IMG/VR virus record: IMGVR_UViG_3300022932_000015
Coordinates: 1 to 64,000 of that record
Reading direction: 5' to 3' (one strand)
DNA from: a virus
Length of the DNA: 64,000 nucleotides
Part shown: one piece after another, positions 1-64,000 of the stretch
Numbering within the stretch: position 1 is the stretch's first letter
How the letters are laid out: each line of letters opens with the position of its first letter
Program-made: the position numbers and the translations under genes
The notes under the pieces: generated by a model
What the model was told of the DNA's origin: nothing
Databases searched by the model: none
What the model saw: only the letters and a program-made list of their open reading frames with translations

Positions 1-2
1 TT

Positions 3-266
3 AAAGGTTAGGCTATTGATTGGCATAATTATAAGTTAAATAATAACAACTATGATGTTGTTACATTTACTACTAGAGCTAATTCTGGATTACCAGAAGT
101 ATATGTTAACTATAAAGTTACAGATAATAATGGCAACACTCTTGATATGAGAACTTTACCATTAACTGAATACAAAACTATTACAGCAAACACTCTTTTA
201 AATTCTCCTGAATTCAGAGCTATTAATAAAGAGAAAGAAAATAAAGTAGATTTTAATACTAAATAA
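3..266 (+). CDS. 3' end of upstream gene (probable virion-associated protein), partial
   Basis: Frame 3 is open from 12 to TAA 264-266 and ends 5 nt before the RNAP ATG; one in-frame TAG at 9-11. Confidence 0.55.
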
Positions 267-271
267 GGAAC

Positions 272-3200
272 ATGCCTGTAAATCCAAAAAAATTATCAAG
301 TCTTTCAGAGAGACTTGGAGAAACTTCTACTACTCTTACTACTGACTTATTAAAGAATAGATTAGCAGAATCTAATACTTATGTAGGGAACATTGCACCT
401 ACATACGGTGAATCTCAATATGATGAGAGTGCTCCAGTACCTTCAGTTTTAGAAGGAAGCTTAGAAGATTATAGAGGAGAAGTTCAAACTAGGTTGGATA
501 AGATGGCTAATGCTGTTCCTAGACTTTTATCAAAGGTAGGTACTGAAATAGCTAAGACTCCAGGATATGTGTATGCTTTAGGAGAATCAGGTTTAACTGA
601 CAAAACCTTAGCAGAATCTTTAGACAATGCATGGTTAAATAATTTAGACAAATTTGATCAATCTGTTAAAAAGCAATTTGAAATTTATAAACCTAAGTCT
701 GTAAGAGAAGGTAATATATGGGATAATTTAACTTCAACTTCTTTCTGGACAGATGAAGGTGTTGATGGAGCAGGATTTTTATTATCTATGATAGCTCCTG
801 GAGCTGCATTGAAAGCAACAGGCATTGCAGGCAAGCTAGCTAAGTTACCTGTACTAAGTAAAATAGGAGCTTCTAATATTGAATTAGGGCAAGCTACATT
901 ATTAAATACTTCATTAGAATCAGCAGCTGAAGCAAAAGGTATTGTTGATAACTTGAAAGAACAATTTAATGGATTATTAAATCCAGACTCCCCAACTTAT
1001 AATCCTATAAATCCTAAGACAGGTGAAACTTGGACTAAAGAAGAGGTGAATAATGCTATTGGCGAAGCTGGGGTTAGTACATTTCAAATGAATATGGGCT
1101 TATTATTAGTTCCAAATATCATTATGAATAAGAATCTACTAGGTAGATTTAATAATTCAAAAACTATACTCGATGAATTTAAAGATGCTACTGGTAAATT
1201 TGTTACTACAAACCCTATAGTTAAGAAATCTTTAGTAAAAGAATACTCAAAAGGTATTGGAGAAGCTGCATTATCAGAAGGATTTCTAGAGGAAGCTGGA
1301 CAAACAACTATAGAGAACTACAACAAAAAAGTAGCACTTAACCAAACTAATGGTGAAGTGTTAACAGGATTGGCTTCTGAGTATTTAGAAACATTAGCTT
1401 CAACAGAAGGGCAGAAAGCTATTTTGCTTGGTTCTGTGTTAGGTAGTTTAGGTGGAGCTACTGGTAAATCTAGACAATTAAAGCAAGATAATATAACAAG
1501 ATCTAAACTTACTGATCTTATTAATGATAACTTTGAAGGTTTTAGTGTTTCAATGGATAATATTATTGATAAAGATGAGCAGGGGAATGTCATTATAGAT
1601 CCTGAGACTAATAGCCCTAAGATAAATGTTAATGAAGCTACCAAAGTAGTTTCTAACCTAGTTAAAGAACAACAATCTACAAACCTTCAGGATCTAGAAG
1701 CTCTTAAAGGTAATAAAGATTTATATGATTACATTTTTAATCAACAACTATCCAGATTTGCTATACCTTATCTTCAACAAGAAGGTGGAGAGGAAATATT
1801 AAATCAACATATTGACAATCTATCTAAAGATTTAACAAAGGCCAATCAGAACAATTTTCAAGAGAATGAGTTCAAGGGACAAATTAAGTCTCAAATAAAG
1901 GATTTGAAATCTGTCTACACTGGATTAGTAGACACTATAAATAATTTACCATTAGAACAACTATCTAATAACTATGAGCTAGTTGGTAAATTTAGTGATA
2001 AATTGCTAAATACTGCTTACCAAGAATCAAGCAAACAATTATTTCTAACAAAAAAGATTAAGGAATTAAGTAATCAATTACTTTCTATAAGAGCTACAGC
2101 TCAAGAAAATGTATCTCAATTTAATATTGAAGCAGAAAAATTAACTAATCGTATAGAATCTCTGAATCAATCTTTAGAAATATCTAAAGAAAACTATAAT
2201 GCTATCTTTGATCCAGAACAACAAAAAGCTGCATTTGAAGACTTTAGTGTACAGGAAGAAGAAAATGAACCTGAAGTTAAACAAGAAGTTCCTATTCCAG
2301 AAACTAGTGAGCCAGTAGAAGAAACCCCTACGTATACTCAGAATTCAGAACTAGATAATGAAGTTAAGCAAGCTAAAACCAAAGAGGATTTAGATAGTAT
2401 ATTTGATAAATACTTTGATGAAACAAATGGTGAAGAATTAGAAAATATATTAACATCAAGAAATAAAGTAATAGATGAGCAAAATTCCCACTTAGTTGGA
2501 GTAGATCAGGTTAATAGTGTTATAGAAAGTCTTAACAAAGAAGATCATGAAGCAGAGTTAAGAGATATAAAATCTAATCTTGAATCAATAAAAAATTTAA
2601 CTTCTTATGATAATTATGACACTTCCTTCAAACAAACCTTAGAGGATACTTTAGGAAGAGTAAATAACGTATTAGATGATGTTGTTAGTGAAGATGATAA
2701 CATAGTTAATGAAGCTTCTAATAATACAATATCTTTAATTATACAAAACCAGGATATTGAAAGTACTAATCCATTAGGATTACAAGATTCTATACAGAAT
2801 GTAAAATCATTTAGTACTAAAGTTTACAATACAGTCATGATGAAACTTTTTGAATCTAAATATTCAAAAGGAAAAGGATTACAGTTTGTAAAAAATAATG
2901 AGGGAGAAGCTGTTAAAACAAGTACTACAATTAGTATGGTAGTTAACAATCCTAACATTGTTAAAAAAGGAGATGTCATAAGTTTTGAAATAACTACTCT
3001 TGAAGGAGATCAGAATTTAGATAATGAAGCAAATATTGCTATCTCTAAAGAGATAATTAATAGAGATACAGATGATCTATACTCAGTAGCAGATAAGGAA
3101 TTTGGGAAATATTATAGAGAATCTATAGCAATTAGACACAAAGACTCTAATGAAATCATAGGATTTGTTGCTTTGCCTCATGCTTTATCTGAAGTATCAG

Positions 3201-6200
3201 AAGATACTATAGAATCAAAGCAAGCTAGATTGGATATTAGAAATCAATTAATAGCTCAGAGGAAAAGAATAATAGATTTACTAAATAATAATGAGGTAGT
3301 TGAAACTACTATATTTGATAAAGGACCAGGAAAATTATTACTAAAATCAGATAAGGATGGTATCCCAATCATGAGTTCTATTATATCTAGAAATCAGGAT
3401 TTAATAGATGGTAGAGATATATATGTAGTTGACAAAGGTTATGATCTATCTGGTAATATAGAAGGCTTTGGTATCCCTAACAAAGAAGATTTTGTAAAAG
3501 CTTCTGATAGGTTAGCTATTAATGAATTGTTTAGTAAATTATCTGGAAGAACTTTTTCTGATACATCTGGTAATAATAAAGGTAGAGTATTTAAAGCAGT
3601 AAAAAACTCTAATAATACTTGGTCTCTAATTCCTGTTTATGCTACCTCTATTGGAGCAGAAAAGGCAGAGAAGATTATTAAAAAATTAAAAACCTTTGTT
3701 TCACAAGTTGGAGGAGTATACACACCAAACTTAAAAGCTATCTACAGTGAGTTAGGTAAAGATGTTTATATTACTAATACTGATAAGAGAGGTGTCTTAA
3801 AAATAGACAATTTTAAAATTAATGGTAAACAGTGGGGTGCATTGTTTAACAATCCTAGTTTTGAAAAAGAATTATTAGACAACATTAGTAAAGCTAAAAA
3901 TAATATTATTACTCAATTATTGAATACTGATAATGGTATAAAGGATATTTTAGAGACTAATGCTTACCAAGAAGATGGAGAATATTTTGTACAGCCATAT
4001 ATTGAATTTACAGGTATCCAAACTACTAATGTAGTAGAGACTCAAGAAATAATTGAGGAAAAACCTATTAATAGTACTGAAAAATTATCTAATGATAAAT
4101 TAGATTTGCCTGAAGATGTATTAGGACTTGATATTTTAGATGAAGAAGTATTTACATCTAAATCAACTAAAGGAAAATTAAATAGAAAAAATATAACTGA
4201 ATTTCTAGAAACAAATCTTCCTGGTATTACCTTAGCTGATCAAGACTTAGTATCACAAGTTAAACCATATGTAAAAGATGCTGTAGGTATGTTTTATAGA
4301 AGTACTATTTATTTATTTAAGGATAGTACTAATAACACTGCTTACCATGAAGCTTTTCATGGAGTTTTCAGAAATATACTTTCGGTAGATGAAAGATCTG
4401 CTGTAATACATCAAGCTAAAGCTTACTATTCAGCTCCATCTATTGAAGAGTTGAATAATCTTAGTTATACAATAACTCCTGAAACTAGAGCTAAATTAAC
4501 AGAAAAGCAGTTAACTGATGCTTTAAAACAACTTTACTATGAAGAGAAGTTAGCAGACTCATTTGCTGACTATACAGAATTAGTACAGGAAAAAACTCTA
4601 GGGGATAAAATAAAAGATTTCTTTAGAAAATTATTCAGAATATTTAACCTGTTTAAAAGATATAATGAAGATCAAATAACTTCATTGTTTGATAGTATTA
4701 ATACTGGTAAATATTCTGAGAGATCTAAGACTACACAGTTTGATAGAGCTATAACAAGTGAACTATTAAATCCTGCTTATAAAAAACCTGATAACATTCC
4801 TATCTCTGAATTTTTAGATAGAAGTAAATCTATTGAAGATGTATTCTACTATAGACTTAATCAACAGTTAGAATTAGGTCTTACAATGGAGAAAATAAGA
4901 ATTGGTGATATTTTTAATAGCATTAGACAAGACTATAGATCTAAAGCTATAGAATTTAACAAAGTGGGGGAAAAGTACAAATCTGCAGTAAGTACTAATG
5001 TATATAACAACTGGGATAGCTATGTTGAACAAGTTATAGCTAATTTACAGAAAAGGAAGATTAAAATAAAAGTTAAAGATAATAATGAGATAGAGAGTCT
5101 AGACACCAATGGTATACCAGATACAACTAATAATGTTGAAAATATGGATATTGAAAATGTTGAGGTTGGTATAAATAAATCTTATGGTCAAGAAATGACA
5201 GCTATTTCTGGAATTAGATCTGCAGGAGACAAGCTTAAATTGTTTCTTTCTGCTCTACCAATATTAGAAGACAATAGAATTAAAACAGATGCTTATGGTT
5301 TTGAACAATTCTATGATTATGAAAGAATATATTATCAGCTAGAAATTTACTTACTTGAAAAACCAACGTTTGAAGAGCAGTATGATGAAATAAAATATCT
5401 GGCTACTTATAAGCCTGAGATGTATCAAGTATTAAAAGCTTTGGATACTTTAAAAGGTGAAAGTGGAGAGCAGATAAAGAAACAATTTAGAACTAACTTC
5501 TATAAACAACAATTAAAATTTAAATTAGTATTGTTTGAAAAAAGTAGAGCTGACGGAAAATATAGTTTCAAGATAGTTGATTCTAATAGGAAAGATATAA
5601 AAAGATCTATTACTAGTGATTGGACAAATAATTTGATAGACCCATCTAGAACTAAAGAGAATCTTGTTAGATTTGAAAATTCAGAATATAAATTAGATCA
5701 AGATAAAATAAAGAAATTAGTAACTGAGTTTGAGAATACAGCTTTGACTGAAGACTATGCTTTTAACACATTATACAGATTAGGTATTGAATTTAAAAGA
5801 GAAGATTTTTCTAAAGTATATAAATCAAATGAGGGAATAATCTCAACTAATATAAAAAATTACTTAAACTCTTTAGCTTCAAAAGAAGTTACTAGAAAAG
5901 GTAGAGAAGCATTTGAATGGTTTGTTAACCAGCAAGTAGTATTTAACCAAAGTTTATTTACACAATCATTTAACAATACTGAAAATTCGATTGTATATTC
6001 AATACAGAATAACAGTTTCTCTAGTAGATTAGTAAATAAATTAACTAAGGGGAATAATAGTGGATTCATTAATGATCTAAAGAGAGATCCTATTTATAAG
6101 TACTTAAGTATGCTTGAAGCTCCTTACATAGCTAAGAGCTTAAGAACTTTTGCTATAGATGGTTTAAAAGATGGCGTTGGTGAAAATATAGGCAAAAAAT

Positions 6201-9200
6201 ATAGAAGCATACATCCAGATGATTATACAGCTATGGCTATTGCAGCTTATCTTAATGAATCAGGAAATCAATCTACTCAAGGATTAAGTACTGCAATTTA
6301 CACACCTATAGTACCTTCTGAGAAAACTCAAGCATTCCTAAACCAAGGACCTAAATACTTAGGATTCATAATTAATGAAAATGGAGTATTAGAAGAGACT
6401 TCTGATACACAAAGATTTAATAAGATCTTCTGGTTAGAAGCAGATAGAATAAAAAGAGCAAATAAAGATAGAGATTTATATAATTCTGAAACAGAATTGA
6501 TTAATCAAGGTAGATTAGATAAAAGAACTTTTAATCCTAATCCAAATTATCATGGTAAAAATTTTAATGGTAATGCTTACAAATTCAGTATATTAAATTA
6601 TTCTAAGGCTTTAGATCCGAAAGGAGATTTATATAATGCAATATTTAATGAATTCAATAATTCTGAATTGGATGCTTCTCAGTTTTTTGGAGATTCTAGA
6701 AAATTTGTAAAAGAAATAAATGCTGAAATACTTACAATACTAAATAACAAATATAAAAACCAACTAGATAGTCTTATTGATTCTGGTATAATAAAAACTT
6801 CTTCAGAAGGATTGTTAACTTCTAATGTAATAGATCTAGCTTCTTATAATCCTCTTCAGCAAATAAGTGAAGATTCTAAATTAAAAAATCTAGTTGCAGA
6901 ATTCACACTAAACACTAGTTTGTTTAATATAGAATACTCATTGTTAATGAATGGGGATCCTGCTTATTACAAGGACAAGAGTGATTGGGCTAAAAGGTTT
7001 TATCAATCACAAGCTGAAACTAGTAGCTATGACTCTAGTGATTTTGAAGATGGTAGGATACAAATAATGGCTTTCAATGATATTGAAGAGTCTTTAAATA
7101 AAGATTCTTATAATGATATTATTGAAATGACCAAAGATTTGCCTAATAATGCTACTACTAAATCTATTCTAGACTCTGATTATTCAGAATCTAATAGTAT
7201 TAATGTAGCTGATGCCCAGTTTTATGTCAGTGATGATTTATATGCAAAGTTATTGAAATCTCAAGGTAAGACTACGTTTGAAATATCAAAAGCTTTAGCA
7301 ATAGGTAATGGTAGTACTCAGGGTATTAATTCTAGAGATTATCATCAACAATTATCTATTCTTAAAACATTCACTTATGGAGTTCAATGGAATGACAATA
7401 CAGCTAGATATGAACCTATACAGATTAAGTGTGCCGTATTACCACTTACACCATCATTAGTAGCAGACAATCCTTTATTAAAAAAGAGTTTGGATAGGAT
7501 GAAAGCTAATCCAGATGGTCCACAAGCAATGGCATTTAAATCTACTTTCAAAGCTTTACAACCAAGCTATCAAAATATTGAGGATGTAGAGAATTTTGAT
7601 ATAAGCAAGGTTGTTAATTTAGAGGTTGAGAATATGGGTCTTCAAGTTGATAATCCTAACCATGGGTTAGACGGAGAGAATAGTTCAACTAGACAATTAA
7701 AAATGTTATTCTATGGTATGTTAGATAATGAAACTTCTTATAATGGAGTTTTAGGAAAAGATATTAAGTATGAGTTACAACAATTAGAGTCTAAGAATAA
7801 CTTAGAGTCTTTAAATAAATTACTAGATCTTTTTAACAGAAAAGATGAAAGATTACTTAGAATGATTCAAGAAGCAGCTACTAAGAGAAATGCTACTTCA
7901 ATTGTTCAGAAGGTATTTGATATTGATCCAAATACTGGTGATTTTAGATACCCTCTTGATACTCTACCAACTAGACAAACTATAGAATTACTTTCAAGTA
8001 TATTCACTAAGAATGTAGTTTTACAAGAATTTAGAGGTGGTGCTATGGTTCAAGCCTCAGCTTTAGGTTTTCAATTCAAATCTGAATTTAGTAATCTTGA
8101 GGAACAACAAGCATTGGTAGAAGGAACTAAGGAGTTATCTGATATACAAACAAGTTTAAAATGGATAAGGAAGGAAGATGATACTAAAATAGATTATATT
8201 GAAGTAGCTCTTCCATATTACTATTCTGATTTTTTAGATAATAACGGTCAATTTAAAAAAGATATTCCTGAGGAATTATTAAGGATAATTGGTTATAGGA
8301 TTCCTACAGAAGGAGCTCACTCAATGTTACCACTTAAGGTAGTAAAATTCTTACCTAAAGAATATGGTAATGTCATTTTGTTACCTTATGAAATTACCAA
8401 GCAGATGGGAGCTGACTTTGACTTTGATAAGATTTATTTCTTATCAAGAGAATATTATATGAAAGGTAAAGCTTTAGAAGTATATAAATATTCTACAAAC
8501 CCAGAAAATACTGATTTAAGATATGAACAATATATTAACAGTGTATTAAATGAGAACAAGGAAGCTTTAAAAGTTAAGAGAGATGCTAGAGAAGATGCTA
8601 AAGCAGTTAATAAATTAGCTAGAGAAGCTGGAGAAGAGGAATATAAGTATACATTCCAAGATGATATTAATCTATTAGTAGATGAAGGATATATTATTTC
8701 TAGAGAAGATTTTAACAATCTTGGTATTGAAGACCAATTAACTAAAGAAGCTAGGAATAATAGAATCTTAGATTTATATACAGCTGTGTTGAGAGATGTT
8801 AATACATTAAACTCACTTATTGCTCCTTCTGGTCCTGGAGATATCTCATTAGTTTATAATGAGGTAGCTAAATATAAAACCAAAGAAACTCAAGATTATT
8901 TTAGTTTCTTAGGACAATTAGGAATTAAAAAATTATTTGATGACATTATAGGTTTAAAAGGTCAATCAGCACTAAAAGTTACAGGACACTCATTTGTTAG
9001 TTTAGGAAACTTAATAGCAAATGAAAATCCATTTTCTTATAGAGAAGGTGAGAATGTAACTAGTGTTTCTAGCCTGTCTCAGACAGAAAGTAGACAAGGT
9101 AATAAAATAGTTGAAGAATTATCTTCTATGATGGCTGCTATTTTAGATGCCGTTAAAACACCAACAATGCTACCATACTTAAATATATCTTCAAAAACTA

Positions 9201-11080
9201 TTAATATATGGTCTACAATAGTTAGATTTGGTATGGGGACTAAAGTAGCTTCAGAATTCACTGCACAGGAATCTGTAGGTATAATATCAGAAAGATTGAT
9301 GTCTAATGATAAACAAATAAAAGATGGTAATCAATTTAATAACAAAGTAGTAGATGAAGTATTTGATTTATACAAATCTAAATTCTTAGCTATTTATAAT
9401 AATTATGATCCAGGAGACATATCATTACAATTATTTGGTAGATCTTTTAGTGATACTAAAACCTTAAATAATTTATTAAATTCTACCGTAGTTGATTTGG
9501 ATAAATTAACTATTTATACAGGTAAATCTGAAGATGTAGTTAGAAAAGAATTAAAGGATGAGAAGCTATTATTAGATTTTTATCTTACTCAAATGAATGT
9601 AGTTAAATCCTTCCAGAACCTTGAAAGCTTATCTAAGAAATTACAGCAAGTTGACAGTATATTTGGATTGAATAAAGAGGTTGGCCCTACTTTTGAAACA
9701 ACTAATGGTAAACAAGAGGTAATAAGTGAAGTTAATACCTATGAGGCAGATGAGGATGGATCTGGAGTATTTATAGGTATCCAGGATCTTCTTCAGGAAC
9801 CTATTATTAACTCATACATTAATATCAATACTGAATTCTTTAATCAACTAAACGACAGGTTTGGGTTTGCGAATGAATACTATAATTCAATAAAAAGATA
9901 TATTGCAAAAAATCTAAATGTTAAAAATGATAGAGGATTAACAGGATTAAAGCCTAAGGATAGAGACTCAATTAATTCATTTATAACAACATATTTAGAT
10001 GCATATTCAACAATGGCTGATAGCTATAATACTTCATCTGATGAATCAGGCTTCACTGATACTGAGTTAGTAGATGAAATCACCAAATTGAAATCTCCAA
10101 AATTTGATGAAAAATATGAATGGAAGATATTTGGTGGTAAAACTATTAAACAATCTACAAAAAGAATGTTTGAAGAGTCTTCTTTAATGCAACATCTTAA
10201 AACTAGAATTCTAGATAATTCTAATATAAAGGTAATATCTCTAAAAGGTAATAGACTTGAATTGTCTCAAAAAGAAAAGATTATTGCTGATATTAACAAA
10301 CTCTATAAAAACCCAAACAGTAAAGGCTTAATAGAAGGTTTAGTAAATCATAGTTTTAAATATTCAGGCTTTTATACAGGACTAGATAGCTATCATAGTT
10401 TAATTGATCCTGAGATTTTACAAGAAATGGGATTTGTTAAGAATAGACAGATATTAAAAGAAATTATCAATTCAAATAGTGATAATACAATTAAAAGTGA
10501 TATATTTGTAGGTAGATTAATTGATCAACTTATCAGAAATAATGTGAAGCTAACAAAAACATTTGACTTGGATTTAGTAAAAGGAGATTCTTTGTTTATT
10601 AAAACAAGCGATGGATTCAGAGTAAATTATGAAACTACACATCCTAGGAGTACTGAGTTATTTAAATTAGATGATAATGGAGAATATATTTTAAATGAAT
10701 ATATTAGAATATATTTAGATGATAAAGCACAAGGATTTAAAGGTAGTAAATTGTTTAAGCTAGAAGGTAATGTTTATAAAGAAACTAGTAAGTTGGGAAT
10801 ACCAGGACATTTGGTTGAGATAAATCCATTCTTTGATTTACAAAAATCAACCTATCAACCAAATAACTATACTAAGTTTGGTACAGTAGTTAAAGAATTA
10901 ACTCCATCAGAAGAACAAGTAGTAGAAGGAGAGAACAATGAAGCTAATGAAATTAAAGATGAGTATAGTAGCATGACTTCTGATGATATGGATATATTAA
11001 ACCAACAATCATCAGACATAATTAATCCAGATAATATTACTCCTGATGAGGAGTTACCAGATAATATAAAACCTTGTTAA
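272..11080 (+). CDS. Giant virion-packaged RNA polymerase (crAss-like vRNAP) with zincin-like domain
   Basis: 3602 aa; GYRIP...MGADFDFDK catalytic DxDxD motif; HEAFH...EEKLAD zincin motif; crAss-like gene context. Confidence 0.9.
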   Translation: MPVNPKKLSSLSERLGETSTTLTTDLLKNRLAESNTYVGNIAPTYGESQYDESAPVPSVLEGSLEDYRGEVQTRLDKMANAVPRLLSKVGTEIAKTPGYVYALGESGLTDKTLAESLDNAWLNNLDKFDQSVKKQFEIYKPKSVREGNIWDNLTSTSFWTDEGVDGAGFLLSMIAPGAALKATGIAGKLAKLPVLSKIGASNIELGQATLLNTSLESAAEAKGIVDNLKEQFNGLLNPDSPTYNPINPKTGETWTKEEVNNAIGEAGVSTFQMNMGLLLVPNIIMNKNLLGRFNNSKTILDEFKDATGKFVTTNPIVKKSLVKEYSKGIGEAALSEGFLEEAGQTTIENYNKKVALNQTNGEVLTGLASEYLETLASTEGQKAILLGSVLGSLGGATGKSRQLKQDNITRSKLTDLINDNFEGFSVSMDNIIDKDEQGNVIIDPETNSPKINVNEATKVVSNLVKEQQSTNLQDLEALKGNKDLYDYIFNQQLSRFAIPYLQQEGGEEILNQHIDNLSKDLTKANQNNFQENEFKGQIKSQIKDLKSVYTGLVDTINNLPLEQLSNNYELVGKFSDKLLNTAYQESSKQLFLTKKIKELSNQLLSIRATAQENVSQFNIEAEKLTNRIESLNQSLEISKENYNAIFDPEQQKAAFEDFSVQEEENEPEVKQEVPIPETSEPVEETPTYTQNSELDNEVKQAKTKEDLDSIFDKYFDETNGEELENILTSRNKVIDEQNSHLVGVDQVNSVIESLNKEDHEAELRDIKSNLESIKNLTSYDNYDTSFKQTLEDTLGRVNNVLDDVVSEDDNIVNEASNNTISLIIQNQDIESTNPLGLQDSIQNVKSFSTKVYNTVMMKLFESKYSKGKGLQFVKNNEGEAVKTSTTISMVVNNPNIVKKGDVISFEITTLEGDQNLDNEANIAISKEIINRDTDDLYSVADKEFGKYYRESIAIRHKDSNEIIGFVALPHALSEVSEDTIESKQARLDIRNQLIAQRKRIIDLLNNNEVVETTIFDKGPGKLLLKSDKDGIPIMSSIISRNQDLIDGRDIYVVDKGYDLSGNIEGFGIPNKEDFVKASDRLAINELFSKLSGRTFSDTSGNNKGRVFKAVKNSNNTWSLIPVYATSIGAEKAEKIIKKLKTFVSQVGGVYTPNLKAIYSELGKDVYITNTDKRGVLKIDNFKINGKQWGALFNNPSFEKELLDNISKAKNNIITQLLNTDNGIKDILETNAYQEDGEYFVQPYIEFTGIQTTNVVETQEIIEEKPINSTEKLSNDKLDLPEDVLGLDILDEEVFTSKSTKGKLNRKNITEFLETNLPGITLADQDLVSQVKPYVKDAVGMFYRSTIYLFKDSTNNTAYHEAFHGVFRNILSVDERSAVIHQAKAYYSAPSIEELNNLSYTITPETRAKLTEKQLTDALKQLYYEEKLADSFADYTELVQEKTLGDKIKDFFRKLFRIFNLFKRYNEDQITSLFDSINTGKYSERSKTTQFDRAITSELLNPAYKKPDNIPISEFLDRSKSIEDVFYYRLNQQLELGLTMEKIRIGDIFNSIRQDYRSKAIEFNKVGEKYKSAVSTNVYNNWDSYVEQVIANLQKRKIKIKVKDNNEIESLDTNGIPDTTNNVENMDIENVEVGINKSYGQEMTAISGIRSAGDKLKLFLSALPILEDNRIKTDAYGFEQFYDYERIYYQLEIYLLEKPTFEEQYDEIKYLATYKPEMYQVLKALDTLKGESGEQIKKQFRTNFYKQQLKFKLVLFEKSRADGKYSFKIVDSNRKDIKRSITSDWTNNLIDPSRTKENLVRFENSEYKLDQDKIKKLVTEFENTALTEDYAFNTLYRLGIEFKREDFSKVYKSNEGIISTNIKNYLNSLASKEVTRKGREAFEWFVNQQVVFNQSLFTQSFNNTENSIVYSIQNNSFSSRLVNKLTKGNNSGFINDLKRDPIYKYLSMLEAPYIAKSLRTFAIDGLKDGVGENIGKKYRSIHPDDYTAMAIAAYLNESGNQSTQGLSTAIYTPIVPSEKTQAFLNQGPKYLGFIINENGVLEETSDTQRFNKIFWLEADRIKRANKDRDLYNSETELINQGRLDKRTFNPNPNYHGKNFNGNAYKFSILNYSKALDPKGDLYNAIFNEFNNSELDASQFFGDSRKFVKEINAEILTILNNKYKNQLDSLIDSGIIKTSSEGLLTSNVIDLASYNPLQQISEDSKLKNLVAEFTLNTSLFNIEYSLLMNGDPAYYKDKSDWAKRFYQSQAETSSYDSSDFEDGRIQIMAFNDIEESLNKDSYNDIIEMTKDLPNNATTKSILDSDYSESNSINVADAQFYVSDDLYAKLLKSQGKTTFEISKALAIGNGSTQGINSRDYHQQLSILKTFTYGVQWNDNTARYEPIQIKCAVLPLTPSLVADNPLLKKSLDRMKANPDGPQAMAFKSTFKALQPSYQNIEDVENFDISKVVNLEVENMGLQVDNPNHGLDGENSSTRQLKMLFYGMLDNETSYNGVLGKDIKYELQQLESKNNLESLNKLLDLFNRKDERLLRMIQEAATKRNATSIVQKVFDIDPNTGDFRYPLDTLPTRQTIELLSSIFTKNVVLQEFRGGAMVQASALGFQFKSEFSNLEEQQALVEGTKELSDIQTSLKWIRKEDDTKIDYIEVALPYYYSDFLDNNGQFKKDIPEELLRIIGYRIPTEGAHSMLPLKVVKFLPKEYGNVILLPYEITKQMGADFDFDKIYFLSREYYMKGKALEVYKYSTNPENTDLRYEQYINSVLNENKEALKVKRDAREDAKAVNKLAREAGEEEYKYTFQDDINLLVDEGYIISREDFNNLGIEDQLTKEARNNRILDLYTAVLRDVNTLNSLIAPSGPGDISLVYNEVAKYKTKETQDYFSFLGQLGIKKLFDDIIGLKGQSALKVTGHSFVSLGNLIANENPFSYREGENVTSVSSLSQTESRQGNKIVEELSSMMAAILDAVKTPTMLPYLNISSKTINIWSTIVRFGMGTKVASEFTAQESVGIISERLMSNDKQIKDGNQFNNKVVDEVFDLYKSKFLAIYNNYDPGDISLQLFGRSFSDTKTLNNLLNSTVVDLDKLTIYTGKSEDVVRKELKDEKLLLDFYLTQMNVVKSFQNLESLSKKLQQVDSIFGLNKEVGPTFETTNGKQEVISEVNTYEADEDGSGVFIGIQDLLQEPIINSYININTEFFNQLNDRFGFANEYYNSIKRYIAKNLNVKNDRGLTGLKPKDRDSINSFITTYLDAYSTMADSYNTSSDESGFTDTELVDEITKLKSPKFDEKYEWKIFGGKTIKQSTKRMFEESSLMQHLKTRILDNSNIKVISLKGNRLELSQKEKIIADINKLYKNPNSKGLIEGLVNHSFKYSGFYTGLDSYHSLIDPEILQEMGFVKNRQILKEIINSNSDNTIKSDIFVGRLIDQLIRNNVKLTKTFDLDLVKGDSLFIKTSDGFRVNYETTHPRSTELFKLDDNGEYILNEYIRIYLDDKAQGFKGSKLFKLEGNVYKETSKLGIPGHLVEINPFFDLQKSTYQPNNYTKFGTVVKELTPSEEQVVEGENNEANEIKDEYSSMTSDDMDILNQQSSDIINPDNITPDEELPDNIKPC

Positions 11081-11081
11081 T

Positions 11082-14000
11082 ATGAGTTGTAGACAACATT
11101 TCACTAATCAAATAATTCTAGATATAAAGGATACTATAGGAGTTGGTAGAACCTCAGCTAAAGAATTGAAGTCATTAAAGATTCTATTACCAGTAGGTGG
11201 AATTAATAATGCAAATGAAAAGCTAGCTTCTAAAGCAAATACTTACAAATGGGGCCAGTCTATTCAGAAAACTATTAATAGTAAATACAATTCTAAAGTA
11301 TACGGTAATCTTATAGATTTAGATAATAACTCTAATCCCTATGGAACTATACTTAATATTACTATACCATCAAAGCTTATAGATGGTTATGAAAAGAAGT
11401 ATAATCAAACTGGATTAGCTCAAATTTCTAATACTGAAAATCCTGTTAATGAAAAGTTAAACGAAAGATTATCTTCAATCATAGAGGGGTTAGGAGTAAA
11501 AGTCGAATTCTTGGATAACTTTGATAAGTCAGACATAATAGGGTTATGGAATCCTATTAATAACCTAATACAAGTATCTAAAGACAAACAAGATGAGTCT
11601 ACACTTTCTGAGGAGGTGAGCCATGCTATAATTGATGGTCTTCCAAATGATCCTGCAGTTATAAACTTGATAAAAAATATAAATAAGCTAGGTTATAAGA
11701 CTATTTTAGCAGAGGAGAGTAGTGAATATGAAGAGTTATACAACAATGATATAAATCTCTTAAATAAAGAAGCTGCAGGTAAATTATTAAGTATAGCCCT
11801 AAGAGACAACTTTGAAAGTAATTCACCAGAAGTCTCTAAATTTTATAAGATATGTAAGATGATCTTTAACAAGATTAAACTCTTATTTAGATCAATATCT
11901 TCTGAAACTGTTGATTCTATACAAAAAGAGGTAGATGAAGTAACTAATAAAATTGCAAAATCGTTTTTATCTGATGAAATTAAAGAGCTAGACTTTAGCT
12001 ATGAAACTGAAAAAGCTATTTTATTTCAAGTAAAAGGAGAACCAAAATTACAAAAGAAAGATAAATATATTCAACAGATAGTTGAGTTGAAAAGAAGTAT
12101 TGCTAGGAACGAAAAGTCTCTAAACAATATTGATAAAAAATCAGTAGCTTTTGCTCAACTAGAAGAGAAAATTAATTTAATGAAAATTGCCTTACAGGAT
12201 TATTTATTAAATAGTAAAGAAGATTCATTAAGACAAACTGCATTATATCAACTTCAATTGATAAAAGGATTAATAGATGCATATGATTCAGGTCATAAAC
12301 CATCTACTAATGATATAAAAATAGCCTATGATACCTTACAATCTTTAAAGGATATTGTAGGTCTAGAGACTTACGTATTCAAAGCTACAGAAGATCCTGA
12401 ATTAGATGCTAAAAAGTTACTGGATTCTGTATCAGATATTCAAAGAGAATATGCTGTAAAAATAATTCAAGAACACTCTAATGAAGAAGTAAAGCCTACT
12501 GCAGAAGATATAGACGAACAAACTACAGACATAAATAAATTTACAATGGGTTTTGGTACGTTGACCAATCTGACGAATTACATTGCCAGAACTATAGGTA
12601 GTTTAATTAAAGCAGCTCAAATTAGAGTTTCTAAGAAACAAGGAGCTTTATATGAGGAGATTAGAAAAAATGTAGATAATCTTAAAAAGTGGGGTAAAAG
12701 AAACAATGTCCAAGATAAGGACTTGTACAACATTTTTCTACAAAATAATAGAGGAACTACAGTTTTAGTTAGAGAATATACTGAAGAATTTTATGAAGAT
12801 CTATATAAAGGATTTAAAAATAATAATTGGAAAACTTTAGCAACTAGAAATTCAGATGGTACTTATATACCATTGAACTTAAAAAAATATGAAAACCCTA
12901 ACTATAAAAAGATACAAGGAGATAAGGATTTAAAAGCATTCTATGAATTCTATCAGAAGACTATGTCTGAATCAATTGATAGACTTCCAACACATCTCTT
13001 AAAAGGTATGGGAGGAAGTTATAAAAATGGATTTGTAGCTAATATAGGTAGAGATGATTTACAACATTTACTAAATGCTTCAACATTCTTTGGTAAAGCT
13101 AAACAGTTATTCTCTAATATCACAAACATAAGAGTAAGAGAAGTATATAATGACGATTTTATTAGAGATGAGATACTTTCTAAAGATGAAATTCCTGTAA
13201 AATATCTAAAGAAGATAGCTTCTGAGGATAAGTCTAATGACTTAGGAGAAGCTTTATATAAATTCGGAGCCTTTACAATTAGTCATGAAGAGTTAACAGA
13301 AGTATTACCACAAGCAAGATTGCTTGAGAATCAATTATTAGCTAAAAAAAGTCTTGTTAAAGCTTCTAATCCTACTGAAACTGTAAATACAGAAGACAGT
13401 AACTTAGCCAAAATAGTTAAGAAGACTATTGAGATGCAGTTACTTGGTAAAACAAAAGAAGATCAAGGTAAGATCACTATTGGAGATATATATGATGAGA
13501 GTGGGGAAGTAATAGGTAAGAAGCATATTGCTGCTTCTAATATTGCTGATTTTGGATTGAAATACAACAGTTTACTTAGGATTGGATTTAACCCATTCAA
13601 TGCTATAACTAACGTTGTTATTGGTGAGGTTAGTACAGCAATGGAAGCTATAGGAGGTAGATATTTCAATAAGAAAGATCTAACTGATGCTACAGGTATA
13701 TTTTTCAAAGAAATAAACAACAAAGAATCTAAGTTAAAGAAATTATTAGAAGTATTTAATCCACTTCAAGAGTTAGAAGATTATGATTATGCTAAAAATG
13801 TTAGTATAAAATCTAATATTGAAGAGAAGATAAAAAGCTTTCTATATACTCCTCAGAAAACAGGAGAGTTATTTTTACAGAGCAGATCTATGATTGCGAT
13901 GCTAAAACACAAGAAATTTAAAGTTGGAGAAGCAGAAGTCAGTTTTTGGGATATATTAGATGATAACGGTGAGTTAAAAAAAGAATATGAATCCTTAATG

Positions 14001-14720
14001 ACAAAGGAAGAATTAGATAATCTTATTACTTCATTTTCAGCTAAAATTCAAGGAGTTAATTCAAAGATGCATGGTAGGTATTCTCAGAGAGATGCAGCTA
14101 TTATTAATCAGAATATTCTTTGGAGAATGGCTTTCCAATTTAAAAAATGGATTCCAGCAGCAATAGAGACTAGATTTGGAAGTAAACAATTTGATAATAT
14201 AACTCAGGATGTTCAAGAAGGAAGATGGAATACAATGGTTAAACTTCTGTTAAACTATAAAGATACATATTCAAGGTTGCAGAGAGGTGAATTAGAAGAA
14301 TATGAAATTTATAATTTCAAAAAGAGTAGCACTGAATTAGTAATTCTTATTGCAACAATAGTTTTATACTATGGATTAAAATGGGATGATGATGAAGAAA
14401 GAAAGAATGATCCTTGGTATAAATTTACTATGGATCAGTTAGATAAAGTTTCTGGAGATTTATTATTCTTATCAAATCCTAAAAATGTAACTAAATTAAC
14501 TAAGTCTCCATTTGCTATTACTAAACTAGCAGATCAAATATTAGACTTAGGATCTTCTTTACCAACTTTATTAGGTTATGGAGAAATGGATTATCAATCT
14601 GGTCCTAATAAAGGACATAACAAAGTTGTAACAAACATAATTGGATTAACTCCTGGTGTAAAACCATTTGGAGAAGTTGCTAAAATGTTTAATGAACAAA
14701 AATATAGAGAATATCACTAA
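11082..14720 (+). CDS. Large virion/ejection protein
   Basis: 1212 aa directly after vRNAP; helical-looking; degenerate zincin-like EEVSH. Confidence 0.6.
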   Translation: MSCRQHFTNQIILDIKDTIGVGRTSAKELKSLKILLPVGGINNANEKLASKANTYKWGQSIQKTINSKYNSKVYGNLIDLDNNSNPYGTILNITIPSKLIDGYEKKYNQTGLAQISNTENPVNEKLNERLSSIIEGLGVKVEFLDNFDKSDIIGLWNPINNLIQVSKDKQDESTLSEEVSHAIIDGLPNDPAVINLIKNINKLGYKTILAEESSEYEELYNNDINLLNKEAAGKLLSIALRDNFESNSPEVSKFYKICKMIFNKIKLLFRSISSETVDSIQKEVDEVTNKIAKSFLSDEIKELDFSYETEKAILFQVKGEPKLQKKDKYIQQIVELKRSIARNEKSLNNIDKKSVAFAQLEEKINLMKIALQDYLLNSKEDSLRQTALYQLQLIKGLIDAYDSGHKPSTNDIKIAYDTLQSLKDIVGLETYVFKATEDPELDAKKLLDSVSDIQREYAVKIIQEHSNEEVKPTAEDIDEQTTDINKFTMGFGTLTNLTNYIARTIGSLIKAAQIRVSKKQGALYEEIRKNVDNLKKWGKRNNVQDKDLYNIFLQNNRGTTVLVREYTEEFYEDLYKGFKNNNWKTLATRNSDGTYIPLNLKKYENPNYKKIQGDKDLKAFYEFYQKTMSESIDRLPTHLLKGMGGSYKNGFVANIGRDDLQHLLNASTFFGKAKQLFSNITNIRVREVYNDDFIRDEILSKDEIPVKYLKKIASEDKSNDLGEALYKFGAFTISHEELTEVLPQARLLENQLLAKKSLVKASNPTETVNTEDSNLAKIVKKTIEMQLLGKTKEDQGKITIGDIYDESGEVIGKKHIAASNIADFGLKYNSLLRIGFNPFNAITNVVIGEVSTAMEAIGGRYFNKKDLTDATGIFFKEINNKESKLKKLLEVFNPLQELEDYDYAKNVSIKSNIEEKIKSFLYTPQKTGELFLQSRSMIAMLKHKKFKVGEAEVSFWDILDDNGELKKEYESLMTKEELDNLITSFSAKIQGVNSKMHGRYSQRDAAIINQNILWRMAFQFKKWIPAAIETRFGSKQFDNITQDVQEGRWNTMVKLLLNYKDTYSRLQRGELEEYEIYNFKKSSTELVILIATIVLYYGLKWDDDEERKNDPWYKFTMDQLDKVSGDLLFLSNPKNVTKLTKSPFAITKLADQILDLGSSLPTLLGYGEMDYQSGPNKGHNKVVTNIIGLTPGVKPFGEVAKMFNEQKYREYH

Positions 14721-14727
14721 AATATAA

Positions 14728-14762
14728 AAAACAGAAGATGCTTATTTAACATCTTCTGTTTT
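14728..14762. terminator. Bidirectional intrinsic terminator between convergent modules
   Basis: AAAACAGAAGATG / CATCTTCTGTTTT 13-bp inverted repeat at the +/- convergence. Confidence 0.8.
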
Positions 14763-14963
14763 AATTATTTCACCACTTTCTTCAAATACAGAAAGTTCAG
14801 TATACTCACTAGATCTACCATACCTCATTAAGTGGGTAGTTCCACCAGTAACACCTACAGTGTTGCATTTACAATACTTAACAGTATCATCATTAGATTC
14901 TAATATTTGCTTACACTTATTACATTGAATTTTGTTTACTAATATTTCCATAATATTTACCAA
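14742..14963 (-). CDS. Small Cys-rich zinc-binding phage protein
   Basis: CxxC...CxC...VTGG pattern. Confidence 0.6.
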   Translation of the reverse strand: MVNIMEILVNKIQCNKCKQILESNDDTVKYCKCNTVGVTGGTTHLMRYGRSSEYTELSVFEESGEIIKTEDVK

Positions 14964-15583
14964 TTTATTTTTACTTCCAGTAATTTGTTGGCTTCATTAA
15001 AACAATCTCTATAATTCCAAGTTCTTTTCTGATAACTTGCAGCTACAGGATGTTCACATTCTAAAATTTTGCTATTTTTTATAATAGCTTTAAAGCTTTG
15101 AGCATCTTTTCCCCATAACATAAATATTATACCTTTCTTATCAAGCTCTTCAATAGTTCTAACTATAAAGCTTTCCCACCCCATTCCTCTATGACTACCA
15201 CTTTTTCCTGAATCTACTGTTAAAACAGAATTGAGAAGCATAACACCCTGTTCTGTCCAAGGAGTTAAGTTAGTCTTAAGATCTTTTCCTAAGGCTTCTC
15301 TAAGTTTAACAATTGTAGGAGTAACTTTCCCTGAAGTAGAGAAAGCTAAACCATGAGCTTCACTAGGATTTATATATGGATCTTGTCCTATAATACAAAT
15401 CTTAACCCTACTATAAGGAGTAAATTTATAAGCGTTAAACACGTCAGTACTTGCTGGATAAACAGTATTCTTAGTTCTTCTTTCTTGAATAAAAGCACTT
15501 AACTTTGACATATAAGGTTTAGTGAATTCATCTTTTAAAATAGAATACCATTCCTTACCTAAATATTCGCTTAGTCTATTCAT
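14957..15583 (-). CDS. ung: Uracil-DNA glycosylase, family 1
   Basis: GQDPY, HGLAFS, LLNSVLTV, LWG, HP motifs. Confidence 0.95.
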   Translation of the reverse strand: MNRLSEYLGKEWYSILKDEFTKPYMSKLSAFIQERRTKNTVYPASTDVFNAYKFTPYSRVKICIIGQDPYINPSEAHGLAFSTSGKVTPTIVKLREALGKDLKTNLTPWTEQGVMLLNSVLTVDSGKSGSHRGMGWESFIVRTIEELDKKGIIFMLWGKDAQSFKAIIKNSKILECEHPVAASYQKRTWNYRDCFNEANKLLEVKINW

Positions 15584-15585
15584 AA

Positions 15586-16215
15586 TTAGTTTGTTTTCTC
15601 ATTGTGATGGTCAACTATTTTGACAGGAATTTTGGACATTATCTGCATAATCTCATCTATATGATAAGGAAATAAATTATTAGTATCAACTCCAACATCC
15701 ATAGATCTACCTAATCCTGGTAGTGTATTATGAGAATGACCATATAGATGTATAATACCATGGTGAGATTGATTCCAAACTCTATGACTATAGTGTGATA
15801 AAAAGAACTTCTGTTTACCTACAACTCCAAATTTTCTATCAACATTAACAGAAATTTGTTTCACATAATTACAACTTGCAAATAATCCTCTATAAGGACT
15901 ATCAGAAGGCTCAATATGTTGATCGTGATTACCAAATATCAAATGAATTTCTCTACAGTTTATTTGATCTCTAAATCTTTTAATGTTCTCATGTCCTCCA
16001 AAAGACCAATCTCCTAAGTGATATAAAATATCATCAGATTTAACTACACTATTTATACTCTTTAATAAGGCATAGTTGTGTTCCTCTAGAGTGTCAAAAT
16101 CTCTAGTACTTTGATGAGATCCAGTAAGATCCCATCCAGAAGTACCTCTAACTATATTCTTATGTCCAAAATGGGTATCACTAGTGAACCATATATTTCT
16201 TTTGGTCTGATCCAT
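15586..16215 (-). CDS. Calcineurin-like metallophosphoesterase
   Basis: SDTHFGH, HLGD, GNHD, YGHSH, DVGVD. Confidence 0.9.
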   Translation of the reverse strand: MDQTKRNIWFTSDTHFGHKNIVRGTSGWDLTGSHQSTRDFDTLEEHNYALLKSINSVVKSDDILYHLGDWSFGGHENIKRFRDQINCREIHLIFGNHDQHIEPSDSPYRGLFASCNYVKQISVNVDRKFGVVGKQKFFLSHYSHRVWNQSHHGIIHLYGHSHNTLPGLGRSMDVGVDTNNLFPYHIDEIMQIMSKIPVKIVDHHNEKTN

Positions 16216-17263
16216 AATAATCTTGTCTAATTTTAATTAATAGTTTCATAAAAAATCCTCTTTCTACCTTATCAGGTAAATCAGAGGAATTAAATTCTCT
16301 GTACAAATCATCAATCAACAAAGTAGCTTTGTCTAATAACTTCTGTAAATCATGTTTACCTTTTCTTATTTCTATAAGAAATTCAGCATTTGGTCTTCTT
16401 ACATTTATTGTTTTCTGCTTTGCAATTTCTATACCAGTTTCTAGTAACCTATAGCAGTGAAGTAAATTTTTACCATCAATCTTTTGACCATGGTCTTCAA
16501 CATCAATATATCTTTGTACATTTCTGTTCTTTAACCAGTCACTATACTCTCTATAATCCTTACAATGTTTAATGTAACCATCTTTATTATAAGATATTAC
16601 AGTAGAATTTAAAGTCTGATCTTTTGGAATAGAACTAAGTCTCAAGTCATTGCTAGTTTCTTCATGATTAATTATACCATGATATCCTAATGTACCATTA
16701 GAAGGATATATGAAATAAAGATCTCTAGCATTGTTTATTACAGATACTCCATAGTATTCTTGCTTTTGGCTATGAAAATCTCTTTGAGTTAGTAACCATT
16801 CCTTCAATGGTTTAGTACCAAGTAAAGTTATTACATAACAAAAATCTAAAGGAGTCTTTCTAATCATATTAGATGTCTCCCAATTCATTTTCTTATTTAA
16901 TCCTTTAGCTTTTTCTATCTGAGCATATGCATAACCTCCAAAAGAATGTTTACATGATTTTGATAAAAACTTATCTCTTTCTTTCAAAAGTAAATCAAAT
17001 ACAGGAGCTTTGAAAATAATACAGTCTTCAGGAGAATATAATATTTCAAGCATTGTTGGATTTCCTGTACAACACAAATCAATAAATCTTCTAAGTTCAT
17101 AGTAACATTCATCTTTATTTACAGAATACTGCTCTTGATAACCATTTACAATAACATCTTCTGGATCTTGTAGATAAACACCTTTGAAATCTTCATCAGA
17201 ACCTTCTATATTTGTACCATAAGCATGAGAACCAACTCTAACCTTGAATATTATATCCTTCAT
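16181..17263 (-). CDS. Pol-beta superfamily nucleotidyltransferase (RNA-repair associated type)
   Basis: VGSHAYGTN..SDED, GNP, H..RLL motifs. Confidence 0.8.
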   Translation of the reverse strand: MKDIIFKVRVGSHAYGTNIEGSDEDFKGVYLQDPEDVIVNGYQEQYSVNKDECYYELRRFIDLCCTGNPTMLEILYSPEDCIIFKAPVFDLLLKERDKFLSKSCKHSFGGYAYAQIEKAKGLNKKMNWETSNMIRKTPLDFCYVITLLGTKPLKEWLLTQRDFHSQKQEYYGVSVINNARDLYFIYPSNGTLGYHGIINHEETSNDLRLSSIPKDQTLNSTVISYNKDGYIKHCKDYREYSDWLKNRNVQRYIDVEDHGQKIDGKNLLHCYRLLETGIEIAKQKTINVRRPNAEFLIEIRKGKHDLQKLLDKATLLIDDLYREFNSSDLPDKVERGFFMKLLIKIRQDYYGSDQKKYMVH

Positions 17264-17267
17264 CTTT

Positions 17268-17597
17268 TTAAAGTTCTAAATGATTTCTAACCTTATTGTC
17301 TATTTTCATTATATCCTCTACAGATATATTATAATGATTCTCTAATTCCTTCTTAAAATTATAGTAAGTATCACCAGTGATTAATTTTAAATCATGCCCA
17401 TGATCTCCATTATCAAATGGACTAGGGCAACTACATCCAGAATCACTATCATAATAAAGATCACCCGTATCTAACTTCTCCCAAATACAAAATATATCAA
17501 ATTCATAAGAACCTGCAGTATCTATATATTCAAATATCTGTAATCCACATTTCTCAGGACTATAATATGGATTATCATCAAACTTTAAATTTGTCAT
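17268..17597 (-). CDS. Hypothetical phage protein
   Basis: DSGCSCPSPF motif; operon packing. Confidence 0.6.
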   Translation of the reverse strand: MTNLKFDDNPYYSPEKCGLQIFEYIDTAGSYEFDIFCIWEKLDTGDLYYDSDSGCSCPSPFDNGDHGHDLKLITGDTYYNFKKELENHYNISVEDIMKIDNKVRNHLEL

Positions 17598-18057
17598 ATT
17601 TACTTTTATTAATTTTATTATAATTTTTATACATTTGGTTCATAATTCTAATTGGAATCCATTTACCAGTTTTAAAGTATCTAACTACATTTCTATAGTG
17701 AGCCTTTGATAAGGATATATCAAAAAATTTAATTTTGATATTAACGCCAATACGCTCATATCTGTTTATAATTTCATCAATATATTTCTCTTTGCAATGT
17801 GTATTATCTAAAATGATTTTACAGACCGCTTTTCTATTTAGAAGATTATTTACTCTATCACTAAATTTTCTAGTAACAAAATCTTCACTTGCTTTAGTAT
17901 ATTGATTTTTACCATACTTTTCTCTTATTCTATCTCTAGAAACAGAAGAAATACATTGACAAAGAAGACTTAATTGTTGTTTAGCTGTATACGTTGACTT
18001 ACCACTACAAGGTATGCCGACTAATATTATCAATTCTTTAGTATATCTAATTCCCAT
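17578..18057 (-). CDS. Polynucleotide kinase-like P-loop protein
   Basis: GIPCSGKST Walker A; SRD..R; DNT. Confidence 0.8.
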   Translation of the reverse strand: MGIRYTKELIILVGIPCSGKSTYTAKQQLSLLCQCISSVSRDRIREKYGKNQYTKASEDFVTRKFSDRVNNLLNRKAVCKIILDNTHCKEKYIDEIINRYERIGVNIKIKFFDISLSKAHYRNVVRYFKTGKWIPIRIMNQMYKNYNKINKSKYDKFKV

Positions 18058-18068
18058 AAATAAATGTT

Positions 18069-19199
18069 TTAATGGCTATCAGTAGTTCCATGTTTTTCAC
18101 CATAAACAAGATAGTCTGGATTTATAACTTTCGAGATTTTTCTTCTATCTCCAGTTGCAGATTTTACTACTATACCTTCATGTGGCACTTTACTACCTTG
18201 AATAAATTGATCAAATACTAATCCATCTTGAATTTCTTTAGACCATCGGCCCATGTATAAATACTCTACTGTATCACAAATATTTAGATTTGAGTTTAAG
18301 TAGTGAAACTCATGATCAGCACAATACTCTCCATCAATTTGAATATCAAAGGACTTTAATACATATTCATGAGGAGAGCCATAATCATAGTTCTTTTGGA
18401 TTCCTTTACCAAAAATCTCTCCATAAAGTATTACTCCCTTACCTAAGGTAGATGGACTAAAGTTAGATCTAACAAATTTCCAGAGTCTATGCTTAATATA
18501 ATATTTCTCAGCTACAGTAGCCCAAACATCAGTATCGTAAAATCCTTGAGAATCAGAACCTTTTTCAACATTATGAGATCCATAAACGTATTCATAAGCT
18601 ATCCAAGTATTACCAAAGAACTTTCTAATTCTATCTAGTATAGACATTCTATGTTTTTTAACAATCCCATATCTAGCATTAGTCCCATGAATTTTACGAG
18701 TAATTACTACATCATCACCATCAGCAAACATGTTAGGAACATTCTTTTGATTTGGAAACTTATAATATATCTCAAAAGCAGGATTGCCTTTATATTTTCT
18801 AGTTTTACCACTAGCTAATTGAATATTTCTTACAGGTGGTTCATATTTAAAGATACCTAATGTAGGCATCCAGTCAGATCCTTCTTTAACTAATTTAGGA
18901 CTTCCAAAAACATCATTTAGAGGAATTAGTATACATTCACTGTACACTCCTCTAAGCTTCACAGTTCTCACTCTTGACTTATTTCTTAGATAAGATATAA
19001 CACCCCATTTAGTAGCTAAGTCTTCAGGTATTACTGCATCTGTTGTTATGCATAAAATTAAATCCCCTTCCTTATGTATTCCTTTTTGGACTACTGAAGT
19101 CCACCCATTAACTGTACAAAGCTCTATTTTGTCAGCTCCCTCTATGGGTTCAATCTTATTAATTTTGTTTATAAAACAAACTGAGTCTAAATTTTCCAT
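18069..19199 (-). CDS. ATP-dependent RNA ligase (DRB0094/Rnl5-like)
   Basis: N-terminal PIEGADKIE...LRGVYS; KIHGTN motif I; GEIFG; EGIVVK. Confidence 0.85.
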   Translation of the reverse strand: MENLDSVCFINKINKIEPIEGADKIELCTVNGWTSVVQKGIHKEGDLILCITTDAVIPEDLATKWGVISYLRNKSRVRTVKLRGVYSECILIPLNDVFGSPKLVKEGSDWMPTLGIFKYEPPVRNIQLASGKTRKYKGNPAFEIYYKFPNQKNVPNMFADGDDVVITRKIHGTNARYGIVKKHRMSILDRIRKFFGNTWIAYEYVYGSHNVEKGSDSQGFYDTDVWATVAEKYYIKHRLWKFVRSNFSPSTLGKGVILYGEIFGKGIQKNYDYGSPHEYVLKSFDIQIDGEYCADHEFHYLNSNLNICDTVEYLYMGRWSKEIQDGLVFDQFIQGSKVPHEGIVVKSATGDRRKISKVINPDYLVYGEKHGTTDSH

Positions 19200-19229
19200 T
19201 TATTATGTTTAATATTTATATTTAGTTAG

Positions 19230-19301
19230 TGTTCCCTACAGGATCTGAACCTGTGACCTTCACGTTATGAGCGTGTTGCTCTACCACTGAGCTAAGAGAA
19301 C
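19230..19301 (-). tRNA. tRNA with CAU anticodon (Met or Ile2); CCA not encoded
   Basis: GTTCTCT/AGGGAAC acceptor, GCTC/GAGC D-arm, loop CTCATAA, ACAGG-TTCAGAT-CCTGT T-arm. Confidence 0.9.
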
Positions 19302-19481
19302 AAAAGAAACCAGACGACTTTAGCTTTCTGGATTAATATAAGCATTGGGCTGAACCATCTTATATAGCTACCTATAATTAGCATATGACACATATAGGGT
19401 ACTCAACTTTCATTTAATCTACTGGTGAGTATAACATCTCCATTCAATTAAAGAGGAAGAAGTTGGTGCAATAAGATATTC

Positions 19482-19724
19482 CTATACTAGAATAGTAGTT
19501 TCTTTGCGTATAAATTTTCTTGCAGAGTTGTTTAAAAAAGATGTTAAACAGTTCGCCCTTTCTACTAAATCAAATTTTTCTGCAATTGTTAATCCACTTA
19601 AATCCTCTGGAGTAGCGGTTTTATATTTTTCGGTATCAAGTTTTATATTAGAATTACCAAGTCTAGAGTAAGATTTAGACTCACTGTCCCAAACTGATTC
19701 AAATTCAATTATTAAATTTTTCAT
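19482..19724 (-). CDS. Hypothetical protein
   Basis: ORF on the operon strand. Confidence 0.6.
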   Translation of the reverse strand: MKNLIIEFESVWDSESKSYSRLGNSNIKLDTEKYKTATPEDLSGLTIAEKFDLVERANCLTSFLNNSARKFIRKETTILV

Positions 19725-19796
19725 ATTTTTTTAAGTTTAATTTAATTATAAAATCTAGATTTTTAAAGAGCTTCTTGATTAGTAAACTCATCCTTA

Positions 19797-20003
19797 CTAC
19801 TCAACTCTTGAAACTTTAACTCCTTTTATGCCATTTTCTTCTATATTAGAAGTACTGAAAGTCTTATTTCTATTAACATTTTTAGACTTTTGCATACTTA
19901 ATATATCACACAAATCTTTTACAGTTTTATTTGGTATAAAGAAACTTTCATCAACTTTAAGATCTGTAATTGGACATTTGAAAGATCCTCTTCTAGCTCG
20001 CAT
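19797..20003 (-). CDS. Small basic hypothetical protein
   Basis: LKVDESFFIP...GVKVSRVE; overlaps upstream stop. Confidence 0.6.
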   Translation of the reverse strand: MRARRGSFKCPITDLKVDESFFIPNKTVKDLCDILSMQKSKNVNRNKTFSTSNIEENGIKGVKVSRVE

Positions 20004-21582
20004 ATCTATTTAACTTTGTTCTAATTTGATCTAAAGTAGTTTCTCTAACTAATTTTCCATCTTTGAATACAGTAGTTAATAATTGTATCATATTACCTTT
20101 TCCAGATTCTTGTTCCCAAGTACATTGATCCACTACACCAATAGCATCTTTAATTACATTATTAGTGTTTTGCCAACCCTGTGTTACTACTAATAATCCT
20201 TTTTTAGATTTCTTAGTACCATCATCAGTAATAGGATCTTTAAAGATTTCTTTCCATTCTCCATTTACTTCACCTCCAGTAGCTTTCATTGCAAACCCAA
20301 AAGTATCTCTAGTATTGTATTGATAAGTATAACTTCCTATACCTAATACTATATTAGTACTAGCAAAACCTTTAGCTTTTAATCTTTCACAGATTTGAAT
20401 AGCTCTTTCTGTAGTAATAGAATCACCATAGATGGCTCCAATACGAGAATCTAGTACTTTGTATCCTTGTGTATTGACAGTACCACCAAAAATATCCCAA
20501 AGAAGTTCTATAACTCCATGCCTACTTTCATATGTCAAATCCTTACCAGTCTCCTTGTCTCTATAATTAAAACCTTTATCTTCTGGTCTAATTATTTCAA
20601 GCTCATCTAGCTCATAACCACATATAATCCTTATAGGATCTCCAGAATCAGGTCTAATTACTAACTTACCATCTCTAGCCAATATTTGCTCTTTAATTTG
20701 AGGTAAGAAGTCACCTATAACTTTCCATAAATTCCAAGTATCAGATACCACAGATAGTATACCTTTTGGATATAAATCTAATAATCTTTTAAAGGTTTCT
20801 ATTTCAGATTCCTTCTCACCCATACACATAACAGAATGTTCAGTAGCAGGGACACTAGCTCCAATTAATCCTTCAGCTTTATAACTAGATTCAAGTTTAT
20901 AAATAGCAGGAATAGTATCAGTCCCAGTAAAGGATAATAAATGTCCCATCCCACTAAGAATAGCTGATTCAGGGCTAGACATACCACGCATACTAAAATC
21001 ATGACCTTGCCATTGAACACCTTCAGTACTTCCTGTAGTTTCAATTGCATACTTTTCAAGTATTTTCTTATATTCATAGGCTATTGTTGCTGATGTTACA
21101 GGTTGCCATAACATACAACTAATTAAGGTTTCTAAATAATTAACTAACCATGCGAAATCTGCATGGGTATTAGTAATTGTTAACATAGGAACTCCAATTG
21201 GACATAAAGTACCTTCTTCTAGAGCTTTAATTTCAATAGGTAAGTAACCCAAATCCCATAAAGCTTCAATATGAGTGGTATCTACATCACAGTGTCTTTT
21301 ATATTCAGTAATTACTCTTTGTTTAGTATCATCTAAAATAAAATCTTTGCCTATCTCCTCAAGTTTCTTTCTGTTTCCTAATGAAAAGTAAAAAAACTCT
21401 TTATTAAATTTATCAATTAAATATTCTAAAATGAAATGCTGTATACCAAATACAACTACTTCATCTATACCTGCAATTCTAGATTTACGAGGAGTAAAGT
21501 TAGAATATAGTTTTGTCATACCTTCAGGATACATCCTAGTATGATGAATTTTGTAGCTATCTACAAGTAGTAATGGATTCAT
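19993..21582 (-). CDS. nadV: Nicotinamide phosphoribosyltransferase-like protein (NAMPT/Namat)
   Basis: DSYK, HDFSMRG, SVPATEHS, SVVSDT, IRPDSG, YGD, KKSKKG. Confidence 0.92.
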   Translation of the reverse strand: MNPLLLVDSYKIHHTRMYPEGMTKLYSNFTPRKSRIAGIDEVVVFGIQHFILEYLIDKFNKEFFYFSLGNRKKLEEIGKDFILDDTKQRVITEYKRHCDVDTTHIEALWDLGYLPIEIKALEEGTLCPIGVPMLTITNTHADFAWLVNYLETLISCMLWQPVTSATIAYEYKKILEKYAIETTGSTEGVQWQGHDFSMRGMSSPESAILSGMGHLLSFTGTDTIPAIYKLESSYKAEGLIGASVPATEHSVMCMGEKESEIETFKRLLDLYPKGILSVVSDTWNLWKVIGDFLPQIKEQILARDGKLVIRPDSGDPIRIICGYELDELEIIRPEDKGFNYRDKETGKDLTYESRHGVIELLWDIFGGTVNTQGYKVLDSRIGAIYGDSITTERAIQICERLKAKGFASTNIVLGIGSYTYQYNTRDTFGFAMKATGGEVNGEWKEIFKDPITDDGTKKSKKGLLVVTQGWQNTNNVIKDAIGVVDQCTWEQESGKGNMIQLLTTVFKDGKLVRETTLDQIRTKLNRYAS

Positions 21583-21833
21583 TATTCTGATAGTATTAGA
21601 TTTAATTTATTTGCTACTTTAGTATTATGATTAATTACATCATTTAACTTGGATTTCTCAATTTCTAATTTAGTAATCTGCTCATTTCTAACATTTACAG
21701 CTTCTTTAGCCTGATTATTAACCTCTGATAATTCGTTAATGGTTCTGGTAAATACATCTATTATAGATGCACTTTTGTCACAGATAGATTTAACATCATT
21801 AAACCCTACTGCTTTTTTAATTTGTTGTAGCAT
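21582..21833 (-). CDS. Coiled-coil hypothetical protein
   Basis: Heptad-like pattern; translationally coupled. Confidence 0.6.
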   Translation of the reverse strand: MLQQIKKAVGFNDVKSICDKSASIIDVFTRTINELSEVNNQAKEAVNVRNEQITKLEIEKSKLNDVINHNTKVANKLNLILSE

Positions 21834-21836
21834 ATT

Positions 21837-22220
21837 TTAGTTTTTTAAATAATAATAAGTTATAAATAATTGTATATAATGTAGTACCTGATCAAATCCT
21901 ATAGATACAAAGAAATTATGTACTTTTCCTTCTGACCATAATTTAGTATTTAATCTACTAGTAAAATAATCAGTTAAAGTATGAGCTAAAAAAGTTATTA
22001 CAGGAAACCACATTAATGATGGTCCTATATGACAGATATTATTATAATCCATCAATCCCATAAAACTAATAGGAATGCACCAAGTCAAACTATAGATTCC
22101 TGTATGAGATAGTAAATCTATCCAATTATTACTTTTTCCCTTAGCTTGCTTATCTGTTTGTAATACAAAATCTGCTATCCAATGTATTATTATTATTGTA
22201 AATATTTCTATTAATGTCAT
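21837..22220 (-). CDS. DUF3307-like membrane protein
   Basis: HWIADFVLQT, H..Y, H..TD, GFDQVLH; hydrophobic segments. Confidence 0.8.
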   Translation of the reverse strand: MTLIEIFTIIIIHWIADFVLQTDKQAKGKSNNWIDLLSHTGIYSLTWCIPISFMGLMDYNNICHIGPSLMWFPVITFLAHTLTDYFTSRLNTKLWSEGKVHNFFVSIGFDQVLHYIQLFITYYYLKN

Positions 22221-22222
22221 AA

Positions 22223-23278
22223 TTATTTGTCTAATCTTATACCAACCATAACAGGAAATCTAGGGATACCATCATCCGTATATTCAAAGAATCTGAGTTC
22301 TGCAGTTTTGTTAATATAATTTTGTTTGTTTGTTAAAAACTCTTCTCTTTCTTCATGAGAATATTTCATACCAGAGCTAAACTTTTTACCATTTATTTCA
22401 AATATGGGTTGTCCCCAAGAAGGTCTTTGTTCTGATGGTATAATGTCTACTATAGAAAGAGCAATATCTTTAAAATCTTTATATTTCAAAAGATTACTAC
22501 TTCTACCATTGATCTTGTATCCATTGTCTCCCCATCTTATGATAGAACCTTCATATCCACCTGAAATATTCAAAGAATGAAACTCTTTAAGTTCTTCCTC
22601 ACTATTAATTTTGTAAGTAGAAACTTCACAACAAGTTTTTAATCCTTTTAGATATTTTCTAAAAGTTCTCAGATGAAATGCACTGTCTGTAATGATATCA
22701 TAAACATGAAACTTTATTAATTCTGAGGTATTTTCTCTCAACTTTTTAATCAATTTCATATTCTCTTGAAAAGTAAGACCATGAGCATATAGTTCACCAT
22801 CTAGAATAATATATTCTTTTATTGAAGATAAATCATTCATAATATGTTGCATATTTTCAATAAGTTTACCATCTCTACTAATTAGAGTAACAGTACCAGA
22901 TTTAATATGTGCTAGACACCTCATTCCATCTAATTTAGGTTGAATATAAGCATTAGACCAATCTATCTTCTTACATTCAGAATGATAATCTTTAGCTAAC
23001 ATTGGTAATATAGTATTATCTTTTTCTAGATCTTCTAACGTCAGGCAATAACCTTCAGTTAACTTATCAGCAATTTTGCTATTCATTTCAGATATAGCTT
23101 GCTCTTGTGGAGTAGTCACATTACTTCTACCTACATTTTTAGCCTTACAAGTTTTTCTATGTTCTACAGGACTTTCCGTACCTACAATACCAGATGCTTG
23201 TACTAATTCTGAACCTTCCACGGATATTTTAAGATATCTTATTTTACCTTTAGTATCCTTTTTATAAAGTATTTGCAT
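22223..23278 (-). CDS. lig: ATP-dependent DNA ligase
   Basis: PMLA, QPKLDGMRC, LDGELY, EGSIIR, LLKYK, PRFP. Confidence 0.92.
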   Translation of the reverse strand: MQILYKKDTKGKIRYLKISVEGSELVQASGIVGTESPVEHRKTCKAKNVGRSNVTTPQEQAISEMNSKIADKLTEGYCLTLEDLEKDNTILPMLAKDYHSECKKIDWSNAYIQPKLDGMRCLAHIKSGTVTLISRDGKLIENMQHIMNDLSSIKEYIILDGELYAHGLTFQENMKLIKKLRENTSELIKFHVYDIITDSAFHLRTFRKYLKGLKTCCEVSTYKINSEEELKEFHSLNISGGYEGSIIRWGDNGYKINGRSSNLLKYKDFKDIALSIVDIIPSEQRPSWGQPIFEINGKKFSSGMKYSHEEREEFLTNKQNYINKTAELRFFEYTDDGIPRFPVMVGIRLDK

Positions 23279-23280
23279 AA

Positions 23281-23538
23281 TTAAGTTGTATAGGGTTCAT
23301 TAATCACTTCATAAGTATCTTCAAATATATCTTTTCTAACTAACCACTTATCTTCATGATTACCAAAAACAATATAATGTTTTCCGTATTCTCCATATAA
23401 TAGTTTACCTTCTAATGTTTGAATAAAGGGAGTATTCTTTTCTCCAAATTCATCATTAGTTGGAACTAATCCATCTTCATCCCCTGGTTCAAATAATTTG
23501 AACTTTACAGGAATTGGTTTTTTAATTGCTGATTGCAT
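23281..23538 (-). CDS. PGDYG-like small phage protein
   Basis: KKP..V, IQTLEG, DIFEDTYE. Confidence 0.6.
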   Translation of the reverse strand: MQSAIKKPIPVKFKLFEPGDEDGLVPTNDEFGEKNTPFIQTLEGKLLYGEYGKHYIVFGNHEDKWLVRKDIFEDTYEVINEPYTT

Positions 23539-24049
23539 TTCTTTTAAATATTAATTTTTTATAGGTTTTTCTTTTACCTAATACTACAGCAGATACATTT
23601 CTAAAATCATACTCTTTATCTTTCATATCCTTATTACCAAATAGCTCATCTATTTGTTTATTAGTAGAATCAAAAACTAAAATAGAAGATTTGAATCTAC
23701 AAGATTCTTTTCCTATTTTAGTTTTCTTTAATCCTGTTATATGAGCATGTAATTGGTTTTCAGAATTTGTATTCCATTCAAGATTCCAATCATTGTTGTT
23801 AAGTTTATTACCATCTTTGTGATTAACTTGAGGTTTATTTTCAGGATTGTCAATAAAATGAATGGCTACTAACCTATGAATTCTAAAACTTAATTTTTGA
23901 TCTTTATAAGATAATCTAATTCTAGGATACCCTCTTTTATCTAAACCAAATTTTAGAATGTTTCCTGTAATATGATTTTTTACTTTTCCCTCATTTGATA
24001 TTTGATAATTATTACCAAAAATACCATTTATATTTTTCCATTGTTCCAT
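23522..24049 (-). CDS. NUMOD4-HNH homing endonuclease
   Basis: EQWK..YQISNEG; HRLVA..F; QVNHKDGNKLNN..NLEW..SEN. Confidence 0.9.
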   Translation of the reverse strand: MEQWKNINGIFGNNYQISNEGKVKNHITGNILKFGLDKRGYPRIRLSYKDQKLSFRIHRLVAIHFIDNPENKPQVNHKDGNKLNNNDWNLEWNTNSENQLHAHITGLKKTKIGKESCRFKSSILVFDSTNKQIDELFGNKDMKDKEYDFRNVSAVVLGKRKTYKKLIFKRNAISN

Positions 24050-24053
24050 ATTA

Positions 24054-24085
24054 CAAATGTATATAAAAATGATGATATAATCTAA
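24054..24085 (-). promoter_or_regulatory. Bacteroidota sigma-A-type promoter of the HNH gene
   Basis: TTAG-N20-TACATTTG ending 4 nt before the ATG. Confidence 0.6.
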
Positions 24086-24091
24086 TATTTA

Positions 24092-25000
24092 TCAAAATAT
24101 ATTTAATTGATATACCTTAGGTATATTATGTTCTTTTACAGAATTTGTAGTATAAATTGCATCAAACCATTTTAAAGCGTTATGCAAACCCACTGTTTGA
24201 ATAGAATGAGTAACAATTAGATATTTTTTACCTTTATGGTCAACATCATTAAAAACTGCAGATATATTAATAAAAGTTTTACCATAATCAAATATGTCAT
24301 CCACTATTATAATATCCTTATTTAAATCAATAGATTCGATATTAGGAACTACACATTTAGTTAACTTTCCATCTTCATCTCTTTCTTTACTACAAGTAAT
24401 AATATCCCCTTTATAACCAATTTGTTCAGCTAATTTATAGATTTTATGACTAGCCCCAGCATCAGGAGATACTAATATACAATTATCCAATCCTTTATAA
24501 TACCCCTTTTCATGGTATCCCAAATCATGTGTAGCCCAACTAAATAATTTTATATTAGATTCTTTGCTAAAATTATTTAAACAAGCTTCTAAAACATGAG
24601 AATGTGGATCAAGTACTGTAACTGATTCAAAGTTAAGACTATTAATAACAGGACAAATAACATCTTTTAGATAATTACAAGAACCTTGTTCAAATTGCCT
24701 ATCTGATCTAGACCCTAAGAAGTAGGGAATATACAAGGTTATTTCTTTTATACCAATATTCCTTAGTGCTTTAGTGGAGCAAATAAGTAATTCTACATCT
24801 TGAAAATTATTTAATCTAGATTTTATATGAACTTGATACAGATTTCCATAATTCAAACTCCTTAAAGTCCCATTATTTACTCTAATTGTTTCATATAGAA
24901 ACCCTTCATCAATAGTAATATTTTGCTGTCCATCTGGAAACTTACTTATTTTATATTTTATTTCTGATTTTTCTAGATCTACTAGATTTAATATTTTCAT
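24092..25000 (-). CDS. prs: Ribose-phosphate pyrophosphokinase-like protein (Prs/Adps)
   Basis: KFPDG, PYFLGSRSDR, DPHS, SPDAGA, KER, IVDDI. Confidence 0.88.
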   Translation of the reverse strand: MKILNLVDLEKSEIKYKISKFPDGQQNITIDEGFLYETIRVNNGTLRSLNYGNLYQVHIKSRLNNFQDVELLICSTKALRNIGIKEITLYIPYFLGSRSDRQFEQGSCNYLKDVICPVINSLNFESVTVLDPHSHVLEACLNNFSKESNIKLFSWATHDLGYHEKGYYKGLDNCILVSPDAGASHKIYKLAEQIGYKGDIITCSKERDEDGKLTKCVVPNIESIDLNKDIIIVDDIFDYGKTFINISAVFNDVDHKGKKYLIVTHSIQTVGLHNALKWFDAIYTTNSVKEHNIPKVYQLNIF

Positions 25001-25671
25001 AATTCAATTATTATTCCCTTACTTGTCAATCCAAATTCAAACTTTCTATCTGTAACAGAAGATACATTATGAAATTTAGTTCTAAGATCATGCAAAGTAC
25101 GTGTTCCTTTATTAAAACAATCCATAAAATTATGAATATGCCCAAAAATATGATGCTTTGGTCTTACTCTATAAACATGGTTAAGTAATTCTTTATCTCC
25201 ACAATATTCTAATTTGTCATCTCTATCTCTTGATAAATCTAATATACCTTGAGGTGGACCGTGAGTTACAAGAATATCAGTATTTTCTGGTATTTGTTGC
25301 CATAGAGGATCTAATCTACCTTTTTTCTTCATAAAAGACCAAGTACCAAATATAGGAGTATAAGGACTACCAAATATATTTATTCCTTCTATAACAACAG
25401 ACTCATGTTCTAAATATACAATACTTTTAAAATTTTCTTTAGGTCTTACTAATCTCGCTTCAATACTAGTATCATGATTACCTGCAATTAGAACTTTATA
25501 TTTTACATTAAGATCATCATACCATGATAGAAAATCTACAGCTTCTTGTTGATTAAACATTGGATTTTGAATATTACTAAAGTCTCCTGCATGAATTATC
25601 ATATCAATTCCAGAAAAATCCTTTAATTCCTTATGGAATCCATGCGTATCACTAATTGCTAATATCTTCAT
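24997..25671 (-). CDS. Metallophosphoesterase (MPPED-like)
   Basis: ISDTHG, HAGD, AGNHD, THGPP, FGHIH. Confidence 0.9.
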   Translation of the reverse strand: MKILAISDTHGFHKELKDFSGIDMIIHAGDFSNIQNPMFNQQEAVDFLSWYDDLNVKYKVLIAGNHDTSIEARLVRPKENFKSIVYLEHESVVIEGINIFGSPYTPIFGTWSFMKKKGRLDPLWQQIPENTDILVTHGPPQGILDLSRDRDDKLEYCGDKELLNHVYRVRPKHHIFGHIHNFMDCFNKGTRTLHDLRTKFHNVSSVTDRKFEFGLTSKGIIIEL

Positions 25672-25678
25672 AATAGTG

Positions 25679-25933
25679 TTATTTAAATCTCGTTGAATTA
25701 CACCAGTGTGTAGTTAAAGGTAACCTTTCTCTACATTTGTAGCATTCTACATAACCAATTAGTAAAGGCAATCCTACATTATAATGTTTTTGCCCACATC
25801 CACAAATAATTATTTCCTTTAGGGTGTAGGTGGTATCTAATTTCAATTCAGGTCCTATTTCATTAACAGGAAATGGTTTATCATTGATACAGATTATTTC
25901 TGTACCAATTTCAGGTATATTTTGTTCTTCCAT
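25679..25933 (-). CDS. Small Cys-rich protein
   Basis: CGCG, CYKC, HW. Confidence 0.55.
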   Translation of the reverse strand: MEEQNIPEIGTEIICINDKPFPVNEIGPELKLDTTYTLKEIIICGCGQKHYNVGLPLLIGYVECYKCRERLPLTTHWCNSTRFK

Positions 25934-25941
25934 AATATATT

Positions 25942-26661
25942 TTAAGCTTGTTTAATTTCTCTAGTTTCTAAATTCATTATAGTTAATAAATCTCCCTTAC
26001 CACAGCCAGTATCAAGATTTGTTATATTGGCTACTTTCAATGGTACAGAATATCCAAAATGTGTTGTAGGAGTATGTCCTATAAATATCTCCTTAAAGTT
26101 ATTTTTATTTTTAAAAGGATGAGATTCTTTAGTCTTCATATATTCCCAACCCATAGCTGCTTGTAATAGATCTCTATCCCAAAGTAAATCATTTACTTCT
26201 TGATCTTGTATCAAATGATGTCTATTAAAACCACCATGTACAAAACAATTATTATTCTCATCTATATAATAATTCAATTGGTTATTAAAGAAGTCTATAT
26301 GACTCTGAGTTACATCACTTATAAAAAAGTCTGTTGTTCCATCTTCTATGTTATAAGATCTAGTTGGAATACAATGCTGAATATAAGATTCTAAAGTTTC
26401 TCTACCACCTTGATTAAATAATATATTAGGTTTATTAAGAGTAATTGAATCCCACCAAGTTTTATCGTGATTTCCTTTTATAGAAACTAAATTCTTTATT
26501 TGTAGTAATTCCTCAACTACTAAATAACTATCTGGACCACGATCTACTACATCTCCTAATTGTATTAATTTGTCATTATTATAGTCAAAATTAACTTGTT
26601 GAAGACAGCTCATCAACTTATCATACATCGCATGAATGTCACCCATTACAAAAGTTCTCAT
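25942..26661 (-). CDS. Ser/Thr protein phosphatase-like (lambda-PP/ApaH family)
   Basis: GDIH, GDVVDRG, GNHD, VHGG, GHTPT, LDTG. Confidence 0.9.
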   Translation of the reverse strand: MRTFVMGDIHAMYDKLMSCLQQVNFDYNNDKLIQLGDVVDRGPDSYLVVEELLQIKNLVSIKGNHDKTWWDSITLNKPNILFNQGGRETLESYIQHCIPTRSYNIEDGTTDFFISDVTQSHIDFFNNQLNYYIDENNNCFVHGGFNRHHLIQDQEVNDLLWDRDLLQAAMGWEYMKTKESHPFKNKNNFKEIFIGHTPTTHFGYSVPLKVANITNLDTGCGKGDLLTIMNLETREIKQA

Positions 26662-26678
26662 ATGTTTTAATTTAAAGA

Positions 26679-26754
26679 ACTACGAAGCTCCTCTATACTG
26701 TTAAAAATTCAATCAAAATTTTATAGTTTAAGTATAGTGGTTTTACTTCGTAGT
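26679..26754. other. Long intergenic hairpin
   Basis: ACTACGAAG/CTTCGTAGT outer arms and CTATACT/AGTATAG inner arms. Confidence 0.6.
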
Positions 26755-26773
26755 CTATTTTTATAAATTGATT

Positions 26774-27211
26774 TTAATTACTAAGATATATTATCATAGC
26801 CTGTAAAGTATGTACATTATCTTTAATTTTGCCTAAAGCAAGATTACAGTCATCACATAAAATACCTCTAACTTTATTAGAAATGTGACAATGATCAACA
26901 ACAAGTTTTGTAGTTGAGAAACATGTTTTACAAGTATAATTTTGTTCTTTTAATATTCTATTGTAATCATCTAATGTAATGCCATATTTATACATAAGAT
27001 TTCTACTTTTACCCGAAATTAAATAATTTCGTTTAGCAGAGTCTCTAGCCTGCTTTCTAACTCTATCTAAATTTTCATTTCTATAAATGTATTTTACATT
27101 ATTTGTGCAAGTTTTGCATCTTCTAGTATAACCAGAATCATAATCTTTACTCTTTTCAAACTCATTTAAATTCTTTTCACTTTTACAGATTCTACATATT
27201 TGTTTTTGCAT
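26774..27211 (-). CDS. Endonuclease VII-like homing endonuclease
   Basis: N-terminal CxxC pairs; YGIT..DY..EQ..CxxC..VDHCH..VRGILC..CN..LG; ATG at 27211 preferred over TTG at 27217. Confidence 0.85.
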   Translation of the reverse strand: MQKQICRICKSEKNLNEFEKSKDYDSGYTRRCKTCTNNVKYIYRNENLDRVRKQARDSAKRNYLISGKSRNLMYKYGITLDDYNRILKEQNYTCKTCFSTTKLVVDHCHISNKVRGILCDDCNLALGKIKDNVHTLQAMIIYLSN

Positions 27212-27214
27212 ATA

Positions 27215-27222
27215 CAAATTTA
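27215..27222 (-). promoter_or_regulatory. Bacteroidota -7 promoter element
   Basis: TAAATTTG ending 3 nt before ATG 27211. Confidence 0.5.
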
Positions 27223-27242
27223 AGAAAATATTAGAGTAAAAC

Positions 27243-28115
27243 CTATAATGACATTAACTTTACTATAGGTGTAGTTCCAGAATCTAATACTAAACCTAAG
27301 CTAATTATAGGCTTACTAGTAAATGATTTACCATAATCAAATGCATATTCATGTCTATCTGCTCCCCAACCAACTTGTAGTCCAAATATTGCATCTTTCT
27401 CAGATACTGACCATTGTACAAAAGTTTTACTATGAAAATGCCCTTGACAAGTAGAGATTCTAGACTCCTTAGCTACTTTGAAAGCATCTCCAACACTACC
27501 ATGTTTATATAATACATTATGGAATGTATGTTCAAGTTTAAATTCCCAAGTCTTAGGAGCATTAATAACATCACCAAATCCTTTTATAAAATGCTTAGAT
27601 AATCCTATAGTTTTAGCCTTACGTTGAATTAGTAAGTCATGATTCCCCATTAAACTAATAGCTTTAGGGAAAGCTCTAAACCATTCTTCTAGTTGGATTC
27701 TAGCAGCACTTAACTCAGCCCCAACAGACATACCATCTACATCTTTTTCATGGTAAGACCAAGCATGACCATCAACAATATCTCCTGCAAATATAACTGT
27801 ACCACAATCATATTTCTCTTGTTGTTCCTTACAAAAATCTAATACTCCTTCTTTAATAAATGGAGCATGTAAATCTGGTAAAAATATAACATTATTAGGA
27901 TTTAATTGTTTCTTAATGATACTAGATTTAGTAATTTTGGTATCTTCTTGATGAATTTTATAATCAATATTAGCTTCTACTAATGCTTTTCTATAGTCGT
28001 TAACTTTAGCAGAAAATTTATTTTCAAAGGCTAGATTTACTGCAGACTTCTTTAAATACCCTGGTTTACTAAGTAACCAATCATATATCTTTTTTTGCTT
28101 CTTTGTTAGCTTCAT
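27243..28115 (-). CDS. Metallophosphoesterase
   Basis: PDLH, AGDIVD, GNHD, HG, GHFH. Confidence 0.85.
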   Translation of the reverse strand: MKLTKKQKKIYDWLLSKPGYLKKSAVNLAFENKFSAKVNDYRKALVEANIDYKIHQEDTKITKSSIIKKQLNPNNVIFLPDLHAPFIKEGVLDFCKEQQEKYDCGTVIFAGDIVDGHAWSYHEKDVDGMSVGAELSAARIQLEEWFRAFPKAISLMGNHDLLIQRKAKTIGLSKHFIKGFGDVINAPKTWEFKLEHTFHNVLYKHGSVGDAFKVAKESRISTCQGHFHSKTFVQWSVSEKDAIFGLQVGWGADRHEYAFDYGKSFTSKPIISLGLVLDSGTTPIVKLMSL

Positions 28116-28488
28116 TTTTGGATTTTAGATTAAAATAATAATTTGCTTCTAAGCCATTATTTTTCTCATTAATCATACATCCTTGTATTCCAAATATTAT
28201 TGCACTTAAATGATCCTCAGATCTATCTCCATCTAGATAAGCAGCAAGATGCCTGTCAACAGACTCCAAATATTGCTCCGTAGGCATACCCTTCTCCCAA
28301 TTACTGGGACCATAATTCCTGGCTCCTAAATTCATATGATAGCCAAATCTAATTCTTGTGTATCCTTTCATATCATGTATAAAAGGCTTGTTAGTATTTG
28401 AATCTCGTTGTGCACCAGATTCAAATACTCTATTTTTAATAGTATCAAGTCTGTCTTTAGCTTCTGTAATATCAGCTTTTTTGCCCAT
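28081..28488 (-). CDS. dATP/dGTP diphosphohydrolase-like protein (DUF5664-type)
   Basis: FESGAQRD, GARNYG..NWEKG, S..RHL, EDHL. Confidence 0.75.
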   Translation of the reverse strand: MGKKADITEAKDRLDTIKNRVFESGAQRDSNTNKPFIHDMKGYTRIRFGYHMNLGARNYGPSNWEKGMPTEQYLESVDRHLAAYLDGDRSEDHLSAIIFGIQGCMINEKNNGLEANYYFNLKSKNEANKEAKKDI

Positions 28489-29305
28489 GAACTTTAACTC
28501 TTTTATTTATTCTGTGAATTTCTTGAGTCAATTGATTTGTAGATTTTCCAACTTCCTTGGAGATGTATTTATAGGGGAATCCTTGTAAATATAAAGAATA
28601 TTGCTTTATCCACCTATCATCTTTAAATATCTCATCAAAGTTATCAACTTTAGATTTGATTAAGTCCTTATCAATGATAGGTTCAGCTTTTACTTCAGGT
28701 TTCTTATTAATTTTTTTTTTATTAACAATAAATATTCTCTCACTATCTGCGTTTTTCCTTATCTTATTTACAATAGAAGTAATGAAACTATAAGGAGCAT
28801 CAAACATATTACCTATTTCAGTCTTGCCATAACCTTCTATATATTTGGATATAGCCATTCTTTCAGAGAATCTTAACCCACGCATATAAAAATTATAGTC
28901 AGGATGGGTCGTTATATCCTCTATTGGAAATACTTTCATGTTTTCATAATTTTTACTTTCAAATAAATAGAAATCTTTTGCTGAATCATCAATTCTATTT
29001 AGCTGTCTGTTAACATTATTTCTTACCAACCTATTTCCACTACTGTAAGCCCAGAAAGTGCAATTTTTCATTCTTTGTATGAAATTACCATATTCTATAG
29101 GTTCATGTTCCTTGTTAAAATAGTGAGTATAAACAAAAAGGAATACATCTTGATAAAGGTCTTCAGCATCATGTTTATGTTTAAACCAATGACTAGAAGA
29201 CCTTTTTTGAGTAAGATTAATACAATACTCAAGTATAATTGGTTTTATCTTTAAGAAGTCATCAATTGTATAATTATTTAATGTTATATTTTTCAATGTA
29301 GTCAT
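28472..29305 (-). CDS. Sigma-factor-like protein
   Basis: DAEDLYQDVFL region-2-like motif; two region-4-like HTH segments. Confidence 0.55.
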   Translation of the reverse strand: MTTLKNITLNNYTIDDFLKIKPIILEYCINLTQKRSSSHWFKHKHDAEDLYQDVFLFVYTHYFNKEHEPIEYGNFIQRMKNCTFWAYSSGNRLVRNNVNRQLNRIDDSAKDFYLFESKNYENMKVFPIEDITTHPDYNFYMRGLRFSERMAISKYIEGYGKTEIGNMFDAPYSFITSIVNKIRKNADSERIFIVNKKKINKKPEVKAEPIIDKDLIKSKVDNFDEIFKDDRWIKQYSLYLQGFPYKYISKEVGKSTNQLTQEIHRINKRVKVHGQKS

Positions 29306-29492
29306 CTAATGTTATTGTCAGTTCTAAATCATTTTTCGGTACTTCTTTAAAAAGCTCTTTAATCAAATCACAAAATGGTACTTTATCATTAGCAGTCCAT
29401 ATTCTATCTATTTTATTTAAAATTGGGAAGATTCTTTCTTTAGACGTTAATCCACTATCTAATACTTCCTTTATTCCATCTTTATTCTCCAT
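29274..29492 (-). CDS. Hypothetical protein
   Basis: Coupled ORF. Confidence 0.55.
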   Translation of the reverse strand: MENKDGIKEVLDSGLTSKERIFPILNKIDRIWTANDKVPFCDLIKELFKEVPKNDLELTITLDDYIEKYNIK

Positions 29493-30133
29493 TATTGTAC
29501 AGTTATAGTTTCTAATTCATCTGAAGTATAAAAATGCTCATACATCTTTTTAGGTGCCTTATAAACTTCTTTAAATAGAGTATAATCCTCATCAAGATGA
29601 GCTGCCCATAATTTCCTCTTTTCATCAGTAGGATATAAACATTCATATATAGTAGGTAAAAAACTCGTAGGATCTAAAGTTTTTCTATAAGTTCTTACTA
29701 ATATTGATTTATAAGCTTCTGATGTCTGTGAATATTTACCTTCAATAAAAAGATCAAAGTCATCTTTAAAATGTTGAGGTAAAATATATATTAGTAAATA
29801 GTCATTAGTAATAACTATAGATTCAAAATTTTCATTTAAAAATTGAGAATCTACAAATTTTGATACACTTTGATCACAAAATTTATCATTTAGGACAACA
29901 ACTATTTTTATCTTTTCTTCATTAATAAAAAAATGAACATTAATCAGTAACTTTTCATGCAACTTTTCAATGTCCATTTCTGTAATACCTACTAAGGGTA
30001 ATAAAAACTTAGTAGATAGGGTATGGTTAATACTACCATCTTTATAATATCCGTTATTTTCTAACCATTGGATTCTATCCATATTTGTCTTATTATTAAG
30101 TATATTAATACTTTTAAGACATTTTTCCCACAT
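29492..30133 (-). CDS. Hypothetical replication-module protein
   Basis: FLLP...F..GKYS; operon packing. Confidence 0.6.
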   Translation of the reverse strand: MWEKCLKSINILNNKTNMDRIQWLENNGYYKDGSINHTLSTKFLLPLVGITEMDIEKLHEKLLINVHFFINEEKIKIVVVLNDKFCDQSVSKFVDSQFLNENFESIVITNDYLLIYILPQHFKDDFDLFIEGKYSQTSEAYKSILVRTYRKTLDPTSFLPTIYECLYPTDEKRKLWAAHLDEDYTLFKEVYKAPKKMYEHFYTSDELETITVQ

Positions 30134-30905
30134 AATTTATAGGTTCTGGTATAACAAAACCTTCAGATTTATCTAATATTTTTAAACATTTATACATTTT
30201 TGTATACTCATCTAAGGCAATCTCAAAATCTTTATAATAATCATAATAGGCTTGTAGAACTTTAACATAATTAGGAACCCACAATTCTAAATCAGGAGCT
30301 AGGACATTCGGTTTAAAGAGCTGTTCAACATATTTTTCACCTTTGCCTTTTAATCCAATCAATCCATCTCCTGGTTGACCACATATCATATCAGACCAGA
30401 AAGCTGTATCTGCTTCACCAGTATTTACAGTTACCCATTCATTTTTCTTCCAATTGTAATGTGTACCTTCTAGAGACAATAAATCTTTATCAATTGCAGT
30501 AATAAAACTATCTTTTATATTTAATCTTGTGATATTGACAGCATCATCCACTTCCAAACCATTAACTTCCACAGCCTTCCACCGCTGAATCATAGATTGT
30601 TTAGTAAATTCCCAGAACTTAGGCTGCTTAGCATTTCTATTAGATTTATATAAAGGATTGATGGATAGTCTATTTATTATGGTATTCTTACCTTTTACAA
30701 AACCTATATAATCAGTAAATCCACCAGAAGACAAAATATTATCCATAAGAGAATCCAAAGAAGCTTCTATTTGTCTTTCTGACTTATCCTGATAAACAAA
30801 TTTATTATTCTCTCTGAGTGGATTTCCATTAGCATCTAATACTTTATTTGGATGGAAAGCTATATAAGCTATACTATCACAATCTATAATAGCTATCTTA
30901 CCCAT
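30114..30905 (-). CDS. 5'-3' exonuclease / flap endonuclease (T7 gp6-like)
   Basis: IDCDS, YKSNR, EVDD, DKDL, GQPGD..G..GKG. Confidence 0.85.
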   Translation of the reverse strand: MGKIAIIDCDSIAYIAFHPNKVLDANGNPLRENNKFVYQDKSERQIEASLDSLMDNILSSGGFTDYIGFVKGKNTIINRLSINPLYKSNRNAKQPKFWEFTKQSMIQRWKAVEVNGLEVDDAVNITRLNIKDSFITAIDKDLLSLEGTHYNWKKNEWVTVNTGEADTAFWSDMICGQPGDGLIGLKGKGEKYVEQLFKPNVLAPDLELWVPNYVKVLQAYYDYYKDFEIALDEYTKMYKCLKILDKSEGFVIPEPINYVGKMS

Positions 30906-31068
30906 TTTTACTAATAAATTTAATTAAATCTTCAATATTTTTACTCTTTATGACGTCTTCACTACTAAGAGTACCATTAAGATACTCTGTAGATTTATCT
31001 CTTTTTACTGCATTCCAATAGCCTGTATGAGGATTAAAATGCAAATAATAACTATATAAGTTTTCCAT
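30898..31068 (-). CDS. Small hypothetical protein (56 aa, not in ORF track)
   Basis: MENLYSYYLHFNPHTGYW...; fills the gap and overlaps the next start. Confidence 0.6.
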   Translation of the reverse strand: MENLYSYYLHFNPHTGYWNAVKRDKSTEYLNGTLSSEDVIKSKNIEDLIKFISKNG

Positions 31069-31069
31069 G

Positions 31070-31516
31070 TTATTTAAATTGTTTCAATTTATAGATATAA
31101 TTTGTATCAGAAGCATATTTAACATCAACTAAAAACTTATAATAATCCCCTCCTTTATAATTTATATTTTGAAAGTGAGCATAATGAATTAAAGATTCTC
31201 TCCAATTAGCATAATGTCTAATACTATTACCTTTCATAAAACCAAAGAGATTATTGTGATTTCTAAAAGCTGAAGAGGTATAATTACCAGTTTCCAATTT
31301 AGATTGTGCTATTACAATGTTAGGACATTCTATTTCTAGTATATCCATCAACTTATTAAAGTTATCTTCATTGAATTCTTCTAGACAAAGAGTATCTTTT
31401 TTATTAATTTTATTATCTTTGGGAGGGGTACTATTGAAACAAGCTACCAACACCCAAGCATAAAATACAGATATAGCCAATCCAAAACATGCTACTATTA
31501 AAATATTTTTATTCAT
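31070..31516 (-). CDS. Membrane-anchored glucosaminidase (GH73/FlgJ-like)
   Basis: N-terminal TM; AQSKLETG, NNLFG, YASD..Y. Confidence 0.75.
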   Translation of the reverse strand: MNKNILIVACFGLAISVFYAWVLVACFNSTPPKDNKINKKDTLCLEEFNEDNFNKLMDILEIECPNIVIAQSKLETGNYTSSAFRNHNNLFGFMKGNSIRHYANWRESLIHYAHFQNINYKGGDYYKFLVDVKYASDTNYIYKLKQFK

Positions 31517-31793
31517 CTTTCTTTTCTTTAGGTAATTCTATTAAACTTAATGCTTTGAGAATACCACTTTCTAAGGCAGCTTCGTAACTTCCATAATTTA
31601 CCTCATCTATGTAGATTTCTTGAATATAAAATCTAAAGATCTTAGTAGACTGAAAGTTTACAACAAATAGGTTTATTTTAAAGATTTCTCTTAAAGCTTT
31701 TTGTACTAATCCTTGAGAAACATTATCAAATAATTCAAAACCCTTCTCAACAGCAAGTTTGTACGTTTCAGGCTTTATTAATTCCTCTGTCAT
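31509..31793 (-). CDS. Hypothetical phage protein
   Basis: LAVEKGF...YEAALE; resembles 48010..48444. Confidence 0.6.
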   Translation of the reverse strand: MTEELIKPETYKLAVEKGFELFDNVSQGLVQKALREIFKINLFVVNFQSTKIFRFYIQEIYIDEVNYGSYEAALESGILKALSLIELPKEKKDE

Positions 31794-31794
31794 A

Positions 31795-32217
31795 TTATTC
31801 TTTATCAGGTTCAGATGATACAGACTTTAAACTAGCATAGTATTCTGTTTCCAATTGATTAATATTTCCAATTTTATTAAATACTTTATTAGCGGCTTCA
31901 GTGAATTCTTTCATCTTAGATTCAGAAAGTTTCTTTAATTCTTCTTCCTTTGCCTTAATTTCTCTTTTAAGAAGAACGTGTTTGTCTAATAATGAAATTA
32001 AATCTGCTTTAATTTCTTTTTCAATGCTTTCTTTTTTTTCTTTCAATAATCCTGTAACTATACTAGCTACAACATCTTTTTTAACTTTCTTTATAGGAAA
32101 TAAGTTTTCTTCTCCTCCAACAATTGCAACCAATTTTTTAATAGTTGTATCATAGTTTTTAACTACCTTATCTTCACCACCTTTATTTTCTACCGTATTT
32201 TCTGTTTGATTTTCCAT
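31795..32217 (-). CDS. Coiled-coil hypothetical protein
   Basis: Lys/Glu-rich heptads. Confidence 0.6.
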   Translation of the reverse strand: MENQTENTVENKGGEDKVVKNYDTTIKKLVAIVGGEENLFPIKKVKKDVVASIVTGLLKEKKESIEKEIKADLISLLDKHVLLKREIKAKEEELKKLSESKMKEFTEAANKVFNKIGNINQLETEYYASLKSVSSEPDKE

Positions 32218-32218
32218 A

Positions 32219-32599
32219 TTAAAATTTTATATTTTCTATTGTTTTAAAATTAATTGTATTTATTGATAGGTTTGAGAGTATTGTTAACTTAAGTGATGTG
32301 AAATCTATTTTACTAAAGTAATTTTCAAAGATTTCAATGGTACCATCATTATCGTAGTAGTTATTGGTAGTAATACTGTTGATTTGTCCATCAACTATTT
32401 GTATTCTAAGCGCTTTTAAAAGCATTTTTTGTTGTCTCCAATTTCCAGCATACCCCTTAAGTCTGTTAAATAAAACTCCTCTAACTTCGGTTTCAGTTAC
32501 TAAAAAATCTCTTTTAGCTTCAGTCCACCTATATAAGACTTCATTACATTCTTTTATGATGGTCTCTATCATAAATTTACTGATTTGTTGATGGTCCAT
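32219..32599 (-). CDS. Hypothetical protein
   Basis: Operon packing. Confidence 0.55.
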   Translation of the reverse strand: MDHQQISKFMIETIIKECNEVLYRWTEAKRDFLVTETEVRGVLFNRLKGYAGNWRQQKMLLKALRIQIVDGQINSITTNNYYDNDGTIEIFENYFSKIDFTSLKLTILSNLSINTINFKTIENIKF

Positions 32600-33107
32600 A
32601 GTATTTGCTTTTTATCATTTCTACGCATTTTAAGACATTTTTTTGATCATTAGGTTCAAAGAAATCTACTACAAATCCATTTTTAGTAAGATATTGTTTA
32701 AACATCTTCCTTTTGATTGGATAAGAGTCATTTCCCCAACCTTTACATTCAATAATCCAGCCTGTTTTGGTTTTTTTATCAACACAAACAAAATCAGGTG
32801 TATAAGTCATAGGTCTAATTTTATTAGTTACTTCTCCTAAAACTACCTGTTTTTTCTTAGTATCTTTTACAGTTTTAAGATGAGCTTCAACAGCAACTCC
32901 AGAGAAAACAAAAGCTTCTATTAGAGTTATTGTCCAAGACTCTCTACCAAAATCATGAATATTGTTAGATTTCAAAGCTTTATATGTAAATAATTCAAGA
33001 TTTGAATCAAAGCTCAAGCCATCAAACATTGATTTTTTAGCATTTTTGACTTTGGAACCATCCATAGTCTTTATAACCTTTTTTCTAATTATCCTCTTTT
33101 TCTTCAC
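32577..33107 (-). CDS. PD-(D/E)XK nuclease (DUF1064-like, possible resolvase)
   Basis: FDS.LE, YTPDF, IIECKG. Confidence 0.8.
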   Translation of the reverse strand: MKKKRIIRKKVIKTMDGSKVKNAKKSMFDGLSFDSNLELFTYKALKSNNIHDFGRESWTITLIEAFVFSGVAVEAHLKTVKDTKKKQVVLGEVTNKIRPMTYTPDFVCVDKKTKTGWIIECKGWGNDSYPIKRKMFKQYLTKNGFVVDFFEPNDQKNVLKCVEMIKSKYYGPSTNQ

Positions 33108-33573
33108 GAGCTTTAATTTTAAGTATATTGTTAAATTTAGTAATATACTTAAATCCCAACATGTAGAAATCTATTGTACTATCTACTAATATAGAGTAGG
33201 CATTTGTCTGTACATTAATTTCATTGACATCTTCTTGATTATTCTCAAAGTGTATATCAATGTTTAGATCTTTTATTGTTTGAATTTTATCAACTATCGT
33301 ACCTACAATTATAGTATGTCCTGCATCTAAATTATATTGTTTAGCAATTGCATTAATATAGACACTACTACTATTTGCAGTAATAAGATATAATTCTATA
33401 TTAAACTTTTCGCAAGTCTCACAGGGATCATCATATGATAATCTTTTTAGAAAGTCTCTAAATTCCTGTCTATTATAGCTTTTAGTTGGTTCAAAACTAA
33501 CTTTTAATTTCTCCATTATTTCTATATTTAAATAATAATCCACTACTATTGGACTCTGCTGCTTTATTAACAC
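33085..33573 (-). CDS. Hypothetical protein, possible degenerate HAD fold; true start probably MEKLK
   Basis: LYLITA, K...I..L.IDIHFEN. Confidence 0.45.
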   Translation of the reverse strand: MLIKQQSPIVVDYYLNIEIMEKLKVSFEPTKSYNRQEFRDFLKRLSYDDPCETCEKFNIELYLITANSSSVYINAIAKQYNLDAGHTIIVGTIVDKIQTIKDLNIDIHFENNQEDVNEINVQTNAYSILVDSTIDFYMLGFKYITKFNNILKIKAREEKEDN

Positions 33574-33964
33574 TCTTAGTTAATTGACTGTATATTGTCC
33601 CTTTAGGGATATTACATAAATTACTAGCAATATTTAATCCATTAAAAGAAGCTACTAACTCATTGTCTAGGTTATAAACGTCTATTACAGTATTTGAAGG
33701 TTTTAGGAAAGGATTTCCTATTCTTTTTTTAATGTCTCTAATACCTTCTCTTCCTATTCTTGCTTTTGTTAGAAACGTATTATCAGGTAATACTATATAA
33801 TCTTTTCTGTAAATTTTTTCTTTAGTATAAGATATAAATAAAGGACGTTTACCCTTTATATGTGAAAAGTATTTACCTAATACTTCTGCATTACTATCAT
33901 ATACTTTTATAAATTTACCAGAACTATCGTATTGGTAACATTTTTGTTTTGGTCTTCCACTCAT
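33497..33964 (-). CDS. NUMOD1-type DNA-binding protein
   Basis: YQYDSSGKFIK and VYNLDNELVA repeats; no obvious nuclease domain. Confidence 0.6.
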   Translation of the reverse strand: MSGRPKQKCYQYDSSGKFIKVYDSNAEVLGKYFSHIKGKRPLFISYTKEKIYRKDYIVLPDNTFLTKARIGREGIRDIKKRIGNPFLKPSNTVIDVYNLDNELVASFNGLNIASNLCNIPKGTIYSQLTKSVNKAAESNSSGLLFKYRNNGEIKS

Positions 33965-34956
33965 ATTTTCTGTTTTAAATATTGTTCAACTTTTTCAATA
34001 CCTTCATTCTTTATTTTGTCACTAAGATCTTTAGCTTCATCAATATAGAAATAGTCTATATTAAAGTTTTCCACCATATTCTTAGTAGCATTTTTACCTT
34101 CATCATCATTATCAAAATTACAAATTACTTTCTTAAATCTACATTTAAGTTCATTAAAAATTTCTATGTCTAATTTATTACTTTCTGCTTGTAAAGCTAC
34201 TGCATTATAACCTAGAGTATAATAACACATTACATCCTTTAGTGCTTTTGTTATTATTAACAAATCTCCAGTATCAGGAAGTTGGCTAAATCCTTGGAGA
34301 GTTCTACTATCAACATTGCTAAACCATCTAGGATTAGGTTTTATAGTCAAAGGCATATATATTTTATATAGCCCTGATTTAAACTCATAAGCATAAATTG
34401 GGTTTGCTCTTGAATACTCTAGTACATAGTGTGTGTTGCCTTTGTTTATAAAAACATGAGTACAGCTATGTACATTATATTTGTTTAAGGTTTCAAAATC
34501 TATTCCATATTGATTCCAATATTCAAAATCAGCTAAAGTGAAATTTTTAGTAACTATATTTATATTAGTCAGTTTCTTTACATACTTTGGTCTTTCAGCT
34601 TCTAATGCATTTGATATTAGAAGTTTTGGATCCATGTTAAGTCTTATCTTTTTTAAGCCAAAGTCATTAGCTACAATATTTAATACTTCATGCATACTAT
34701 TGCATGAGTATTTGTATTTTACATAATCAAAAGGATGGAAATAATCTCCATTACCATAGTCTTTGTAATAAAGACCTCCTGAGGCACTTTGAAGTACTCT
34801 ACAGGAGGCTTTAGTATCATTATAAAACTCTGATAAAAATGATCTATCTATCTCTTCAAAATTAGAACAATACTTTTTAAATATATCGTAATCTGAAACT
34901 CTTAGCTTAATTTCATCTAGCGTTATAGGAATATAAGCATCACTAAAATTAAACAT
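33961..34956 (-). CDS. dnaG: DNA primase (TOPRIM, crAss type)
   Basis: YKDYG, YKIYMP, ITKALKDVM, FDND..G, KDLSD. Confidence 0.85.
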   Translation of the reverse strand: MFNFSDAYIPITLDEIKLRVSDYDIFKKYCSNFEEIDRSFLSEFYNDTKASCRVLQSASGGLYYKDYGNGDYFHPFDYVKYKYSCNSMHEVLNIVANDFGLKKIRLNMDPKLLISNALEAERPKYVKKLTNINIVTKNFTLADFEYWNQYGIDFETLNKYNVHSCTHVFINKGNTHYVLEYSRANPIYAYEFKSGLYKIYMPLTIKPNPRWFSNVDSRTLQGFSQLPDTGDLLIITKALKDVMCYYTLGYNAVALQAESNKLDIEIFNELKCRFKKVICNFDNDDEGKNATKNMVENFNIDYFYIDEAKDLSDKIKNEGIEKVEQYLKQKI

Positions 34957-34975
34957 AGATAGATATTAGTTAGTC

Positions 34976-35539
34976 CTAGAATGGTAATCCAGATCCAGTA
35001 TTAGCAGTTGCTACTGGTAGTCTTTTTATATTTTTTTCAGGACTGAAATATAATTTAGTTTCATTTGAAGGTACTTTTACTGATTCAGCAAAAACACCTA
35101 GACCAAAAGTACTAACAATATATCTGTTTCCAGAAGTTGCTAATTTCTCTTCTCCAACAACTTTCAATTTAAATTCTCTACCAACGCAAAGAGCTGATAA
35201 TTTAGCTGCTAAATCTTCAGCAGATTTTGCTTCTGGGATTTTAGCTTTTGCAGCAGCCTCTTCTAAGGAATGAGAAGCAGCTACTATTGCTAAAATAGCA
35301 TTTCTACTCATTTCCCAAGCAGTTTTCTGACTTCCAGCGCTTAATACTGTGTTTAAATAATAGCGATTAGATAATTTGTATCCATTATCATCTATTACAG
35401 TAAACTCAATAAAAGGAGTTTGTTTTAATTCACTTAAACCATTAGTAACTGATTCTATTTTTACATTATGAATTCCTGGTTGGATTGTTGGGGTCGAGCC
35501 TCCTTTATTAATTTCTGCGTCATTAAAATTAAATTCCAT
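34976..35539 (-). CDS. Single-stranded DNA-binding protein (DUF669-like)
   Basis: PG.H.V.I OB-like start; C-terminal LPF; lies between Sak4-like gene and primase. Confidence 0.65.
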   Translation of the reverse strand: MEFNFNDAEINKGGSTPTIQPGIHNVKIESVTNGLSELKQTPFIEFTVIDDNGYKLSNRYYLNTVLSAGSQKTAWEMSRNAILAIVAASHSLEEAAAKAKIPEAKSAEDLAAKLSALCVGREFKLKVVGEEKLATSGNRYIVSTFGLGVFAESVKVPSNETKLYFSPEKNIKRLPVATANTGSGLPF

Positions 35540-35608
35540 GATTTACTTTTAGTTGTTATTAATTAATATCTTTTAGATACTTGTTTTTATAGATACATTT
35601 TTAAGACA

Positions 35609-36250
35609 TTATTTAACAAATTCTAGTATTTTATCAAAAATAAATTTATTGTCATTATCTATTGTTTGTACATCTTCACCGAAGATGTCTGGTGGACATT
35701 TAGCAGAAGTTCCTTCTCCTACTAAGCTATAATAATATTCAGGTTTCCCCTTATCATTAAACTTTTTGTCACCATATAATACTATGGTAAACTCTTTTTC
35801 ACACGTTGATTCAAATTCTTTTCCTTTTACCTTCAATCTTTTTTCCATATTTCCTTCTATTCCTAAGATCTCATAATGTCCAGTAACAAAAACTTCTTTT
35901 TGTATACCTTTAACATATTGAAAAAATCTCCCAACTTCTTCATTATACATATTCCATATATCAAATCCTTTTTTACTCCTACGACACTCCGCCAACAAAA
36001 GATCAATATATGCACTAAAACTATCAATAATTATACAATCTATTTCAGTATTTTTTGCATATTCTGCCATGCAGTCTAAGACCTCAATATAGCTATTGGG
36101 TCTCTTATGATATTTAAATTTATTTTTAAAAGGTAGAGGCTTATTCTCGACATTAATAAATCCTGTAGTATCAGGATTCATATTTCTATTTGAATAAGTT
36201 TTACCACTTCCAGATTGAGATATCTCTAAAATCTTATAATAATCTCTCAT
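35609..36250 (-). CDS. AAA_24 / Sak4-like ATPase
   Basis: SGSGKT, ENKPLPF, IIDS, AKCP. Confidence 0.8.
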   Translation of the reverse strand: MRDYYKILEISQSGSGKTYSNRNMNPDTTGFINVENKPLPFKNKFKYHKRPNSYIEVLDCMAEYAKNTEIDCIIIDSFSAYIDLLLAECRRSKKGFDIWNMYNEEVGRFFQYVKGIQKEVFVTGHYEILGIEGNMEKRLKVKGKEFESTCEKEFTIVLYGDKKFNDKGKPEYYYSLVGEGTSAKCPPDIFGEDVQTIDNDNKFIFDKILEFVK

Positions 36251-36251
36251 A

Positions 36252-37313
36252 TTAGATTTTTAAGGAATTGAATGTTTGTTCATTCATTTCATTAGGTAAA
36301 GGCAGTTCCTCAAAGTAACCTGCTTGAGGCTTAAATAACAATCCAATAGCAATATTATCTCTAGATAATCTATTTTTTATAATTTTTAACATTCTAAATG
36401 ATCCTTTTAAATTAAAAGGAAATCCTTCAACATTAATATTATAACCAATACAAGTATCCATGTCCATCTTATAGGCATTCATGAGTCCTAATACAATATC
36501 AGCATCTTGATATGGAGTAGTAGAGTCTTTGAAATCAGTTTGTTGAGGAGATATATCTACACCCTTAAACTTCTGTCTTTCAACACTACTTAATCCTTGA
36601 TTAAACTGCTGAAGATCAAAATGAGTCATACCAAACATATTACGTGTACTAACTTGGTATTCAGAGTATTTATCAAGGTTCTGCTTTAAATCAAAACCTC
36701 TTTCTCTTTTCAAAAGGGCAATATGGTCAGTAATTGTAATGTTGTATTCTTCAGTGTTATGAGGTTTAAACCTAACGATTCTCTGCTTAGAATGCCCATT
36801 CTCATCTACATAAGTCTCATATTCAAATTCCCCTCTCTGGGACATAAAATCCCACCATTCTTTATAATTTCCTGTAGGATTTGAGGACTCCCATCTCCAC
36901 ATAATCTTAGAAAAAATAGCTTCAAGATCTGCTTGCTCACTTTCAACCAATTTTTCTTCATCAGAATTCATCCTTTCATCACCTAATCCCATTATCCTTT
37001 CTGGAGGAATAATGATATCATATTTATTGTAAATTATCTGAGACATCCAATTAGCCTTCTTTACTTCTTCTCTTATTTCATAGGAGTAGTAAAAAATATT
37101 AATTGGTATACCCTTTGCTTTTGCATCTTGTATAGCATTTAATATAATAAAATCCACAAATGTTGTTTTAGCAGCACCTGACATTCCACCTATTAAATAT
37201 ATACATGCCTTTTGAGTATAGAATAGATACTTATTTATTCTATTTAACCCATTTCTCAAGCCTTGATATTTACCTTCTAATCCTTCCTTTATTCTATTCT
37301 TAAATTGTGTCAA
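36252..37313 (-). CDS. dnaB: DnaB-like replicative helicase
   Basis: SGAAKT, SYE, DHI, QQFN, DADIV, KNR. Confidence 0.8.
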   Translation of the reverse strand: MTQFKNRIKEGLEGKYQGLRNGLNRINKYLFYTQKACIYLIGGMSGAAKTTFVDFIILNAIQDAKAKGIPINIFYYSYEIREEVKKANWMSQIIYNKYDIIIPPERIMGLGDERMNSDEEKLVESEQADLEAIFSKIMWRWESSNPTGNYKEWWDFMSQRGEFEYETYVDENGHSKQRIVRFKPHNTEEYNITITDHIALLKRERGFDLKQNLDKYSEYQVSTRNMFGMTHFDLQQFNQGLSSVERQKFKGVDISPQQTDFKDSTTPYQDADIVLGLMNAYKMDMDTCIGYNINVEGFPFNLKGSFRMLKIIKNRLSRDNIAIGLLFKPQAGYFEELPLPNEMNEQTFNSLKI

Positions 37314-37914
37314 AGTTAGTTTTTGTAACTACTGTTAGATCTATATTTTCATTAGCTTCATCTAAATACTGTTCCCAGTTTCTTTGTTGTAAAAAAGTAG
37401 CAAATGCGGCTAAAAAAGGTAAGTCATTTGCTTTCTGTTTCTCTAAATAATATAGTTTAACACATCTTATAATTTTAGTATGTAATTCTAAATTTATAAT
37501 ACCATTTTTAATAATAGTAGATTTATAGAGCTTAATACATCTTTGTAAATCTCCATGTAATCTTCTAATACCCCCAGTCTTTGTAGGAACTTTGGAAGGA
37601 TAAGTATTTTTCAATTCAGAAAATAATTCATTAAATTCTACATTGTTATTTCTTATTACATCAAATAGAGAATTTCCTAATGGCGTTAATTTTATAGAGT
37701 CAAAGCTAATATCTATTATATTATCTACAATGATAAATCCTTTCTCATGTAATTTTGAAAAGATACCTGTCTCTATTCTTCCACAATTACTTGTATATTC
37801 CACTATTAATCTTTCTTTATTTTCATGTAGACAAGCTAATACAAAAAATTCTTCCAGTTTTAGCTTATGTTTAATCGCTATCTCAAAATCAATATTTAAT
37901 TTAAAATCTTCCAT
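37300..37914 (-). CDS. Replication initiator/loader-like protein
   Basis: wHTH-like N-terminus; F..L...YP.K; TFLQQRNWE. Confidence 0.55.
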   Translation of the reverse strand: MEDFKLNIDFEIAIKHKLKLEEFFVLACLHENKERLIVEYTSNCGRIETGIFSKLHEKGFIIVDNIIDISFDSIKLTPLGNSLFDVIRNNNVEFNELFSELKNTYPSKVPTKTGGIRRLHGDLQRCIKLYKSTIIKNGIINLELHTKIIRCVKLYYLEKQKANDLPFLAAFATFLQQRNWEQYLDEANENIDLTVVTKTNFDTI

Positions 37915-38997
37915 CTAATTTAGATAAGATATTTTTGTCTGATCAAAGCCCTCTAAAGCAGATTTAACCCATTGTTCGTCTATAGTGTTTTCATAACATA
38001 ATATATGAATAGTTGAACTATCATCAACACCAAGTCTTAAAAATCTTCCTATTTTTTGAGAACTTTGAACTTCATTACTATAAGCATGTAAGATTATGCC
38101 AACTCTTAAATTAGGTATATTAACTCCTTCATTTAATTGTTGAACAGTAGCTAACGTGTTTATAGCATCATCTTTAAACAGCTGTAGATTTCCTAAGGAA
38201 TCCTTGTTTTTTGAATGATAAGTATGATAACTTAATCTATCTGCCTGATCTTGAGTATTTGCAAATATTAGACACTTATCAGTTATCTGAGCAAGTAACT
38301 TTAAAGTCTTTAATTCCTTTGACCTAAAAGATTGAAGATTTTTCATTCTCATGATTCTCATCATCCTCAGTTCTACTGCAGTCTTTGCTTTTTCTACTCT
38401 TGAACACCAATAATCATAAGTACTCTTCTCTGAAGTATACCATACCTTATTATTCTTTTCCACTTTTATAGTTTTTTCAGCATTTAAAGGTAGATAATGA
38501 ACAATCATTTTATAATCATTCAAGATCTTGTCAGCAATTGCAGTATCAGTTTTATACTCATAAATTATTGGACAATATGTACTGATCATAATACCCTTCT
38601 GAGATTTCATAGATTTAGGTGGTGTACCTGTCAATCCCAATATTTTGCCCGAATATTTATTTAAAGACTGTTGATGAGAAAACAACAAATTATGCACCTC
38701 ATCAAAATAAATAATATCATATTGACTTAAGTCTTCTTTGTTAAGAGAACGGTAAGTACAATATGATATATTCTCGTTCAAATATTCAACTTTATAGTTT
38801 ATTATTTCATGTTTCCAAGCTTCAAAAATAGATAGGACTTTACCAACTACTAGATATTTAGCATCCTTTCTATAGTTATTAATCATATGTTTAATTCCTA
38901 ACAAAGTTTTACCAGTACCCATTGAAGAAGCAACTGTAGCTCTATGTAAAGGATCTAATAAGCCTAATATCTCATCCTGAATACTATCTTTAGTCAT
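37915..38997 (-). CDS. SF2 helicase
   Basis: GTGKT, DEVH, GLTGT, NEGVNIP, QKIGRFLR. Confidence 0.9.
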   Translation of the reverse strand: MTKDSIQDEILGLLDPLHRATVASSMGTGKTLLGIKHMINNYRKDAKYLVVGKVLSIFEAWKHEIINYKVEYLNENISYCTYRSLNKEDLSQYDIIYFDEVHNLLFSHQQSLNKYSGKILGLTGTPPKSMKSQKGIMISTYCPIIYEYKTDTAIADKILNDYKMIVHYLPLNAEKTIKVEKNNKVWYTSEKSTYDYWCSRVEKAKTAVELRMMRIMRMKNLQSFRSKELKTLKLLAQITDKCLIFANTQDQADRLSYHTYHSKNKDSLGNLQLFKDDAINTLATVQQLNEGVNIPNLRVGIILHAYSNEVQSSQKIGRFLRLGVDDSSTIHILCYENTIDEQWVKSALEGFDQTKISYLN

Positions 38998-39005
38998 AAT
39001 TTGTA

Positions 39006-39440
39006 CTATTTTACTTTTAAAAATAAATTATTTAACCAGTTATTTAAAACATCTGACGTAGGGTTAATAAGATGAATATATTTCCTAATATCGTTGTCAA
39101 GATACCATTTAACATATCCTTTACTAGTTCTTAGATCTATTCCTAATCCTGAAGCTTTATTCATTAACACTTCTGTTCCTGTATAATATAGCCATATATG
39201 TCTACCATTATTTTTAGTTGGATATCCAAAATGAGTTTTAAGCTCTTCACTAATATTGCTAGGAATATTACTAAATCCATCTATCTCACCATGTTTATCA
39301 ATATCCAATATAACATATGGATCATGGGGACAGATTGCCAGTCCATATCCTTCAGGAACATCTCCTTCAAAATATATCTCATCTGGAACCATACTCCATT
39401 TAACAGTAGGTTTTTTGTCTCTTAACAAAAAAGATTTCAT
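39006..39440 (-). CDS. Primase-polymerase catalytic domain (bifunctional Prim-Pol N-terminal)
   Basis: KKP..KW, LDID, T..NGRH, IDLR..GYV. Confidence 0.75.
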   Translation of the reverse strand: MKSFLLRDKKPTVKWSMVPDEIYFEGDVPEGYGLAICPHDPYVILDIDKHGEIDGFSNIPSNISEELKTHFGYPTKNNGRHIWLYYTGTEVLMNKASGLGIDLRTSKGYVKWYLDNDIRKYIHLINPTSDVLNNWLNNLFLKVK

Positions 39441-39691
39441 TAGAATATATATGCTTTTTTTGCTGCTGCAGTAGTCCAGAACTTCTTATATTTTCTATCT
39501 TCACAATATCTATATAATCTATCTATTTCCTGTCCTAAAAATGAATCGTTAACTATTTCTTTAGACAATTCTTCTTTTAATTTATCTTTACTCAATCCTA
39601 AATGTTGAGCATATCCAATTAGGATCACAATTGATGAGTTTCTTTCACCTTCTTCAAAAGTTATATTATTATCTTCTATGAATTTTCTCAT
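39440..39691 (-). CDS. PriCT-like helical domain protein
   Basis: F.EGERN..L..IG motif. Confidence 0.55.
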   Translation of the reverse strand: MRKFIEDNNITFEEGERNSSIVILIGYAQHLGLSKDKLKEELSKEIVNDSFLGQEIDRLYRYCEDRKYKKFWTTAAAKKAYIF

Positions 39692-39693
39692 GT

Positions 39694-39876
39694 TTAAATA
39701 TTTGAATATGGGTTAGCTAAAATCCATTGGTTTAATTCTTCTCTAGAACTAAACCCTAAACCCTGAAAATCTCCTTGACCTACTTTACTCCAGGTCTCTT
39801 TATTATTAAGGAGATTATTCTTAGGATCACTTTTCATATTCCGCAACTCATTTAATAAGTTATCAATTTCACTCAT
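39694..39876 (-). CDS. Hypothetical protein
   Basis: Coupled ORF. Confidence 0.55.
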   Translation of the reverse strand: MSEIDNLLNELRNMKSDPKNNLLNNKETWSKVGQGDFQGLGFSSREELNQWILANPYSNI

Positions 39877-40613
39877 TATATTAATGTTTTTAATGTTAAC
39901 AATTCTTCAGGTGTTATTTTTTGGTCTCTCTTCCAAACTTGAAGTATTTTTAGTACTACTTCAAATTGCTCAATAGTATCATTAAAAAACTTACTACCCT
40001 TTTCTGTCTTATAATAATTTTCAGTCTTAATTATCTCTTCAATAATTTCAATATACTTATCTGTAACAGAAGATAAATTATATCCTCTGCCAGTATATTT
40101 AATAACTCTTTCAAACTGTCTGAGTAGTCTTTTTGTACTCCAGAAATCTGCCTTATAAAAGTAAGGATTCCACTTGTTCCAAGTTCCTTCTAAATCGGAA
40201 GTCTCTCTTAGAGAAAGTACTTTACCTGTTTTAATATCATAAGCAGTAGTTATAATGTCTAAGTCAAAGTTAGAAATTACATCAAAACAGTTCTTTTGGT
40301 ACTGTTTAAATATAACATTTACATCAACTAATAGATTATATTTAAATTTAATTGTGATTAATCCTAATTGTTCTAAAGAGGATCTATCGCTATTAATATA
40401 ATCTTCAAATTTATGTTTCTCTAAAGGATCTAGAATGGTAAACATTAGATTATAATGCATGAAAAAAAGTATCTTGTTAAAGCTACTCTTATCATATACA
40501 AATAAATCAATGTCCTGCCCCTCAAAATAATCTAATAAACAACTTCCTGTAATACAACCATTTATTTCTTGTTTCTTTAAAAGAGTTATTGCATTATTTA
40601 TTTGTTCTTTCAT
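39876..40613 (-). CDS. Nucleotidyltransferase-fold protein
   Basis: ITGS..DIDLF, NFDL, R..KY..RGY. Confidence 0.65.
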   Translation of the reverse strand: MKEQINNAITLLKKQEINGCITGSCLLDYFEGQDIDLFVYDKSSFNKILFFMHYNLMFTILDPLEKHKFEDYINSDRSSLEQLGLITIKFKYNLLVDVNVIFKQYQKNCFDVISNFDLDIITTAYDIKTGKVLSLRETSDLEGTWNKWNPYFYKADFWSTKRLLRQFERVIKYTGRGYNLSSVTDKYIEIIEEIIKTENYYKTEKGSKFFNDTIEQFEVVLKILQVWKRDQKITPEELLTLKTLI

Positions 40614-40724
40614 TTAGTTTTTTTAAAATATTTAATAACTTATAGTATACCCGCAGTCTACACCTGAATATCAGGACTGTACTACCTATTTAATCCCTCG
40701 GATAGGGGAATTATTAAATTGTTT

Positions 40725-41216
40725 TTATTTTAGTTTTTCAGCATTGATTTTAACAGCAGCTAAAATAGTTTCAACACTATAAATAGCATCTAACTTCACT
40801 AAAGCTTCTGAGAAATAATCACCTACATTTTCAATGGCATCAATTATATCAAATTGATTCATTAATTTATTGATTTTTTCAATTTCACCTTTGTTATCTT
40901 CAAATTTTACATAATCTAAAGCAAATTGAACTAATTCATCATTAATTTTACTTGTAGGTTTTTCAGGTACTTTAACATACTCTTTTACATTCTTAGCATT
41001 AATTCCAGCTAATACAGAAGCCTTGATTTCTTCTAAATTATCTATTTTCTCACATTTAAATGTTTTATCTTTGATAGCTTCCGCCAACTTTACAACATAT
41101 TCTGCTGATTTCTGTTGTTGTACAAACTCTCCATGATATACAGGTTTTTTAGTTGCTTTACTAATTAAGTAACCTGCAGGATTTAATTCTAATTCTGTTG
41201 CTTTTAAAAATTCCAT
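40725..41216 (-). CDS. Hypothetical protein
   Basis: Clean ORF with A-rich leader. Confidence 0.65.
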   Translation of the reverse strand: MEFLKATELELNPAGYLISKATKKPVYHGEFVQQQKSAEYVVKLAEAIKDKTFKCEKIDNLEEIKASVLAGINAKNVKEYVKVPEKPTSKINDELVQFALDYVKFEDNKGEIEKINKLMNQFDIIDAIENVGDYFSEALVKLDAIYSVETILAAVKINAEKLK

Positions 41217-41249
41217 TTGTTTTTCGGTTTTTTGGTTTATATTTGATTT

Positions 41250-42188
41250 TTATGTATTTATTGTATTTATCCAGTCTTTTACCTTATGTGTCTCCTTAGG
41301 ATCAAAACATCTAGCATAACCTGTGATATTATCACTAGTTTTCTGGGTATGTAAAGAGTATAATGTTTCCACTTTAAAGTTACATAATTTGTCTTCTTTC
41401 TCTACTCCAGGACTATCATCATCTCCAAAAGATATAACTGTATTGTATTCTTTATACTTGCCAATTATTTCTTTGAACATTATGCTTTCATTTGAATATC
41501 CAGATAATCTTGCTATTTCTATTATATCAGAAGTAGGTACATCCTCATAATCTATAAGTACACTCTTACCACTAGTTATTAAGATATCAGCAAAGAATTT
41601 CTTTGACATTAATTTTGCTAAATTGGTAATAGATACTACTATAGATTTTGGTATAGAACCAGAAACATCTAATATCAACAAATTTTTCATGTTGTGTTTG
41701 ACATTACCATATCCAATATTTAATCCTAACTGTTTGTTAAAGGCTAATGGATCAAATTGGACTTCATCAATGATATTGGTTTGTATAGCAGATTTTAAAT
41801 CTTCTAGCCATTTTGGCAATATTTTAAGATCTGATAATTTATCAAAATCTACAAAATACTGGTCTTCAACAAACTCATCCATTGTTATTTCAGGCCTATC
41901 TCCTCCCCCTTCACCATAAATACCACCTGAATGTAATTTATAATTTTTGATACCATTAATATTGTATCCTATACGCTTAAGACAATCTAACCACTTTACT
42001 GGAATACCAGTCCTCTGGCACGATTTATATAAAATTTGGAATTCTAAGAATATAGTAATAAAACTTAATTCTGATTTGGTACCTATAATATAAGGTAGTC
42101 CTTTTGGAAGTTTTTCAAAATCTTCCTTATCTTCAACTAAGAATATCGGAGGTAACTCGACTTTTCTGCTTATAATTTTTGTTATCAT
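41250..42188 (-). CDS. vWA-domain protein (MoxR partner)
   Basis: LDVSGS MIDAS motif, FGD. Confidence 0.75.
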   Translation of the reverse strand: MITKIISRKVELPPIFLVEDKEDFEKLPKGLPYIIGTKSELSFITIFLEFQILYKSCQRTGIPVKWLDCLKRIGYNINGIKNYKLHSGGIYGEGGGDRPEITMDEFVEDQYFVDFDKLSDLKILPKWLEDLKSAIQTNIIDEVQFDPLAFNKQLGLNIGYGNVKHNMKNLLILDVSGSIPKSIVVSITNLAKLMSKKFFADILITSGKSVLIDYEDVPTSDIIEIARLSGYSNESIMFKEIIGKYKEYNTVISFGDDDSPGVEKEDKLCNFKVETLYSLHTQKTSDNITGYARCFDPKETHKVKDWINTINT

Positions 42189-42957
42189 CTTTTATGATTA
42201 ATTTTAATAGACTTAAATATGGAACTTCTTCTCCTTTTTTGATGTTTAATTGTAATATATCCATTGGAGCTTTTATTTCTTTACTAAGATAAGGCATAAG
42301 CAGATCACTATAAGGACTTTCCAAGTCACAACCTATTTGATTTATTGCTTTTTCAATACTTCTTGGAGTTACAAAATCCCATTCATTTTGTTCAAACTTT
42401 TCTTTAGTTATTAATAAAGACAGATTATTTGAAATTGATTCAGGCATTCCATATCTATTTTTTAATAGTTTCTGAAACTCAGTACTGTTGAATTTTAAAT
42501 CATATCTGATAAACCTTTCTTTGATCTGTGGAGTTAAATTAATTAGTCCTTGAGGATTAGAAGCAGCAACAATCATAACATCAGCCAATCTTTTACCAGA
42601 AGGTAACATTCTATCTTCTAATAAATTTAACACAGCATCTAAAGTTTGTTTTAATGTTCCATTGAACACTTCATCAAAGAATAGTACATCTCCATCATTT
42701 AAGGAATTCAGCTCATGACTATCATATACAACTAACTTCCCAGTATTTACATCTGGCATTACCATTCCAACTACTTCGTTAGGCATTCTTTGACTCAAAG
42801 TTATCTTCACTATTTTAACATTTTTGTCCTCCACAAATTTCTTGATTATTGTAGTCTTTCCTATTCCAGGATTTGACATAAATAATGGGACTGTTTTTCT
42901 CCTTAGTATAGGATTATCATATGTTTTATTCAAAACATCAAGCATTAATTCTTCCAT
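42133..42957 (-). CDS. MoxR-like AAA+ ATPase
   Basis: NPGIGKT, FFDE, AASN, ERF, TPRS. Confidence 0.8.
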   Translation of the reverse strand: MEELMLDVLNKTYDNPILRRKTVPLFMSNPGIGKTTIIKKFVEDKNVKIVKITLSQRMPNEVVGMVMPDVNTGKLVVYDSHELNSLNDGDVLFFDEVFNGTLKQTLDAVLNLLEDRMLPSGKRLADVMIVAASNPQGLINLTPQIKERFIRYDLKFNSTEFQKLLKNRYGMPESISNNLSLLITKEKFEQNEWDFVTPRSIEKAINQIGCDLESPYSDLLMPYLSKEIKAPMDILQLNIKKGEEVPYLSLLKLIIKDDNKNYKQKSRVTSDILS

Positions 42958-43194
42958 TCCTTTGTTTTCTTGTTTTATTTTAATATTCTTTGAAATAGCC
43001 CATTCGTGAAACGTAAATATTTTATAACTTTCACTAATATAAAAGTCTATTGCACTATACCCTGATCCAGCTAGATTTATACATGATCTTTCCTTATAAA
43101 CTTCCTAGGAAGCATTGTCATACCATGTAGATCCTAGTATTTCTGAAACTTTATCCCACTCTTCTTGTGTTTCGCATTTTACTACTTCATTCAT
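42958..43194 (-). pseudogene. 79-codon in-frame N-terminal extension of the MoxR gene interrupted by one TAG
   Basis: MNEVVKCETQEEWDKVSEILGSTWYDNAS*EVYKERSCI...KQENKG-MEELM; TAG at 43105-43107. Confidence 0.65.
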
Positions 43195-43509
43195 TTATCT
43201 TACACCTATTCTGGTTAAAAAATCTACTAAATAACTAAGATCCTCATCACTATAGTCAGGTTCTTTTATTTTTGTTACATTATATGGTTTGCCAATTCTA
43301 TCATATTCAAATACTTCATTATTTGTAGCATATCTCCAATTATTTTCATTATTCCAGCTAATTTGTGGAAAACCATTAGTACTACTACCTGCTATGTCTA
43401 ACAAAGGTCTAATATGACTAAAATCTTCACGTTGTTTGTATACATAATTCCTTTTAAAATTAATTGATTCGTCATTCAGTACGACTATATATTCATTTTT
43501 CTTAAACAT
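43195..43509 (-). CDS. Hypothetical protein
   Basis: WRYAT motif; operon packing. Confidence 0.6.
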   Translation of the reverse strand: MFKKNEYIVVLNDESINFKRNYVYKQREDFSHIRPLLDIAGSSTNGFPQISWNNENNWRYATNNEVFEYDRIGKPYNVTKIKEPDYSDEDLSYLVDFLTRIGVR

Positions 43510-43515
43510 TATTTT

Positions 43516-45411
43516 TTATTTAGTCCATGAGTCACTTATTGTTATATCACTTAATACTGGTACATTTGTTATAATTTCTCTACCAGCTGATTCCATTATT
43601 TCCTTTTGTATTTTAGCCCATTCATCAACATAGGATTCTTCAACCTCACAATCTATTTGATCATGTACAGTCATGACTATAAATACTTTATCTTGTAATC
43701 TGTTAGCTTTAATATAATCTCTTAGTAATACTAAAGCTCTCTTGGTCATCTGACCTCCACTAGCTTGGATTGGGGTATTCATTGAAGCTCTTTCAATAAC
43801 TCCTATTTCCTTAAAATCCATATCTTGCTTTACAGGTTTCCAATTTGGGAAGTATCTAATGATCTTATATGGAGCAAAACTCCTTATATAACCCTTTTCT
43901 ACACCATAATTCTTACATGATACTAAAAAACTGTTAAGCTTAGCTGTAGCCTTAAAATAGTTCTTAATAATCATATCAGCAGCATCTATACTAATAGATA
44001 AGGTATCAGCGAGCTTATACTTGGACATACCATAGACTAAGCCAAAGTTTACAGTTTTAGCAGCATCTCTATAGCTTTTACCTCTAAGATAGTCTGGTTT
44101 ATTTCTAACTTCTTCTAATGATACATTGAATACCATTGAGGCTACATTAGAATGTAAATCCTCTCCTTTATTAAATGCATCTACCCAAAGAGGTTCCTCA
44201 CTACCAAAAGCCGTGAGTCTTAACTCTTGTCCAGAAAAATCGCAGCTTACCATTTTAAATCCTGATCTAGGCACAAAGCAATTTCTATATTCTATTTTAG
44301 CTGGAATATTCTGCATATTAGGAGTTTTATCTCTTTTACTACCAGAGCTAACTCTTGTAGTGTCTAATATCTGCCAAAAACTAGTATGAATCCTATTTGT
44401 TGTAGGATTTATATATTTTAGAAATTTTCTGCCATAAGTTGTAACAAGTTTTGCTTGTTTCTTATAATCTATGAATTTTTTGATTAGAGGATAATCATTT
44501 TGATATTTAGTCAAAAATCTCTCATTAGTACTATCCAAATCCAATCCTAAGTCTTTGAATACTTTATTCATCTGAGTAGGACTGGACCACTTTATATCAA
44601 CATTTCTACTATGCTCAAAACCTTCTTCAAATCCAGCAAATAAATTACCTTGGACCTTGGTCTTAATATACTTATCTAGACTAGGAATACTTCTAATAAA
44701 ATCATCTAATTCTTCCTCATATTGTATGGTATTTAAATTGGCTTTTTCTGCTAATTCTAGCCAAGCTTCTGAATTAAAACCCATACCATTGTATTCAATG
44801 TCACCTAGAGCTAGACATGCTTTGAATTCGTTATCTACCCATTCTTCAATATCTAAAGATTGTATTAAAGCATATTGTTTCGTCCTAATTTCTGTAAGAC
44901 ACTCAACATCCCCTATACCATAGACTATTTGCTGTTCTGTAAAGGGATTACCATTTAAACTAGTAAACTGATTTCTAACAGATTTATCAAGTTTATGATC
45001 CGTGTATTTTTCTGCTAGTTTATCTAGAGATAGTCCTCTATTCTCTAGCCCATTAGTAATACAACATTCTGCTAATAGTGTATCATAGATGTTATCAAGC
45101 TCAATTCCATGGAACTTTAAAAATTTGTAATCAAATTTTAAGTTTTGACCAACCACTAGTTTTTTGCTCAATATAGATTTAAGAGGTAATATATCAACAC
45201 TTCTTACATCAAATACATAAGAAACATTCTCATGATTCAATTGAAGCATGACTATACGATTTTTAAAGTCAAAGAATCCTTCAGTCTCAGTATCAAGATT
45301 TACATAAGATACATTTTGTAGCCAATTTAGACATTCATCTATACTACTAATAGTATAAAGTGAACTTTTAATAAGTTCTGCATTTCCCACAAAATATACT
45401 TTGCTTTCCAT
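43516..45411 (-). CDS. polA: Family A DNA polymerase with 3'-5' exonuclease
   Basis: DTETEG, NLKFD, PNMQNIP, DFSGQELR, R.AAK..NFG..YG, VHD. Confidence 0.95.
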   Translation of the reverse strand: MESKVYFVGNAELIKSSLYTISSIDECLNWLQNVSYVNLDTETEGFFDFKNRIVMLQLNHENVSYVFDVRSVDILPLKSILSKKLVVGQNLKFDYKFLKFHGIELDNIYDTLLAECCITNGLENRGLSLDKLAEKYTDHKLDKSVRNQFTSLNGNPFTEQQIVYGIGDVECLTEIRTKQYALIQSLDIEEWVDNEFKACLALGDIEYNGMGFNSEAWLELAEKANLNTIQYEEELDDFIRSIPSLDKYIKTKVQGNLFAGFEEGFEHSRNVDIKWSSPTQMNKVFKDLGLDLDSTNERFLTKYQNDYPLIKKFIDYKKQAKLVTTYGRKFLKYINPTTNRIHTSFWQILDTTRVSSGSKRDKTPNMQNIPAKIEYRNCFVPRSGFKMVSCDFSGQELRLTAFGSEEPLWVDAFNKGEDLHSNVASMVFNVSLEEVRNKPDYLRGKSYRDAAKTVNFGLVYGMSKYKLADTLSISIDAADMIIKNYFKATAKLNSFLVSCKNYGVEKGYIRSFAPYKIIRYFPNWKPVKQDMDFKEIGVIERASMNTPIQASGGQMTKRALVLLRDYIKANRLQDKVFIVMTVHDQIDCEVEESYVDEWAKIQKEIMESAGREIITNVPVLSDITISDSWTK

Positions 45412-45648
45412 CTACTCTTTTGTTTCAAATTCTATCAACAGATCAGTGTAGCCTTGCATTAACAGATTCTGGAATAAAATATCCAAAAACTGTTCACCAC
45501 ATTGAACGTTAACATTTATTATTACTGTATCCTTTTCTTTATTATACTTTCCTATTGGATTACTCTCTACTATTCCAATTAAATATTCTTTATAAGGATC
45601 AAATCTAGAGTTTATATTCTGTAATATTTTAATGTTTGAATTTCTCAA
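45412..45648 (-). CDS. Hypothetical protein
   Basis: Stop abuts polA start. Confidence 0.5.
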   Translation of the reverse strand: MRNSNIKILQNINSRFDPYKEYLIGIVESNPIGKYNKEKDTVIINVNVQCGEQFLDILFQNLLMQGYTDLLIEFETKE

Positions 45649-45660
45649 TTTATTTCTAAT

Positions 45661-45690
45661 AAAAAATCCCAGAAATTTTCCAGGATTTTT
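45661..45690. terminator. Possible intrinsic terminator
   Basis: AAAAATCC...GGATTTTT with A/T tails. Confidence 0.5.
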
Positions 45691-45712
45691 GTTATTATTG
45701 CTTTTTGTTGTA

Positions 45713-46615
45713 TTAATTAAATTTTTGATTTACAACTAATTCATCACTTGCTTCTTGCCCCCAAGCTGTTACTACTAAGTAATGTTTTTTATTTTCGTAA
45801 AATACTGGAAATAATACAACAGGATCAGGAATATGGATTTTAGATATTTTAACACCTTCAACTTCATATCCTTCCATGTTAAAATCTTTAACTGGGGCTG
45901 CTATTTCTAAAGGAGATTTATCATATATTTCATTTATATAATAACTATGAGTGTGATAATTATTTTTACTTCTTTCAATAGATATTTCTTTACTAGTATT
46001 AAATAAATATAACTTTCTAGAAATGCTATTATTTGTTATTCTATTTCTCCCATATAAAGATATTACCTCTTCTTTATGATAATAACAAGCATCTTCTTCA
46101 TCTACTTTAAAATTACTAATATCTTTAAGATTTTTATCAGGTACAGTACCCTCATATCTATCTACTGGACCATATACCAAATTATATTTATTACATATTT
46201 TGATTACTGATTCCTCAGTTATAAATTTGTACAATGGATACTTTTGAGTAAAATAATTAATAGCCCTGTTTAGTTCTTTTTTAGATTTATTTTCGTTATT
46301 AATAGTATTTAATCTTTGAATTTCTAAATCTGCATCTTTACATTCTTTTGTATTAGTAAATCCCAAATCTCTTAATTTTTTAGATTTATCTATTAAATCT
46401 TGTAATTCAGTTTCATTAGATTTTAATATTTTGGATTCTGCTAATAACTTATCAACTTCAGAATTAAAAGATTCATGAATCTCATCAATTATTTCATTGA
46501 TCGTTTTGTTTTTAGTTATTACTTTATCCTCTTTTACCTGTTTTTCAAAAATTTTCCACATAATTTGCTTTTTTAAATCCACATTAACTTGTCTGATACT
46601 TATCATTATCATCAC
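45713..46615 (-). CDS. Hypothetical phage protein (start probably MWKIF)
   Basis: IC.KYNL, IAAP, DPVVL, VTAWG.EA. Confidence 0.7.
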   Translation of the reverse strand: MMIMISIRQVNVDLKKQIMWKIFEKQVKEDKVITKNKTINEIIDEIHESFNSEVDKLLAESKILKSNETELQDLIDKSKKLRDLGFTNTKECKDADLEIQRLNTINNENKSKKELNRAINYFTQKYPLYKFITEESVIKICNKYNLVYGPVDRYEGTVPDKNLKDISNFKVDEEDACYYHKEEVISLYGRNRITNNSISRKLYLFNTSKEISIERSKNNYHTHSYYINEIYDKSPLEIAAPVKDFNMEGYEVEGVKISKIHIPDPVVLFPVFYENKKHYLVVTAWGQEASDELVVNQKFN

Positions 46616-46973
46616 CTAAAAAATATCTAGCTCCCTTGGGTATTACCATTTTTACTACCCTAAGTTCCGATACCTTACTACGAATTCTGAGGTATTCAGC
46701 AGCATCCTTAGTGATAAAAGCATGCAATCCGTCGTTTATATTAATCTTATAAACTCCCCACCAAAATGAATGCACCCCTATATCAAATGGCTTTTTCTTG
46801 TTAGTTTGGTAATATAAGAATCCCTTGTGATATTTGAAACCTTGATAGGGAGACTTATTATCCTTGTCTAAGACTTTATATACAACTCTATCTCTTCCAG
46901 CTATTTTTGGATTTTTAGTATATTCAATAGCTGTACTTTCATTGTTAAATTCTTTATCTACTGTTAAACACAT
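46584..46973 (-). CDS. Hypothetical phage protein
   Basis: MCL, YKVL, SPYQ, GLHAF, IPKG. Confidence 0.65.
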   Translation of the reverse strand: MCLTVDKEFNNESTAIEYTKNPKIAGRDRVVYKVLDKDNKSPYQGFKYHKGFLYYQTNKKKPFDIGVHSFWWGVYKININDGLHAFITKDAAEYLRIRSKVSELRVVKMVIPKGARYFLGDDNDKYQTS

Positions 46974-47220
46974 ATTTTTGTTTTTTATTATTTCTTTTTA
47001 TATCTGCTATTACTTTTTCCATAAACACTATTGCTTTTTGATTTCTTTCTTCAATAGATATTTTATTAAAGTATAATATGTCTGAAATACCCTCTACTAT
47101 AGACTCAGCAGATATTTCATTTATAGGATTTTTAATCCTACTATTACCCATTTCACAAAGAGGACAGTCTATCATACTCTCATTTGGGTGTTTAGCACAT
47201 GCTCCGTACTTAATCTGCAT
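46954..47220 (-). CDS. Hypothetical protein with CxxH/CxxC
   Basis: CAKH...CPLC. Confidence 0.55.
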   Translation of the reverse strand: MQIKYGACAKHPNESMIDCPLCEMGNSRIKNPINEISAESIVEGISDILYFNKISIEERNQKAIVFMEKVIADIKRNNKKQKYVFNSR

Positions 47221-47221
47221 T

Positions 47222-47695
47222 TTATTTTATTTTTTCGATTAGTAAATATTCTCCAACGTGTTCTTCTGCTTGTTGCCATTTATTCATATCTAATTGATAT
47301 AGTTCTTCACTATTACCACTATATTCGTATAAGGGTCTAGTAGGGTATGAATATGGATTTATAATAAAACACTCTTTAGAAGTTAATAGGCTATCCCATG
47401 AATCCATAAGATCGTGTAATAAATATTCATTAAAATGATAATGAAAGTAGGTGTTAGAATTATAAATTATTTTAGGCTGTTTTACAATCATTTTAACCTC
47501 TTCTTCTGTTGCTTGGGAGGCGAGGCAGATGATTTCAAAGTCGAAAGGAATATCAATTGCTTCGTACGGATCATACTCATTTTCTGTTATGCGGTACATA
47601 AGAATACCATTAGCAATACCTTCGAATTTTTGAAATCCATTTGAACCTCTTGGCACCTTAAGTGCGTATACTGTTTCTGTTAGTTGTTTAAGCAT
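47222..47695 (-). CDS. Hypothetical protein
   Basis: ORF; NPY..P..WQQAE. Confidence 0.6.
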   Translation of the reverse strand: MLKQLTETVYALKVPRGSNGFQKFEGIANGILMYRITENEYDPYEAIDIPFDFEIICLASQATEEEVKMIVKQPKIIYNSNTYFHYHFNEYLLHDLMDSWDSLLTSKECFIINPYSYPTRPLYEYSGNSEELYQLDMNKWQQAEEHVGEYLLIEKIK

Positions 47696-47697
47696 GG

Positions 47698-47964
47698 TTA
47701 AATATTATTAAGAATTTCATCAATAAAATTAGAAGACATTTCATCTTGCTCTTTTGAGGCTCTATGAGTAATATCAAATGCAATTACTTTATTAGACTTC
47801 TTTTGATTAATGAAATCTTCTAACTTTTGATAGCTATCTGAATTTGCATAGAGATTGATATGGGTATCGTTTCTCCAATCATTGTCAATTTTTAATTTAA
47901 CAATAAATCTGTGTGTAAACCCATCAAATTCTTTTTTAGAATATTTTGTTTCTGTATTACTCAT
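47698..47964 (-). CDS. Hypothetical protein
   Basis: Operon packing. Confidence 0.6.
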   Translation of the reverse strand: MSNTETKYSKKEFDGFTHRFIVKLKIDNDWRNDTHINLYANSDSYQKLEDFINQKKSNKVIAFDITHRASKEQDEMSSNFIDEILNNI

Positions 47965-48009
47965 ATCTATTTATTTTTAATTAGTTAATCTAACACTATT
48001 GAAAGGGGG

Positions 48010-48444
48010 TTATATCAGTTTAAATGCTTCTTCTATTGCTTTGTTAAAAGCTTCATAATAGTCTTTATGATAACCTACATTAGCCCTTCCAAATATATTT
48101 AACTCAAATTTATCTTCTGTTATCAAATCACCGTGTCCGCTGAATAAAAGTTCTTTTTCTATTTTTCTAATTGGGTCAACATGAATAAAAATATTGTGTT
48201 CATTCCTAAACCAGTCTATCAACTCCTGAAATGAAGGCGCGCAAACTGAATTTTTATAATCAGAATTTTTTCCAAGCCTTCCTATGTCGTCAAAATTGTC
48301 AGATAAATCATCTGTTGTAAAAAAGAAGTTATTGGAAGGATTTTCATACTCAGGTTTACCAATATGGCAGAATAAACAAGGTTCATTAAATCTTTTTTCT
48401 TTTGCTATTACAGCTAATTCGTATGATATAAATAAATGTTTCAT
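48010..48444 (-). CDS. Hypothetical Bacteroidota-phage-type protein
   Basis: YELA..AKEK.F.EPC, AP..Q...DWFR..H, YEA. Confidence 0.65.
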   Translation of the reverse strand: MKHLFISYELAVIAKEKRFNEPCLFCHIGKPEYENPSNNFFFTTDDLSDNFDDIGRLGKNSDYKNSVCAPSFQELIDWFRNEHNIFIHVDPIRKIEKELLFSGHGDLITEDKFELNIFGRANVGYHKDYYEAFNKAIEEAFKLI

Positions 48445-48599
48445 GTATTTGGTTTTAGTGATTGGATGGTTTAAATAGTAGATATAGAATTACTTTAGTT
48501 AATACGCTTGATAAAAATATAGCGAATACTACTTTAATTGGTAGAAAAAATACACATGCAAAACAACCTATAAATGTTGCTGCTATTTCTGTTAATAGT

Positions 48600-48836
48600 T
48601 TATTTACTCCTTTCATAAGCTGCAATTAATTCTTCGTTATTTAATTCATCTAAAACTAAGATGTTCTGTTTATCTCTCCATTCAAGGAATTTTATAAGCT
48701 CCTCGGTATATTCCTTCCCTGCATTTAATTCAGAGCATTCTCTTAGTAAATTATAAAAACTTTCTTCAATCTTTTTAGTATTACTATTATAATACTCTAG
48801 ACCTCTACTATTAAATAACTCTTGTTTTGTCTTCAT
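48600..48836 (-). CDS. Hypothetical protein
   Basis: ORF. Confidence 0.55.
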   Translation of the reverse strand: MKTKQELFNSRGLEYYNSNTKKIEESFYNLLRECSELNAGKEYTEELIKFLEWRDKQNILVLDELNNEELIAAYERSK

Positions 48837-49009
48837 TACTTCGTTGCTTTATCTATTGGGTTAGACAATACATCCCACAAGTCTGGATATTGTTTCAATA
48901 CTCCTCTCTGAGCTAATAAATTTCTTGCTTCTATTAAACCATTTAGCATGGCTTCTGCAGCATCAAATAATTTTATTTTATTCTTTTCTTCTATTAATTT
49001 ATCTTCCAT
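48836..49009 (-). CDS. Small hypothetical protein (57 aa, not in ORF track)
   Basis: MEDKLIEEKNKIKLFDAAEAML...; stop overlaps next ATG. Confidence 0.55.
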   Translation of the reverse strand: MEDKLIEEKNKIKLFDAAEAMLNGLIEARNLLAQRGVLKQYPDLWDVLSNPIDKATK

Positions 49010-49231
49010 GAATTATTATTTATAATGGTTATTAAAAATAATGGGACTATATCCTTTTAGACATAATCCCATTACATTATCTAATTACTGTTACGCTATG
49101 GTACTTGCCTCCTGATAAATCATGTGCTATATCTTTGGCAACTTTATCTACTTTACCTAAATTTTCTTTAAAGAAGGTATCAGGTAAGTTGATCACCTGT
49201 TTGTTTTTACGTGTTTCGTCAAAATAAATTG

Positions 49232-49585
49232 TTAACATACATTCAAAGTTTTTAGTTGTTGTTTTTCTGTATTTAGTTTTGCTTTTACAATTAGGACTAT
49301 TAGTTCATCAAAGAACTTCTCAGCTCGTTGTAATCTTCTAATATTTATTATATCATCAAATTTACAAATATCATAATCTCTCCATCTCAATATTGAATTT
49401 ACTGCTTCAATATAAGTCTGCTTGGTATAGCCATTTAGAGATCCATTAGGATACTTATTTATGAACTTAATAATACTTTCTAATTGGTAATTAGATAATC
49501 TACCCAAACAAGTGGGTTTTCCTTTCCAGAAATATAGCATATTGCAATATTTATCTACCTCTGGATTTATTATGTCTTTAATCAT
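49232..49585 (-). CDS. Hypothetical protein
   Basis: ORF. Confidence 0.6.
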   Translation of the reverse strand: MIKDIINPEVDKYCNMLYFWKGKPTCLGRLSNYQLESIIKFINKYPNGSLNGYTKQTYIEAVNSILRWRDYDICKFDDIINIRRLQRAEKFFDELIVLIVKAKLNTEKQQLKTLNVC

Positions 49586-49633
49586 ATTTATTTGGTTTAG
49601 AGTTAATAGATTTATATAAAAACTTAGTTGACT

Positions 49634-49804
49634 CTACCTTCCAAATAATTTTCTTTTTAGAGATAAAATTTGATCTTGTACCTTATTAAATTTGATTTCA
49701 TTGAACATAGTTGGTACTGCTAGTTTTCTAGAGTTTCCATAAAATTCTGCCCAGCAGATAAGTTCGTCTAACTTTTGTGCATTGTTTTTTATTCCGTTTT
49801 CCAT
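49634..49804 (-). CDS. Small hypothetical protein (start MENGIK)
   Basis: A-rich leader before ATG 49804; the longer track ORF is probably over-extended. Confidence 0.5.
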   Translation of the reverse strand: MENGIKNNAQKLDELICWAEFYGNSRKLAVPTMFNEIKFNKVQDQILSLKRKLFGR

Positions 49805-49967
49805 GTATTTGTTTTTAATTGTTAGAAGTAAAATTGAAATTATACCAAGCTCTATACTGTTAGTCTTTAATAGGGCTGGGATGTGACACCTATTGATATA
49901 ATTTACTCTGGGACGAACCTTTCGATTCTCTAGATCCACCAATCTATTTTTAAAGAATAGATAAACT

Positions 49968-50453
49968 TTAACCAATCTTCTTTTTCTTTCTAATGTCAGA
50001 GATAACTTGTCTTCTTACATTGTATAATTCACATATAGACTTTATAGTCTTGTGTGGATTGTTTTCAATATCTTTCAAGACTTTTTCTATCAATTCAGTA
50101 GAATACTTTTTGTTTACTGGAATATTACCCTTCTTGAATTTGTATGATTCCATATTCATAAGTGGTAGTCTGCCTTTTTTGTAGGCATCTTTCATGTTAT
50201 CAGAATGTGTACCTAAAAATAGATGTTTAGGATTAACACATAAAGGATTATCACATTTATGACAGACAAATACATTTGAATCATTTATTTCACCATACTT
50301 AAGTATATATGATAATCTGTGACTATCAATTATTCTTTTCTGATATCTTATAACTCCATAATTACCTCTCATTCCTGCTTTCCATTCCCAACAATCTTCA
50401 TCATTATTAGTTACTCTTACTTTACTCCAGAATCTTTCGATTATAGTACTCAT
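49968..50453 (-). CDS. HNH homing endonuclease immediately downstream of tmRNA
   Basis: RFWSKV, CWEW, HRLSY, VCHKCDNPLCVNPKHL..GT..DN; start moved to MSTIIERF outside the tmRNA. Confidence 0.9.
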   Translation of the reverse strand: MSTIIERFWSKVRVTNNDEDCWEWKAGMRGNYGVIRYQKRIIDSHRLSYILKYGEINDSNVFVCHKCDNPLCVNPKHLFLGTHSDNMKDAYKKGRLPLMNMESYKFKKGNIPVNKKYSTELIEKVLKDIENNPHKTIKSICELYNVRRQVISDIRKKKKIG

Positions 50454-50466
50454 TTGTTTTAATTTG

Positions 50467-50855
50467 TGGAGCTGGACAGGTACGATCTGTCGTGTTCCAT
50501 AATTCATTATTAATTTTCTACAAGTTTAGCATATCTTTTTCTCCTAATGCAGGATATTTGATTCTTAATCAAAAAAGCAACACATTGGCTAGTTATAGTC
50601 TTCCTATGTGTGAAGTGGTTGACTTTCCAATATTAGGCTGCTAACTCTAATTCTGCAATTGGGGCAGATGTCAATTTAATGACTTTTGCTGAAGCGCTTT
50701 TTACAACTGCAAGAACATCAGCGATGCCTCCTACTTCGTTGGTTATTACAACATTGTCCGTTAGAACTTGAAACCATAGATTAAAGTGATAGATAACATC
50801 TCACTACTTGCTTATCAATAAATTATTACAGAGTCTATAGCCAACTCTCAGCCCC
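50467..50855 (-). ncRNA. ssrA: tmRNA with 41-aa tag ending ELAA
   Basis: 5' GGGGCTG pairs with 3' CAGCTCC-A (G3:U70); T-arm GACAG/CTGTC; UAACG-GAC resume context; tag frame 50758-50633. Confidence 0.9.
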
Positions 50856-50964
50856 AATTCTTTATACTTTACTTTAATCCCTTTTTACAATTAAGATACT
50901 AAGGATTGTTTAAAGAATTTATTTTTTACTATGTTAGTATAGTTAATATTATGTGTATTAAAAT
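50856..50964 (-). ncRNA. DGR spacer RNA 2 (Sp2)
   Basis: Homologous to Sp1; covarying hairpins at 50927-50939 and 50876-50907. Confidence 0.75.
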
Positions 50965-51027
50965 ATAAGTAACTTGACTATTAGAATTGTAGTTGTTGTA
51001 ATTCGAGTTGTTGAACACTAAACTACT
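50965..51027 (-). repeat. DGR template repeat TR2
   Basis: 63 nt ungapped versus VR2; 15 mismatches, all at TR adenines; AAC/AAT-rich. Confidence 0.95.
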
Positions 51028-51040
51028 AGAAGTTATAATA

Positions 51041-51490
51041 TTAACGTTGAATGATTTTGTATAAATGAGCATAATTCTTACCTACAAAATCAGAGGTTTT
51101 CTGATCTTTGAAATAAGCAACCTGACCAATAGAACAGTAGCTGCTGTAATCCGAGCTGAGGAACACCAAACCACCTTTTTTATCATTCTCATGATAAGGA
51201 TACCATTTCTGTTGGTCATGATCAGTCCAATCTAAGATCCAATCTTCATTAAAGAATTTTTGTACTTGTTTTAATTGAGCAACTGCTACATGAAATTCTA
51301 TCTCTTCTGGTGTGAATAAATTAGAAAAGTGCTCTGATTTTACTTCATATTCTTTCAAAGCTCTACATATACTTGGATAATCAGCTCCTATTTTGAATAA
51401 ATCTGCGGGAGCATTTACTACCTTTTCTAGTTCCATTATTGTTGCTTTTAGCTCATTGATTTTTTCCTGAGCTTTCTTTTTATCTGTCAT
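51041..51490 (-). CDS. DGR target protein 2
   Basis: Contains VR2 (GGLVFLSSDYSSYCSIGQVAY); paralog of target 1. Confidence 0.92.
   Translation of the reverse strand: MTDKKKAQEKINELKATIMELEKVVNAPADLFKIGADYPSICRALKEYEVKSEHFSNLFTPEEIEFHVAVAQLKQVQKFFNEDWILDWTDHDQQKWYPYHENDKKGGLVFLSSDYSSYCSIGQVAYFKDQKTSDFVGKNYAHLYKIIQR
51085..51110. other. Hairpin just 3' of VR2 (candidate DGR target-recognition hairpin)
   Basis: CAAA-ATCAGA-GGTTT-TCTGAT-C-TTTG. Confidence 0.5.
51113..51175 (-). repeat. DGR variable repeat VR2
   Basis: Matches TR2 except at 15 adenine positions. Confidence 0.95.
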
Positions 51491-52434
51491 AAGTATTTAT
51501 TTTTTAAGTTTATACTATTACAATGAGATAACCATCCATTGTAGCTTGCTATTGATTTTTTATTATTATTTTTCCTGATCATTCTTATAAATCTTAGTTT
51601 TATACTCTTTCTCAGTAAAATATGTGTATGATAAGATTTATATCCAAGGAAATCTATTCCTCTAGATTTTACAGGAAATATTTGATAATTTGATTTTATT
51701 TTAAGTTTCAAATTTACATTTAGATATTGCTCTATCAAATGTAATATTCTGTGTAATTCTTGTTTATTGCTTCCCAATATAACTAAATCATCACAATATC
51801 TAAAATAGTATTTTACTTTTAAAGTTTCTTTAATCCAATGATCAAAATAGCTTAAATAAAAATTAGCAAAATATTGAGATAGATAATTTCCAATAGGTTG
51901 TCCTTTACAACTATCTATTATATTACTCAATAAACTCAGTAGATTTTTATCTTTAAATTTCTTGAGTAATAATTCTTTTAAAATATCGTTATCAATGTTT
52001 GGGTAGAACTTTTTGATATCTAATTTTAAGCAGTATTGAGTCTCCTCTTTGTTTTTTAATGCTTTATTTAGAGAATTTAGACCTTTGTGTATACCTCTAT
52101 TCTTTATACAGTTATAAGTATCTTTAGTAAATGTTGATACAAATATAGGTTCTAAAATATTCATTATAGCATGATGTACTATTCTATCTGGGTAATAGGG
52201 TAACTTATATATTTCCCTTTCTTTTGGATCAAAAATTGTGAATATTTTGTATTCTGACGTGTTATAGTTATTGTTTAATAGTATTTGATTTAAATTTAAT
52301 ATATTATTATCATAGTTCTTGTCAAATTCTATTACGTCTTTATTTTTAGATTTACCAATTCTAGCCTTTTTATCGGCTAGTATTAAATTATCTATATCAC
52401 AAATTTTATTATATAAGTTACCTATTCGTTTCAT
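51487..52434 (-). CDS. DGR reverse transcriptase
   Basis: KEREI, DRIVHHA, KLDIKKFY, GQPIGNYLSQ (DGR-type SQ), YFRYCDD, DFLGY; 315 aa with no maturase or endonuclease domain. Confidence 0.95.
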   Translation of the reverse strand: MKRIGNLYNKICDIDNLILADKKARIGKSKNKDVIEFDKNYDNNILNLNQILLNNNYNTSEYKIFTIFDPKEREIYKLPYYPDRIVHHAIMNILEPIFVSTFTKDTYNCIKNRGIHKGLNSLNKALKNKEETQYCLKLDIKKFYPNIDNDILKELLLKKFKDKNLLSLLSNIIDSCKGQPIGNYLSQYFANFYLSYFDHWIKETLKVKYYFRYCDDLVILGSNKQELHRILHLIEQYLNVNLKLKIKSNYQIFPVKSRGIDFLGYKSYHTHILLRKSIKLRFIRMIRKNNNKKSIASYNGWLSHCNSINLKNKYL

Positions 52435-52532
52435 CTTATACTTCTTAAGTCTCTTTCAATAGTTTACTAAAGACTCTTTAAGTTTGTTATCTTTTACCCA
52501 GTGGTATGGTTAATACTAATTAGTCTAAAATA
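52435..52532 (-). ncRNA. DGR spacer RNA 1 (Sp1)
   Basis: Between TR1 and the RT start; hairpins at 52495-52506 and 52448-52475. Confidence 0.75.
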
Positions 52533-52591
52533 TAATAAGTAGAGTAGTTAGAATTGACATTATAGTTGTTCACGTTATTCAGTACCTAACT
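52533..52591 (-). repeat. DGR template repeat TR1
   Basis: 59 nt ungapped versus VR1; 15 mismatches, all at TR adenines. Confidence 0.95.
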
Positions 52592-52604
52592 AAAACATTT
52601 AGTA

Positions 52605-52958
52605 TTAACCTAAATATGAATTGTATAATTTTATAAGCTCATTTGCCATCACTCTTGCTGTATCTTCTTTCTTATAATAGTAAGAAGCAGAGAAGTGAGA
52701 AGTGACACAATAGCTGTACACGCTACCCAGCACCCAACCATCTTCTTTAGAAAATCTAAAATATGGTAGATACTTATATTCATTACCATTGTTAAAGTCT
52801 GGTTCCCATATTTTGTCATCATTATCTAGATAGTTTTTTGCTTTGATTATCGTCTCTAAACTGTAAGATATCCAATCTTTCTTCCTTCTAAATTGATGTT
52901 CTACATATCTTTGATGACCAACTTTAAATAATATTTTCTCAGCTTCTTCTAAACTCAT
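52605..52958 (-). CDS. DGR target protein 1
   Basis: Contains VR1 (GWVLGSVYSYCVTSHFSAS). Confidence 0.92.
   Translation of the reverse strand: MSLEEAEKILFKVGHQRYVEHQFRRKKDWISYSLETIIKAKNYLDNDDKIWEPDFNNGNEYKYLPYFRFSKEDGWVLGSVYSYCVTSHFSASYYYKKEDTARVMANELIKLYNSYLG
52681..52739 (-). repeat. DGR variable repeat VR1
   Basis: Matches TR1 except at 15 adenine positions. Confidence 0.95.
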
Positions 52959-52963
52959 AATTA

Positions 52964-53359
52964 TTATTTTTCAGATTTTTCCTCTTTACTTAATTCTTTG
53001 ATTTGTTTATCTAAGAATGATGAGACTAACTCACTTGTTTGAGAAGGTATTTTACATATGCTTGTATCCTTTGATATCCAATCAATAGTCTTGCCCCCAG
53101 CTATAATTAATATTGCTTCATTTTTAGATGGTGTGAGAGTTATGCCTATTATTGCAATACCAATTAGAATAAATGCCCATATTATTTTCCATCTGTTCTT
53201 TCTAGTGTATATCTCATTATCATCTCCCTCTATATGATTTATAAACTTTATAAAGTAGAATAGTACCATCATTGCTATCCCTATAGTTAATATAGCATTG
53301 AACATTCCATTTAAAGAATCTAGCCTTGTTAGCCAATATAATTTCCAATATATATTCAT
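52964..53359 (-). CDS. Membrane protein
   Basis: YWLTRLD followed by two TM helices and TPS. Confidence 0.7.
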   Translation of the reverse strand: MNIYWKLYWLTRLDSLNGMFNAILTIGIAMMVLFYFIKFINHIEGDDNEIYTRKNRWKIIWAFILIGIAIIGITLTPSKNEAILIIAGGKTIDWISKDTSICKIPSQTSELVSSFLDKQIKELSKEEKSEK

Positions 53360-53383
53360 ATTTTTATGTTTTAGTTGTTTTTA

Positions 53384-53572
53384 TTAATTTTCATTGTACA
53401 TTGATATATACTCTATTATTAAGGCTATCATTATCAGTGGTAATCCTAATACGCATATTGTTAACATTAACATCACGGAGTAAAATACATTAAAGTCTTC
53501 TAGTATATCGAAGACAAATAGTCCTAGTATAAAGAAATTTAATGCAAAGTAAATTGTTATCATTATTTCCAT
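53384..53572 (-). CDS. Small membrane protein
   Basis: Two hydrophobic segments. Confidence 0.55.
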   Translation of the reverse strand: MEIMITIYFALNFFILGLFVFDILEDFNVFYSVMLMLTICVLGLPLIMIALIIEYISMYNEN

Positions 53573-53689
53573 ATTTCATTTTTAAATTGTTATTAATGGT
53601 TATTATAATAAACCCCTCTAGGAAACTGGAATAACCTAAAGGGTTTATTATACTGAAAGTAAGCTTAGATAAGCTTTACTTCTTTGTTG

Positions 53690-53760
53690 ATGCTCTACTA
53701 GGACTCGAACCTAGATTAATTCCCGAGAGGAATTCTCCTATCCAGTTAGAGGATAGAGCA
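53690..53760 (-). tRNA. Atypical tRNA / pseudo-tRNA (Glu-CUC reading possible; anticodon arm shortened)
   Basis: TGCTCTA/TAGAGCA acceptor, CTAGG-TTCGAGT-CCTAG T-arm, D-loop with GG. Confidence 0.7.
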
Positions 53761-53801
53761 CACATTACATGGCTATAATATTAATTAACTATCTAATTGA
53801 A

Positions 53802-54254
53802 TTATGCATTCAATTTAGCTTTTGAAGCTAAAGAACTAGATACAACTGGTTCTGAGATGCTATCATGTTTGATAAATACATCTTCTACATCTGCATCTTC
53901 AGTGTATTCTGTTTTGAAGTAGATTTGAGCTCCACCTTTTAAACACATACCACCATCTGGTCCTGCTTGTTTAGGTTTCATACCTAACTCTTGAGTTAAT
54001 GATTCAGTAGTTACAATTCTTCCAGGTAATTCTAATCCATCGTGGATCTCACCTAATTGAACTGCCTTCATTGCATCATCATAGTTTACTGTTTTTAAAG
54101 CAGATTTAACTTTTCCTCCTGCTACTGCTGATCCAAATGAGAATTTTCTTTCTTCAATGCGGATGTAACCATACTGTTTACCATCTTTACCTAATTCTGG
54201 ATTTTTTGTTACGATTACACCTGTTGTTGGGTTTGCTGTGATTCTTACTGACAT
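53802..54254 (-). CDS. Hypothetical beta-rich protein (possible OB fold)
   Basis: YGYIR, LPGRIV..ES, K.AG..G..C..GG..IY. Confidence 0.6.
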   Translation of the reverse strand: MSVRITANPTTGVIVTKNPELGKDGKQYGYIRIEERKFSFGSAVAGGKVKSALKTVNYDDAMKAVQLGEIHDGLELPGRIVTTESLTQELGMKPKQAGPDGGMCLKGGAQIYFKTEYTEDADVEDVFIKHDSISEPVVSSSLASKAKLNA

Positions 54255-54429
54255 GATTTCTTGTTTTTGATTGTTTATAAATTGTTTATTTGTTGTTTGA
54301 TATAATTATACTCCTATATCAAGAGTAATAAAAATTAGCTAATATATCACGTAGATTGTTGGATGTGTTTAGATCTTATTATAAAGATGATTTGAACAAT
54401 TGTAATATATCTAGCTAATTTTTAAATGC

Positions 54430-54828
54430 TTATAGTAAATACTTTGTAAAAGTCTGGAGAGTATTATCATACTTTATTCCTCCTGCTATTACATTTCCTG
54501 GTTCGCTTAATTTTATACCTGATATTATATACCATTTATCTATTGGCGCATTCGTATCAATATATATTGTTTTAGATCTGTTTTTATAGCTAACTGTTAC
54601 TTCATATACAGAATTATACTCTAATACTGCTATGAAATTGTTGTTAATCATCATATTAGATGAACTATTATTAGTTTTGTTTACTATTAATAATTCAAAC
54701 TCTTCTGAGTCTATAAATTTATTATCCACTTTTATACTTAAGTCAAGTTTTATAGTTTGTCCTATACTATTGAAGGATAATGCTACTAATGTGATTATTA
54801 GCATTAATGAAGTCATCATTTTTTTCAT
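54430..54828 (-). CDS. Secreted protein with Sec signal peptide
   Basis: MKK + hydrophobic core + G/Q cleavage-like site. Confidence 0.65.
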   Translation of the reverse strand: MKKMMTSLMLIITLVALSFNSIGQTIKLDLSIKVDNKFIDSEEFELLIVNKTNNSSSNMMINNNFIAVLEYNSVYEVTVSYKNRSKTIYIDTNAPIDKWYIISGIKLSEPGNVIAGGIKYDNTLQTFTKYLL

Positions 54829-55057
54829 TGGTTATTGTTTGTTTATGAGTTGTTAATTGAAGATTGCTAGGTGAATGTACATGTTTTGTGCTAATGTATG
54901 CTGTATCCATGACATTGAGTACCTTTCACTTGGTGTTCTGTCTAATGCGTTCATGGGTTTATTGTTTAATTGTTGTTTGAAAACCTATTATATACCCATA
55001 AACATTAAAGAATTTCATTTCTAATGATTTACAATGGAATATATAATAGGCACTATT

Positions 55058-55390
55058 TTAGTTTAGATATACTTTCCTAGAAGATTTTATTGTTCTATCT
55101 AGTGTATATACATTGTTGTTTTCATATTTCTTTAAAGCCGTAATTAGATTATGATTGAATCTTAATACATCTCTTCTTAGATGTTCTTCTTTGGCTTCAT
55201 TCTCTAATCTTTTAGTTCTTGTAAATTCTACGTACTCTAATCTGTTTAGAGTTTGGCTAATTTCTTCACCTTTGTAGTTCTTTGCTTTTACTACTTCGTA
55301 TTGCACATCTTTGTTTTTCTCTGATCCATGTACTGGAACTATTGATGTACCTAGAAATATTGTTGTTGCTATGAATTTATGTTTTCTCAT
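55058..55390 (-). CDS. Hypothetical protein
   Basis: ORF between two hairpins. Confidence 0.6.
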   Translation of the reverse strand: MRKHKFIATTIFLGTSIVPVHGSEKNKDVQYEVVKAKNYKGEEISQTLNRLEYVEFTRTKRLENEAKEEHLRRDVLRFNHNLITALKKYENNNVYTLDRTIKSSRKVYLN

Positions 55391-56177
55391 ATTATTTATA
55401 TTAGTTATGTATTTGAAAAGTAGCTCTAACTACTTGTTGATTAGACTTTCGTTAGAGCTTGAAACTTTTATAAATCTTTAGTTTGGACTTACTGGTGCAA
55501 AGAATTATAGAACCACCTCACGTATAGTATTCTTGTCTAATTATCACATCAGATTCAAACCTAACTATCTTCTTTATAGTCCCATTGGAATATTTGATCC
55601 AACTACTAATATGCTTGTCATTTCTCCTGTTTGAGGATGTTGTACAATTTCATTGTATTTTACTACATTGTTTAAGGCTTTCATAAGACATTGTTTTAGA
55701 TTGTTTATATTTGTTGAATTGTATTGTTTATCTCTGGTTTTTACACTGATACCTCATTTGGCCTGGTCGCTGTTTTTATTGATCGAGTATTAGTGTCATC
55801 AAATCTACTTAACCCCTTATATGTTTGAATATTTGCAGTAGTTGAAAGTTAAGTTGCTACCTTTGAAGTAGCGAGATATTGATTATTATTTAATAAGTGT
55901 GCTGAATACTTGTTTTTACACTATTAACGACTTCTTATTAAATTTTTTTTAATGTTATTACCTGTCCGATTTCTAAGCGGAATAAAAAGATATAACCAAT
56001 CACCTCCATGTTAAGATTTAATACCGTCAAACGGAACACTTTGGAGCATTTTAAATTGAAATTATATCTATTATCTTTACACAGAACAACGACTACTTAG
56101 ATTAGTCTATAAGATACAAGATTTTATTCTTATACAATTTATATTTATTACTGTTCTGCTTCAAGCAGGTAAATGTG

Positions 56178-56483
56178 TTATATATTATCTCTTAGTATTA
56201 AGAGTTCAATATCACAATATTTTGAGCATTCACCTACAAATCTTTTGTTATCATATATTTTAATAGTATCTATGTGAATATCTAATTGATAATCTCTTAG
56301 ATGTACAAAATCTTTATGATGACTGAAATTTACTCTGAATGTATCATCTTGTAATTTACAATTGAATACATCTGATGAATCAGAATATCTAAATTCTTCT
56401 GGAAGATCTAATATTGGTTGTTTTGGTTGTTGTTTACAACTAACTAGTATTGTAATTAGGAGTAATGTTAATATTGTTTTCAT
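56178..56483 (-). CDS. Putative lipoprotein
   Basis: MKT + hydrophobic core + LVSC lipobox. Confidence 0.65.
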   Translation of the reverse strand: MKTILTLLLITILVSCKQQPKQPILDLPEEFRYSDSSDVFNCKLQDDTFRVNFSHHKDFVHLRDYQLDIHIDTIKIYDNKRFVGECSKYCDIELLILRDNI

Positions 56484-57143
56484 AGTTTTATAGTATTATT
56501 GATTAATAATTCATTTATGATTTGATCAAGGACAGTATAATAGAGTTATTATAGTAGATATTATTGCTTTAATTGTTAGTAATATTCTTGTTTTTTTATC
56601 AAACGATTCATAGAGCTCTATTAGTTTTATTCTATTTGGCCAATCTGTCATTATTGAAAATAGAAACATTATTGTTAATGTTATCATCTTATTTGATTTA
56701 GCTATATTATTATTAGTGAATTGTAATATTGTGATTGTTGTTAAAGTGATGATTTGCTGGGTGTGAGTACAGTGCCAATCAATTGAACACTTAAATTACC
56801 AATCAAATCACTCTAAACTAATTAATTAGACTAATAGTCTCCTACCAATTTAGTAGGAGCTATTAATAGTGTTAAGATAAATAGATTATAGCATCACCTT
56901 CAAGTTTAATCCAAAGACTGTGTAATTCTTTTAATGGAAATAGAGTATATTTAGGGTCAGATGGTGTTTCATCATTAGTAAATCCTATTAAATAATGTCT
57001 ATCTCCAGCTTCTGTGTGTAATAAGATTGCATATTTCATGGTAGTTTATGTTTAATAGTTAATAATAGGTTAGTTACAAAATCCCCAAGCCAGTATCACA
57101 AAAGTTACTCTGGTCATGGGGATTTTTTCTGCAATCGTTCACT

Positions 57144-57590
57144 TTACAGCTTTTTTAAGTGTATTAGTTTACCACTTTTAGTCTTTATTATAGTCTCATT
57201 ATTACTTGCAGAGTAATTAAAAGACAGATATAGCTCTTTTCTATATACACTATCAATTATATCTAGTGATGTATTTACATACTCTAGTTTATATTTTAAT
57301 GTATCTTTTATTGAGCTATATGGATTGTGGTAAAATCCTTTGAATTTGTATTCAAATTTTGCGTCAGCCATTATTGTATCTGTTACTCCAGCTGGATTAT
57401 ATATAAATTGATATATCCCCTCAAGGCAAGCTCCATACTCTCCACATTTTGAGATTGGTTTCTCTATTTGTGGTGTATTTGGTTCTTCAATAGGCTTAAT
57501 TTCTTTTTTCTTGCAGCTAATCATTGTACATAACATCATTAATATTATACAGCTTATGATTAGGTTTAGTATTAACAATAGTTTTTTCAT
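57144..57590 (-). CDS. Putative lipoprotein
   Basis: MKK + hydrophobic core + ISC-KKKE. Confidence 0.65.
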   Translation of the reverse strand: MKKLLLILNLIISCIILMMLCTMISCKKKEIKPIEEPNTPQIEKPISKCGEYGACLEGIYQFIYNPAGVTDTIMADAKFEYKFKGFYHNPYSSIKDTLKYKLEYVNTSLDIIDSVYRKELYLSFNYSASNNETIIKTKSGKLIHLKKL

Positions 57591-57707
57591 GATTTCTAGT
57601 TTTTAAGAAGCTTATTATTCTATCATATGTGTATGGAAACAAATTGGCATATTAGTCTCTGGACTTCACATGAGTTGAATAATAAGCTATATTTTATTAA
57701 GAGTAGT

Positions 57708-57974
57708 CTAATATTGTGTATCTGCTAATTGGAGTGATTTTAGGGAAGATTGAATACCTGCAGTTTTGACTGCAAATAAAACTGTTTTTATTTCACTAAT
57801 TAATTGATTATCAGCAATTTTATTGTTTGATACATTATTTATCTCTCTTTTTGTCATTCCAAATAACTCTTTGTAGATATTATTTATCCTATGTTCTACA
57901 GGTTTTGTATAAATAGGTAATTTAGTAGCTCTATCAATAATAGGCTTACCATTTTTAGATAATAATTGACTCAT
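57708..57974 (-). CDS. Hypothetical protein
   Basis: ORF between hairpins. Confidence 0.6.
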   Translation of the reverse strand: MSQLLSKNGKPIIDRATKLPIYTKPVEHRINNIYKELFGMTKREINNVSNNKIADNQLISEIKTVLFAVKTAGIQSSLKSLQLADTQY

Positions 57975-58082
57975 GTTTTCCAGTTTTAGTTGATTAATAA
58001 GTAATTAGCTACTAACAATATACTACTATATGTAAAAGAGATATGATAGAGCGTAGTATGTTGAGAGTAGCTAATGTGTGAG

Positions 58083-58283
58083 TTATAGAATAGAGAACTC
58101 CAAGAATATTGTATCACCAGTGTAATGAGCTTTAAGTAAATCAGGATGTAGTTGATCTTTACTAATTGCTTCATAGTCCTCAGGTAGGATAATTACTGGT
58201 ATATCTTGGACTTTAGTTTGTTGTATAGCCCAACATGTGAATGCTATACAGAATATCAGGAATAGGCAGATTATAGTTTTCAT
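58083..58283 (-). CDS. Small exported/membrane-anchored protein
   Basis: N-terminal hydrophobic segment; LPED..DT resembles 56178..56483. Confidence 0.55.
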   Translation of the reverse strand: MKTIICLFLIFCIAFTCWAIQQTKVQDIPVIILPEDYEAISKDQLHPDLLKAHYTGDTIFLEFSIL

Positions 58284-58378
58284 AATATTAGTATTAATGT
58301 GTTAATAATAACTCCTAACCTGCTAGTTTGCACTCACTCCTCAGAGAGGAAACAAGCATATTGGTTAGGAGTATGTGA

Positions 58379-58645
58379 TTAAGCTAGGTGTAACCATTTA
58401 CCCATGAATACTTCACCAGATTGAGGATTAATCATCTCATGGTCTTGTACTTTGTATAATGGGAATAGCTCTGATTCTTGTATCTTAGTGCCAACATCTA
58501 CTTGCTTAGAGCCAGAGATATAGTAGGTTTCTTTCTTTACTTTGTCTCCAAAGATAGCACTTTTAATGATAGTCTCTGCTTGTAATTTAGTTACAAATCC
58601 TCCTTTGCTGTTAGGATTAGATTGAGTTGCCACAAATGTTTTCAT
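58379..58645 (-). CDS. Hypothetical protein, first gene of the leftward unit
   Basis: ORF next to the strand switch. Confidence 0.65.
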   Translation of the reverse strand: MKTFVATQSNPNSKGGFVTKLQAETIIKSAIFGDKVKKETYYISGSKQVDVGTKIQESELFPLYKVQDHEMINPQSGEVFMGKWLHLA

Positions 58646-58762
58646 AATTTCCAGTTATTAATACGTTGTATAGGAAACCATTTTCCTACAAAGTTTAGTA
58701 GGGGTAGTGTTTATTGGAGTGTTCTGAATAAACATATTCACAAAAAATTTTTAAAAAATTTA

Positions 58763-58794
58763 TTTGGTAGTTATATTATTAATGGCTACTTTTG
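58763..58794 (+). promoter_or_regulatory. Bacteroidota consensus promoter for the rightward operon
   Basis: TTTG(58763)-N20-TACTTTTG(58787). Confidence 0.75.
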
Positions 58795-58837
58795 CTAGTA
58801 TAAAAATATAACAAAATTTTACTTAATAAAACAACCA

Positions 58838-59158
58838 ATGGAAAGAGAAGAAGCAATTGCTTTAGAAACAAAGCTTAGAAACAAGTTAAATGATATTGCC
58901 TATACATATTATAAAGAACCAAAGGATGAGGGTGTAGTAATACTAAGCTCTCTGTACCAAGAAGCTTTAAAACATTGTATGACAAGTTATACTATAGTAG
59001 GAGAAACTCTAGTAAAAGATAGTCCAAATAGTTCAGACAAAAGTATAGCTACATATACTGGGTTAAATGGATGTAAGTATATTTTGATCTTCACAGACAC
59101 TAAAGATACTGATAAATTTAAAGTATACATGAATCTTGATATAGATAAAAATGGCTAG
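58838..59158 (+). CDS. Hypothetical protein
   Basis: First ORF after the promoter. Confidence 0.65.
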   Translation: MEREEAIALETKLRNKLNDIAYTYYKEPKDEGVVILSSLYQEALKHCMTSYTIVGETLVKDSPNSSDKSIATYTGLNGCKYILIFTDTKDTDKFKVYMNLDIDKNG

Positions 59159-59321
59159 TACATCAGAATACGAACAACATCAATTTTTTAAAATGTCTAA
59201 ACAAGAAATCAGAATTAAGGAATTGGTAAATCTTTTAAAGATAAATGCTAGAAGAACAGATAATACTAAAAAGACTATTAATATTGTAATAGAATTAATG
59301 AATTTATATTATGAAAAATAA
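59151..59321 (+). CDS. Small hypothetical protein (56 aa, not in ORF track)
   Basis: MASTSEYEQHQF...; overlaps both neighbours. Confidence 0.55.
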   Translation: MASTSEYEQHQFFKMSKQEIRIKELVNLLKINARRTDNTKKTINIVIELMNLYYEK

Positions 59322-59757
59322 ATATTATACACCAGAATTAGAAGAATTTCATATAGGATTTGAATATGAAGTCTTAATGGTATTAGATCAAGATACTTGG
59401 GATAATACAAAAATAAGCAAAGAAGGATTTAATCAGAACTTTGATAGAATCTTAAATCATCCAGAACAATGTAGAGTTAAATATCTAGATAAAGAAGATA
59501 TTGAAAGCTTTGGTTTCAGGAGAAATGGCAGATCAATAGATGATTGGTATTATCTAAACAAAACAGTAGAAAGAGCTTTATCAGCTCATAGAGATTACAG
59601 TATATCTATACAACATGATTTTGATACAAATCAAGGAATAGTAATTAGAGGTTTTGAATGGGAGGATTTAAAAGGAACAGAAGAAACGTTATATAGAGGA
59701 ACTTGCAAGAATAAATCAGAATTTAAAAAACTAATGAAACAACTAAACATATGCTAA
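59311..59757 (+). CDS. Hypothetical phage protein
   Basis: KYYTP..EEFH.GFEYE, RVKYLD.EDIES.G, KNKSE. Confidence 0.7.
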   Translation: MKNKYYTPELEEFHIGFEYEVLMVLDQDTWDNTKISKEGFNQNFDRILNHPEQCRVKYLDKEDIESFGFRRNGRSIDDWYYLNKTVERALSAHRDYSISIQHDFDTNQGIVIRGFEWEDLKGTEETLYRGTCKNKSEFKKLMKQLNIC

Positions 59758-59999
59758 CAAAACAAATCCTATATGATTTAGGGTGGGTAGAACATTCTGA
59801 TAGTTCAAAAGGACATCTTAATACTATTTATTTTCTAAATGAGTATGTATTAGATGTAATTCCAGAACCTACTTTAAATAGTAAAGAGTATATAATTAGG
59901 TTATCAAGAAAAGAAGATTATAATAATGCTTTCTATAAGGAATTATTTACAGATAAAGACACATTAGAATACACAATGAAACAATTAAATATAATATAA
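59751..59999 (+). CDS. Hypothetical protein
   Basis: Resembles the C-terminal half of the previous gene (L....L..LGW...MKQLNI). Confidence 0.6.
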   Translation: MLTKQILYDLGWVEHSDSSKGHLNTIYFLNEYVLDVIPEPTLNSKEYIIRLSRKEDYNNAFYKELFTDKDTLEYTMKQLNII

Positions 60000-60211
60000 T
60001 GAACACTTATTCAAAGAATTTCAAAGATTACCAAATTAAGTATGTGACTTATGAAGATGGTAAAAAAGTAATACACCTAAAAATGGGTGTAAAGAAAAGA
60101 TGGTATGGAGATCATTTGAATTATGATAGTATGAGTCAGATAATCAATATAGATACAATCTTCAAGCTAAATGAAGCTCATAAAAGATTAAAAAAAGAAG
60201 AAGAATACTAG
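59999..60211 (+). CDS. Hypothetical protein
   Basis: Coupled ORF. Confidence 0.55.
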   Translation: MNTYSKNFKDYQIKYVTYEDGKKVIHLKMGVKKRWYGDHLNYDSMSQIINIDTIFKLNEAHKRLKKEEEY

Positions 60212-60231
60212 GTTTTCTAAGAAAAAATGCT

Positions 60232-60239
60232 TATATTTG
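60232..60239 (+). promoter_or_regulatory. Bacteroidota -7 element upstream of a candidate ncRNA
   Basis: TATATTTG. Confidence 0.55.
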
Positions 60240-60242
60240 TAT

Positions 60243-60534
60243 AGTACACCTGTGGTTAACACAGACCACCCACGAGGGACTTAGTTAAATAGTGGGTTAG
60301 AAGTTGGATAATAGTCTGCAGACTTGAAATAATAGTCAAACATAGCTGGATGAAGTTTCTCCGATAGTGTAAAAAGGTTCTTTATAGAGGGATTAATACA
60401 TTGGGAACATGAGCTACAAGGTAGGCTTTTGAATTGACAAGACAAAGTTTCCATTAGGGCTAAATACTGGTATTATGAAATCTAAGAACTAATCCAAAAA
60501 GACGAGTCTAACTCTGAAGGGGAAAACTATGTTT
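60243..60534 (+). ncRNA. Candidate structured non-coding RNA
   Basis: No ORF in track, higher G content than flanks, several helices, lies between two promoter motifs. Confidence 0.4.
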
Positions 60535-60563
60535 AATTATAATCAACTTAGTTATATAATAAA

Positions 60564-60595
60564 TTTGGTTATTATAACAAATGTTGTTATATTTG
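60564..60595 (+). promoter_or_regulatory. Bacteroidota consensus promoter
   Basis: TTTG-N20-TATATTTG ending 3 nt before ATG 60599. Confidence 0.7.
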
Positions 60596-60598
60596 TAT

Positions 60599-60922
60599 AT
60601 GGACACATTGAACATAAACATACCCTCTAAAAACATTACACGTTCTATCCTAGAATTATTGAATCCTTATTTAGGATACCTTACTCCCGTAGAGCTATCT
60701 CTTGTAGACTTAATTATAAGCAATAATATATCTAAAATAGATAGTACAACAAGAGCTAAGATTAGAGGATTGTCTAATTTAGACAAATACACATTTAACA
60801 ACTATATCAAAAAGTTAAAAGATAAACAAGTATTGTTATTAAAAGATAATATCTTACTTATGAATCCAAAGATAGTAGGAATGACTAAGTCTAAATCTAT
60901 TAATGTAAGTTTCTATGAGTAG
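60599..60922 (+). CDS. Winged-helix DNA-binding protein
   Basis: LT..E, NNYIKKLKDK..L, NP; start MDTL preferred. Confidence 0.55.
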   Translation: MDTLNINIPSKNITRSILELLNPYLGYLTPVELSLVDLIISNNISKIDSTTRAKIRGLSNLDKYTFNNYIKKLKDKQVLLLKDNILLMNPKIVGMTKSKSINVSFYE

Positions 60923-61142
60923 TAGCAAATTGTATGATGAGATTATTAATATTCTTTATGAAAAGTTTAAAGACTTTAGAATCTCTAAAGCTGAGATAGA
61001 AAGAATGGTGGATTCTCAGTTTAAAGTAGCTAGAGAGAGTATAGGAAAGAAACAAGCAGAAGTAACCATGTTTCCATATTTAGGAAAAGTAGTACCAACT
61101 AAAGCACACCAAAGATATGTCAATAGTAAACAAAAGTCTTGA
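60915..61142 (+). CDS. HU/IHF-like protein
   Basis: SK.EIE.MV..QF...FPYLGK pattern; position near terminase as in crAss-like phages. Confidence 0.5.
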   Translation: MSSSKLYDEIINILYEKFKDFRISKAEIERMVDSQFKVARESIGKKQAEVTMFPYLGKVVPTKAHQRYVNSKQKS

Positions 61143-61326
61143 GATCATAAACGGATGGGGAAATTATATATTTCCTAGTAGTGAAGTTGAAGAGCTAGCT
61201 AAAAAGAGAGCTGAGATATGTGGTCCTTGTGAAAACAATGTAGATGGAAAATGTGCTATTTGCCACTGTCCATTAGTAGCTAAGACTAGAAGTACAATAT
61301 CTAATTGTCCAATACAACTATGGTAG
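61117..61326 (+). CDS. Small Cys-rich protein
   Basis: R..ICxxC...CxxCxC..KTR...CP..W. Confidence 0.7.
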   Translation: MSIVNKSLEIINGWGNYIFPSSEVEELAKKRAEICGPCENNVDGKCAICHCPLVAKTRSTISNCPIQLW

Positions 61327-61589
61327 TAGAGTTTGAAGTTATAAATAGCTATCCAGTGTTGGATAAGGGAGTTAGTTGTGCTAGATACATTCCTAGGAGA
61401 ACTACTCAAAAGAAACTGTTTACCATAGAGAATATGGAGGTAGAGGAGTATAGTGATTTCAATGGTAGAGTTTGTTCTAGGTATTGTACAACTAAGTATG
61501 GTACAGATTATTACAGACTCAATATCCCATATGAGACTATGAAGACCAAATATTTTATGCCAATAGAAGTAAAAGGATTAGGAAAATAA
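61305..61589 (+). CDS. Hypothetical protein
   Basis: Operon packing. Confidence 0.6.
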   Translation: MSNTTMVVEFEVINSYPVLDKGVSCARYIPRRTTQKKLFTIENMEVEEYSDFNGRVCSRYCTTKYGTDYYRLNIPYETMKTKYFMPIEVKGLGK

Positions 61590-61990
61590 TGCAAAAAGAA
61601 ATACTAATACCTATATATGGATGCTCAGTATTTGTCCAAGTAACTAATGATATATTAGCTGCTAACAAATATTTAAAGTTACACTATGGTATTAGTGAAG
61701 ATCTTTCAGATTGTAGAGGAATAGTTTTTAACCAAATATCACCTGTCTATAAAGCTAGGATATTTGTTATGCTAATACAATACAATGAGAATAAAAAGGA
61801 GTATTGGGATACCATAGGACATGAGATGATGCATTTAACTCAAGACATTCTTGAATCAAGACAAATATATTTTAAAAGGAAAGATTCTAATGAATCATAT
61901 GCTTACATACAAGGCCATCTAATGGCAGATACATATGATTTATTTGACAAAGCGTATAACAAATATAAACGATTAAAAACTAAAAATTAA
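61589..61990 (+). CDS. Zincin-like metallopeptidase-motif protein
   Basis: HEMMH...E.YAY. Confidence 0.65.
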   Translation: MQKEILIPIYGCSVFVQVTNDILAANKYLKLHYGISEDLSDCRGIVFNQISPVYKARIFVMLIQYNENKKEYWDTIGHEMMHLTQDILESRQIYFKRKDSNESYAYIQGHLMADTYDLFDKAYNKYKRLKTKN

Positions 61991-61995
61991 AAACT

Positions 61996-62262
61996 ATGGA
62001 AGAAAAAATCAAAAATCTTAGTGAATTAGAAATAATCAATAACAAAATTAGTGAAATAAACAAAGTACTTGGTCTTTTGAATACTAAATTGTTAAATAAT
62101 TTAAATACATTAAGAGGAGAAACTATAGATAAAAAGGAAGTTAACAATCCAAAGTCAGAGCCTAATGGTTTAATTGAAAAGTTAAATTGTGAAGTATCTT
62201 GCATAGAAAATAGACTGGGTGATCTTGAATTAATGTTAATTGATTTAGCTCATTACATTTAA
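61996..62262 (+). CDS. Coiled-coil hypothetical protein
   Basis: Heptads. Confidence 0.55.
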   Translation: MEEKIKNLSELEIINNKISEINKVLGLLNTKLLNNLNTLRGETIDKKEVNNPKSEPNGLIEKLNCEVSCIENRLGDLELMLIDLAHYI

Positions 62263-62268
62263 GATATT

Positions 62269-62832
62269 GTGGTAAAGATAGTAGATCTCAAAGATAATAA
62301 GGTTATCATAGCTCCTGAATGCTTACTAATAGATCCATTCAAATCTATTTGGGAAGCTGATAAGACTGTGGAGAAGATAGAAGCTACTAAAGTAATAAAG
62401 TACTTATGGTTCTTTATTGACTTTGGTAGTCCATATTTTATGTATCAAGAGGAACAAAGGCATGATTTAATTCTGGAATACGTTTTAGGTGACAAAAACT
62501 TTAAACAACCAAAGAACTTAGAATCTATAATTAAATCATATCTAGATGCTAATCCTAGACCAGCTGTAGAGATGTTATCTTCTGCAGTTGAAGTTGTCCA
62601 TAAGATGAAAGATTTTTTTAAGTCAGTAGACTTTACAGCAACTCAAACCAATAAAATGGGAGTAGAGGAATTTACTTATGATATTGATAGAATAACTAAA
62701 GCTATCATGATGATGCCTAAGCTGATAGACTCACTTAATCAAGCCACAGAGTTAGCCAAGAAAGAACAAGCAGGAACCTCTAAGGTCAGAGGTAATGCAC
62801 AAACAAGTATGTTAGAAGATAATAAATTATAA
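62269..62832 (+). CDS. Possible terminase small subunit
   Basis: D..SPY...KVRG; just upstream of TerL. Confidence 0.45.
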   Translation: MVKIVDLKDNKVIIAPECLLIDPFKSIWEADKTVEKIEATKVIKYLWFFIDFGSPYFMYQEEQRHDLILEYVLGDKNFKQPKNLESIIKSYLDANPRPAVEMLSSAVEVVHKMKDFFKSVDFTATQTNKMGVEEFTYDIDRITKAIMMMPKLIDSLNQATELAKKEQAGTSKVRGNAQTSMLEDNKL

Positions 62833-62833
62833 T

Positions 62834-63136
62834 ATGGACCACACAACTGAGACACATTATTCAAAAATAATATTAAACAACTCCAAAGAAGTAAAAGGAG
62901 ATTTTAAGAGATCTATACTAACTATAGTACCATTGGATTCTACAATTAAAGAATTTAAACTACATGGGATTGATACATGGATATTAGAAGACGAGTACAA
63001 ATCTCTTGAAGAGAATAATATTGATATTAATAATATAAGAGTGATGGCTTACGTTGAAGGAAGATATTCTCCTTATAATAAAGAAGGTAATAATATCCTA
63101 TCTGCTGATGCTTACCAATTACATATTATCTATTAG
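62834..63136 (+). CDS. Hypothetical protein
   Basis: Operon packing. Confidence 0.55.
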   Translation: MDHTTETHYSKIILNNSKEVKGDFKRSILTIVPLDSTIKEFKLHGIDTWILEDEYKSLEENNIDINNIRVMAYVEGRYSPYNKEGNNILSADAYQLHIIY

Positions 63137-63138
63137 AG

Positions 63139-64000
63139 ATGGTAGGAAAAGATAATCCATATATACCACCAGTAGATAGATTTACTCACTCTAGTGAGTT
63201 TAACTATCTAGCTAGGTTATTTACAGAGAATAAAAGCTACTGTAATATACCTGTAGGTACTTTTCAACATCTAGAGTTCTGGAGAGATGTTAAGGAAAAG
63301 TGTATAAATGGTATGACTAATAGTGTTGGAATCAATATTACAGGTCCTCATTTCTTTTATCTAAATTTTTGTAGAATATTAGGAGAAAACCCACTTACTG
63401 GAAGGAAGACTAAAATATTTCCTAAGTTTGTAGATATTGATTATGAATACTTCCACATGATTAACTATTGTAGAAACAATGGTAAGAATCTAGTAGCAGT
63501 AAAAGGTAGGAGGGGAGGTTGGTCTTATAAGGGAGCATCAGTAGCTAGTCATGAATTTACATTCTACCCTGAATCTAAGAACGTAATTGGTGCATTCTTT
63601 GGGAACTATAGTCAGAATACTATGGATTTCTGTTTAGACAATTTGAACTGGTTAGCAGAAAATACACCATTTGGACATATTAGAAATCCCAATCTTAGAG
63701 ATTCAGTAATGTCTAAATATGAAAAAAATATTAATGGAGCTAAAATATGGGCTGGTTATCATTCATCTATAGAATCCTATAGTTTCAAAGATAGACCAGG
63801 GGCTGTTGTAGGTAAGTCTGCAAGTTGGTTATTGTTAGATGAAGCTGGTTTGTTTCCAAATATTACAGAGGCTTGGGGATACACAGAACCTCTAATTAAG
63901 GATGGTAGTAATGCTACAGGAAATGCTATTATCTACGGATCCTCAGGAGACATGGATTCTGGTAGTAGGTATTTCTATGAAATGTTTACAGATCCTAGAA
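63139..64000 (+). CDS. terL: Terminase large subunit (partial, runs off the window)
   Basis: ITGPHFFYLNF, KGRRGGWSY Walker A-like, LLLDEAG Walker B, YGSSG. Confidence 0.9.
   Translation, partial: MVGKDNPYIPPVDRFTHSSEFNYLARLFTENKSYCNIPVGTFQHLEFWRDVKEKCINGMTNSVGINITGPHFFYLNFCRILGENPLTGRKTKIFPKFVDIDYEYFHMINYCRNNGKNLVAVKGRRGGWSYKGASVASHEFTFYPESKNVIGAFFGNYSQNTMDFCLDNLNWLAENTPFGHIRNPNLRDSVMSKYEKNINGAKIWAGYHSSIESYSFKDRPGAVVGKSASWLLLDEAGLFPNITEAWGYTEPLIKDGSNATGNAIIYGSSGDMDSGSRYFYEMFTDPR

Follow-up and report, generated by a model that had tools for sequence, protein, structure and literature searches.

One reverse transcriptase between two target-TR-spacer cassettes in the DGR of a putative crAss-like phage

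Introduction

The DGR of BPP-1 consists of the mtd VR, avd, a TR, a spacer, and brt, and it has one TR-spacer module. The spacer is reportedly needed for priming, a result credited to Handa et al. in 2018. DGRs with more than one template are also on record. The MetaCSST survey found more than one TR in about 20% of multi-VR DGRs, and Stenotrophomonas sp. SKA14 has two TRs and six VRs (PMC6642488). In the zeta crAss-like phages Lera and ct1yV3, each DGR carries three TR-VR pairs; TR1-VR1 alone is clean, and the other pairs, with 3 and 10 non-adenine substitutions, were read as decayed (PMC12386605). The Quimbyvirus DGR has two targets with C-type lectin domains, one in the tail module and the other non-structural and located among defence/counter-defence genes (Benler et al. 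2021; PMC8008677).

Here, we describe a DGR found in the first 64,000 nt of IMG/VR virus record IMGVR_UViG_3300022932_000015 (hereafter the window). The reading that we favor, and consider quite probable, is that a single reverse transcriptase (RT) is flanked by two complete paralogous target-TR-spacer cassettes, with each TR giving rise to variants of its own VR. The locus resembles that of BPP-1 in having an RT with an IGxxxSQ motif, a non-coding TR 5' of the RT gene, adenine-specific TR-to-VR differences, an AAY-rich TR, and a structured spacer separating TR from RT. Unlike BPP-1, the window has two TR-spacer modules, one on either side of the RT gene; it lacks Avd and a recognisable GC-rich IMH or VR-proximal hairpin, and its TRs are only about 60 nt long. 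Its targets also differ from the BPP-1 tail fibre, being proteins of 117 and 149 aa without a C-type-lectin match, in both of which the VR lies 23–25 codons before the stop. With the published multi-TR DGRs, the locus has in common one RT locus, several distinct TRs each matched to its own VR, and probably a lineage of Crassvirales or Bacteroidota phages. Because multi-TR DGRs have already been described, the layout is a clean variant of these systems and not a new type; the idea that several templates per DGR would be novel is thus not upheld.

Results

Phage genome and locus

The source of the window is a putative distant crAss-like phage, an assignment based on sequence comparison. Its whole genome of 94,209 bp, rated 100% complete, has a GC content of 0.288 and compares with the ~95–100 kb typical of Crassvirales. 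The best matches of the TerL fragment are Crassvirales terminases (33–35% identity), and there is a giant ORF of 3,602 aa, a virion RNAP-like giant ORF being the Crassvirales signature that was sought. No close nucleotide match was found among GenBank phages by megablast over 24 kb. At the nucleotide level, the RT gene is 65–70% similar to RT genes from crAss-like phages; one of these, crAssphage LMMB, has a record that is described as DGR-bearing (PMC7290462).

The features of the locus, which is real as a DGR, are collected in Table 1. The ORFs of target1, RT, and target2 are as originally predicted, and both target ORFs are intact. Both target genes sit in the replication module. The start of target2 overlaps the stop codon of the RT gene (ATGA), which suggests coupled expression. 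A scan of the DGR locus for terminators found none, and promoter-like sites occur there at chance frequency.

Table 1. Features of the two-cassette DGR locus (window coordinates)
Feature	Position	Strand	Description	Evidence
Target gene 1	52605..52958	minus	117 aa; phrog_11581-like family; VR1 at residues 74-93	ORF
VR1	52681..52739	minus		59 nt vs TR1, 15 mismatches, each at a TR adenine
P0 5' strand, module 1	52599..52610	minus	GGTTAATACTAA; covers target1 stop codon	12 contiguous pairs with 52508-52519
TR1 (template repeat 1)	52533..52591	minus		7 codons are AAY; codon 2 is an in-frame TAG
Spacer 1	52435..52532	minus	Ends at RT start codon	Alignment, RNAalifold, pair counts
Spacer 1 parts	P0 3' strand 52508-52519; H1 52495-52506; H2/H3 52448-52475	minus	H1 is TACC/GGTA; A-run between H1 and H2/H3	
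RT	51487..52434	minus	DGR-type RT, 315 aa	RVT_1 E 6e-18; phrog_1423 E 2e-117
Target gene 2	51041..51490	minus	149 aa; target1 paralog; VR2 at residues 106-126	phrog_11581 E 5e-6
VR2	51113..51175	minus		63 nt vs TR2, 15 mismatches, each at a TR adenine
P0 5' strand, module 2	51035..51045	minus	GTTAATATTAT; covers target2 stop codon	11 contiguous pairs with 50942-50952
TR2 (template repeat 2)	50965..51027	minus		7 AAY codons
Spacer 2	50856..50964	minus		Invariant and covarying family positions kept although no RT gene lies downstream
Spacer 2 parts	P0 3' strand 50942-50952; H1 50927-50939; H2/H3 50876-50907	minus	H1 is TACT/AGTA; A-run between H1 and H2/H3	

TR-VR pairs

In ungapped alignment, TR1 and VR1 differ at 15/22 adenines and at 0/37 other positions, and TR2 and VR2 differ at 15/24 adenines and 0/39 other positions; the coordinates, mismatch counts, and adenine restriction in the original prediction were all reproduced exactly. 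Its claim that the two TRs are distinct and private to their own targets is likewise borne out. At the best offset, 26/59 positions differ between TR1 and TR2 (identity only ~56%), and neither TR1 with VR2 nor TR2 with VR1 gave a cross-match. A search of the two strands of the whole window, in which A could match any base and as many as 10 non-A mismatches were tolerated, recovered just the two cognate VRs, and under these settings the window contains no third target. Both VRs lie in frame within their ORFs, beginning at codon position 1, and the TRs are intergenic. Nearly all TR adenines fall at codon positions 1 and 2 (21/22 in TR1, 22/24 in TR2). Because TR1 has an in-frame TAG, an unmutated copy of it would truncate target1.

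Could these be ordinary duplications whose differences fall on adenines through composition or mutation bias, with no retroelement involved? The genome is very AT-rich, at 29% GC, and A-to-G is the most frequent change (9/15 in pair 1, 11/15 in pair 2), as such a bias might produce. However, given the composition, chance would place all 15 mismatches on A with a probability of 4e-9 for pair 1 and 1e-8 for pair 2, and the direction of change is invariably from A in the non-coding copy to N in the coding copy, with an AAY codon design. Also against a bias are the DGR-type RT that lies between the two pairs, the adenine-restricted TR-VR pattern seen in more than 100 related loci, and the relatives that are otherwise identical but differ in a VR. 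We therefore regard this explanation as extremely improbable.

The homology between TR and VR stops abruptly, with no A-free GC-rich block at that point, and neither a classical GC-rich IMH nor a VR-proximal hairpin could be established in either cassette. Short inverted repeats straddle the ends of both VR1 and VR2. A BPP-1-like hairpin beside the VR was considered across 183 family VRs, but stems of at least 6 occur in 13.7% of these versus 11.8% of controls, and the repeats were treated as chance. The VR-to-TR offset is 148 nt in both cassettes (52739-52591 and 51175-51027); this equality was given no weight because the offsets of relatives differ and are unequal.

Reverse transcriptase

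The RT translation contains the motifs QPIGNYLSQ and YCDD, which correspond to the DGR-type [I/L]GxxxSQ and YxDD, and the protein falls short of the curated thresholds of the models for group II introns, retrons, and DRTs. The whole genome was checked for a second RT that might serve TR2, and this one RT is the only RVT_1 match. No match to Avd (PF05635) at E<=1 was found across the whole genome, and the small ORFs adjoining related RTs have no Avd-like Pfam match. Relatives have a 98-aa ORF 3' of the RT gene, which resembles neither Avd nor the targets. Avd is common in DGRs, not universal; it is absent from most zeta crAss-like DGRs (PMC12386605).

Alternatively, the RT that acts on the second cassette might be a different one, supplied in trans by the host, a co-infecting phage, or an unrecognised gene. 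In other DGRs, the coding strand can differ between components, and co-transcription is not required (PMC5758913). Remote targets are also known. Set against this idea are the single RVT_1 match in a genome rated complete, the presence in both spacers of the scaffold of the window RT's own family, and the ATGA overlap that suggests coupled expression of target2 with the RT. Service in trans thus seems highly unlikely.

RNA scaffold

TR1-Sp1 and TR2-Sp2 can be aligned to each other, with the conserved blocks present. Covariation was assessed over 63 spacer modules from the RT family, with 500 shuffles as the control. The three hairpin helices show 95.9% paired cells compared with 73.6% in shuffles, and the covariation score of 0.718 (0.261 shuffled) was reached in 0/500 shuffles. 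Compensatory changes are found in 11/12 helix pairs, and the signal collapses when the partners are slid. Sp1 and Sp2 form all of these pairs except for one H3 pair (columns 115/130), which is C-U in Sp2 as aligned here. The closing stem, H1, the A-run, the invariant GTA, and H2 are preserved in both.

In ~58/63 modules, the TR is enclosed by such a stem, whose strands lie a consistent ~80–110 nt apart and whose sequences are very diverse. In the window, P0 encloses a 79-nt loop in module 1 and an 82-nt loop in module 2; stems of equal length arose in 1/500 and 4/500 shuffles, respectively, and the two stems are only modestly above chance in AT-rich DNA.

Relatives and recurrence of the layout

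A survey of RT homologs, which the original prediction had proposed, shows that the flanking layout recurs. The order target-TR-RT-target-TR is also present in relatives L003 and L009, and L082, which has a downstream cassette and an upstream spacer, probably shares it. These three and the window fall within one seven-member RT clade (SH-aLRT 99). Their downstream cassettes differ in sequence and have 16–23 adenine mismatches, with no more than 2 others, at the edges of the aligned stretch. In at least about 100 other relatives, two or three tandem targets share a single TR. Pattern scans for RT relatives in IMG/VR and the metagenomes gave more than 1,000 matches, a lower bound.

These comparisons bear on the possibility that only one cassette works and that its partner, a duplicate, was silenced recently, with the imprint of past mutagenesis left in its VR. 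The decayed pairs of Lera and ct1yV3 offer a precedent, and in the tree the RT nearest to that of the window is from L012, whose locus is without a downstream cassette. Moreover, no RT gene follows the downstream spacer, so the usual TR-Sp-RT order is missing, and one H3 pair of Sp2 is non-standard in the alignment. Against silencing, neither window pair has a single non-adenine mismatch, both target ORFs are intact, and both spacers retain the scaffold elements from closing stem to H2; L003, L009, and L082, too, keep downstream cassettes with the adenine-restricted pattern. Silencing of one cassette has, in our judgment, a small chance of being correct.

Elsewhere in the RT family, near-identical loci differ in their VRs alone. 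L005 and L006 show 11 differences in 2,150 nt, all within one VR, and the 16 positions that differ between L080 and L081 are all in the VR. The sole near-identical pair in the window's clade, L004 and L009, is identical over the compared stretch, which holds the upstream VR only. Exact 30-mers of TR1 and TR2 had no match in viral contigs, nor did an exact TR1 30-mer in metagenome contigs; the closest metagenome RT among the matches listed is 66% identical, and none is a strain-level relative.

Target proteins

Target1 aligns with the target family, and it has a BLASTP match to target2 (E 4e-4). The family is unnamed and has hundreds of members in Bacteroidota phages. Neither target has a match in Pfam or NCBIfam, and the target profile found nothing relevant among PDB sequences. 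Matches in BFVD are uncharacterised phage proteins only, those in the protein atlas are unnamed viral clusters only, and target2 has no tblastn match in GenBank phages.

AF2 models of target1 and target2 have pLDDT values of 88.9 and 93.7, respectively. The VR is placed at strand beta-2 and the loop after it. A Foldseek search against the PDB returned nothing at E<=0.001. In two wide alignments with VIA-align against 48,161 chains, the best Z scores were 4.8 and 4.0 and the top rows contained no lectin, although a missing match does not mean a different fold. The SSV19 tail chain 7xdi_D was a recurrent weak match (Z 3.7–3.9), within noise, and was rejected as the target fold. As modeled, the targets have a confidently predicted fold without a PDB or C-type-lectin match.

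Discussion

That one enzyme would serve two private templates is well supported by sequence comparison, given the single RT, the common covarying scaffold, the clean pairs, and the recurrence of the layout in relatives. We infer that the RT of the window phage uses both modules and that both would be active now. Each TR would be held in a loop of ~80 nt, closed by a long-range stem that pairs the end of the target gene, including the stop codon, with the start of the spacer. The closing stem would be followed by a 4-bp hairpin, then by the invariant A-run and a two-part hairpin. Presumably it is this scaffold, and not the TR sequence, that the RT recognises, and the enzyme could copy either TR into adenine-mutagenised cDNA. 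Because TR1 and TR2 have so little identity, each cDNA would replace its own VR only, and the two small paralogous proteins would each acquire a variant library of their own. The independence originally claimed for the two cassettes holds for sequence space, as the TRs cannot cross-home, but does not extend to the enzyme, as both cassettes rely on one RT. The downstream cassette is most likely a duplicate of a whole target-TR-spacer unit that would have arisen in the ancestor of the small RT clade.

Several DGRs share parts of this arrangement. The sister lineage, from Bacteroidota (pro)phages (L005-L081 and L087-L164), has RTs that are 58–66% identical over the full length, the phrog_11581 target family, the spacer scaffold, and placement in the replication/recombination module. 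It has a single upstream TR and two or three small-target VRs ~380–600 nt apart, whereas the window clade combines one upstream target with another that lies, together with a TR-spacer of its own, downstream of the RT. In Lera and ct1yV3, the targets are C-lectin tail fibres and Avd is present; in the window, the targets are small and without a lectin match, there is no Avd, both pairs are clean, each TR has a complete covarying spacer, and the cassettes flank the RT. The Quimbyvirus DGR is likewise from a phage of a Bacteroidota host and has two targets, but both window targets are small, apparently non-lectin, and situated in the replication arm.

The tiny, apparently non-lectin and non-tail targets are a less expected part of this system than its layout. 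It is possible, but rather doubtful, that this RT lineage represents a distinct, undescribed DGR class without Avd, with a stem-closed TR loop, and with small intracellular targets from the early/replication module of a fold absent from the PDB, the system having been doubled by whole-unit duplication in the window's clade. Such targets could be programmable binders of host factors (e.g. defence proteins) and not of receptors, and the doubled system would then yield two independent binder libraries from one enzyme.

If the favored reading of two working cassettes is correct, the locus would be a natural test of which feature of its template a DGR reverse transcriptase recognises: because templates with little common TR sequence keep the same RNA scaffold, we argue that recognition depends on the scaffold and not on the TR. 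From this arrangement, an entire target-TR-spacer cassette would seem to be a module open to duplication and movement, which would bear on the engineering of DGRs with several programmable templates. It would also extend DGR variable proteins past C-type-lectin receptor binders, and the location of the targets among replication genes is a sign that the hypermutated proteins may function within the host cell.

Two template repeats and one reverse transcriptase

Alignment of the locus and a scan of both strands along the entire window, with adenine as a wildcard, reproduced the original prediction in its coordinates, in its 15 plus 15 adenine-only mismatches and in the matching of each template repeat (TR) to its own target only. 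In ungapped alignments, the mismatches with variable repeat (VR) 1 hit 15 of the 22 adenines of TR1 and none of its 37 other positions, and those with VR2 hit 15 of 24 adenines in TR2 and none of 39; given the composition, the probability of adenine-only mismatches is 4e-9 for pair 1 and 1e-8 for pair 2. The scan recovers VR1 and VR2 only, with no third VR in the window and no cross-fit of TR1 to VR2 or of TR2 to VR1, and the two TRs differ at 26 of 59 positions at their best offset. The first nucleotide of each VR is the first of a codon. Nearly all TR adenines (21 of 22 in TR1, 22 of 24 in TR2) occupy one of the first two codon positions, seven AAY codons are present in each TR, and A to G predominates among the substitutions (9 of 15 in pair 1, 11 of 15 in pair 2). 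This codon placement, the AAY codons and the A-to-G bias are standard DGR template design.

Codon 2 of TR1 (52588-52586, minus strand) is an in-frame TAG, the counterpart of which in VR1 is TGG (Trp). A cDNA copy with this adenine unmutated would truncate target1 unless the phage reads through TAG. No suppressor tRNA was found within the 64-kb window; only tRNA-Met(CAT) and tRNA-Glu(CTC) are present there, and Rfam at its gathering threshold confirms only the former.

Features of the DGR locus, its surroundings and RT-less homologs of its targets
Feature	Position	Strand	Remarks
target1	52958-52605	minus	ORF, 117 aa; first in minus-strand order
VR1	52739-52681	minus	partner of TR1
TR1	52591-52533	minus	aligns ungapped to VR1
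spacer 1 (Sp1)	between TR1 and RT	minus	third in order
RT	52434-51487	minus	ORF, 315 aa
target2	51490-51041	minus	ORF, 149 aa; ATG overlaps RT stop as ATGA
VR2	51175-51113	minus	partner of TR2
TR2	51027-50965	minus	aligns ungapped to VR2
spacer 2 (Sp2)	after TR2	minus	last in order
closing stem, module 1	52610-52599 with 52519-52508	minus	12 bp, loop 79 nt
closing stem, module 2	51045-51035 with 50952-50942	minus	11 bp, loop 82 nt
HNH_3 endonuclease ORF	49968-50507		follows tmRNA-like gene
tRNA-Glu(CTC)	53689-53760	minus	about 730 nt upstream of target1
tRNA-Met(CAT)	19229-19301	minus	phage-encoded
target-domain homolog, LoVEphage OY725593 (L084)	3369-3953		about 190 aa, no adjacent RT
target-domain homolog, phage Versailles ON453897 (L085)	3363-3944		about 190 aa, no adjacent RT

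The RT protein matches RVT_1 and phrog_1423 (E 2e-117), and its translation contains the motifs QPIGNYLSQ and YCDD. Against the models for group II intron, retron and DRT enzymes, its scores stay under the curated cut-offs. The claim that one enzyme serves both cassettes stood up to a search for a second RT: the virus record, 94,209 bp and rated complete, encodes exactly one, and no Avd-like gene was found anywhere in it. The RT gene matches those of crAss-like phages at 65-70% nucleotide identity. One of the matches, crAssphage LMMB, is described as DGR-bearing (PMC7290462), and in cr52_1 and cr56_1 the gene directly upstream of the RT is for a 413-aa tail protein whose annotation likens it to the major tropism determinant (Mtd). 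A TerL fragment shares 33-35% identity with terminases of Crassvirales, a giant ORF of 3,602 aa is present (272-11080, plus strand), and a nucleotide comparison over 24 kb turned up no matching GenBank phage; thus, the genome is probably that of a distant crAss-like phage. In size, the 3,602-aa ORF is comparable to crAss-like virion RNA polymerase proteins. A second giant ORF (11082-14720, plus strand; 1,212 aa) has no PHROG match.

A common RNA scaffold around both templates

The TR1-Sp1 and TR2-Sp2 stretches can be aligned with one another and have conserved blocks in common. RNAalifold predicted three helices, with compensatory changes at 11 of 12 pairs, on an alignment of 63 spacer modules (A3) comprising the window's two, the downstream ones of the related loci L003, L009 and L082, and upstream spacers of RT relatives. 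Counted on the structure predicted from this same alignment, standard pairs fill 95.9% of paired cells compared with 73.6% after shuffling, and the covariation score is 0.718 compared with 0.261, a score reached by 0 of 500 shuffles; sliding the partners by 1-3 columns lowers the paired cells to 36-49%. The scaffold begins with H1, a 4-bp hairpin (TACC/GGTA in Sp1, TACT/AGTA in Sp2, and TGCC/GGCA, TAGC/GCTA or TGGC/GCCA in other modules), continues with an A-run, AAAA.A, that is invariant across the modules, and ends with H2, inside which lie an invariant GTA and the small variable hairpin H3. As aligned here, Sp2 has C-U at one H3 pair (columns 115/130).

In roughly 58 of the 63 modules, the 12-13 nt right before H1 pair with a stretch right upstream of the TR, closing the TR in a loop of about 80-110 nt. 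The sequences of this stem are diverse (GGTTAATACT, TGTGATGT, TATGCTGC and TGCACCGCC, among others), and the stop codons of target1 and target2 each lie inside the closing stem of their own module. By themselves, the window's two stems are only modestly above chance in AT-rich DNA (1 of 500 shuffles for module 1, 4 of 500 for module 2); the argument for a closing stem rests on the family-wide pattern. Sp2 keeps the scaffold elements even though no RT gene lies downstream of it, and this retention is the strongest available evidence that the downstream spacer would be read by the same RT.

Relatives and the origin of the second cassette

RT-protein pattern searches matched at least 580 stretches in IMG/VR, at least 569 of them encoding a relative, and at least 600 in metagenomes, with at least 490 relatives. 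An adenine-mismatch scanner was run on the best 80 IMG/VR loci and on those of the best 80 metagenome loci that reach 3.5 kb (53). Nearly all have a single TR right upstream of the RT, and it is shared by two VRs (three in some loci) that lie in small genes arrayed in tandem about 380-600 nt apart. Three VRs per single TR, in three tandem small target genes, occur in L067, L075, L124, L131 and L132, where the target array grows by gene duplication and the template stays single. In the metagenome relative L128 (AMWB02106297.1; segments 6-298 and 2079-2343), a second TR-VR pair, with 15 mismatches at adenines, lies some 2 kb upstream of the usual pair; it could belong to a further layout with several TRs or to a second DGR close by.

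The predicted cassette-RT-cassette layout recurs, among the loci scanned, in L003 and L009; in L082, the downstream cassette is present and the upstream spacer is truncated where the contig stops. A quick ML tree places these loci in a 7-row clade (SH-aLRT 99) that also holds L007, L069, L012 and L004, the last from the same phage as L009. The L004, L007 and L069 loci are incomplete, and L012 has no second cassette although its downstream sequence is covered. The contigs that carry this clade run to 63-103 kb, and the sister RT clade is found on phages and prophages of 30-55 kb. The simplest history would be a duplication in the clade ancestor, in which the whole target-TR-spacer unit was copied and put behind the RT, followed by loss in L012.

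The relatives L005 and L006 show 11 differences in 2,150 otherwise identical nucleotides, all within one VR, and 16 positions, again all within the VR, distinguish L080 from L081. These VR-confined differences indicate that the RT family is active.

Target proteins and genomic setting

The two targets are weakly related as paralogs, with 30% identity across 64 aa (E 4e-4). An alignment of the target family gives a core of IKTFEDAC, GWxPDWxN, KYxPWF, the VR and then YAGxQFxxxYK. The family matches phrog_11581, a PHROG of unknown function, and neither Pfam nor NCBIfam has a model for it. The 558 proteins recovered by a profile search are without exception labelled 'hypothetical', and the organism-named ones are from Flavobacterium, Chryseobacterium, Epilithonimonas and Cloacibacterium. 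Confident AF2 models (pLDDT 93.7 for target2, 88.9 for target1) have a common topology that runs from N-terminal helices and a long helix through a beta-hairpin and a loop to two C-terminal helices, and in both of them the VR forms the second strand and the loop after it (residues 106-126 in target2, 74-93 in target1). As modeled, the targets seem to differ from the usual C-lectin, with its VR at the extreme C-terminus. Foldseek against the PDB returned nothing at E<=0.001, VIA-align against 48,161 chains gave best Z scores of 4.8 and 4.0 with no lectin in the top rows, and BFVD matches are uncharacterised phage proteins only, several from crAss-like viruses. No solved relative was thus found, and a missing match is no proof of a new fold. 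Quimbyvirus is the sole precedent given for a non-structural phage DGR target (PMC8008677); that target is a C-lectin protein, whereas the window's targets have no lectin match.

The genomic context of these targets is unusual. The window's DGR lies in the genome arm that carries DNA polymerase and an ATPase, and that of L005 is flanked by genes for an exonuclease, an SSB and either a replication initiator or a helicase loader. Target homologs without an RT lie among recombination and replication genes in two Bacteroides phages known from culture or assembly, LoVEphage and Versailles, a context that does not support the 'tail protein' annotation of the Versailles homolog. Directly after spacer 2, a tmRNA-like gene begins (50464-50855, minus strand; GGGGCTGA...). 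It matches the Rfam model RF00023 along its full length (1-374), with a score of 28.7 bits (E 1e-9 in an 801-nt search) that falls short of the gathering score, 47, and received no ARAGORN call.

Comparison with published multi-template DGRs

A near-unprecedented status of the dual-template design was not borne out, as multi-TR DGRs have been published (PMC6642488, PMC12386605). The MetaCSST survey found several VRs in 271 of 948 DGRs; 79.9% of those have one TR and about a fifth have more than one, an example being a DGR with two TRs and six VRs (PMC6642488). In the zeta crAss-like phages Lera and ct1yV3, which have three TR-VR pairs, only the first pair lacks non-adenine changes, and the authors suspect decay of the others (PMC12386605). 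Both pairs in the window, in contrast, are clean. No near-identical pair informative for the window's phage was found among viral and metagenome contigs, and it is possible, if improbable, that one cassette is a recent relic; further readings are marginal. Probably, the locus is a real DGR in which one RT serves two competent private templates. What sets it apart is the cleanness of both pairs, a complete covarying scaffold for each TR, the flanking of the RT by cassettes and the conservation of this arrangement within a clade.

What the first reader, a model, noticed from the sequence alone, without database searches (positions are those of the whole stretch)
50856..52610. Both TR RNAs share a covarying structure, and the target gene sits where avd normally is
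Seen: each TR is enclosed by an inverted repeat whose upstream arm overlaps the target gene's stop codon: GGTTAATACTAA/TTAGTATTAACC (52508-52519, 52599-52610) and GTTAATATTAT/ATAATATTAAC (50942-50952, 51035-51045). Downstream, both spacers have a small hairpin (TACC-ACTG-GGTA versus TACTA-ACA-TAGTA) followed by AAA, then a second stem (AGTCTTT...AAAGAGACT versus AATCCTT...AAGGGATT) and an AAGTATAA tail. The stem sequences differ but pairing is kept. No avd-like ORF lies in or next to the element. Known: in BPP-1 the avd 3' end pairs with the spacer in the functional RNA. Inference: both RNAs are under selection, so cassette 2 is live, and the system either needs no Avd or the targets/a trans factor fill that role.
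Basis: partly seen in the sequence, partly recalled or inferred. Interest (0 to 1): 0.8.

Follow-up and report, generated by a model that had tools for sequence, protein, structure and literature searches.

The report
Twin RNA scaffolds of Avd-less DGR
A crAss-like phage carries a protein-diversifying retroelement in which one reverse transcriptase is flanked by two gene-plus-template cassettes, and each template sits in the same conserved, covarying RNA scaffold, a known but unassigned RNA motif (Rfam RT-17) that this lineage uses without the usual Avd helper protein.

Summary
On the minus strand the order is target1, TR1, Sp1, RT, target2, TR2, Sp2. Each TR is enclosed by an 11-12 bp helix (P1) whose upstream arm covers the target stop codon. 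After P1 come a short hairpin, an A-run and a second stem.

By themselves the two repeats are not beyond chance in this AT-rich DNA. The weight comes from relatives. All 80 related viral loci carry the same RNA directly upstream of the RT. Across 56 sequences, 23 of 25 pairs show compensatory changes. A spacer-only model built without the window and without any second cassette finds both Sp1 and Sp2.

The spacer is Rfam RT-17, which Weinberg 2017 left without a function. P1 plus hairpin plus A-run matches the "cPRT Stop" of the Bordetella phage DGR RNA. The Avd-binding stem-loop has no room here.

No Avd was found in the complete 94-kb genome. That is already known for lineage-3 DGRs (target-TR-RT architecture), crAss-like phages included, so the target sitting "where avd is" is ordinary.

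The new parts are:
- RT-17 is linked to Avd-less DGR templates.
- The twin cassette is conserved in at least four phages.
- One relative carries an orphan cassette 24 kb from its only RT.

Activity of cassette 2 is inferred, not shown. First-stage notes from this scan cover the same stretch of this genome; none describe it on other DNA.

The parts
52605..52958 (-). Target gene 1 (117 aa). VR1 core lies at 52681-52739.
   Evidence: ORF. VR/TR alignment with 16 A-only mismatches. No Pfam or PHROG family.
52599..52610 (-). P1 5' arm of cassette 1 (GGTTAATACTAA). It overlaps the target1 stop codon.
   Evidence: Sequence. Paired in the MFE fold and in the model alignment. The homologous helix covaries in 56 sequences.
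52528..52594 (-). TR1. The adenine-mutagenesis core is 52533-52591 and, read in the target frame, encodes an Asn-rich stretch.
52508..52519 (-). P1 3' arm of cassette 1 (TTAGTATTAACC), 13 nt after the TR core.
52435..52507 (-). Sp1. P2 hairpin at 52495-52506, then an A-run and a single-stranded stretch. P3/P4 stem with the UUAGUA / GAAA internal loop at 52447-52476. The tail runs up to the RT start codon.
   Evidence: Rfam RT-17 at 35.6 bits, E 1.9e-4. Model R2 at 52 bits, E 1.4e-7.
51487..52434 (-). DGR-type reverse transcriptase, 315 aa, with the IGNYLSQ and YCDD motifs.
   Evidence: RVT_1 at E 5.9e-18. phrog_1423 at E 2.4e-117. Invariant motif columns.
51041..51490 (-). Target gene 2 (149 aa). 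VR2 core lies at 51111-51175. The start codon overlaps the RT stop.
   Evidence: phrog_11581 at E 4.7e-6. Confident model (pLDDT 89) places the VR on a beta-strand and the loop after it.
51035..51045 (-). P1 5' arm of cassette 2 (GTTAATATTAT). It overlaps the target2 stop codon.
50961..51029 (-). TR2. The core is 50963-51027.
   Evidence: 16 of 25 TR adenines changed in VR2 and no non-A mismatch in the core.
50942..50952 (-). P1 3' arm of cassette 2 (ATAATATTAAC), 10 nt after the TR core.
50857..50941 (-). Sp2, an orphan spacer with no RT behind it. P2 hairpin at 50927-50939, then AAAAA. P3 is 50901-50907 with 50876-50883. The tail ends one base before a tmRNA-like gene.
   Evidence: Model R2, built without the window or any second cassette: 38.4 bits, E 5.4e-5. 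Model R1 over the full cassette: 64.6 bits.

Best explanation
This is a diversity-generating retroelement (DGR) of the Avd-less, target-TR-RT type, in a Crassvirales-like phage of Bacteroidota. It has been expanded to two self-contained cassettes around one RT.

Each cassette is transcribed as an RNA in which a helix (P1) joins the last bases of the target gene to the first bases of the spacer and so encloses the TR. P1 ends in G:C pairs and is followed at once by a 4-5 bp hairpin and a run of adenosines. Next come a single-stranded stretch and a stem with conserved internal loops (UUGGUA / GAAA) capped by a variable hairpin.

By analogy with the Bordetella phage DGR RNA:
- P1 + hairpin + A-run is the 'cPRT Stop'. 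It positions the template, bounds cDNA synthesis, and keeps mutagenesis within the TR.
- The downstream single strand and stem correspond to the thumb-ring and RT-binding elements that hold the RNA on the RT.
- The Avd-binding stem-loop is absent, which matches the absence of Avd.

The one RT is translated from the message behind Sp1. It acts in cis on TR1-Sp1 and in trans on TR2-Sp2, and the adenine-mutagenised cDNAs replace VR1 and VR2.

Shown: the anatomy, the covariation, the family membership of both spacers, the A-only TR/VR differences, the lack of a detectable Avd, and activity of the family in a relative.

Inferred: the roles of the helices, trans use of cassette 2, and independence from any accessory protein.
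For: - Structure: RNAalifold on a plain MAFFT alignment recovers P1, P2, P3 and P4, and 20 of 21 pairs have compensatory changes.
- Covariation: with the full 25-pair structure, 92.3% of cells pair. Shuffles give 75.2% and slid partners 38-44%. There are 280 double-change cells against 84 for shuffles, and none of 500 shuffles reaches the observed value.
- RNA rather than DNA: many G-U pairs lie on the RT-sense strand (UG 15, 9, 18 and 15 at four pairs), which points to an RNA structure on that strand.
- Independent detection: spacer-only model R2, trained on 51 RT-proximal spacers without the window and without any second cassette, finds Sp1 (E 1.4e-7), Sp2 (E 5.4e-5) and the second cassettes of L001, L080 and L007.
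- Association with the RT: R2 finds exactly one spacer directly upstream of the RT in all 80 related viral loci. Only two copies exist in the whole 94-kb genome.
- Known motif: Rfam RT-17 matches Sp1 and passes its gathering score in relatives L003 and L012.
- BPP-1 parallel: an 11-bp avd:Sp duplex, a short stem-loop, then unpaired adenosines that make A-minor contacts with G:C pairs at the duplex end (Handa et al., doi 10.1101/2023.10.23.563531). Here the terminal GG/CC pairs are kept in 53 and 48 of 55 sequences.
- No room for an Avd-binding stem-loop: the linker from TR end to the P1 3' arm has a median of 6 nt (range -2 to 17), against 58 nt in BPP-1.
- No Avd: PF05635 and TIGR02436 give nothing at E<=10 in the complete genome or in five related records.
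- DGR hallmarks: both TR/VR pairs differ only at TR adenines.
- Activity in the family: proviruses L003 and L004 are identical over 5945 nt except for 11 VR positions, all at TR adenines.
- Trans use: relative G006 has one RT and a complete target-TR-Sp cassette 24.5 kb away.
- Twin design: it is kept in L001, L007 and L080, whose RTs are 66-71% identical to this one.
Against: - No direct evidence that either cassette of this phage is active. No near-identical genome was found for comparing VRs.
- Both window spacers score below the Rfam RT-17 gathering score, and Sp2 is not reported by Rfam at E<=1.
- Single-sequence fold energies are not better than shuffles, and inverted repeats of this size occur by chance in this DNA.
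- P1 of cassette 2 has lost one of the two terminal G:C pairs.
- I could not find a template:primer duplex or a conserved priming adenosine. With a linker of about 6-13 nt the BPP-1 geometry cannot be copied exactly, so initiation may work differently. No extra covarying helix appeared.
- The absence of Avd rests on two profile HMMs for a poorly conserved protein.
- The wider family carries a conserved OB-fold-like gene after the RT, which suggests a helper may normally be needed.
Confidence: 0.75

Rival explanations
1. The system is not accessory-free. A helper protein that the profiles cannot recognise works with the RT in trans. It could be a very divergent Avd, another small nucleic-acid-binding protein of the phage, or a host protein.
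For: - Avd proteins are very poorly conserved (PMC5758913).
- 66 of 75 related loci have a basic ~98-aa gene (mean pI 8.7) whose start overlaps the RT stop, although the flanking genes differ.
- Its confident model (pLDDT 91) looks like an OB fold, with weak matches to OB/SSB-type domains and an Atlas lead to a Phi29-SSB-bearing cluster.
- The window has many small ORFs of unknown function.
Against: - Neither Avd profile nor a profile of the 98-aa family (best E 0.42 among 723 six-frame ORFs) finds anything in the complete genome.
- The RNA lacks the stem-loop that binds Avd in BPP-1.
- Wu et al. also found no avd elsewhere in the genomes of avd-less DGRs.
Confidence: 0.3
2. Cassette 2 is a duplicated relic. 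It once worked but is now only drifting, and its resemblance to cassette 1 is inherited rather than selected.
For: - Sp2 scores lower than Sp1 (38 against 52 bits) and is missed by Rfam.
- One terminal G:C pair of P1 is lost.
- Decayed extra TR-VR pairs with non-A substitutions are reported in Zeta crAss-like phages (PMC12386605).
Against: - TR2 and VR2 have no non-A mismatch in a 65-nt core, with 16 of 25 TR adenines changed.
- The target2 ORF is intact and folds confidently.
- All four helices of Sp2 are kept through different sequences.
- The same RT-distal cassette is kept in L001, L007 and L080 despite about 30% RT divergence, each with 16-23 A-only mismatches.
Confidence: 0.1
3. The conserved spacer RNA is a 5'-UTR regulatory element of the RT gene (translation or attenuation control), not a reverse-transcription scaffold.
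For: In 80 of 80 loci it ends at the RT start codon, and the tail AAAAGCAAAGG-ATG is conserved.
Against: - Orphan copies have no RT behind them. Sp2 is followed by a tmRNA-like gene. The second cassettes of L001, L007 and L080, and the remote cassette of G006 24.5 kb from its RT, are likewise not followed by an RT.
- Every copy is preceded by a TR.
- P1 pairs the spacer with sequence upstream of the TR.
- The layout parallels the BPP-1 RNA, whose elements are required for cDNA synthesis.
Confidence: 0.05

Closest known systems
Bordetella phage BPP-1 DGR RNA (avd 3' end - TR - Sp; Rfam RT-10; cryo-EM by Handa et al., doi 10.1101/2023.10.23.563531)
   Same: A duplex between sequence upstream of the TR and the spacer encloses the template. 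It ends in G:C pairs and is followed directly by a short stem-loop and unpaired adenosines. Then come a single-stranded stretch and a stem with interior loops just before the RT gene.
   Different: - The upstream strand comes from the end of the target gene, not from avd.
- There is no Avd and no 31-nt Avd-binding stem-loop.
- Only about 6-13 nt lie between the TR and the duplex, against 58 nt in BPP-1.
- No recognisable primer strand was found.
- There is no sequence similarity, and a different Rfam family matches.
Rfam RF03020, RT-17 RNA motif (Weinberg et al. 2017, PMC5737381)
   Same: The hairpin, A-run, UGGUA/GAA stem and AAAAGCA tail upstream of an RT gene. Relatives L003 and L012 pass the gathering score, and Sp1 scores 35.6 bits against a gathering score of 40.4.
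   Different: - RT-17 was left without an assigned function and starts only at the last bases of P1, so it does not include the TR-enclosing helix.
[quoted passage not shown] Here and in L001, L007 and L080 the RNA lies on both sides.
- The AT-rich crAss-like versions fall just under the curated threshold.
Lineage-3, architecture A1 DGRs without avd (Wu et al. 2018, PMC5758913), including crAssphage LMMB (Morozova et al. 2020, PMC7290462)
   Same: Target-VR-TR-RT order with no avd. The RT region is about 65% identical at the DNA level to the LMMB RT.
   Different: - LMMB has one TR and diversifies a 486-aa tail-collar fibre.
- Here there are two TRs and two small targets (117 and 149 aa) of unknown fold.
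- Lineage membership was not tested here by a tree.
DGRs with more than one TR (Stenotrophomonas sp. SKA14, PMC6642488; Zeta crAss-like phage Lera, PMC12386605)
   Same: One RT with two or three TR-VR pairs.
   Different: - Lera has Avd, and its extra pairs carry non-A substitutions.
- No shared spacer scaffold was described for those elements.
- Here each TR carries its own complete spacer RNA, and both pairs are A-only.

Membership tests
Diversity-generating retroelement (DGR) | Reverse transcriptase of the DGR type, with the (I/L/V)GxxxSQ motif and YxDD | tested here: met
   RVT_1 at E 5.9e-18 and phrog_1423 at E 2.4e-117. IGNYLSQ and YCDD are read and are invariant in 31 RTs.
Diversity-generating retroelement (DGR) | TR/VR repeat pair whose differences lie at TR adenines, with the VR at the 3' end of a gene | tested here: met
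   Two pairs. Each has 16 A-site differences and no non-A difference in the core.
Diversity-generating retroelement (DGR) | Ongoing adenine mutagenesis, seen as VR variation between copies or in a population | not testable with these tools
It was shown only for relatives L003 and L004.
Avd-containing DGR (architecture B, BPP-1 type) | avd gene (PF05635 / TIGR02436) in the cassette | tested here: not met
   No match at E<=10 in the complete 94-kb genome or in five related records. The target stop codon lies inside the P1 5' arm, so no gene fits between target and TR.
Avd-containing DGR (architecture B, BPP-1 type) | Avd-binding stem-loop directly after the TR | tested here: not met
   The linker from TR end to the P1 3' arm is 13 nt in cassette 1 and 10 nt in cassette 2. 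The family median is 6 nt.
Lineage 3 / architecture A1 DGR (Wu et al. 2018) | Target-TR-RT order without accessory genes | tested here: met
Lineage 3 / architecture A1 DGR (Wu et al. 2018) | RT falls inside lineage 3 on an RT tree | not tested
   The only link is indirect. The RT region is 64.7% identical at the DNA level to crAssphage LMMB, which its authors placed in lineage 3 (PMC7290462).
Lineage 3 / architecture A1 DGR (Wu et al. 2018) | CLec3-type C-type-lectin variable domain | tested here: inconclusive
   The target2 model is confident (pLDDT 89). It has no significant match in Foldseek PDB (best E 0.36) or VIA-align wide (best Z 4.6).
Rfam RT-17 RNA (RF03020) | Score at or above the curated gathering score of 40.4 bits | tested here: inconclusive
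   Sp1 scores 35.6 bits and Sp2 is not listed at E<=1. Relatives L003 (44.0) and L012 (40.7) pass, and L080 and L001 (both cassettes) score 34-39. A model built from the passing family finds both window spacers.
cPRT-Stop-type DGR RNA element (Handa et al.) | Duplex of sequences upstream and downstream of the TR, an adjacent short stem-loop, then several adenosines | tested here: met
   The function (stopping and licensing cDNA synthesis) is not testable here.
tmRNA (RF00023), for the neighbouring gene | Gathering score of 47 bits, or detection by ARAGORN | tested here: inconclusive
   28.7 bits with E 4e-9. ARAGORN found nothing. The acceptor stem with G3:U and a frame ending ELELAA-stop are present.

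The most novel reading that the evidence does not exclude
In this lineage the RNA scaffold (TR-enclosing duplex plus RT-17 spacer) is enough to recruit the RT without any Avd-like protein. It is a portable module, so one RT serves several self-contained target-TR-Sp cassettes in trans, adjacent ones as here or one 24 kb away as in G006. The wider family would use a new OB-fold accessory protein (the 98-aa gene after the RT), which the crAss-like branch has dispensed with.
Probability: 0.3. Interest if true: 0.65.

Novelty: new variant of a known kind. Interest (0 to 1): 0.5.

Why it matters
About a quarter of DGRs lack Avd, and how they prime and bound cDNA synthesis is unknown. The structural work on DGR RNA, and its survey of other DGRs, covered only Avd-containing elements.

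This family supplies what is needed to test an Avd-free mechanism:
- a compact 315-aa RT;
- a well-defined RNA of about 200 nt whose helices all have natural compensatory variants;
- natural experiments in which the RNA is separated from the RT gene.

It also gives the orphan Rfam motif RT-17 a likely function. Spacer models could be used to find TR cassettes far from their RT, which repeat-based DGR finders may miss or leave unlinked to an RT.

Tried and rejected
- Searching for VR variation in the same phage. Exact TR1 and TR2 words found no other copy in viral or metagenome contigs. L002 and L007 turned out identical.
- Looking for a template:primer duplex or any further helix by all-against-all covariation. 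Only the four named helices stand out and the rest looks like lineage noise.
- Targets as Avd substitutes. The target2 model is helices plus a beta-hairpin, with no significant match to any solved fold. Nothing supports the idea and nothing excludes it.
- RT with ORF98 complex prediction.
- Promoter and terminator scan. Promoter-like sites were not above shuffles and there were no terminators, so the transcript ends are unknown.
- Pfam and PHROG naming of target1, target2 and ORF98. Only unnamed PHROGs matched (phrog_11581, phrog_19665).
- ARAGORN on the tmRNA-like region found nothing.
Full report
**What is there**

The window is the first 64 kb of a 94,209-bp virus record that CheckV rates complete. 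A 3602-aa ORF is followed by a 1212-aa ORF. The second matches the RNA-polymerase-associated proteins of crAss-like phages such as Cellulophaga phage phi14:2, uncultured phage cr128_1 and Bacteroides crAss-like phages. The RT region is 65-70% identical at the DNA level to RT genes of crAss-like phages. I therefore treat it as a Crassvirales-like phage.

Everything in the finding lies on the minus strand, in this order:
- target1 (52958-52605, 117 aa)
- TR1
- Sp1
- RT (52434-51487, 315 aa)
- target2 (51490-51041, 149 aa)
- TR2
- Sp2, ending at 50857

The RT is a DGR-type enzyme. It matches RVT_1 and phrog_1423 and carries the IGNYLSQ and YCDD motifs.

A scan for repeats that differ only at adenines finds exactly two TR/VR pairs, both with a VR-to-TR offset of 148 nt. 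In the 59-nt and 65-nt cores all 16 differences of each pair sit at TR adenines, and there is no other mismatch. The TR adenines occupy codon positions 1 and 2, so the TRs read as Asn-rich stretches in the target frame. Both cassettes have the hallmarks of a working DGR.

**Checking the observation**

The upstream arms do cover the stop codons of the two target genes.

On its own this is weak. Each RNA folds no better than its shuffles (z = -0.83 and -0.85). Perfect 11-nt inverted repeats enclosing 60-110 nt are expected about 4.5 times in 64 kb of this composition. Two paralogous copies are also too few to establish covariation.

**Evidence from relatives**

The RT has hundreds of relatives. 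I fetched 80 viral loci at 60-72% protein identity and 80 genomic loci. The genomic loci come almost entirely from Bacteroidota: Flavobacterium, Chryseobacterium, Elizabethkingia, Pedobacter, Sphingobacterium, Chitinophagaceae, Prolixibacteraceae and Bacteroidales.

Nearly all the viral loci have the layout: one or two small targets, then a TR, then about 100 nt, then the RT. The sequence upstream of the RT is visibly conserved.

A plain MAFFT alignment of 56 non-redundant TR-Sp regions was folded with RNAalifold. It returned the TR-enclosing helix, the hairpin, the outer stem and the inner hairpin, with compensatory changes at 20 of 21 pairs.

I then tested a 25-pair structure that adds the GGUU/AACC base of P1:

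| Measure | Observed | Shuffled | Partner slid |
|---|---|---|---|
| Cells forming standard pairs | 92.3% | 75.2% | 38-44% |
| Cells changed on both sides | 280 | 84 | 29-76 |

23 of the 25 pairs change on both sides, and none of 500 shuffles reaches any observed measure. The many G-U pairs on the RT-sense strand would be A-C mismatches on the other strand. The structure is therefore an RNA on the sense strand, not a DNA feature.

**An independent test of the two window copies**

A model of the spacer alone (R2, 86 positions, 13 pairs) was built from 51 RT-proximal spacers. It excluded the window and every second cassette. It finds:
- Sp1 at 52 bits (E 1.4e-7) and Sp2 at 38.4 bits (E 5.4e-5).
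- The RT-distal spacers of L001 (58.8 bits), L080 (53.6 bits) and L007 (33.9 bits).
- Exactly one spacer immediately upstream of the RT in all 80 viral loci.

The full-length model R1 finds just the two cassettes in the whole genome. Sp2 is thus a true member of the family even though no RT follows it.

**What it corresponds to**

Rfam already holds this spacer as RT-17 (RF03020). Sp1 scores 35.6 bits against a gathering score of 40.4. Relatives L003 and L012 pass, and both cassettes of L001 and L080 come close.

Weinberg et al. described RT-1 to RT-19 as motifs next to RT genes. [quoted passage not shown]

The cryo-EM study of the BPP-1 ribonucleoprotein (doi 10.1101/2023.10.23.563531) defines these elements:
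- A 'cPRT Stop' made of an 11-bp duplex between the avd 3' end and Sp59-70, a short stem-loop, and unpaired adenosines that dock into G:C pairs at the duplex end.
- A single-stranded thumb ring.
- A long RT-binding stem with interior loops.
- Directly after the TR, a 31-nt Avd-binding stem-loop and the primer strand.

The family studied here has the first three in the same order. P1 ends in GG/CC, kept in 53 and 48 of 55 sequences. A 4-5 bp hairpin follows, then AAAA(A), a stretch of roughly 20 nt, and a stem with the conserved UUGGUA and GAAA loops.

It has no room for the fourth element. The distance from the TR end to the P1 3' arm has a median of 6 nt, and is 13 and 10 nt in the window, against 58 nt in BPP-1.

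That survey of other DGRs looked only at elements with an Avd homologue. An Avd-less lineage with a cPRT-Stop-like element but no Avd-binding element is therefore an addition to it, not a repeat.

**Avd**

Neither PF05635 nor TIGR02436 gives any match at E<=10 in the complete genome. PF05635 also finds nothing in five related records, two of them at least 97% complete.

This is not a discovery. Wu et al. found that 26% of DGRs lack avd, that profile searches do not find it elsewhere in those genomes, and that lineage 3 with its target-TR-RT architecture lacks it altogether (PMC5758913). Morozova et al. described exactly this for crAssphage LMMB (PMC7290462). The target gene sitting 'where avd normally is' is the normal state of this lineage.

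**A possible helper in the wider family**

In 66 of 75 related loci a gene of about 98 aa starts inside the last codons of the RT gene, while the genes further out differ from locus to locus.
- It is basic (mean pI 8.7), has no Pfam family and belongs to the unnamed phrog_19665.
- It folds confidently (pLDDT 91) into what looks like an OB fold. It has only weak matches to OB/SSB-type domains and an Atlas lead to a cluster partly annotated as Phi29 SSB.

In the AT-rich crAss-like branch (the window, L001, L007, L080) its place is taken by target2-TR2-Sp2. A profile of the family finds nothing in the window's genome (best E 0.42). The complex predictor was closed, so binding to the RT was not tested.

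**Is cassette 2 live, and does the RT act in trans?**

Direct evidence is lacking for this phage. The indirect evidence:
- A-only mismatches between TR2 and VR2.
- An intact target2 with a confident model, in which the VR maps to a beta-strand and the following loop.
- All helices of Sp2 kept through different sequences.
- The same RT-distal cassette in three other phages whose RTs differ by about 30%, each with 16-23 A-only mismatches.

Two findings from relatives add weight:
- Proviruses L003 and L004 are identical over 5945 nt except for 11 positions, all in a VR and all at TR adenines. This Avd-less family does mutagenise.
- G006 is the 82-kb record that holds L067. It has a single RT and a complete cassette 24.5 kb away, made of a 139-aa target with VR, a TR with 19 A-differences, P1, P2 and P3/P4. 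An RNA that works only in cis with the RT message would not be kept there.

**Open points**
- I could not locate the priming nucleotide or a template:primer duplex, so initiation may differ from BPP-1.
- The targets are small proteins of an unnamed phage family (phrog_11581) with no recognisable fold. What they bind is unknown.
- Transcript ends are unknown.

**Verdict**

However, the missing Avd, the gene order and the spacer motif are all already in the literature.

[quoted passage not shown] I rate it a new variant of a known kind, of moderate interest to people working on retroelements.

Noticed in passing
window 50464-50855 (-): A tmRNA-like gene starts one base after Sp2. Rfam tmRNA scores 28.7 bits (gathering score 47) with E 4e-9. 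It has an acceptor stem with G3:U, an odd T-loop, and an open frame ending ...APIAELELAA-stop. ARAGORN does not call it. Cleavage at its 5' end could define the 3' end of the TR2-Sp2 RNA.
   Followed up: partly
L003:3447-3743 and the same place in 66 of 75 related loci: A conserved basic gene of about 98 aa overlaps the RT stop codon (phrog_19665, no Pfam). Its predicted fold is OB-like. It is a candidate new DGR accessory gene of the Bacteroidota prophage branch and is absent from the window's genome.
   Followed up: partly
L164 (G006:C1:24600-27600); spacer at G006:25660-25751 (-): A complete target-VR-TR-P1-Sp cassette lies 24.5 kb from the only RT gene of an 82-kb phage record. It is an orphan template cassette that a spacer model finds.
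   Followed up: yes
L003 versus L004, positions 1775-1805: Two proviruses from different isolate genomes are identical over 5945 nt except for 11 positions in one VR, all at TR-adenine sites. This is a natural record of DGR activity in an Avd-less element.
   Followed up: yes
window 51041-51490 and 52605-52958 (-); relatives in alignment A4: The DGR targets of this whole family are small proteins (about 117-170 aa, phrog_11581), often in tandem pairs served by one TR. The model is confident but matches no solved fold, and they do not resemble tail fibres.
   Followed up: partly
window 49968-50507 (-): An HNH homing-endonuclease gene (HNH_3, phrog_1872) lies directly after the tmRNA-like gene.
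   Followed up: no
window 272-11080 (+) and 19993-21582 (-): A 3602-aa ORF with no PHROG match in its first 1500 residues, and a phage nicotinamide phosphoribosyltransferase (phrog_448, E 4e-190).
   Followed up: no
L078 and L079, 1941-2066: A more distant member with a 435-aa target. It carries a much enlarged hairpin in place of P2 and has an extra 131-aa ORF between the RT and the ORF98-like gene.
   Followed up: no

What the first reader, a model, noticed from the sequence alone, without database searches (positions are those of the whole stretch)
51041..52958. DGR targets are small paralogous non-tail proteins in the early/replication arm
Seen: the targets (117 and 149 aa) share W..D....KY/W.PY....G.V-[VR]-Y.K...T......LY, have no signal peptide, carry an internal VR followed by roughly 23-25 constant residues, and lie among non-structural genes far from the virion module. 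Known: well-studied phage DGR targets are receptor-binding proteins with C-terminal CLec or Ig-like domains. Inference: these are intracellular hypervariable binders, for example anti-defence or host-takeover factors.
Basis: partly seen in the sequence, partly recalled or inferred. Interest (0 to 1): 0.7.

Follow-up and report, generated by a model that had tools for sequence, protein, structure and literature searches.

The report
Small non-tail phage DGR targets
A 94-kb crAss-like phage of Bacteroidota uses a mutation-generating retroelement only to rewrite two small soluble proteins encoded among its early and replication genes; this target family was already catalogued as "non-structural/unknown", and nobody knows what it does.

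Summary
T117 (52605-52958, minus strand) and T149 (51041-51490, minus strand) flank a DGR reverse transcriptase. Each has its own template repeat 148 nt downstream of its variable repeat. In both pairs 15 template adenines differ and almost nothing else does (Fisher P 2.5e-9 and 1.4e-7). A second natural copy of each protein differs only at adenine-templated codons, so both targets are actively diversified. These are the only variable repeats in the 94-kb genome.

Both proteins belong to a very large family of 120-165 aa phage proteins: phrog_11581, with 5,345 clusters at 50% identity. The family is mostly acidic and has no signal peptide or membrane segment. In Bacteroidota phages it sits next to recombination, replication and DNA-modification genes. 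Two confident AlphaFold models match no solved fold. Only the 27-residue variable block resembles classical lectin-type tail targets.

The class is not new. It fits Roux et al. 2021's cluster PC_00007 ("Phage_other") and the second, non-structural target of Quimbyvirus/LoVEphage (Benler et al. 2021). Earlier agents of this scan reported the same family many times on other DNA.

The "intracellular binder" reading is supported by context only. The anti-defence function is untested. Verdict: a new member of a known but uncharacterised kind.

The parts
52605..52958 (-). T117, DGR target 1 (117 aa), short form of the small-target family
   Evidence: ORF. Family HMM E 8.4e-12. AlphaFold pLDDT 87, pTM 0.81. 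A natural variant, P0001, differs only at 8 VR codons.
52684..52740 (-). VR1, variable repeat (codons 74-92 of T117)
   Evidence: 57-nt match to TR1 with 15 mismatches, all at template adenines. It is the only match in the 94-kb genome.
52536..52592 (-). TR1, template repeat 1, non-coding, 148 nt downstream of VR1
   Evidence: It carries 7 AAY codons in the VR frame and an in-frame TAG.
52428..52511 (-). RNA element between TR1 and the RT start, resembling Rfam RT-17 RNA
   Evidence: RF03020, 35.6 bits, E 3.4e-4, below the gathering score of 40.4. The stretch after TR2 resembles it in sequence.
51487..52434 (-). DGR reverse transcriptase (315 aa)
   Evidence: RVT_1 E 5.9e-18 and phrog_1423 E 2.4e-117. 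The translation contains IGNYLSQ and YCDD. It is 60-72% identical to hundreds of RTs in Bacteroidota phages.
51041..51490 (-). T149, DGR target 2 (149 aa), long form of the family; its start overlaps the RT stop
   Evidence: ORF. phrog_11581 E 4.7e-6. Family HMM E 2.7e-21. A natural variant, P0002, differs only at 6 VR codons.
51114..51176 (-). VR2, variable repeat (codons 106-126 of T149)
   Evidence: 63-nt match to TR2 with 15 adenine mismatches and 1 other. It is the only match in the genome.
50966..51028 (-). TR2, template repeat 2, non-coding, 148 nt downstream of VR2

Best explanation
T117 and T149 are two diverged members of a very large family of small, soluble, mostly acidic phage proteins. 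That family is phrog_11581, and it fits Roux 2021's cluster PC_00007 'Phage_other' and the second target of Quimbyvirus/LoVEphage. They are the only targets of the DGR in this 94-kb crAss-like Bacteroidota phage.

Shown: the RT copies each of two template RNAs, misreading adenines. The resulting cDNA overwrites 19-21 codons in the gene just upstream of that template. My own estimate of the repertoire is about 10^11 to 10^13 protein variants per target, and both loci vary in nature.

Inferred: the proteins are made in the cytoplasm of the infected cell together with early and replication genes, and they are not part of the virion. They present a variable loop patch that lies after a conserved core and before a C-terminal pair of helices. 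With this patch they probably bind a polymorphic intracellular partner. The most plausible partner is a host defence or take-over target, which would make a phage population pre-armed with many binder variants. The partner and the effect are unknown.
For: DGR mechanics and activity:
- Adenine-only TR/VR differences.
- Natural variants confined to adenine-templated codons.
- No other variable repeat in this genome, nor in five 86-100% complete relatives.

Family membership:
- HMM built without self.
- 5,345 clusters at 50% identity, almost all 120-165 aa, with no fused Pfam domain.
- hhalign probability 99.6% to the LoVEphage member.

Soluble and non-secreted: median pI 5.3, and 0 of 108 members have a hydrophobic segment.

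Non-structural context:
- This phage's replication arm, set against its TerL/portal/MCP arm.
- L003 sits between exonuclease/SSB and a replication initiator.
- L007 sits beside an RNA ligase and a polynucleotide kinase.
- The phage Versailles member sits between SbcC/NinB and the replisome organiser.
- The LoVEphage member sits amid four methyltransferases and a Lar-like anti-restriction gene, and is a verified remote variable repeat.
- Neighbours at 25 prophage loci include no structural family.

Literature: Roux 2021 classes the cluster as non-structural/unknown, with 1.6% predicted structural. Benler 2021 reads the Quimbyvirus second target as a phage-host conflict gene.
Against: - There are no expression, localisation or binding data.
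- Gene position is weak evidence for location in the cell.
- The hydropathy test is crude.
- The immediate upstream neighbours in the window (53-58 kb) are small membrane, secreted and lipoprotein ORFs of unknown function, not replication genes.
- No DGR has yet been tied to a known anti-defence protein.
- In Roseburia phage Shimadzu, an analogous second target showed no dominant allele under selection in mice.
- The phage Versailles homologue is annotated 'tail protein' by its depositors.
Confidence: 0.6

Rival explanations
1. The small proteins are unrecognised virion components. For example, they could be adaptors or decorations that dock on tail fibres and take part in host recognition, like classical DGR targets.
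For: - Every experimentally understood phage DGR target is a receptor-binding protein.
- The 27-residue variable block is homologous to that of classical ~435-aa targets of sister DGRs (hhalign probability 92%).
- The phage Versailles homologue is annotated 'tail protein'.
- Roux et al. caution that unknown clusters may be uncharacterised structural proteins.
Against: - The family sits consistently in recombination, replication or modification modules in several unrelated phage types.
- In LoVEphage the same DGR also has a separate target next to the RT.
- Family members are small acidic proteins with no recognisable attachment domain.
- Only 1.6% of the cluster was predicted structural.
Confidence: 0.15
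2. The proteins are variable sensors or decoys aimed at competing phages or mobile elements. That would make them a superinfection-exclusion or defence function carried by the phage, not a counter-defence against the host.
For: - Most family members sit in temperate phages of Bacteroidota.
- DGRs have been proposed as parts of prokaryotic immunity (PMC10053308).
- The window's upstream neighbours are small envelope-directed proteins, which could act in exclusion.
Against: - The cassette lies in the lytic early, recombination and replication operon, which is normally silent in lysogens.
- The window's phage is crAss-like, and no lysogeny genes turned up among the ORFs scanned; I did not search for them specifically.
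- No effector domain is fused or conserved next to the targets.
Confidence: 0.12
3. The proteins serve the retroelement itself. They would be a substitute for the Avd accessory factor, which is missing here, and their diversification would be incidental.
For: - The cassette has no obvious Avd.
- The targets occupy positions flanking TR and RT.
- In canonical relatives a basic 97-aa ORF follows the RT in 18 of 25 loci. In the window, T149 sits in that position instead.
Against: - Family members are mostly acidic (median pI 5.3), whereas Avd is basic (Wu 2018).
- There is no similarity to the 97-aa ORF (hhalign probability 0.2%).
- Remote members in LoVEphage and Versailles lie 15-44 kb from the RT.
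- AAY-rich templates are the signature of a designed binding-site library.
Confidence: 0.05
4. The variable block is a portable, self-propagating cassette that has been grafted onto a dispensable small gene. Under this reading the diversity has little adaptive value.
For: - Only the variable block is shared with classical targets.
- Shimadzu VR2 alleles showed no dominant variant in mice.
Against: - The family has 5,345 clusters with a conserved scaffold and near-invariant residues outside the variable block.
- Whole DGRs are dedicated to these targets alone.
- Open reading frames are maintained across more than 100 loci.
Confidence: 0.05

Closest known systems
DGR target cluster PC_00007 ('Phage_other') of Roux et al. 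2021, Nat Commun 12:3076 (PMC8144416)
   Same: - Viral targets with Bacteroidota (FCB) hosts.
- The variable repeat sits at about 0.72-0.77 of the protein length.
- Two adjacent target genes lie next to the RT.
- Classed as non-structural/unknown.
- Their supplementary target set contains tandem small proteins with the family's core motifs.
   Different: - I matched the cluster by its listed properties and by motif search, not by a sequence-by-sequence check.
- The window's cassette has two templates, one per target. Nearly all relatives examined here have a single template.
- The window's cassette sits in a crAss-like phage.
Second, non-structural DGR target of Quimbyvirus/LoVEphage (Benler et al. 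2021, Microbiome 9:78, PMC8008677; LoVEphage OY725593 gene AUSP0022_00089)
   Same: - Same protein family (hhalign probability 99.6%, E 2e-24).
- Adenine-mutagenised variable repeat.
- Lies among non-structural, conflict-related genes.
- The authors proposed a role in phage-host conflict.
   Different: - There it is a remote second target, 15 kb from the RT on the other strand, of a DGR that also has a target next to the RT.
- It is 194 aa long, with an insertion.
- It was described as carrying a C-type lectin domain, which my fold searches do not support for this family.
- In the window the small proteins are the only targets.
Bordetella phage BPP-1 Mtd and other C-type-lectin-fold DGR variable proteins
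   Same: - Adenine-specific mutagenic retrohoming.
- AAY-rich template.
- A conserved scaffold presenting variable residues.
   Different: - Mtd is a tail-fibre receptor-binding protein with the variable repeat at the extreme C-terminus.
- Here there is no lectin-fold match, 23-25 residues follow the variable repeat, the proteins are cytoplasmic-type and small, and the cassette is in the replication arm.
DGRs of crAss-like phages (LMMB, cr52_1, Zeta group; PMC7290462, PMC12386605)
   Same: - The closest RTs among GenBank phages (up to 58.7% identity).
- The same phage order by TerL similarity.
- Phages Lera and ct1yV3 also have several TR-VR pairs.
   Different: Their cassettes lie in the structural block. 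They target 400-aa-plus tail or tail-fibre proteins with C-terminal lectin-like domains.
Roseburia phage Shimadzu orf43 (VR2 target; Cornuault et al., bioRxiv 10.1101/575076)
   Same: It is an actively diversified second DGR target of unknown function outside the tail genes. It is the only case I found with experimental allele tracking.
   Different: The host is a Firmicute, and homology to this family was not tested here. It is a remote second target, not the sole target.

Membership tests
Diversity-generating retroelement (DGR) | Reverse transcriptase of the DGR type (GxxxSQ motif and YxDD catalytic motif) | tested here: met
   RVT_1 and phrog_1423 hits. IGNYLSQ and YCDD are visible in the translation.
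Diversity-generating retroelement (DGR) | A non-coding template repeat and a coding variable repeat that differ almost only at template adenines | tested here: met
   15 of 21 adenines versus 0 of 36 other bases, and 15 of 24 versus 1 of 39. Fisher P is 2.5e-9 and 1.4e-7.
Diversity-generating retroelement (DGR) | Natural copies vary only at adenine-templated codons (activity) | tested here: met
   P0001 and P0002 differ from T117 and T149 at 8 and 6 residues. All are at AAY or TAY template codons.
Diversity-generating retroelement (DGR) | Avd-type accessory gene (present in about 74% of DGRs, so not obligatory) | tested here: inconclusive
   There is no ORF between the cassette parts. The window has no homologue of the basic 97-aa ORF that follows the RT in relatives. 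I ran no dedicated Avd profile search.
Small non-structural DGR target family (phrog_11581; Roux PC_00007) | Sequence match to the family profile | tested here: met
   HMM built without self: T149 E 2.7e-21, T117 E 8.4e-12. T149 matches phrog_11581 at E 4.7e-6.
Small non-structural DGR target family (phrog_11581; Roux PC_00007) | 120-165 aa, with an internal variable repeat followed by about 20-29 constant residues | tested here: met
   The window proteins have 25 and 23 residues after the variable repeat. The family shows the same pattern in about 130 targets.
Small non-structural DGR target family (phrog_11581; Roux PC_00007) | No signal peptide or membrane segment | tested here: met
   Hydropathy scan of the window proteins and 108 family members, with positive controls. 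The method is crude.
Small non-structural DGR target family (phrog_11581; Roux PC_00007) | Located in a recombination, replication or modification module and not among virion genes | tested here: met
C-type-lectin-fold DGR variable proteins (Mtd, TvpA, FGE-sulfatase type) | C-type lectin fold around the variable repeat | tested here: inconclusive
   Two models (pLDDT 87 and 89) gave no lectin hit. Foldseek against the PDB gave E>1, and the best VIA-align Z scores were 4.0 and 3.7, to unrelated chains. Only the 27-residue variable block aligns with classical targets.
C-type-lectin-fold DGR variable proteins (Mtd, TvpA, FGE-sulfatase type) | Variable repeat at the extreme C-terminus of a multi-domain protein | tested here: not met
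   23-25 residues follow the variable repeat, and these are single-domain proteins. Compare the classical L078 target, with 6 residues after the variable repeat.
C-type-lectin-fold DGR variable proteins (Mtd, TvpA, FGE-sulfatase type) | Pfam match to FGE-sulfatase, DUF1566 or Mtd-type domains | tested here: not met
   No Pfam family for T117, T149 or any of 108 members at E<=0.001.
Known phage anti-defence proteins | Homology to a characterised anti-defence family, or a demonstrated inhibition | not tested
   No anti-defence library was available, and the PADLOC library was not run. Pfam, PHROGs and PDB searches give no functional name. A 2026 survey reports no DGR targeting known anti-defence proteins.

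The most novel reading that the evidence does not exclude
The family is a third kind of DGR scaffold, neither C-type lectin nor Ig-like. Phages would use it as a library of intracellular binders, in effect phage 'intrabodies', that neutralise polymorphic host defence proteins. Whole DGRs, including this two-template one, would be dedicated to that task.
Probability: 0.3. Interest if true: 0.85.

Novelty: new member of a known kind. Interest (0 to 1): 0.45.

Why it matters
DGR biology rests almost entirely on receptor-binding proteins. A family of more than 5,000 sequence clusters of small soluble proteins, served by dedicated DGRs inside phage replication modules, implies a second major use of targeted hypermutation: one that acts inside the infected cell. 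This locus is a clean case for testing that idea. The phage is crAss-like, the small proteins are its only targets, each has its own template, and both are demonstrably active. If the partner proves to be a host defence protein, it would reveal a new counter-defence strategy. It would also provide a compact natural scaffold for binder libraries.

Tried and rejected
- Sequence searches gave no function. Pfam gave no hit for the two proteins, 108 family members, or 10 longer or fused members. The PDB sequence profile search returned only chance coiled-coil hits. The ESM Atlas returned only hypothetical viral clusters.
- Fold searches gave nothing usable. Foldseek against the PDB and VIA-align wide, run on two confident models, found nothing above Z 4.0. 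BFVD returned only uncharacterised phage proteins. This does not prove the fold is new.
- The word-index homologue search found only near-identical copies. The exhaustive profile search was needed to see the family.
- I rejected the idea that the small family is a truncated lectin domain. The profile comparison with classical ~435-aa targets aligns only the 27-residue variable block. That block is templated by a related TR, so the resemblance says nothing about the scaffold.
- I rejected the idea that the 97-aa ORF after the RT in relatives is related to the targets.
- A search for further variable repeats in this genome, and in five near-complete relatives, found none.
- Megablast of 20 kb of the window against GenBank phages found nothing. 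T149 gave no tblastn match there either.
I used the RT instead.
- PHROGs gave no function for the window's neighbours at 53-62 kb.
Full report
**What is at the coordinates.**

On the minus strand, the stretch 50.9-53.0 kb reads as follows:
- T117, a 117-aa ORF (52605-52958);
- a non-coding template repeat, TR1 (52536-52592);
- a 315-aa reverse transcriptase (51487-52434);
- T149, a 149-aa ORF whose start overlaps the RT stop (51041-51490);
- a second template repeat, TR2 (50966-51028).

The RT matches RVT_1 and phrog_1423 (E 2.4e-117), and its translation carries IGNYLSQ and YCDD.

VR1 (52684-52740, T117 codons 74-92) differs from TR1 at 15 of 21 template adenines and at none of 36 other bases. 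VR2 (51114-51176, T149 codons 106-126) differs from TR2 at 15 of 24 adenines and at 1 of 39 other bases. Fisher P values are 2.5e-9 and 1.4e-7. In both cassettes the variable repeat lies exactly 148 nt upstream of its template. Each template carries seven AAY codons in the VR frame, plus TAY, AGT and ACT codons. From those codons I estimate about 10^11 to 10^13 protein variants per target.

- The two proteins are paralogues.
- Twenty-five and 23 residues follow the variable repeats.
- Neither protein has a hydrophobic N-terminus or a membrane-like segment, unlike the lipoprotein ORFs a few kb upstream, which I used as controls.
- Both loci are active. A word-index search found one other natural copy of each protein, on a single 6,123-bp contig. 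P0001 differs from T117 at 8 residues and P0002 differs from T149 at 6. Every difference falls on an adenine-containing template codon, and the rest of each protein is identical.

**The phage.**

- The window is part of a single 94,209-bp viral contig with 29.7% G+C.
- Its plus-strand arm carries TerL (63139-65229), portal, major head protein and virion proteins. That arm runs on, through the contig end, into the 3,602-aa and 1,212-aa ORFs at 0.3-14.7 kb.
- Its minus-strand arm (58 to 15 kb) carries DNA polymerase A, helicases, primase, DNA and RNA ligases, and nicotinamide phosphoribosyltransferase.
- TerL is about 35% identical to Crassvirales terminases. This is therefore a divergent crAss-like phage of Bacteroidota.
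- The DGR lies near the start of the minus-strand arm. "Far from the virion module" needs a qualifier. The packaging arm begins only 6-10 kb away, but on the other strand and in a divergent unit. Candidate tail genes are at least 18 kb away.
- The immediate upstream neighbours (53-58 kb) are small membrane, secreted or lipoprotein ORFs of unknown function, not replication genes.
- Neither template has any other match in the genome, so the DGR serves these two proteins only.

**The protein family.**

The RT is 60-72% identical to hundreds of RTs in IMG/VR contigs. It is similarly close to RTs in genomes of Flavobacterium, Chryseobacterium, Elizabethkingia, Pedobacter, Sphingobacterium, Dyadobacter, Chitinophagaceae, Prolixibacteraceae and Ignavibacteria.

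In nearly all of these loci, two or sometimes three tandem ORFs of 120-165 aa sit directly upstream of a single TR and the RT. Each ORF has an adenine-mutagenised repeat followed by 20-29 residues. The closest relatives (L001, L007; 70-71% RT identity) share the window's layout of target-TR-RT-target-TR. L080 (66% RT identity) shows the same downstream target-TR, but its upstream flank is cut by the contig end.

Both window proteins match a family HMM built without them. An exhaustive profile search found 5,345 clusters at 50% identity with E<=0.001. Almost all are 120-165 aa, and a few are tandem fusions. The family is phrog_11581, "unknown function". It has no Pfam model and no fused domain. 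Median pI is 5.3, and no member has a hydrophobic segment.

**Fold.**

AlphaFold models of T117 (pLDDT 87, pTM 0.81) and of a canonical long form (pLDDT 89, pTM 0.78) show the same plan:
- N-terminal helices;
- a conserved core around the NEGW-PDW-KYYPWF motifs;
- a low-confidence variable loop;
- two C-terminal helices.

Neither model matches a solved structure. Foldseek gave E>1, and the best VIA-align Z scores were 4.0 and 3.7, to unrelated chains. BFVD returns only uncharacterised phage proteins, several from crAss-like viruses. This does not prove a new fold.

The family does share the variable block with classical targets. Sister DGRs (RT 57-61% identical) target ~435-aa proteins that end in a "GSRLCF" motif. 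A profile-profile comparison aligns just 27 columns, exactly the templated block (probability 92%, E 6.5e-7). Because that block is copied from a related template, the resemblance says nothing about the scaffold. It may explain why relatives have been annotated "C-type lectin" or "tail protein".

**Genomic context across the family.**

- In L003, the cassette lies between an exonuclease plus SSB and a DnaD-like replication initiator.
- In L007, it lies beside a metallophosphoesterase, an RNA ligase and a polynucleotide kinase.
- In cultured Bacteroides phage Versailles, a 193-aa member sits between SbcC-like, recombination and NinB genes and the replisome organiser. It is 44 kb from the RT.
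- In LoVEphage, a 194-aa member (hhalign probability 99.6%) lies among four DNA methyltransferases, a Lar-like restriction-alleviation gene and a Holliday-junction resolvase. I verified it as a remote variable repeat, with 10 adenine mismatches and 1 other. Its RT is split over three frames.
- I scanned the three nearest genes on each side of the cassette in 25 named Bacteroidota genomes. The recurring families were a 97-aa ORF after the RT (phrog_19665, 18 of 25 loci; pI 9.2 in L003), DNA methyltransferases, primase, helicase, HNH endonucleases, a MazG-like pyrophosphatase and a nucleoside deoxyribosyltransferase. No structural family appeared among the 25 most frequent families listed.
- In five 86-100% complete relatives, the template matches only itself and its one or two adjacent variable repeats.

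**What is already known.**

- Roux et al. 2021 grouped DGR targets into clusters. Their supplement classes PC_00007 as "Phage_other", non-structural/unknown, with only 1.6% of members predicted structural. The cluster is viral with FCB-group hosts, has variable repeats at 0.72-0.77 of protein length, and shows adjacent primary and secondary targets next to the RT. Tandem small proteins with this family's motifs are in their target file. They warn that such clusters could still be unknown structural proteins.
- Benler et al. 2021 described a second Quimbyvirus DGR target, distal to the structural genes and nested among a nuclease, methyltransferases and a tRNA ligase. They proposed a role in phage-host conflict. 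The LoVEphage locus matches that description, including the three-frame RT.
- Published crAss-like DGRs target tail proteins in the structural block. Several TR-VR pairs have also been reported there.
- In Roseburia phage Shimadzu, a second target of unknown function is diversified but showed no dominant allele in mice.
- A 2026 cohort study found no DGR aimed at a known anti-defence protein.
- Earlier agents of this scan reported the same family on many other genomes and reached the same two references. I had reached those references independently before reading their notes.

**Mechanism and verdict.**

Shown:
- a working DGR with two templates;
- two small paralogous targets that are its only targets;
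- membership in a huge soluble-protein family found in non-structural modules.

Inferred:
- the proteins act inside the infected cell as variable binders;
- a host defence or take-over factor is the most plausible partner, given the methyltransferase, anti-restriction, tRNA-repair and recombination neighbourhoods.

Four alternatives remain open: a virion role, a superinfection-exclusion role, an accessory role for the retroelement, or a nearly neutral cassette. The locus is a new member of a catalogued but functionally unknown class. Two features set it apart: one template per target, and a crAss-like phage whose DGR ignores its tail genes.

Noticed in passing
window 50464-50855 (-): A full-length but sub-threshold match to Rfam tmRNA (RF00023, 28.7 bits against a gathering score of 47, E 7.2e-9) lies directly downstream of TR2's spacer. 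ARAGORN did not call a tmRNA there.
   Followed up: partly
window 52428-52511 (-): The stretch between TR1 and the RT start resembles Rfam RT-17 RNA (RF03020, 35.6 bits against a gathering score of 40.4). The stretch after TR2 is similar in sequence. It is probably the structured spacer RNA of this DGR lineage.
   Followed up: partly
L003:4947-5243 and the equivalent position in 18 of 25 Bacteroidota prophage loci: A conserved 97-aa ORF (phrog_19665, unknown function; pI 9.2 in L003) overlaps the end of the RT in canonical cassettes. It is a candidate accessory protein. The window has no homologue, and T149 occupies that position.
   Followed up: partly
window 53689-53760 (-): A tRNA-Glu (CTC) gene lies just upstream of the DGR cassette, inside the early arm.
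   Followed up: no
window 54430-57590 (-): A run of four small ORFs with signal-peptide or lipoprotein-like N-termini (132, 110, 101 and 148 aa), followed by two small membrane ORFs at 52964-53572, opens the early arm. None has a functional PHROG match; only two weak or unknown-function matches turned up (phrog_5522, phrog_3878).
   Followed up: partly
window 272-14720 (+): Two giant ORFs of 3,602 and 1,212 aa end the structural arm. The 1,212-aa protein has no PHROG match. I did not analyse the 3,602-aa protein.
   Followed up: no
L081:4495-5736 (phage cr52_1, NC_055888): The annotated Mtd-like tail target of this crAss-like phage contains two in-frame stop codons under table 11. That is consistent with stop-codon reassignment in that phage.
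   Followed up: no
L007:6432-8270: An RNA ligase gene next to the DGR cassette appears to be split by a homing endonuclease gene. N- and C-terminal ligase fragments flank a phrog_314 ORF.
   Followed up: no
L003, L006, L008 (G001-G003; G004 and G005 differ at one position): A 42-nt core of the template repeat is identical in three different proviruses and differs at one position in two more, although their variable repeats all differ. This points to strong conservation of the template itself.
   Followed up: partly
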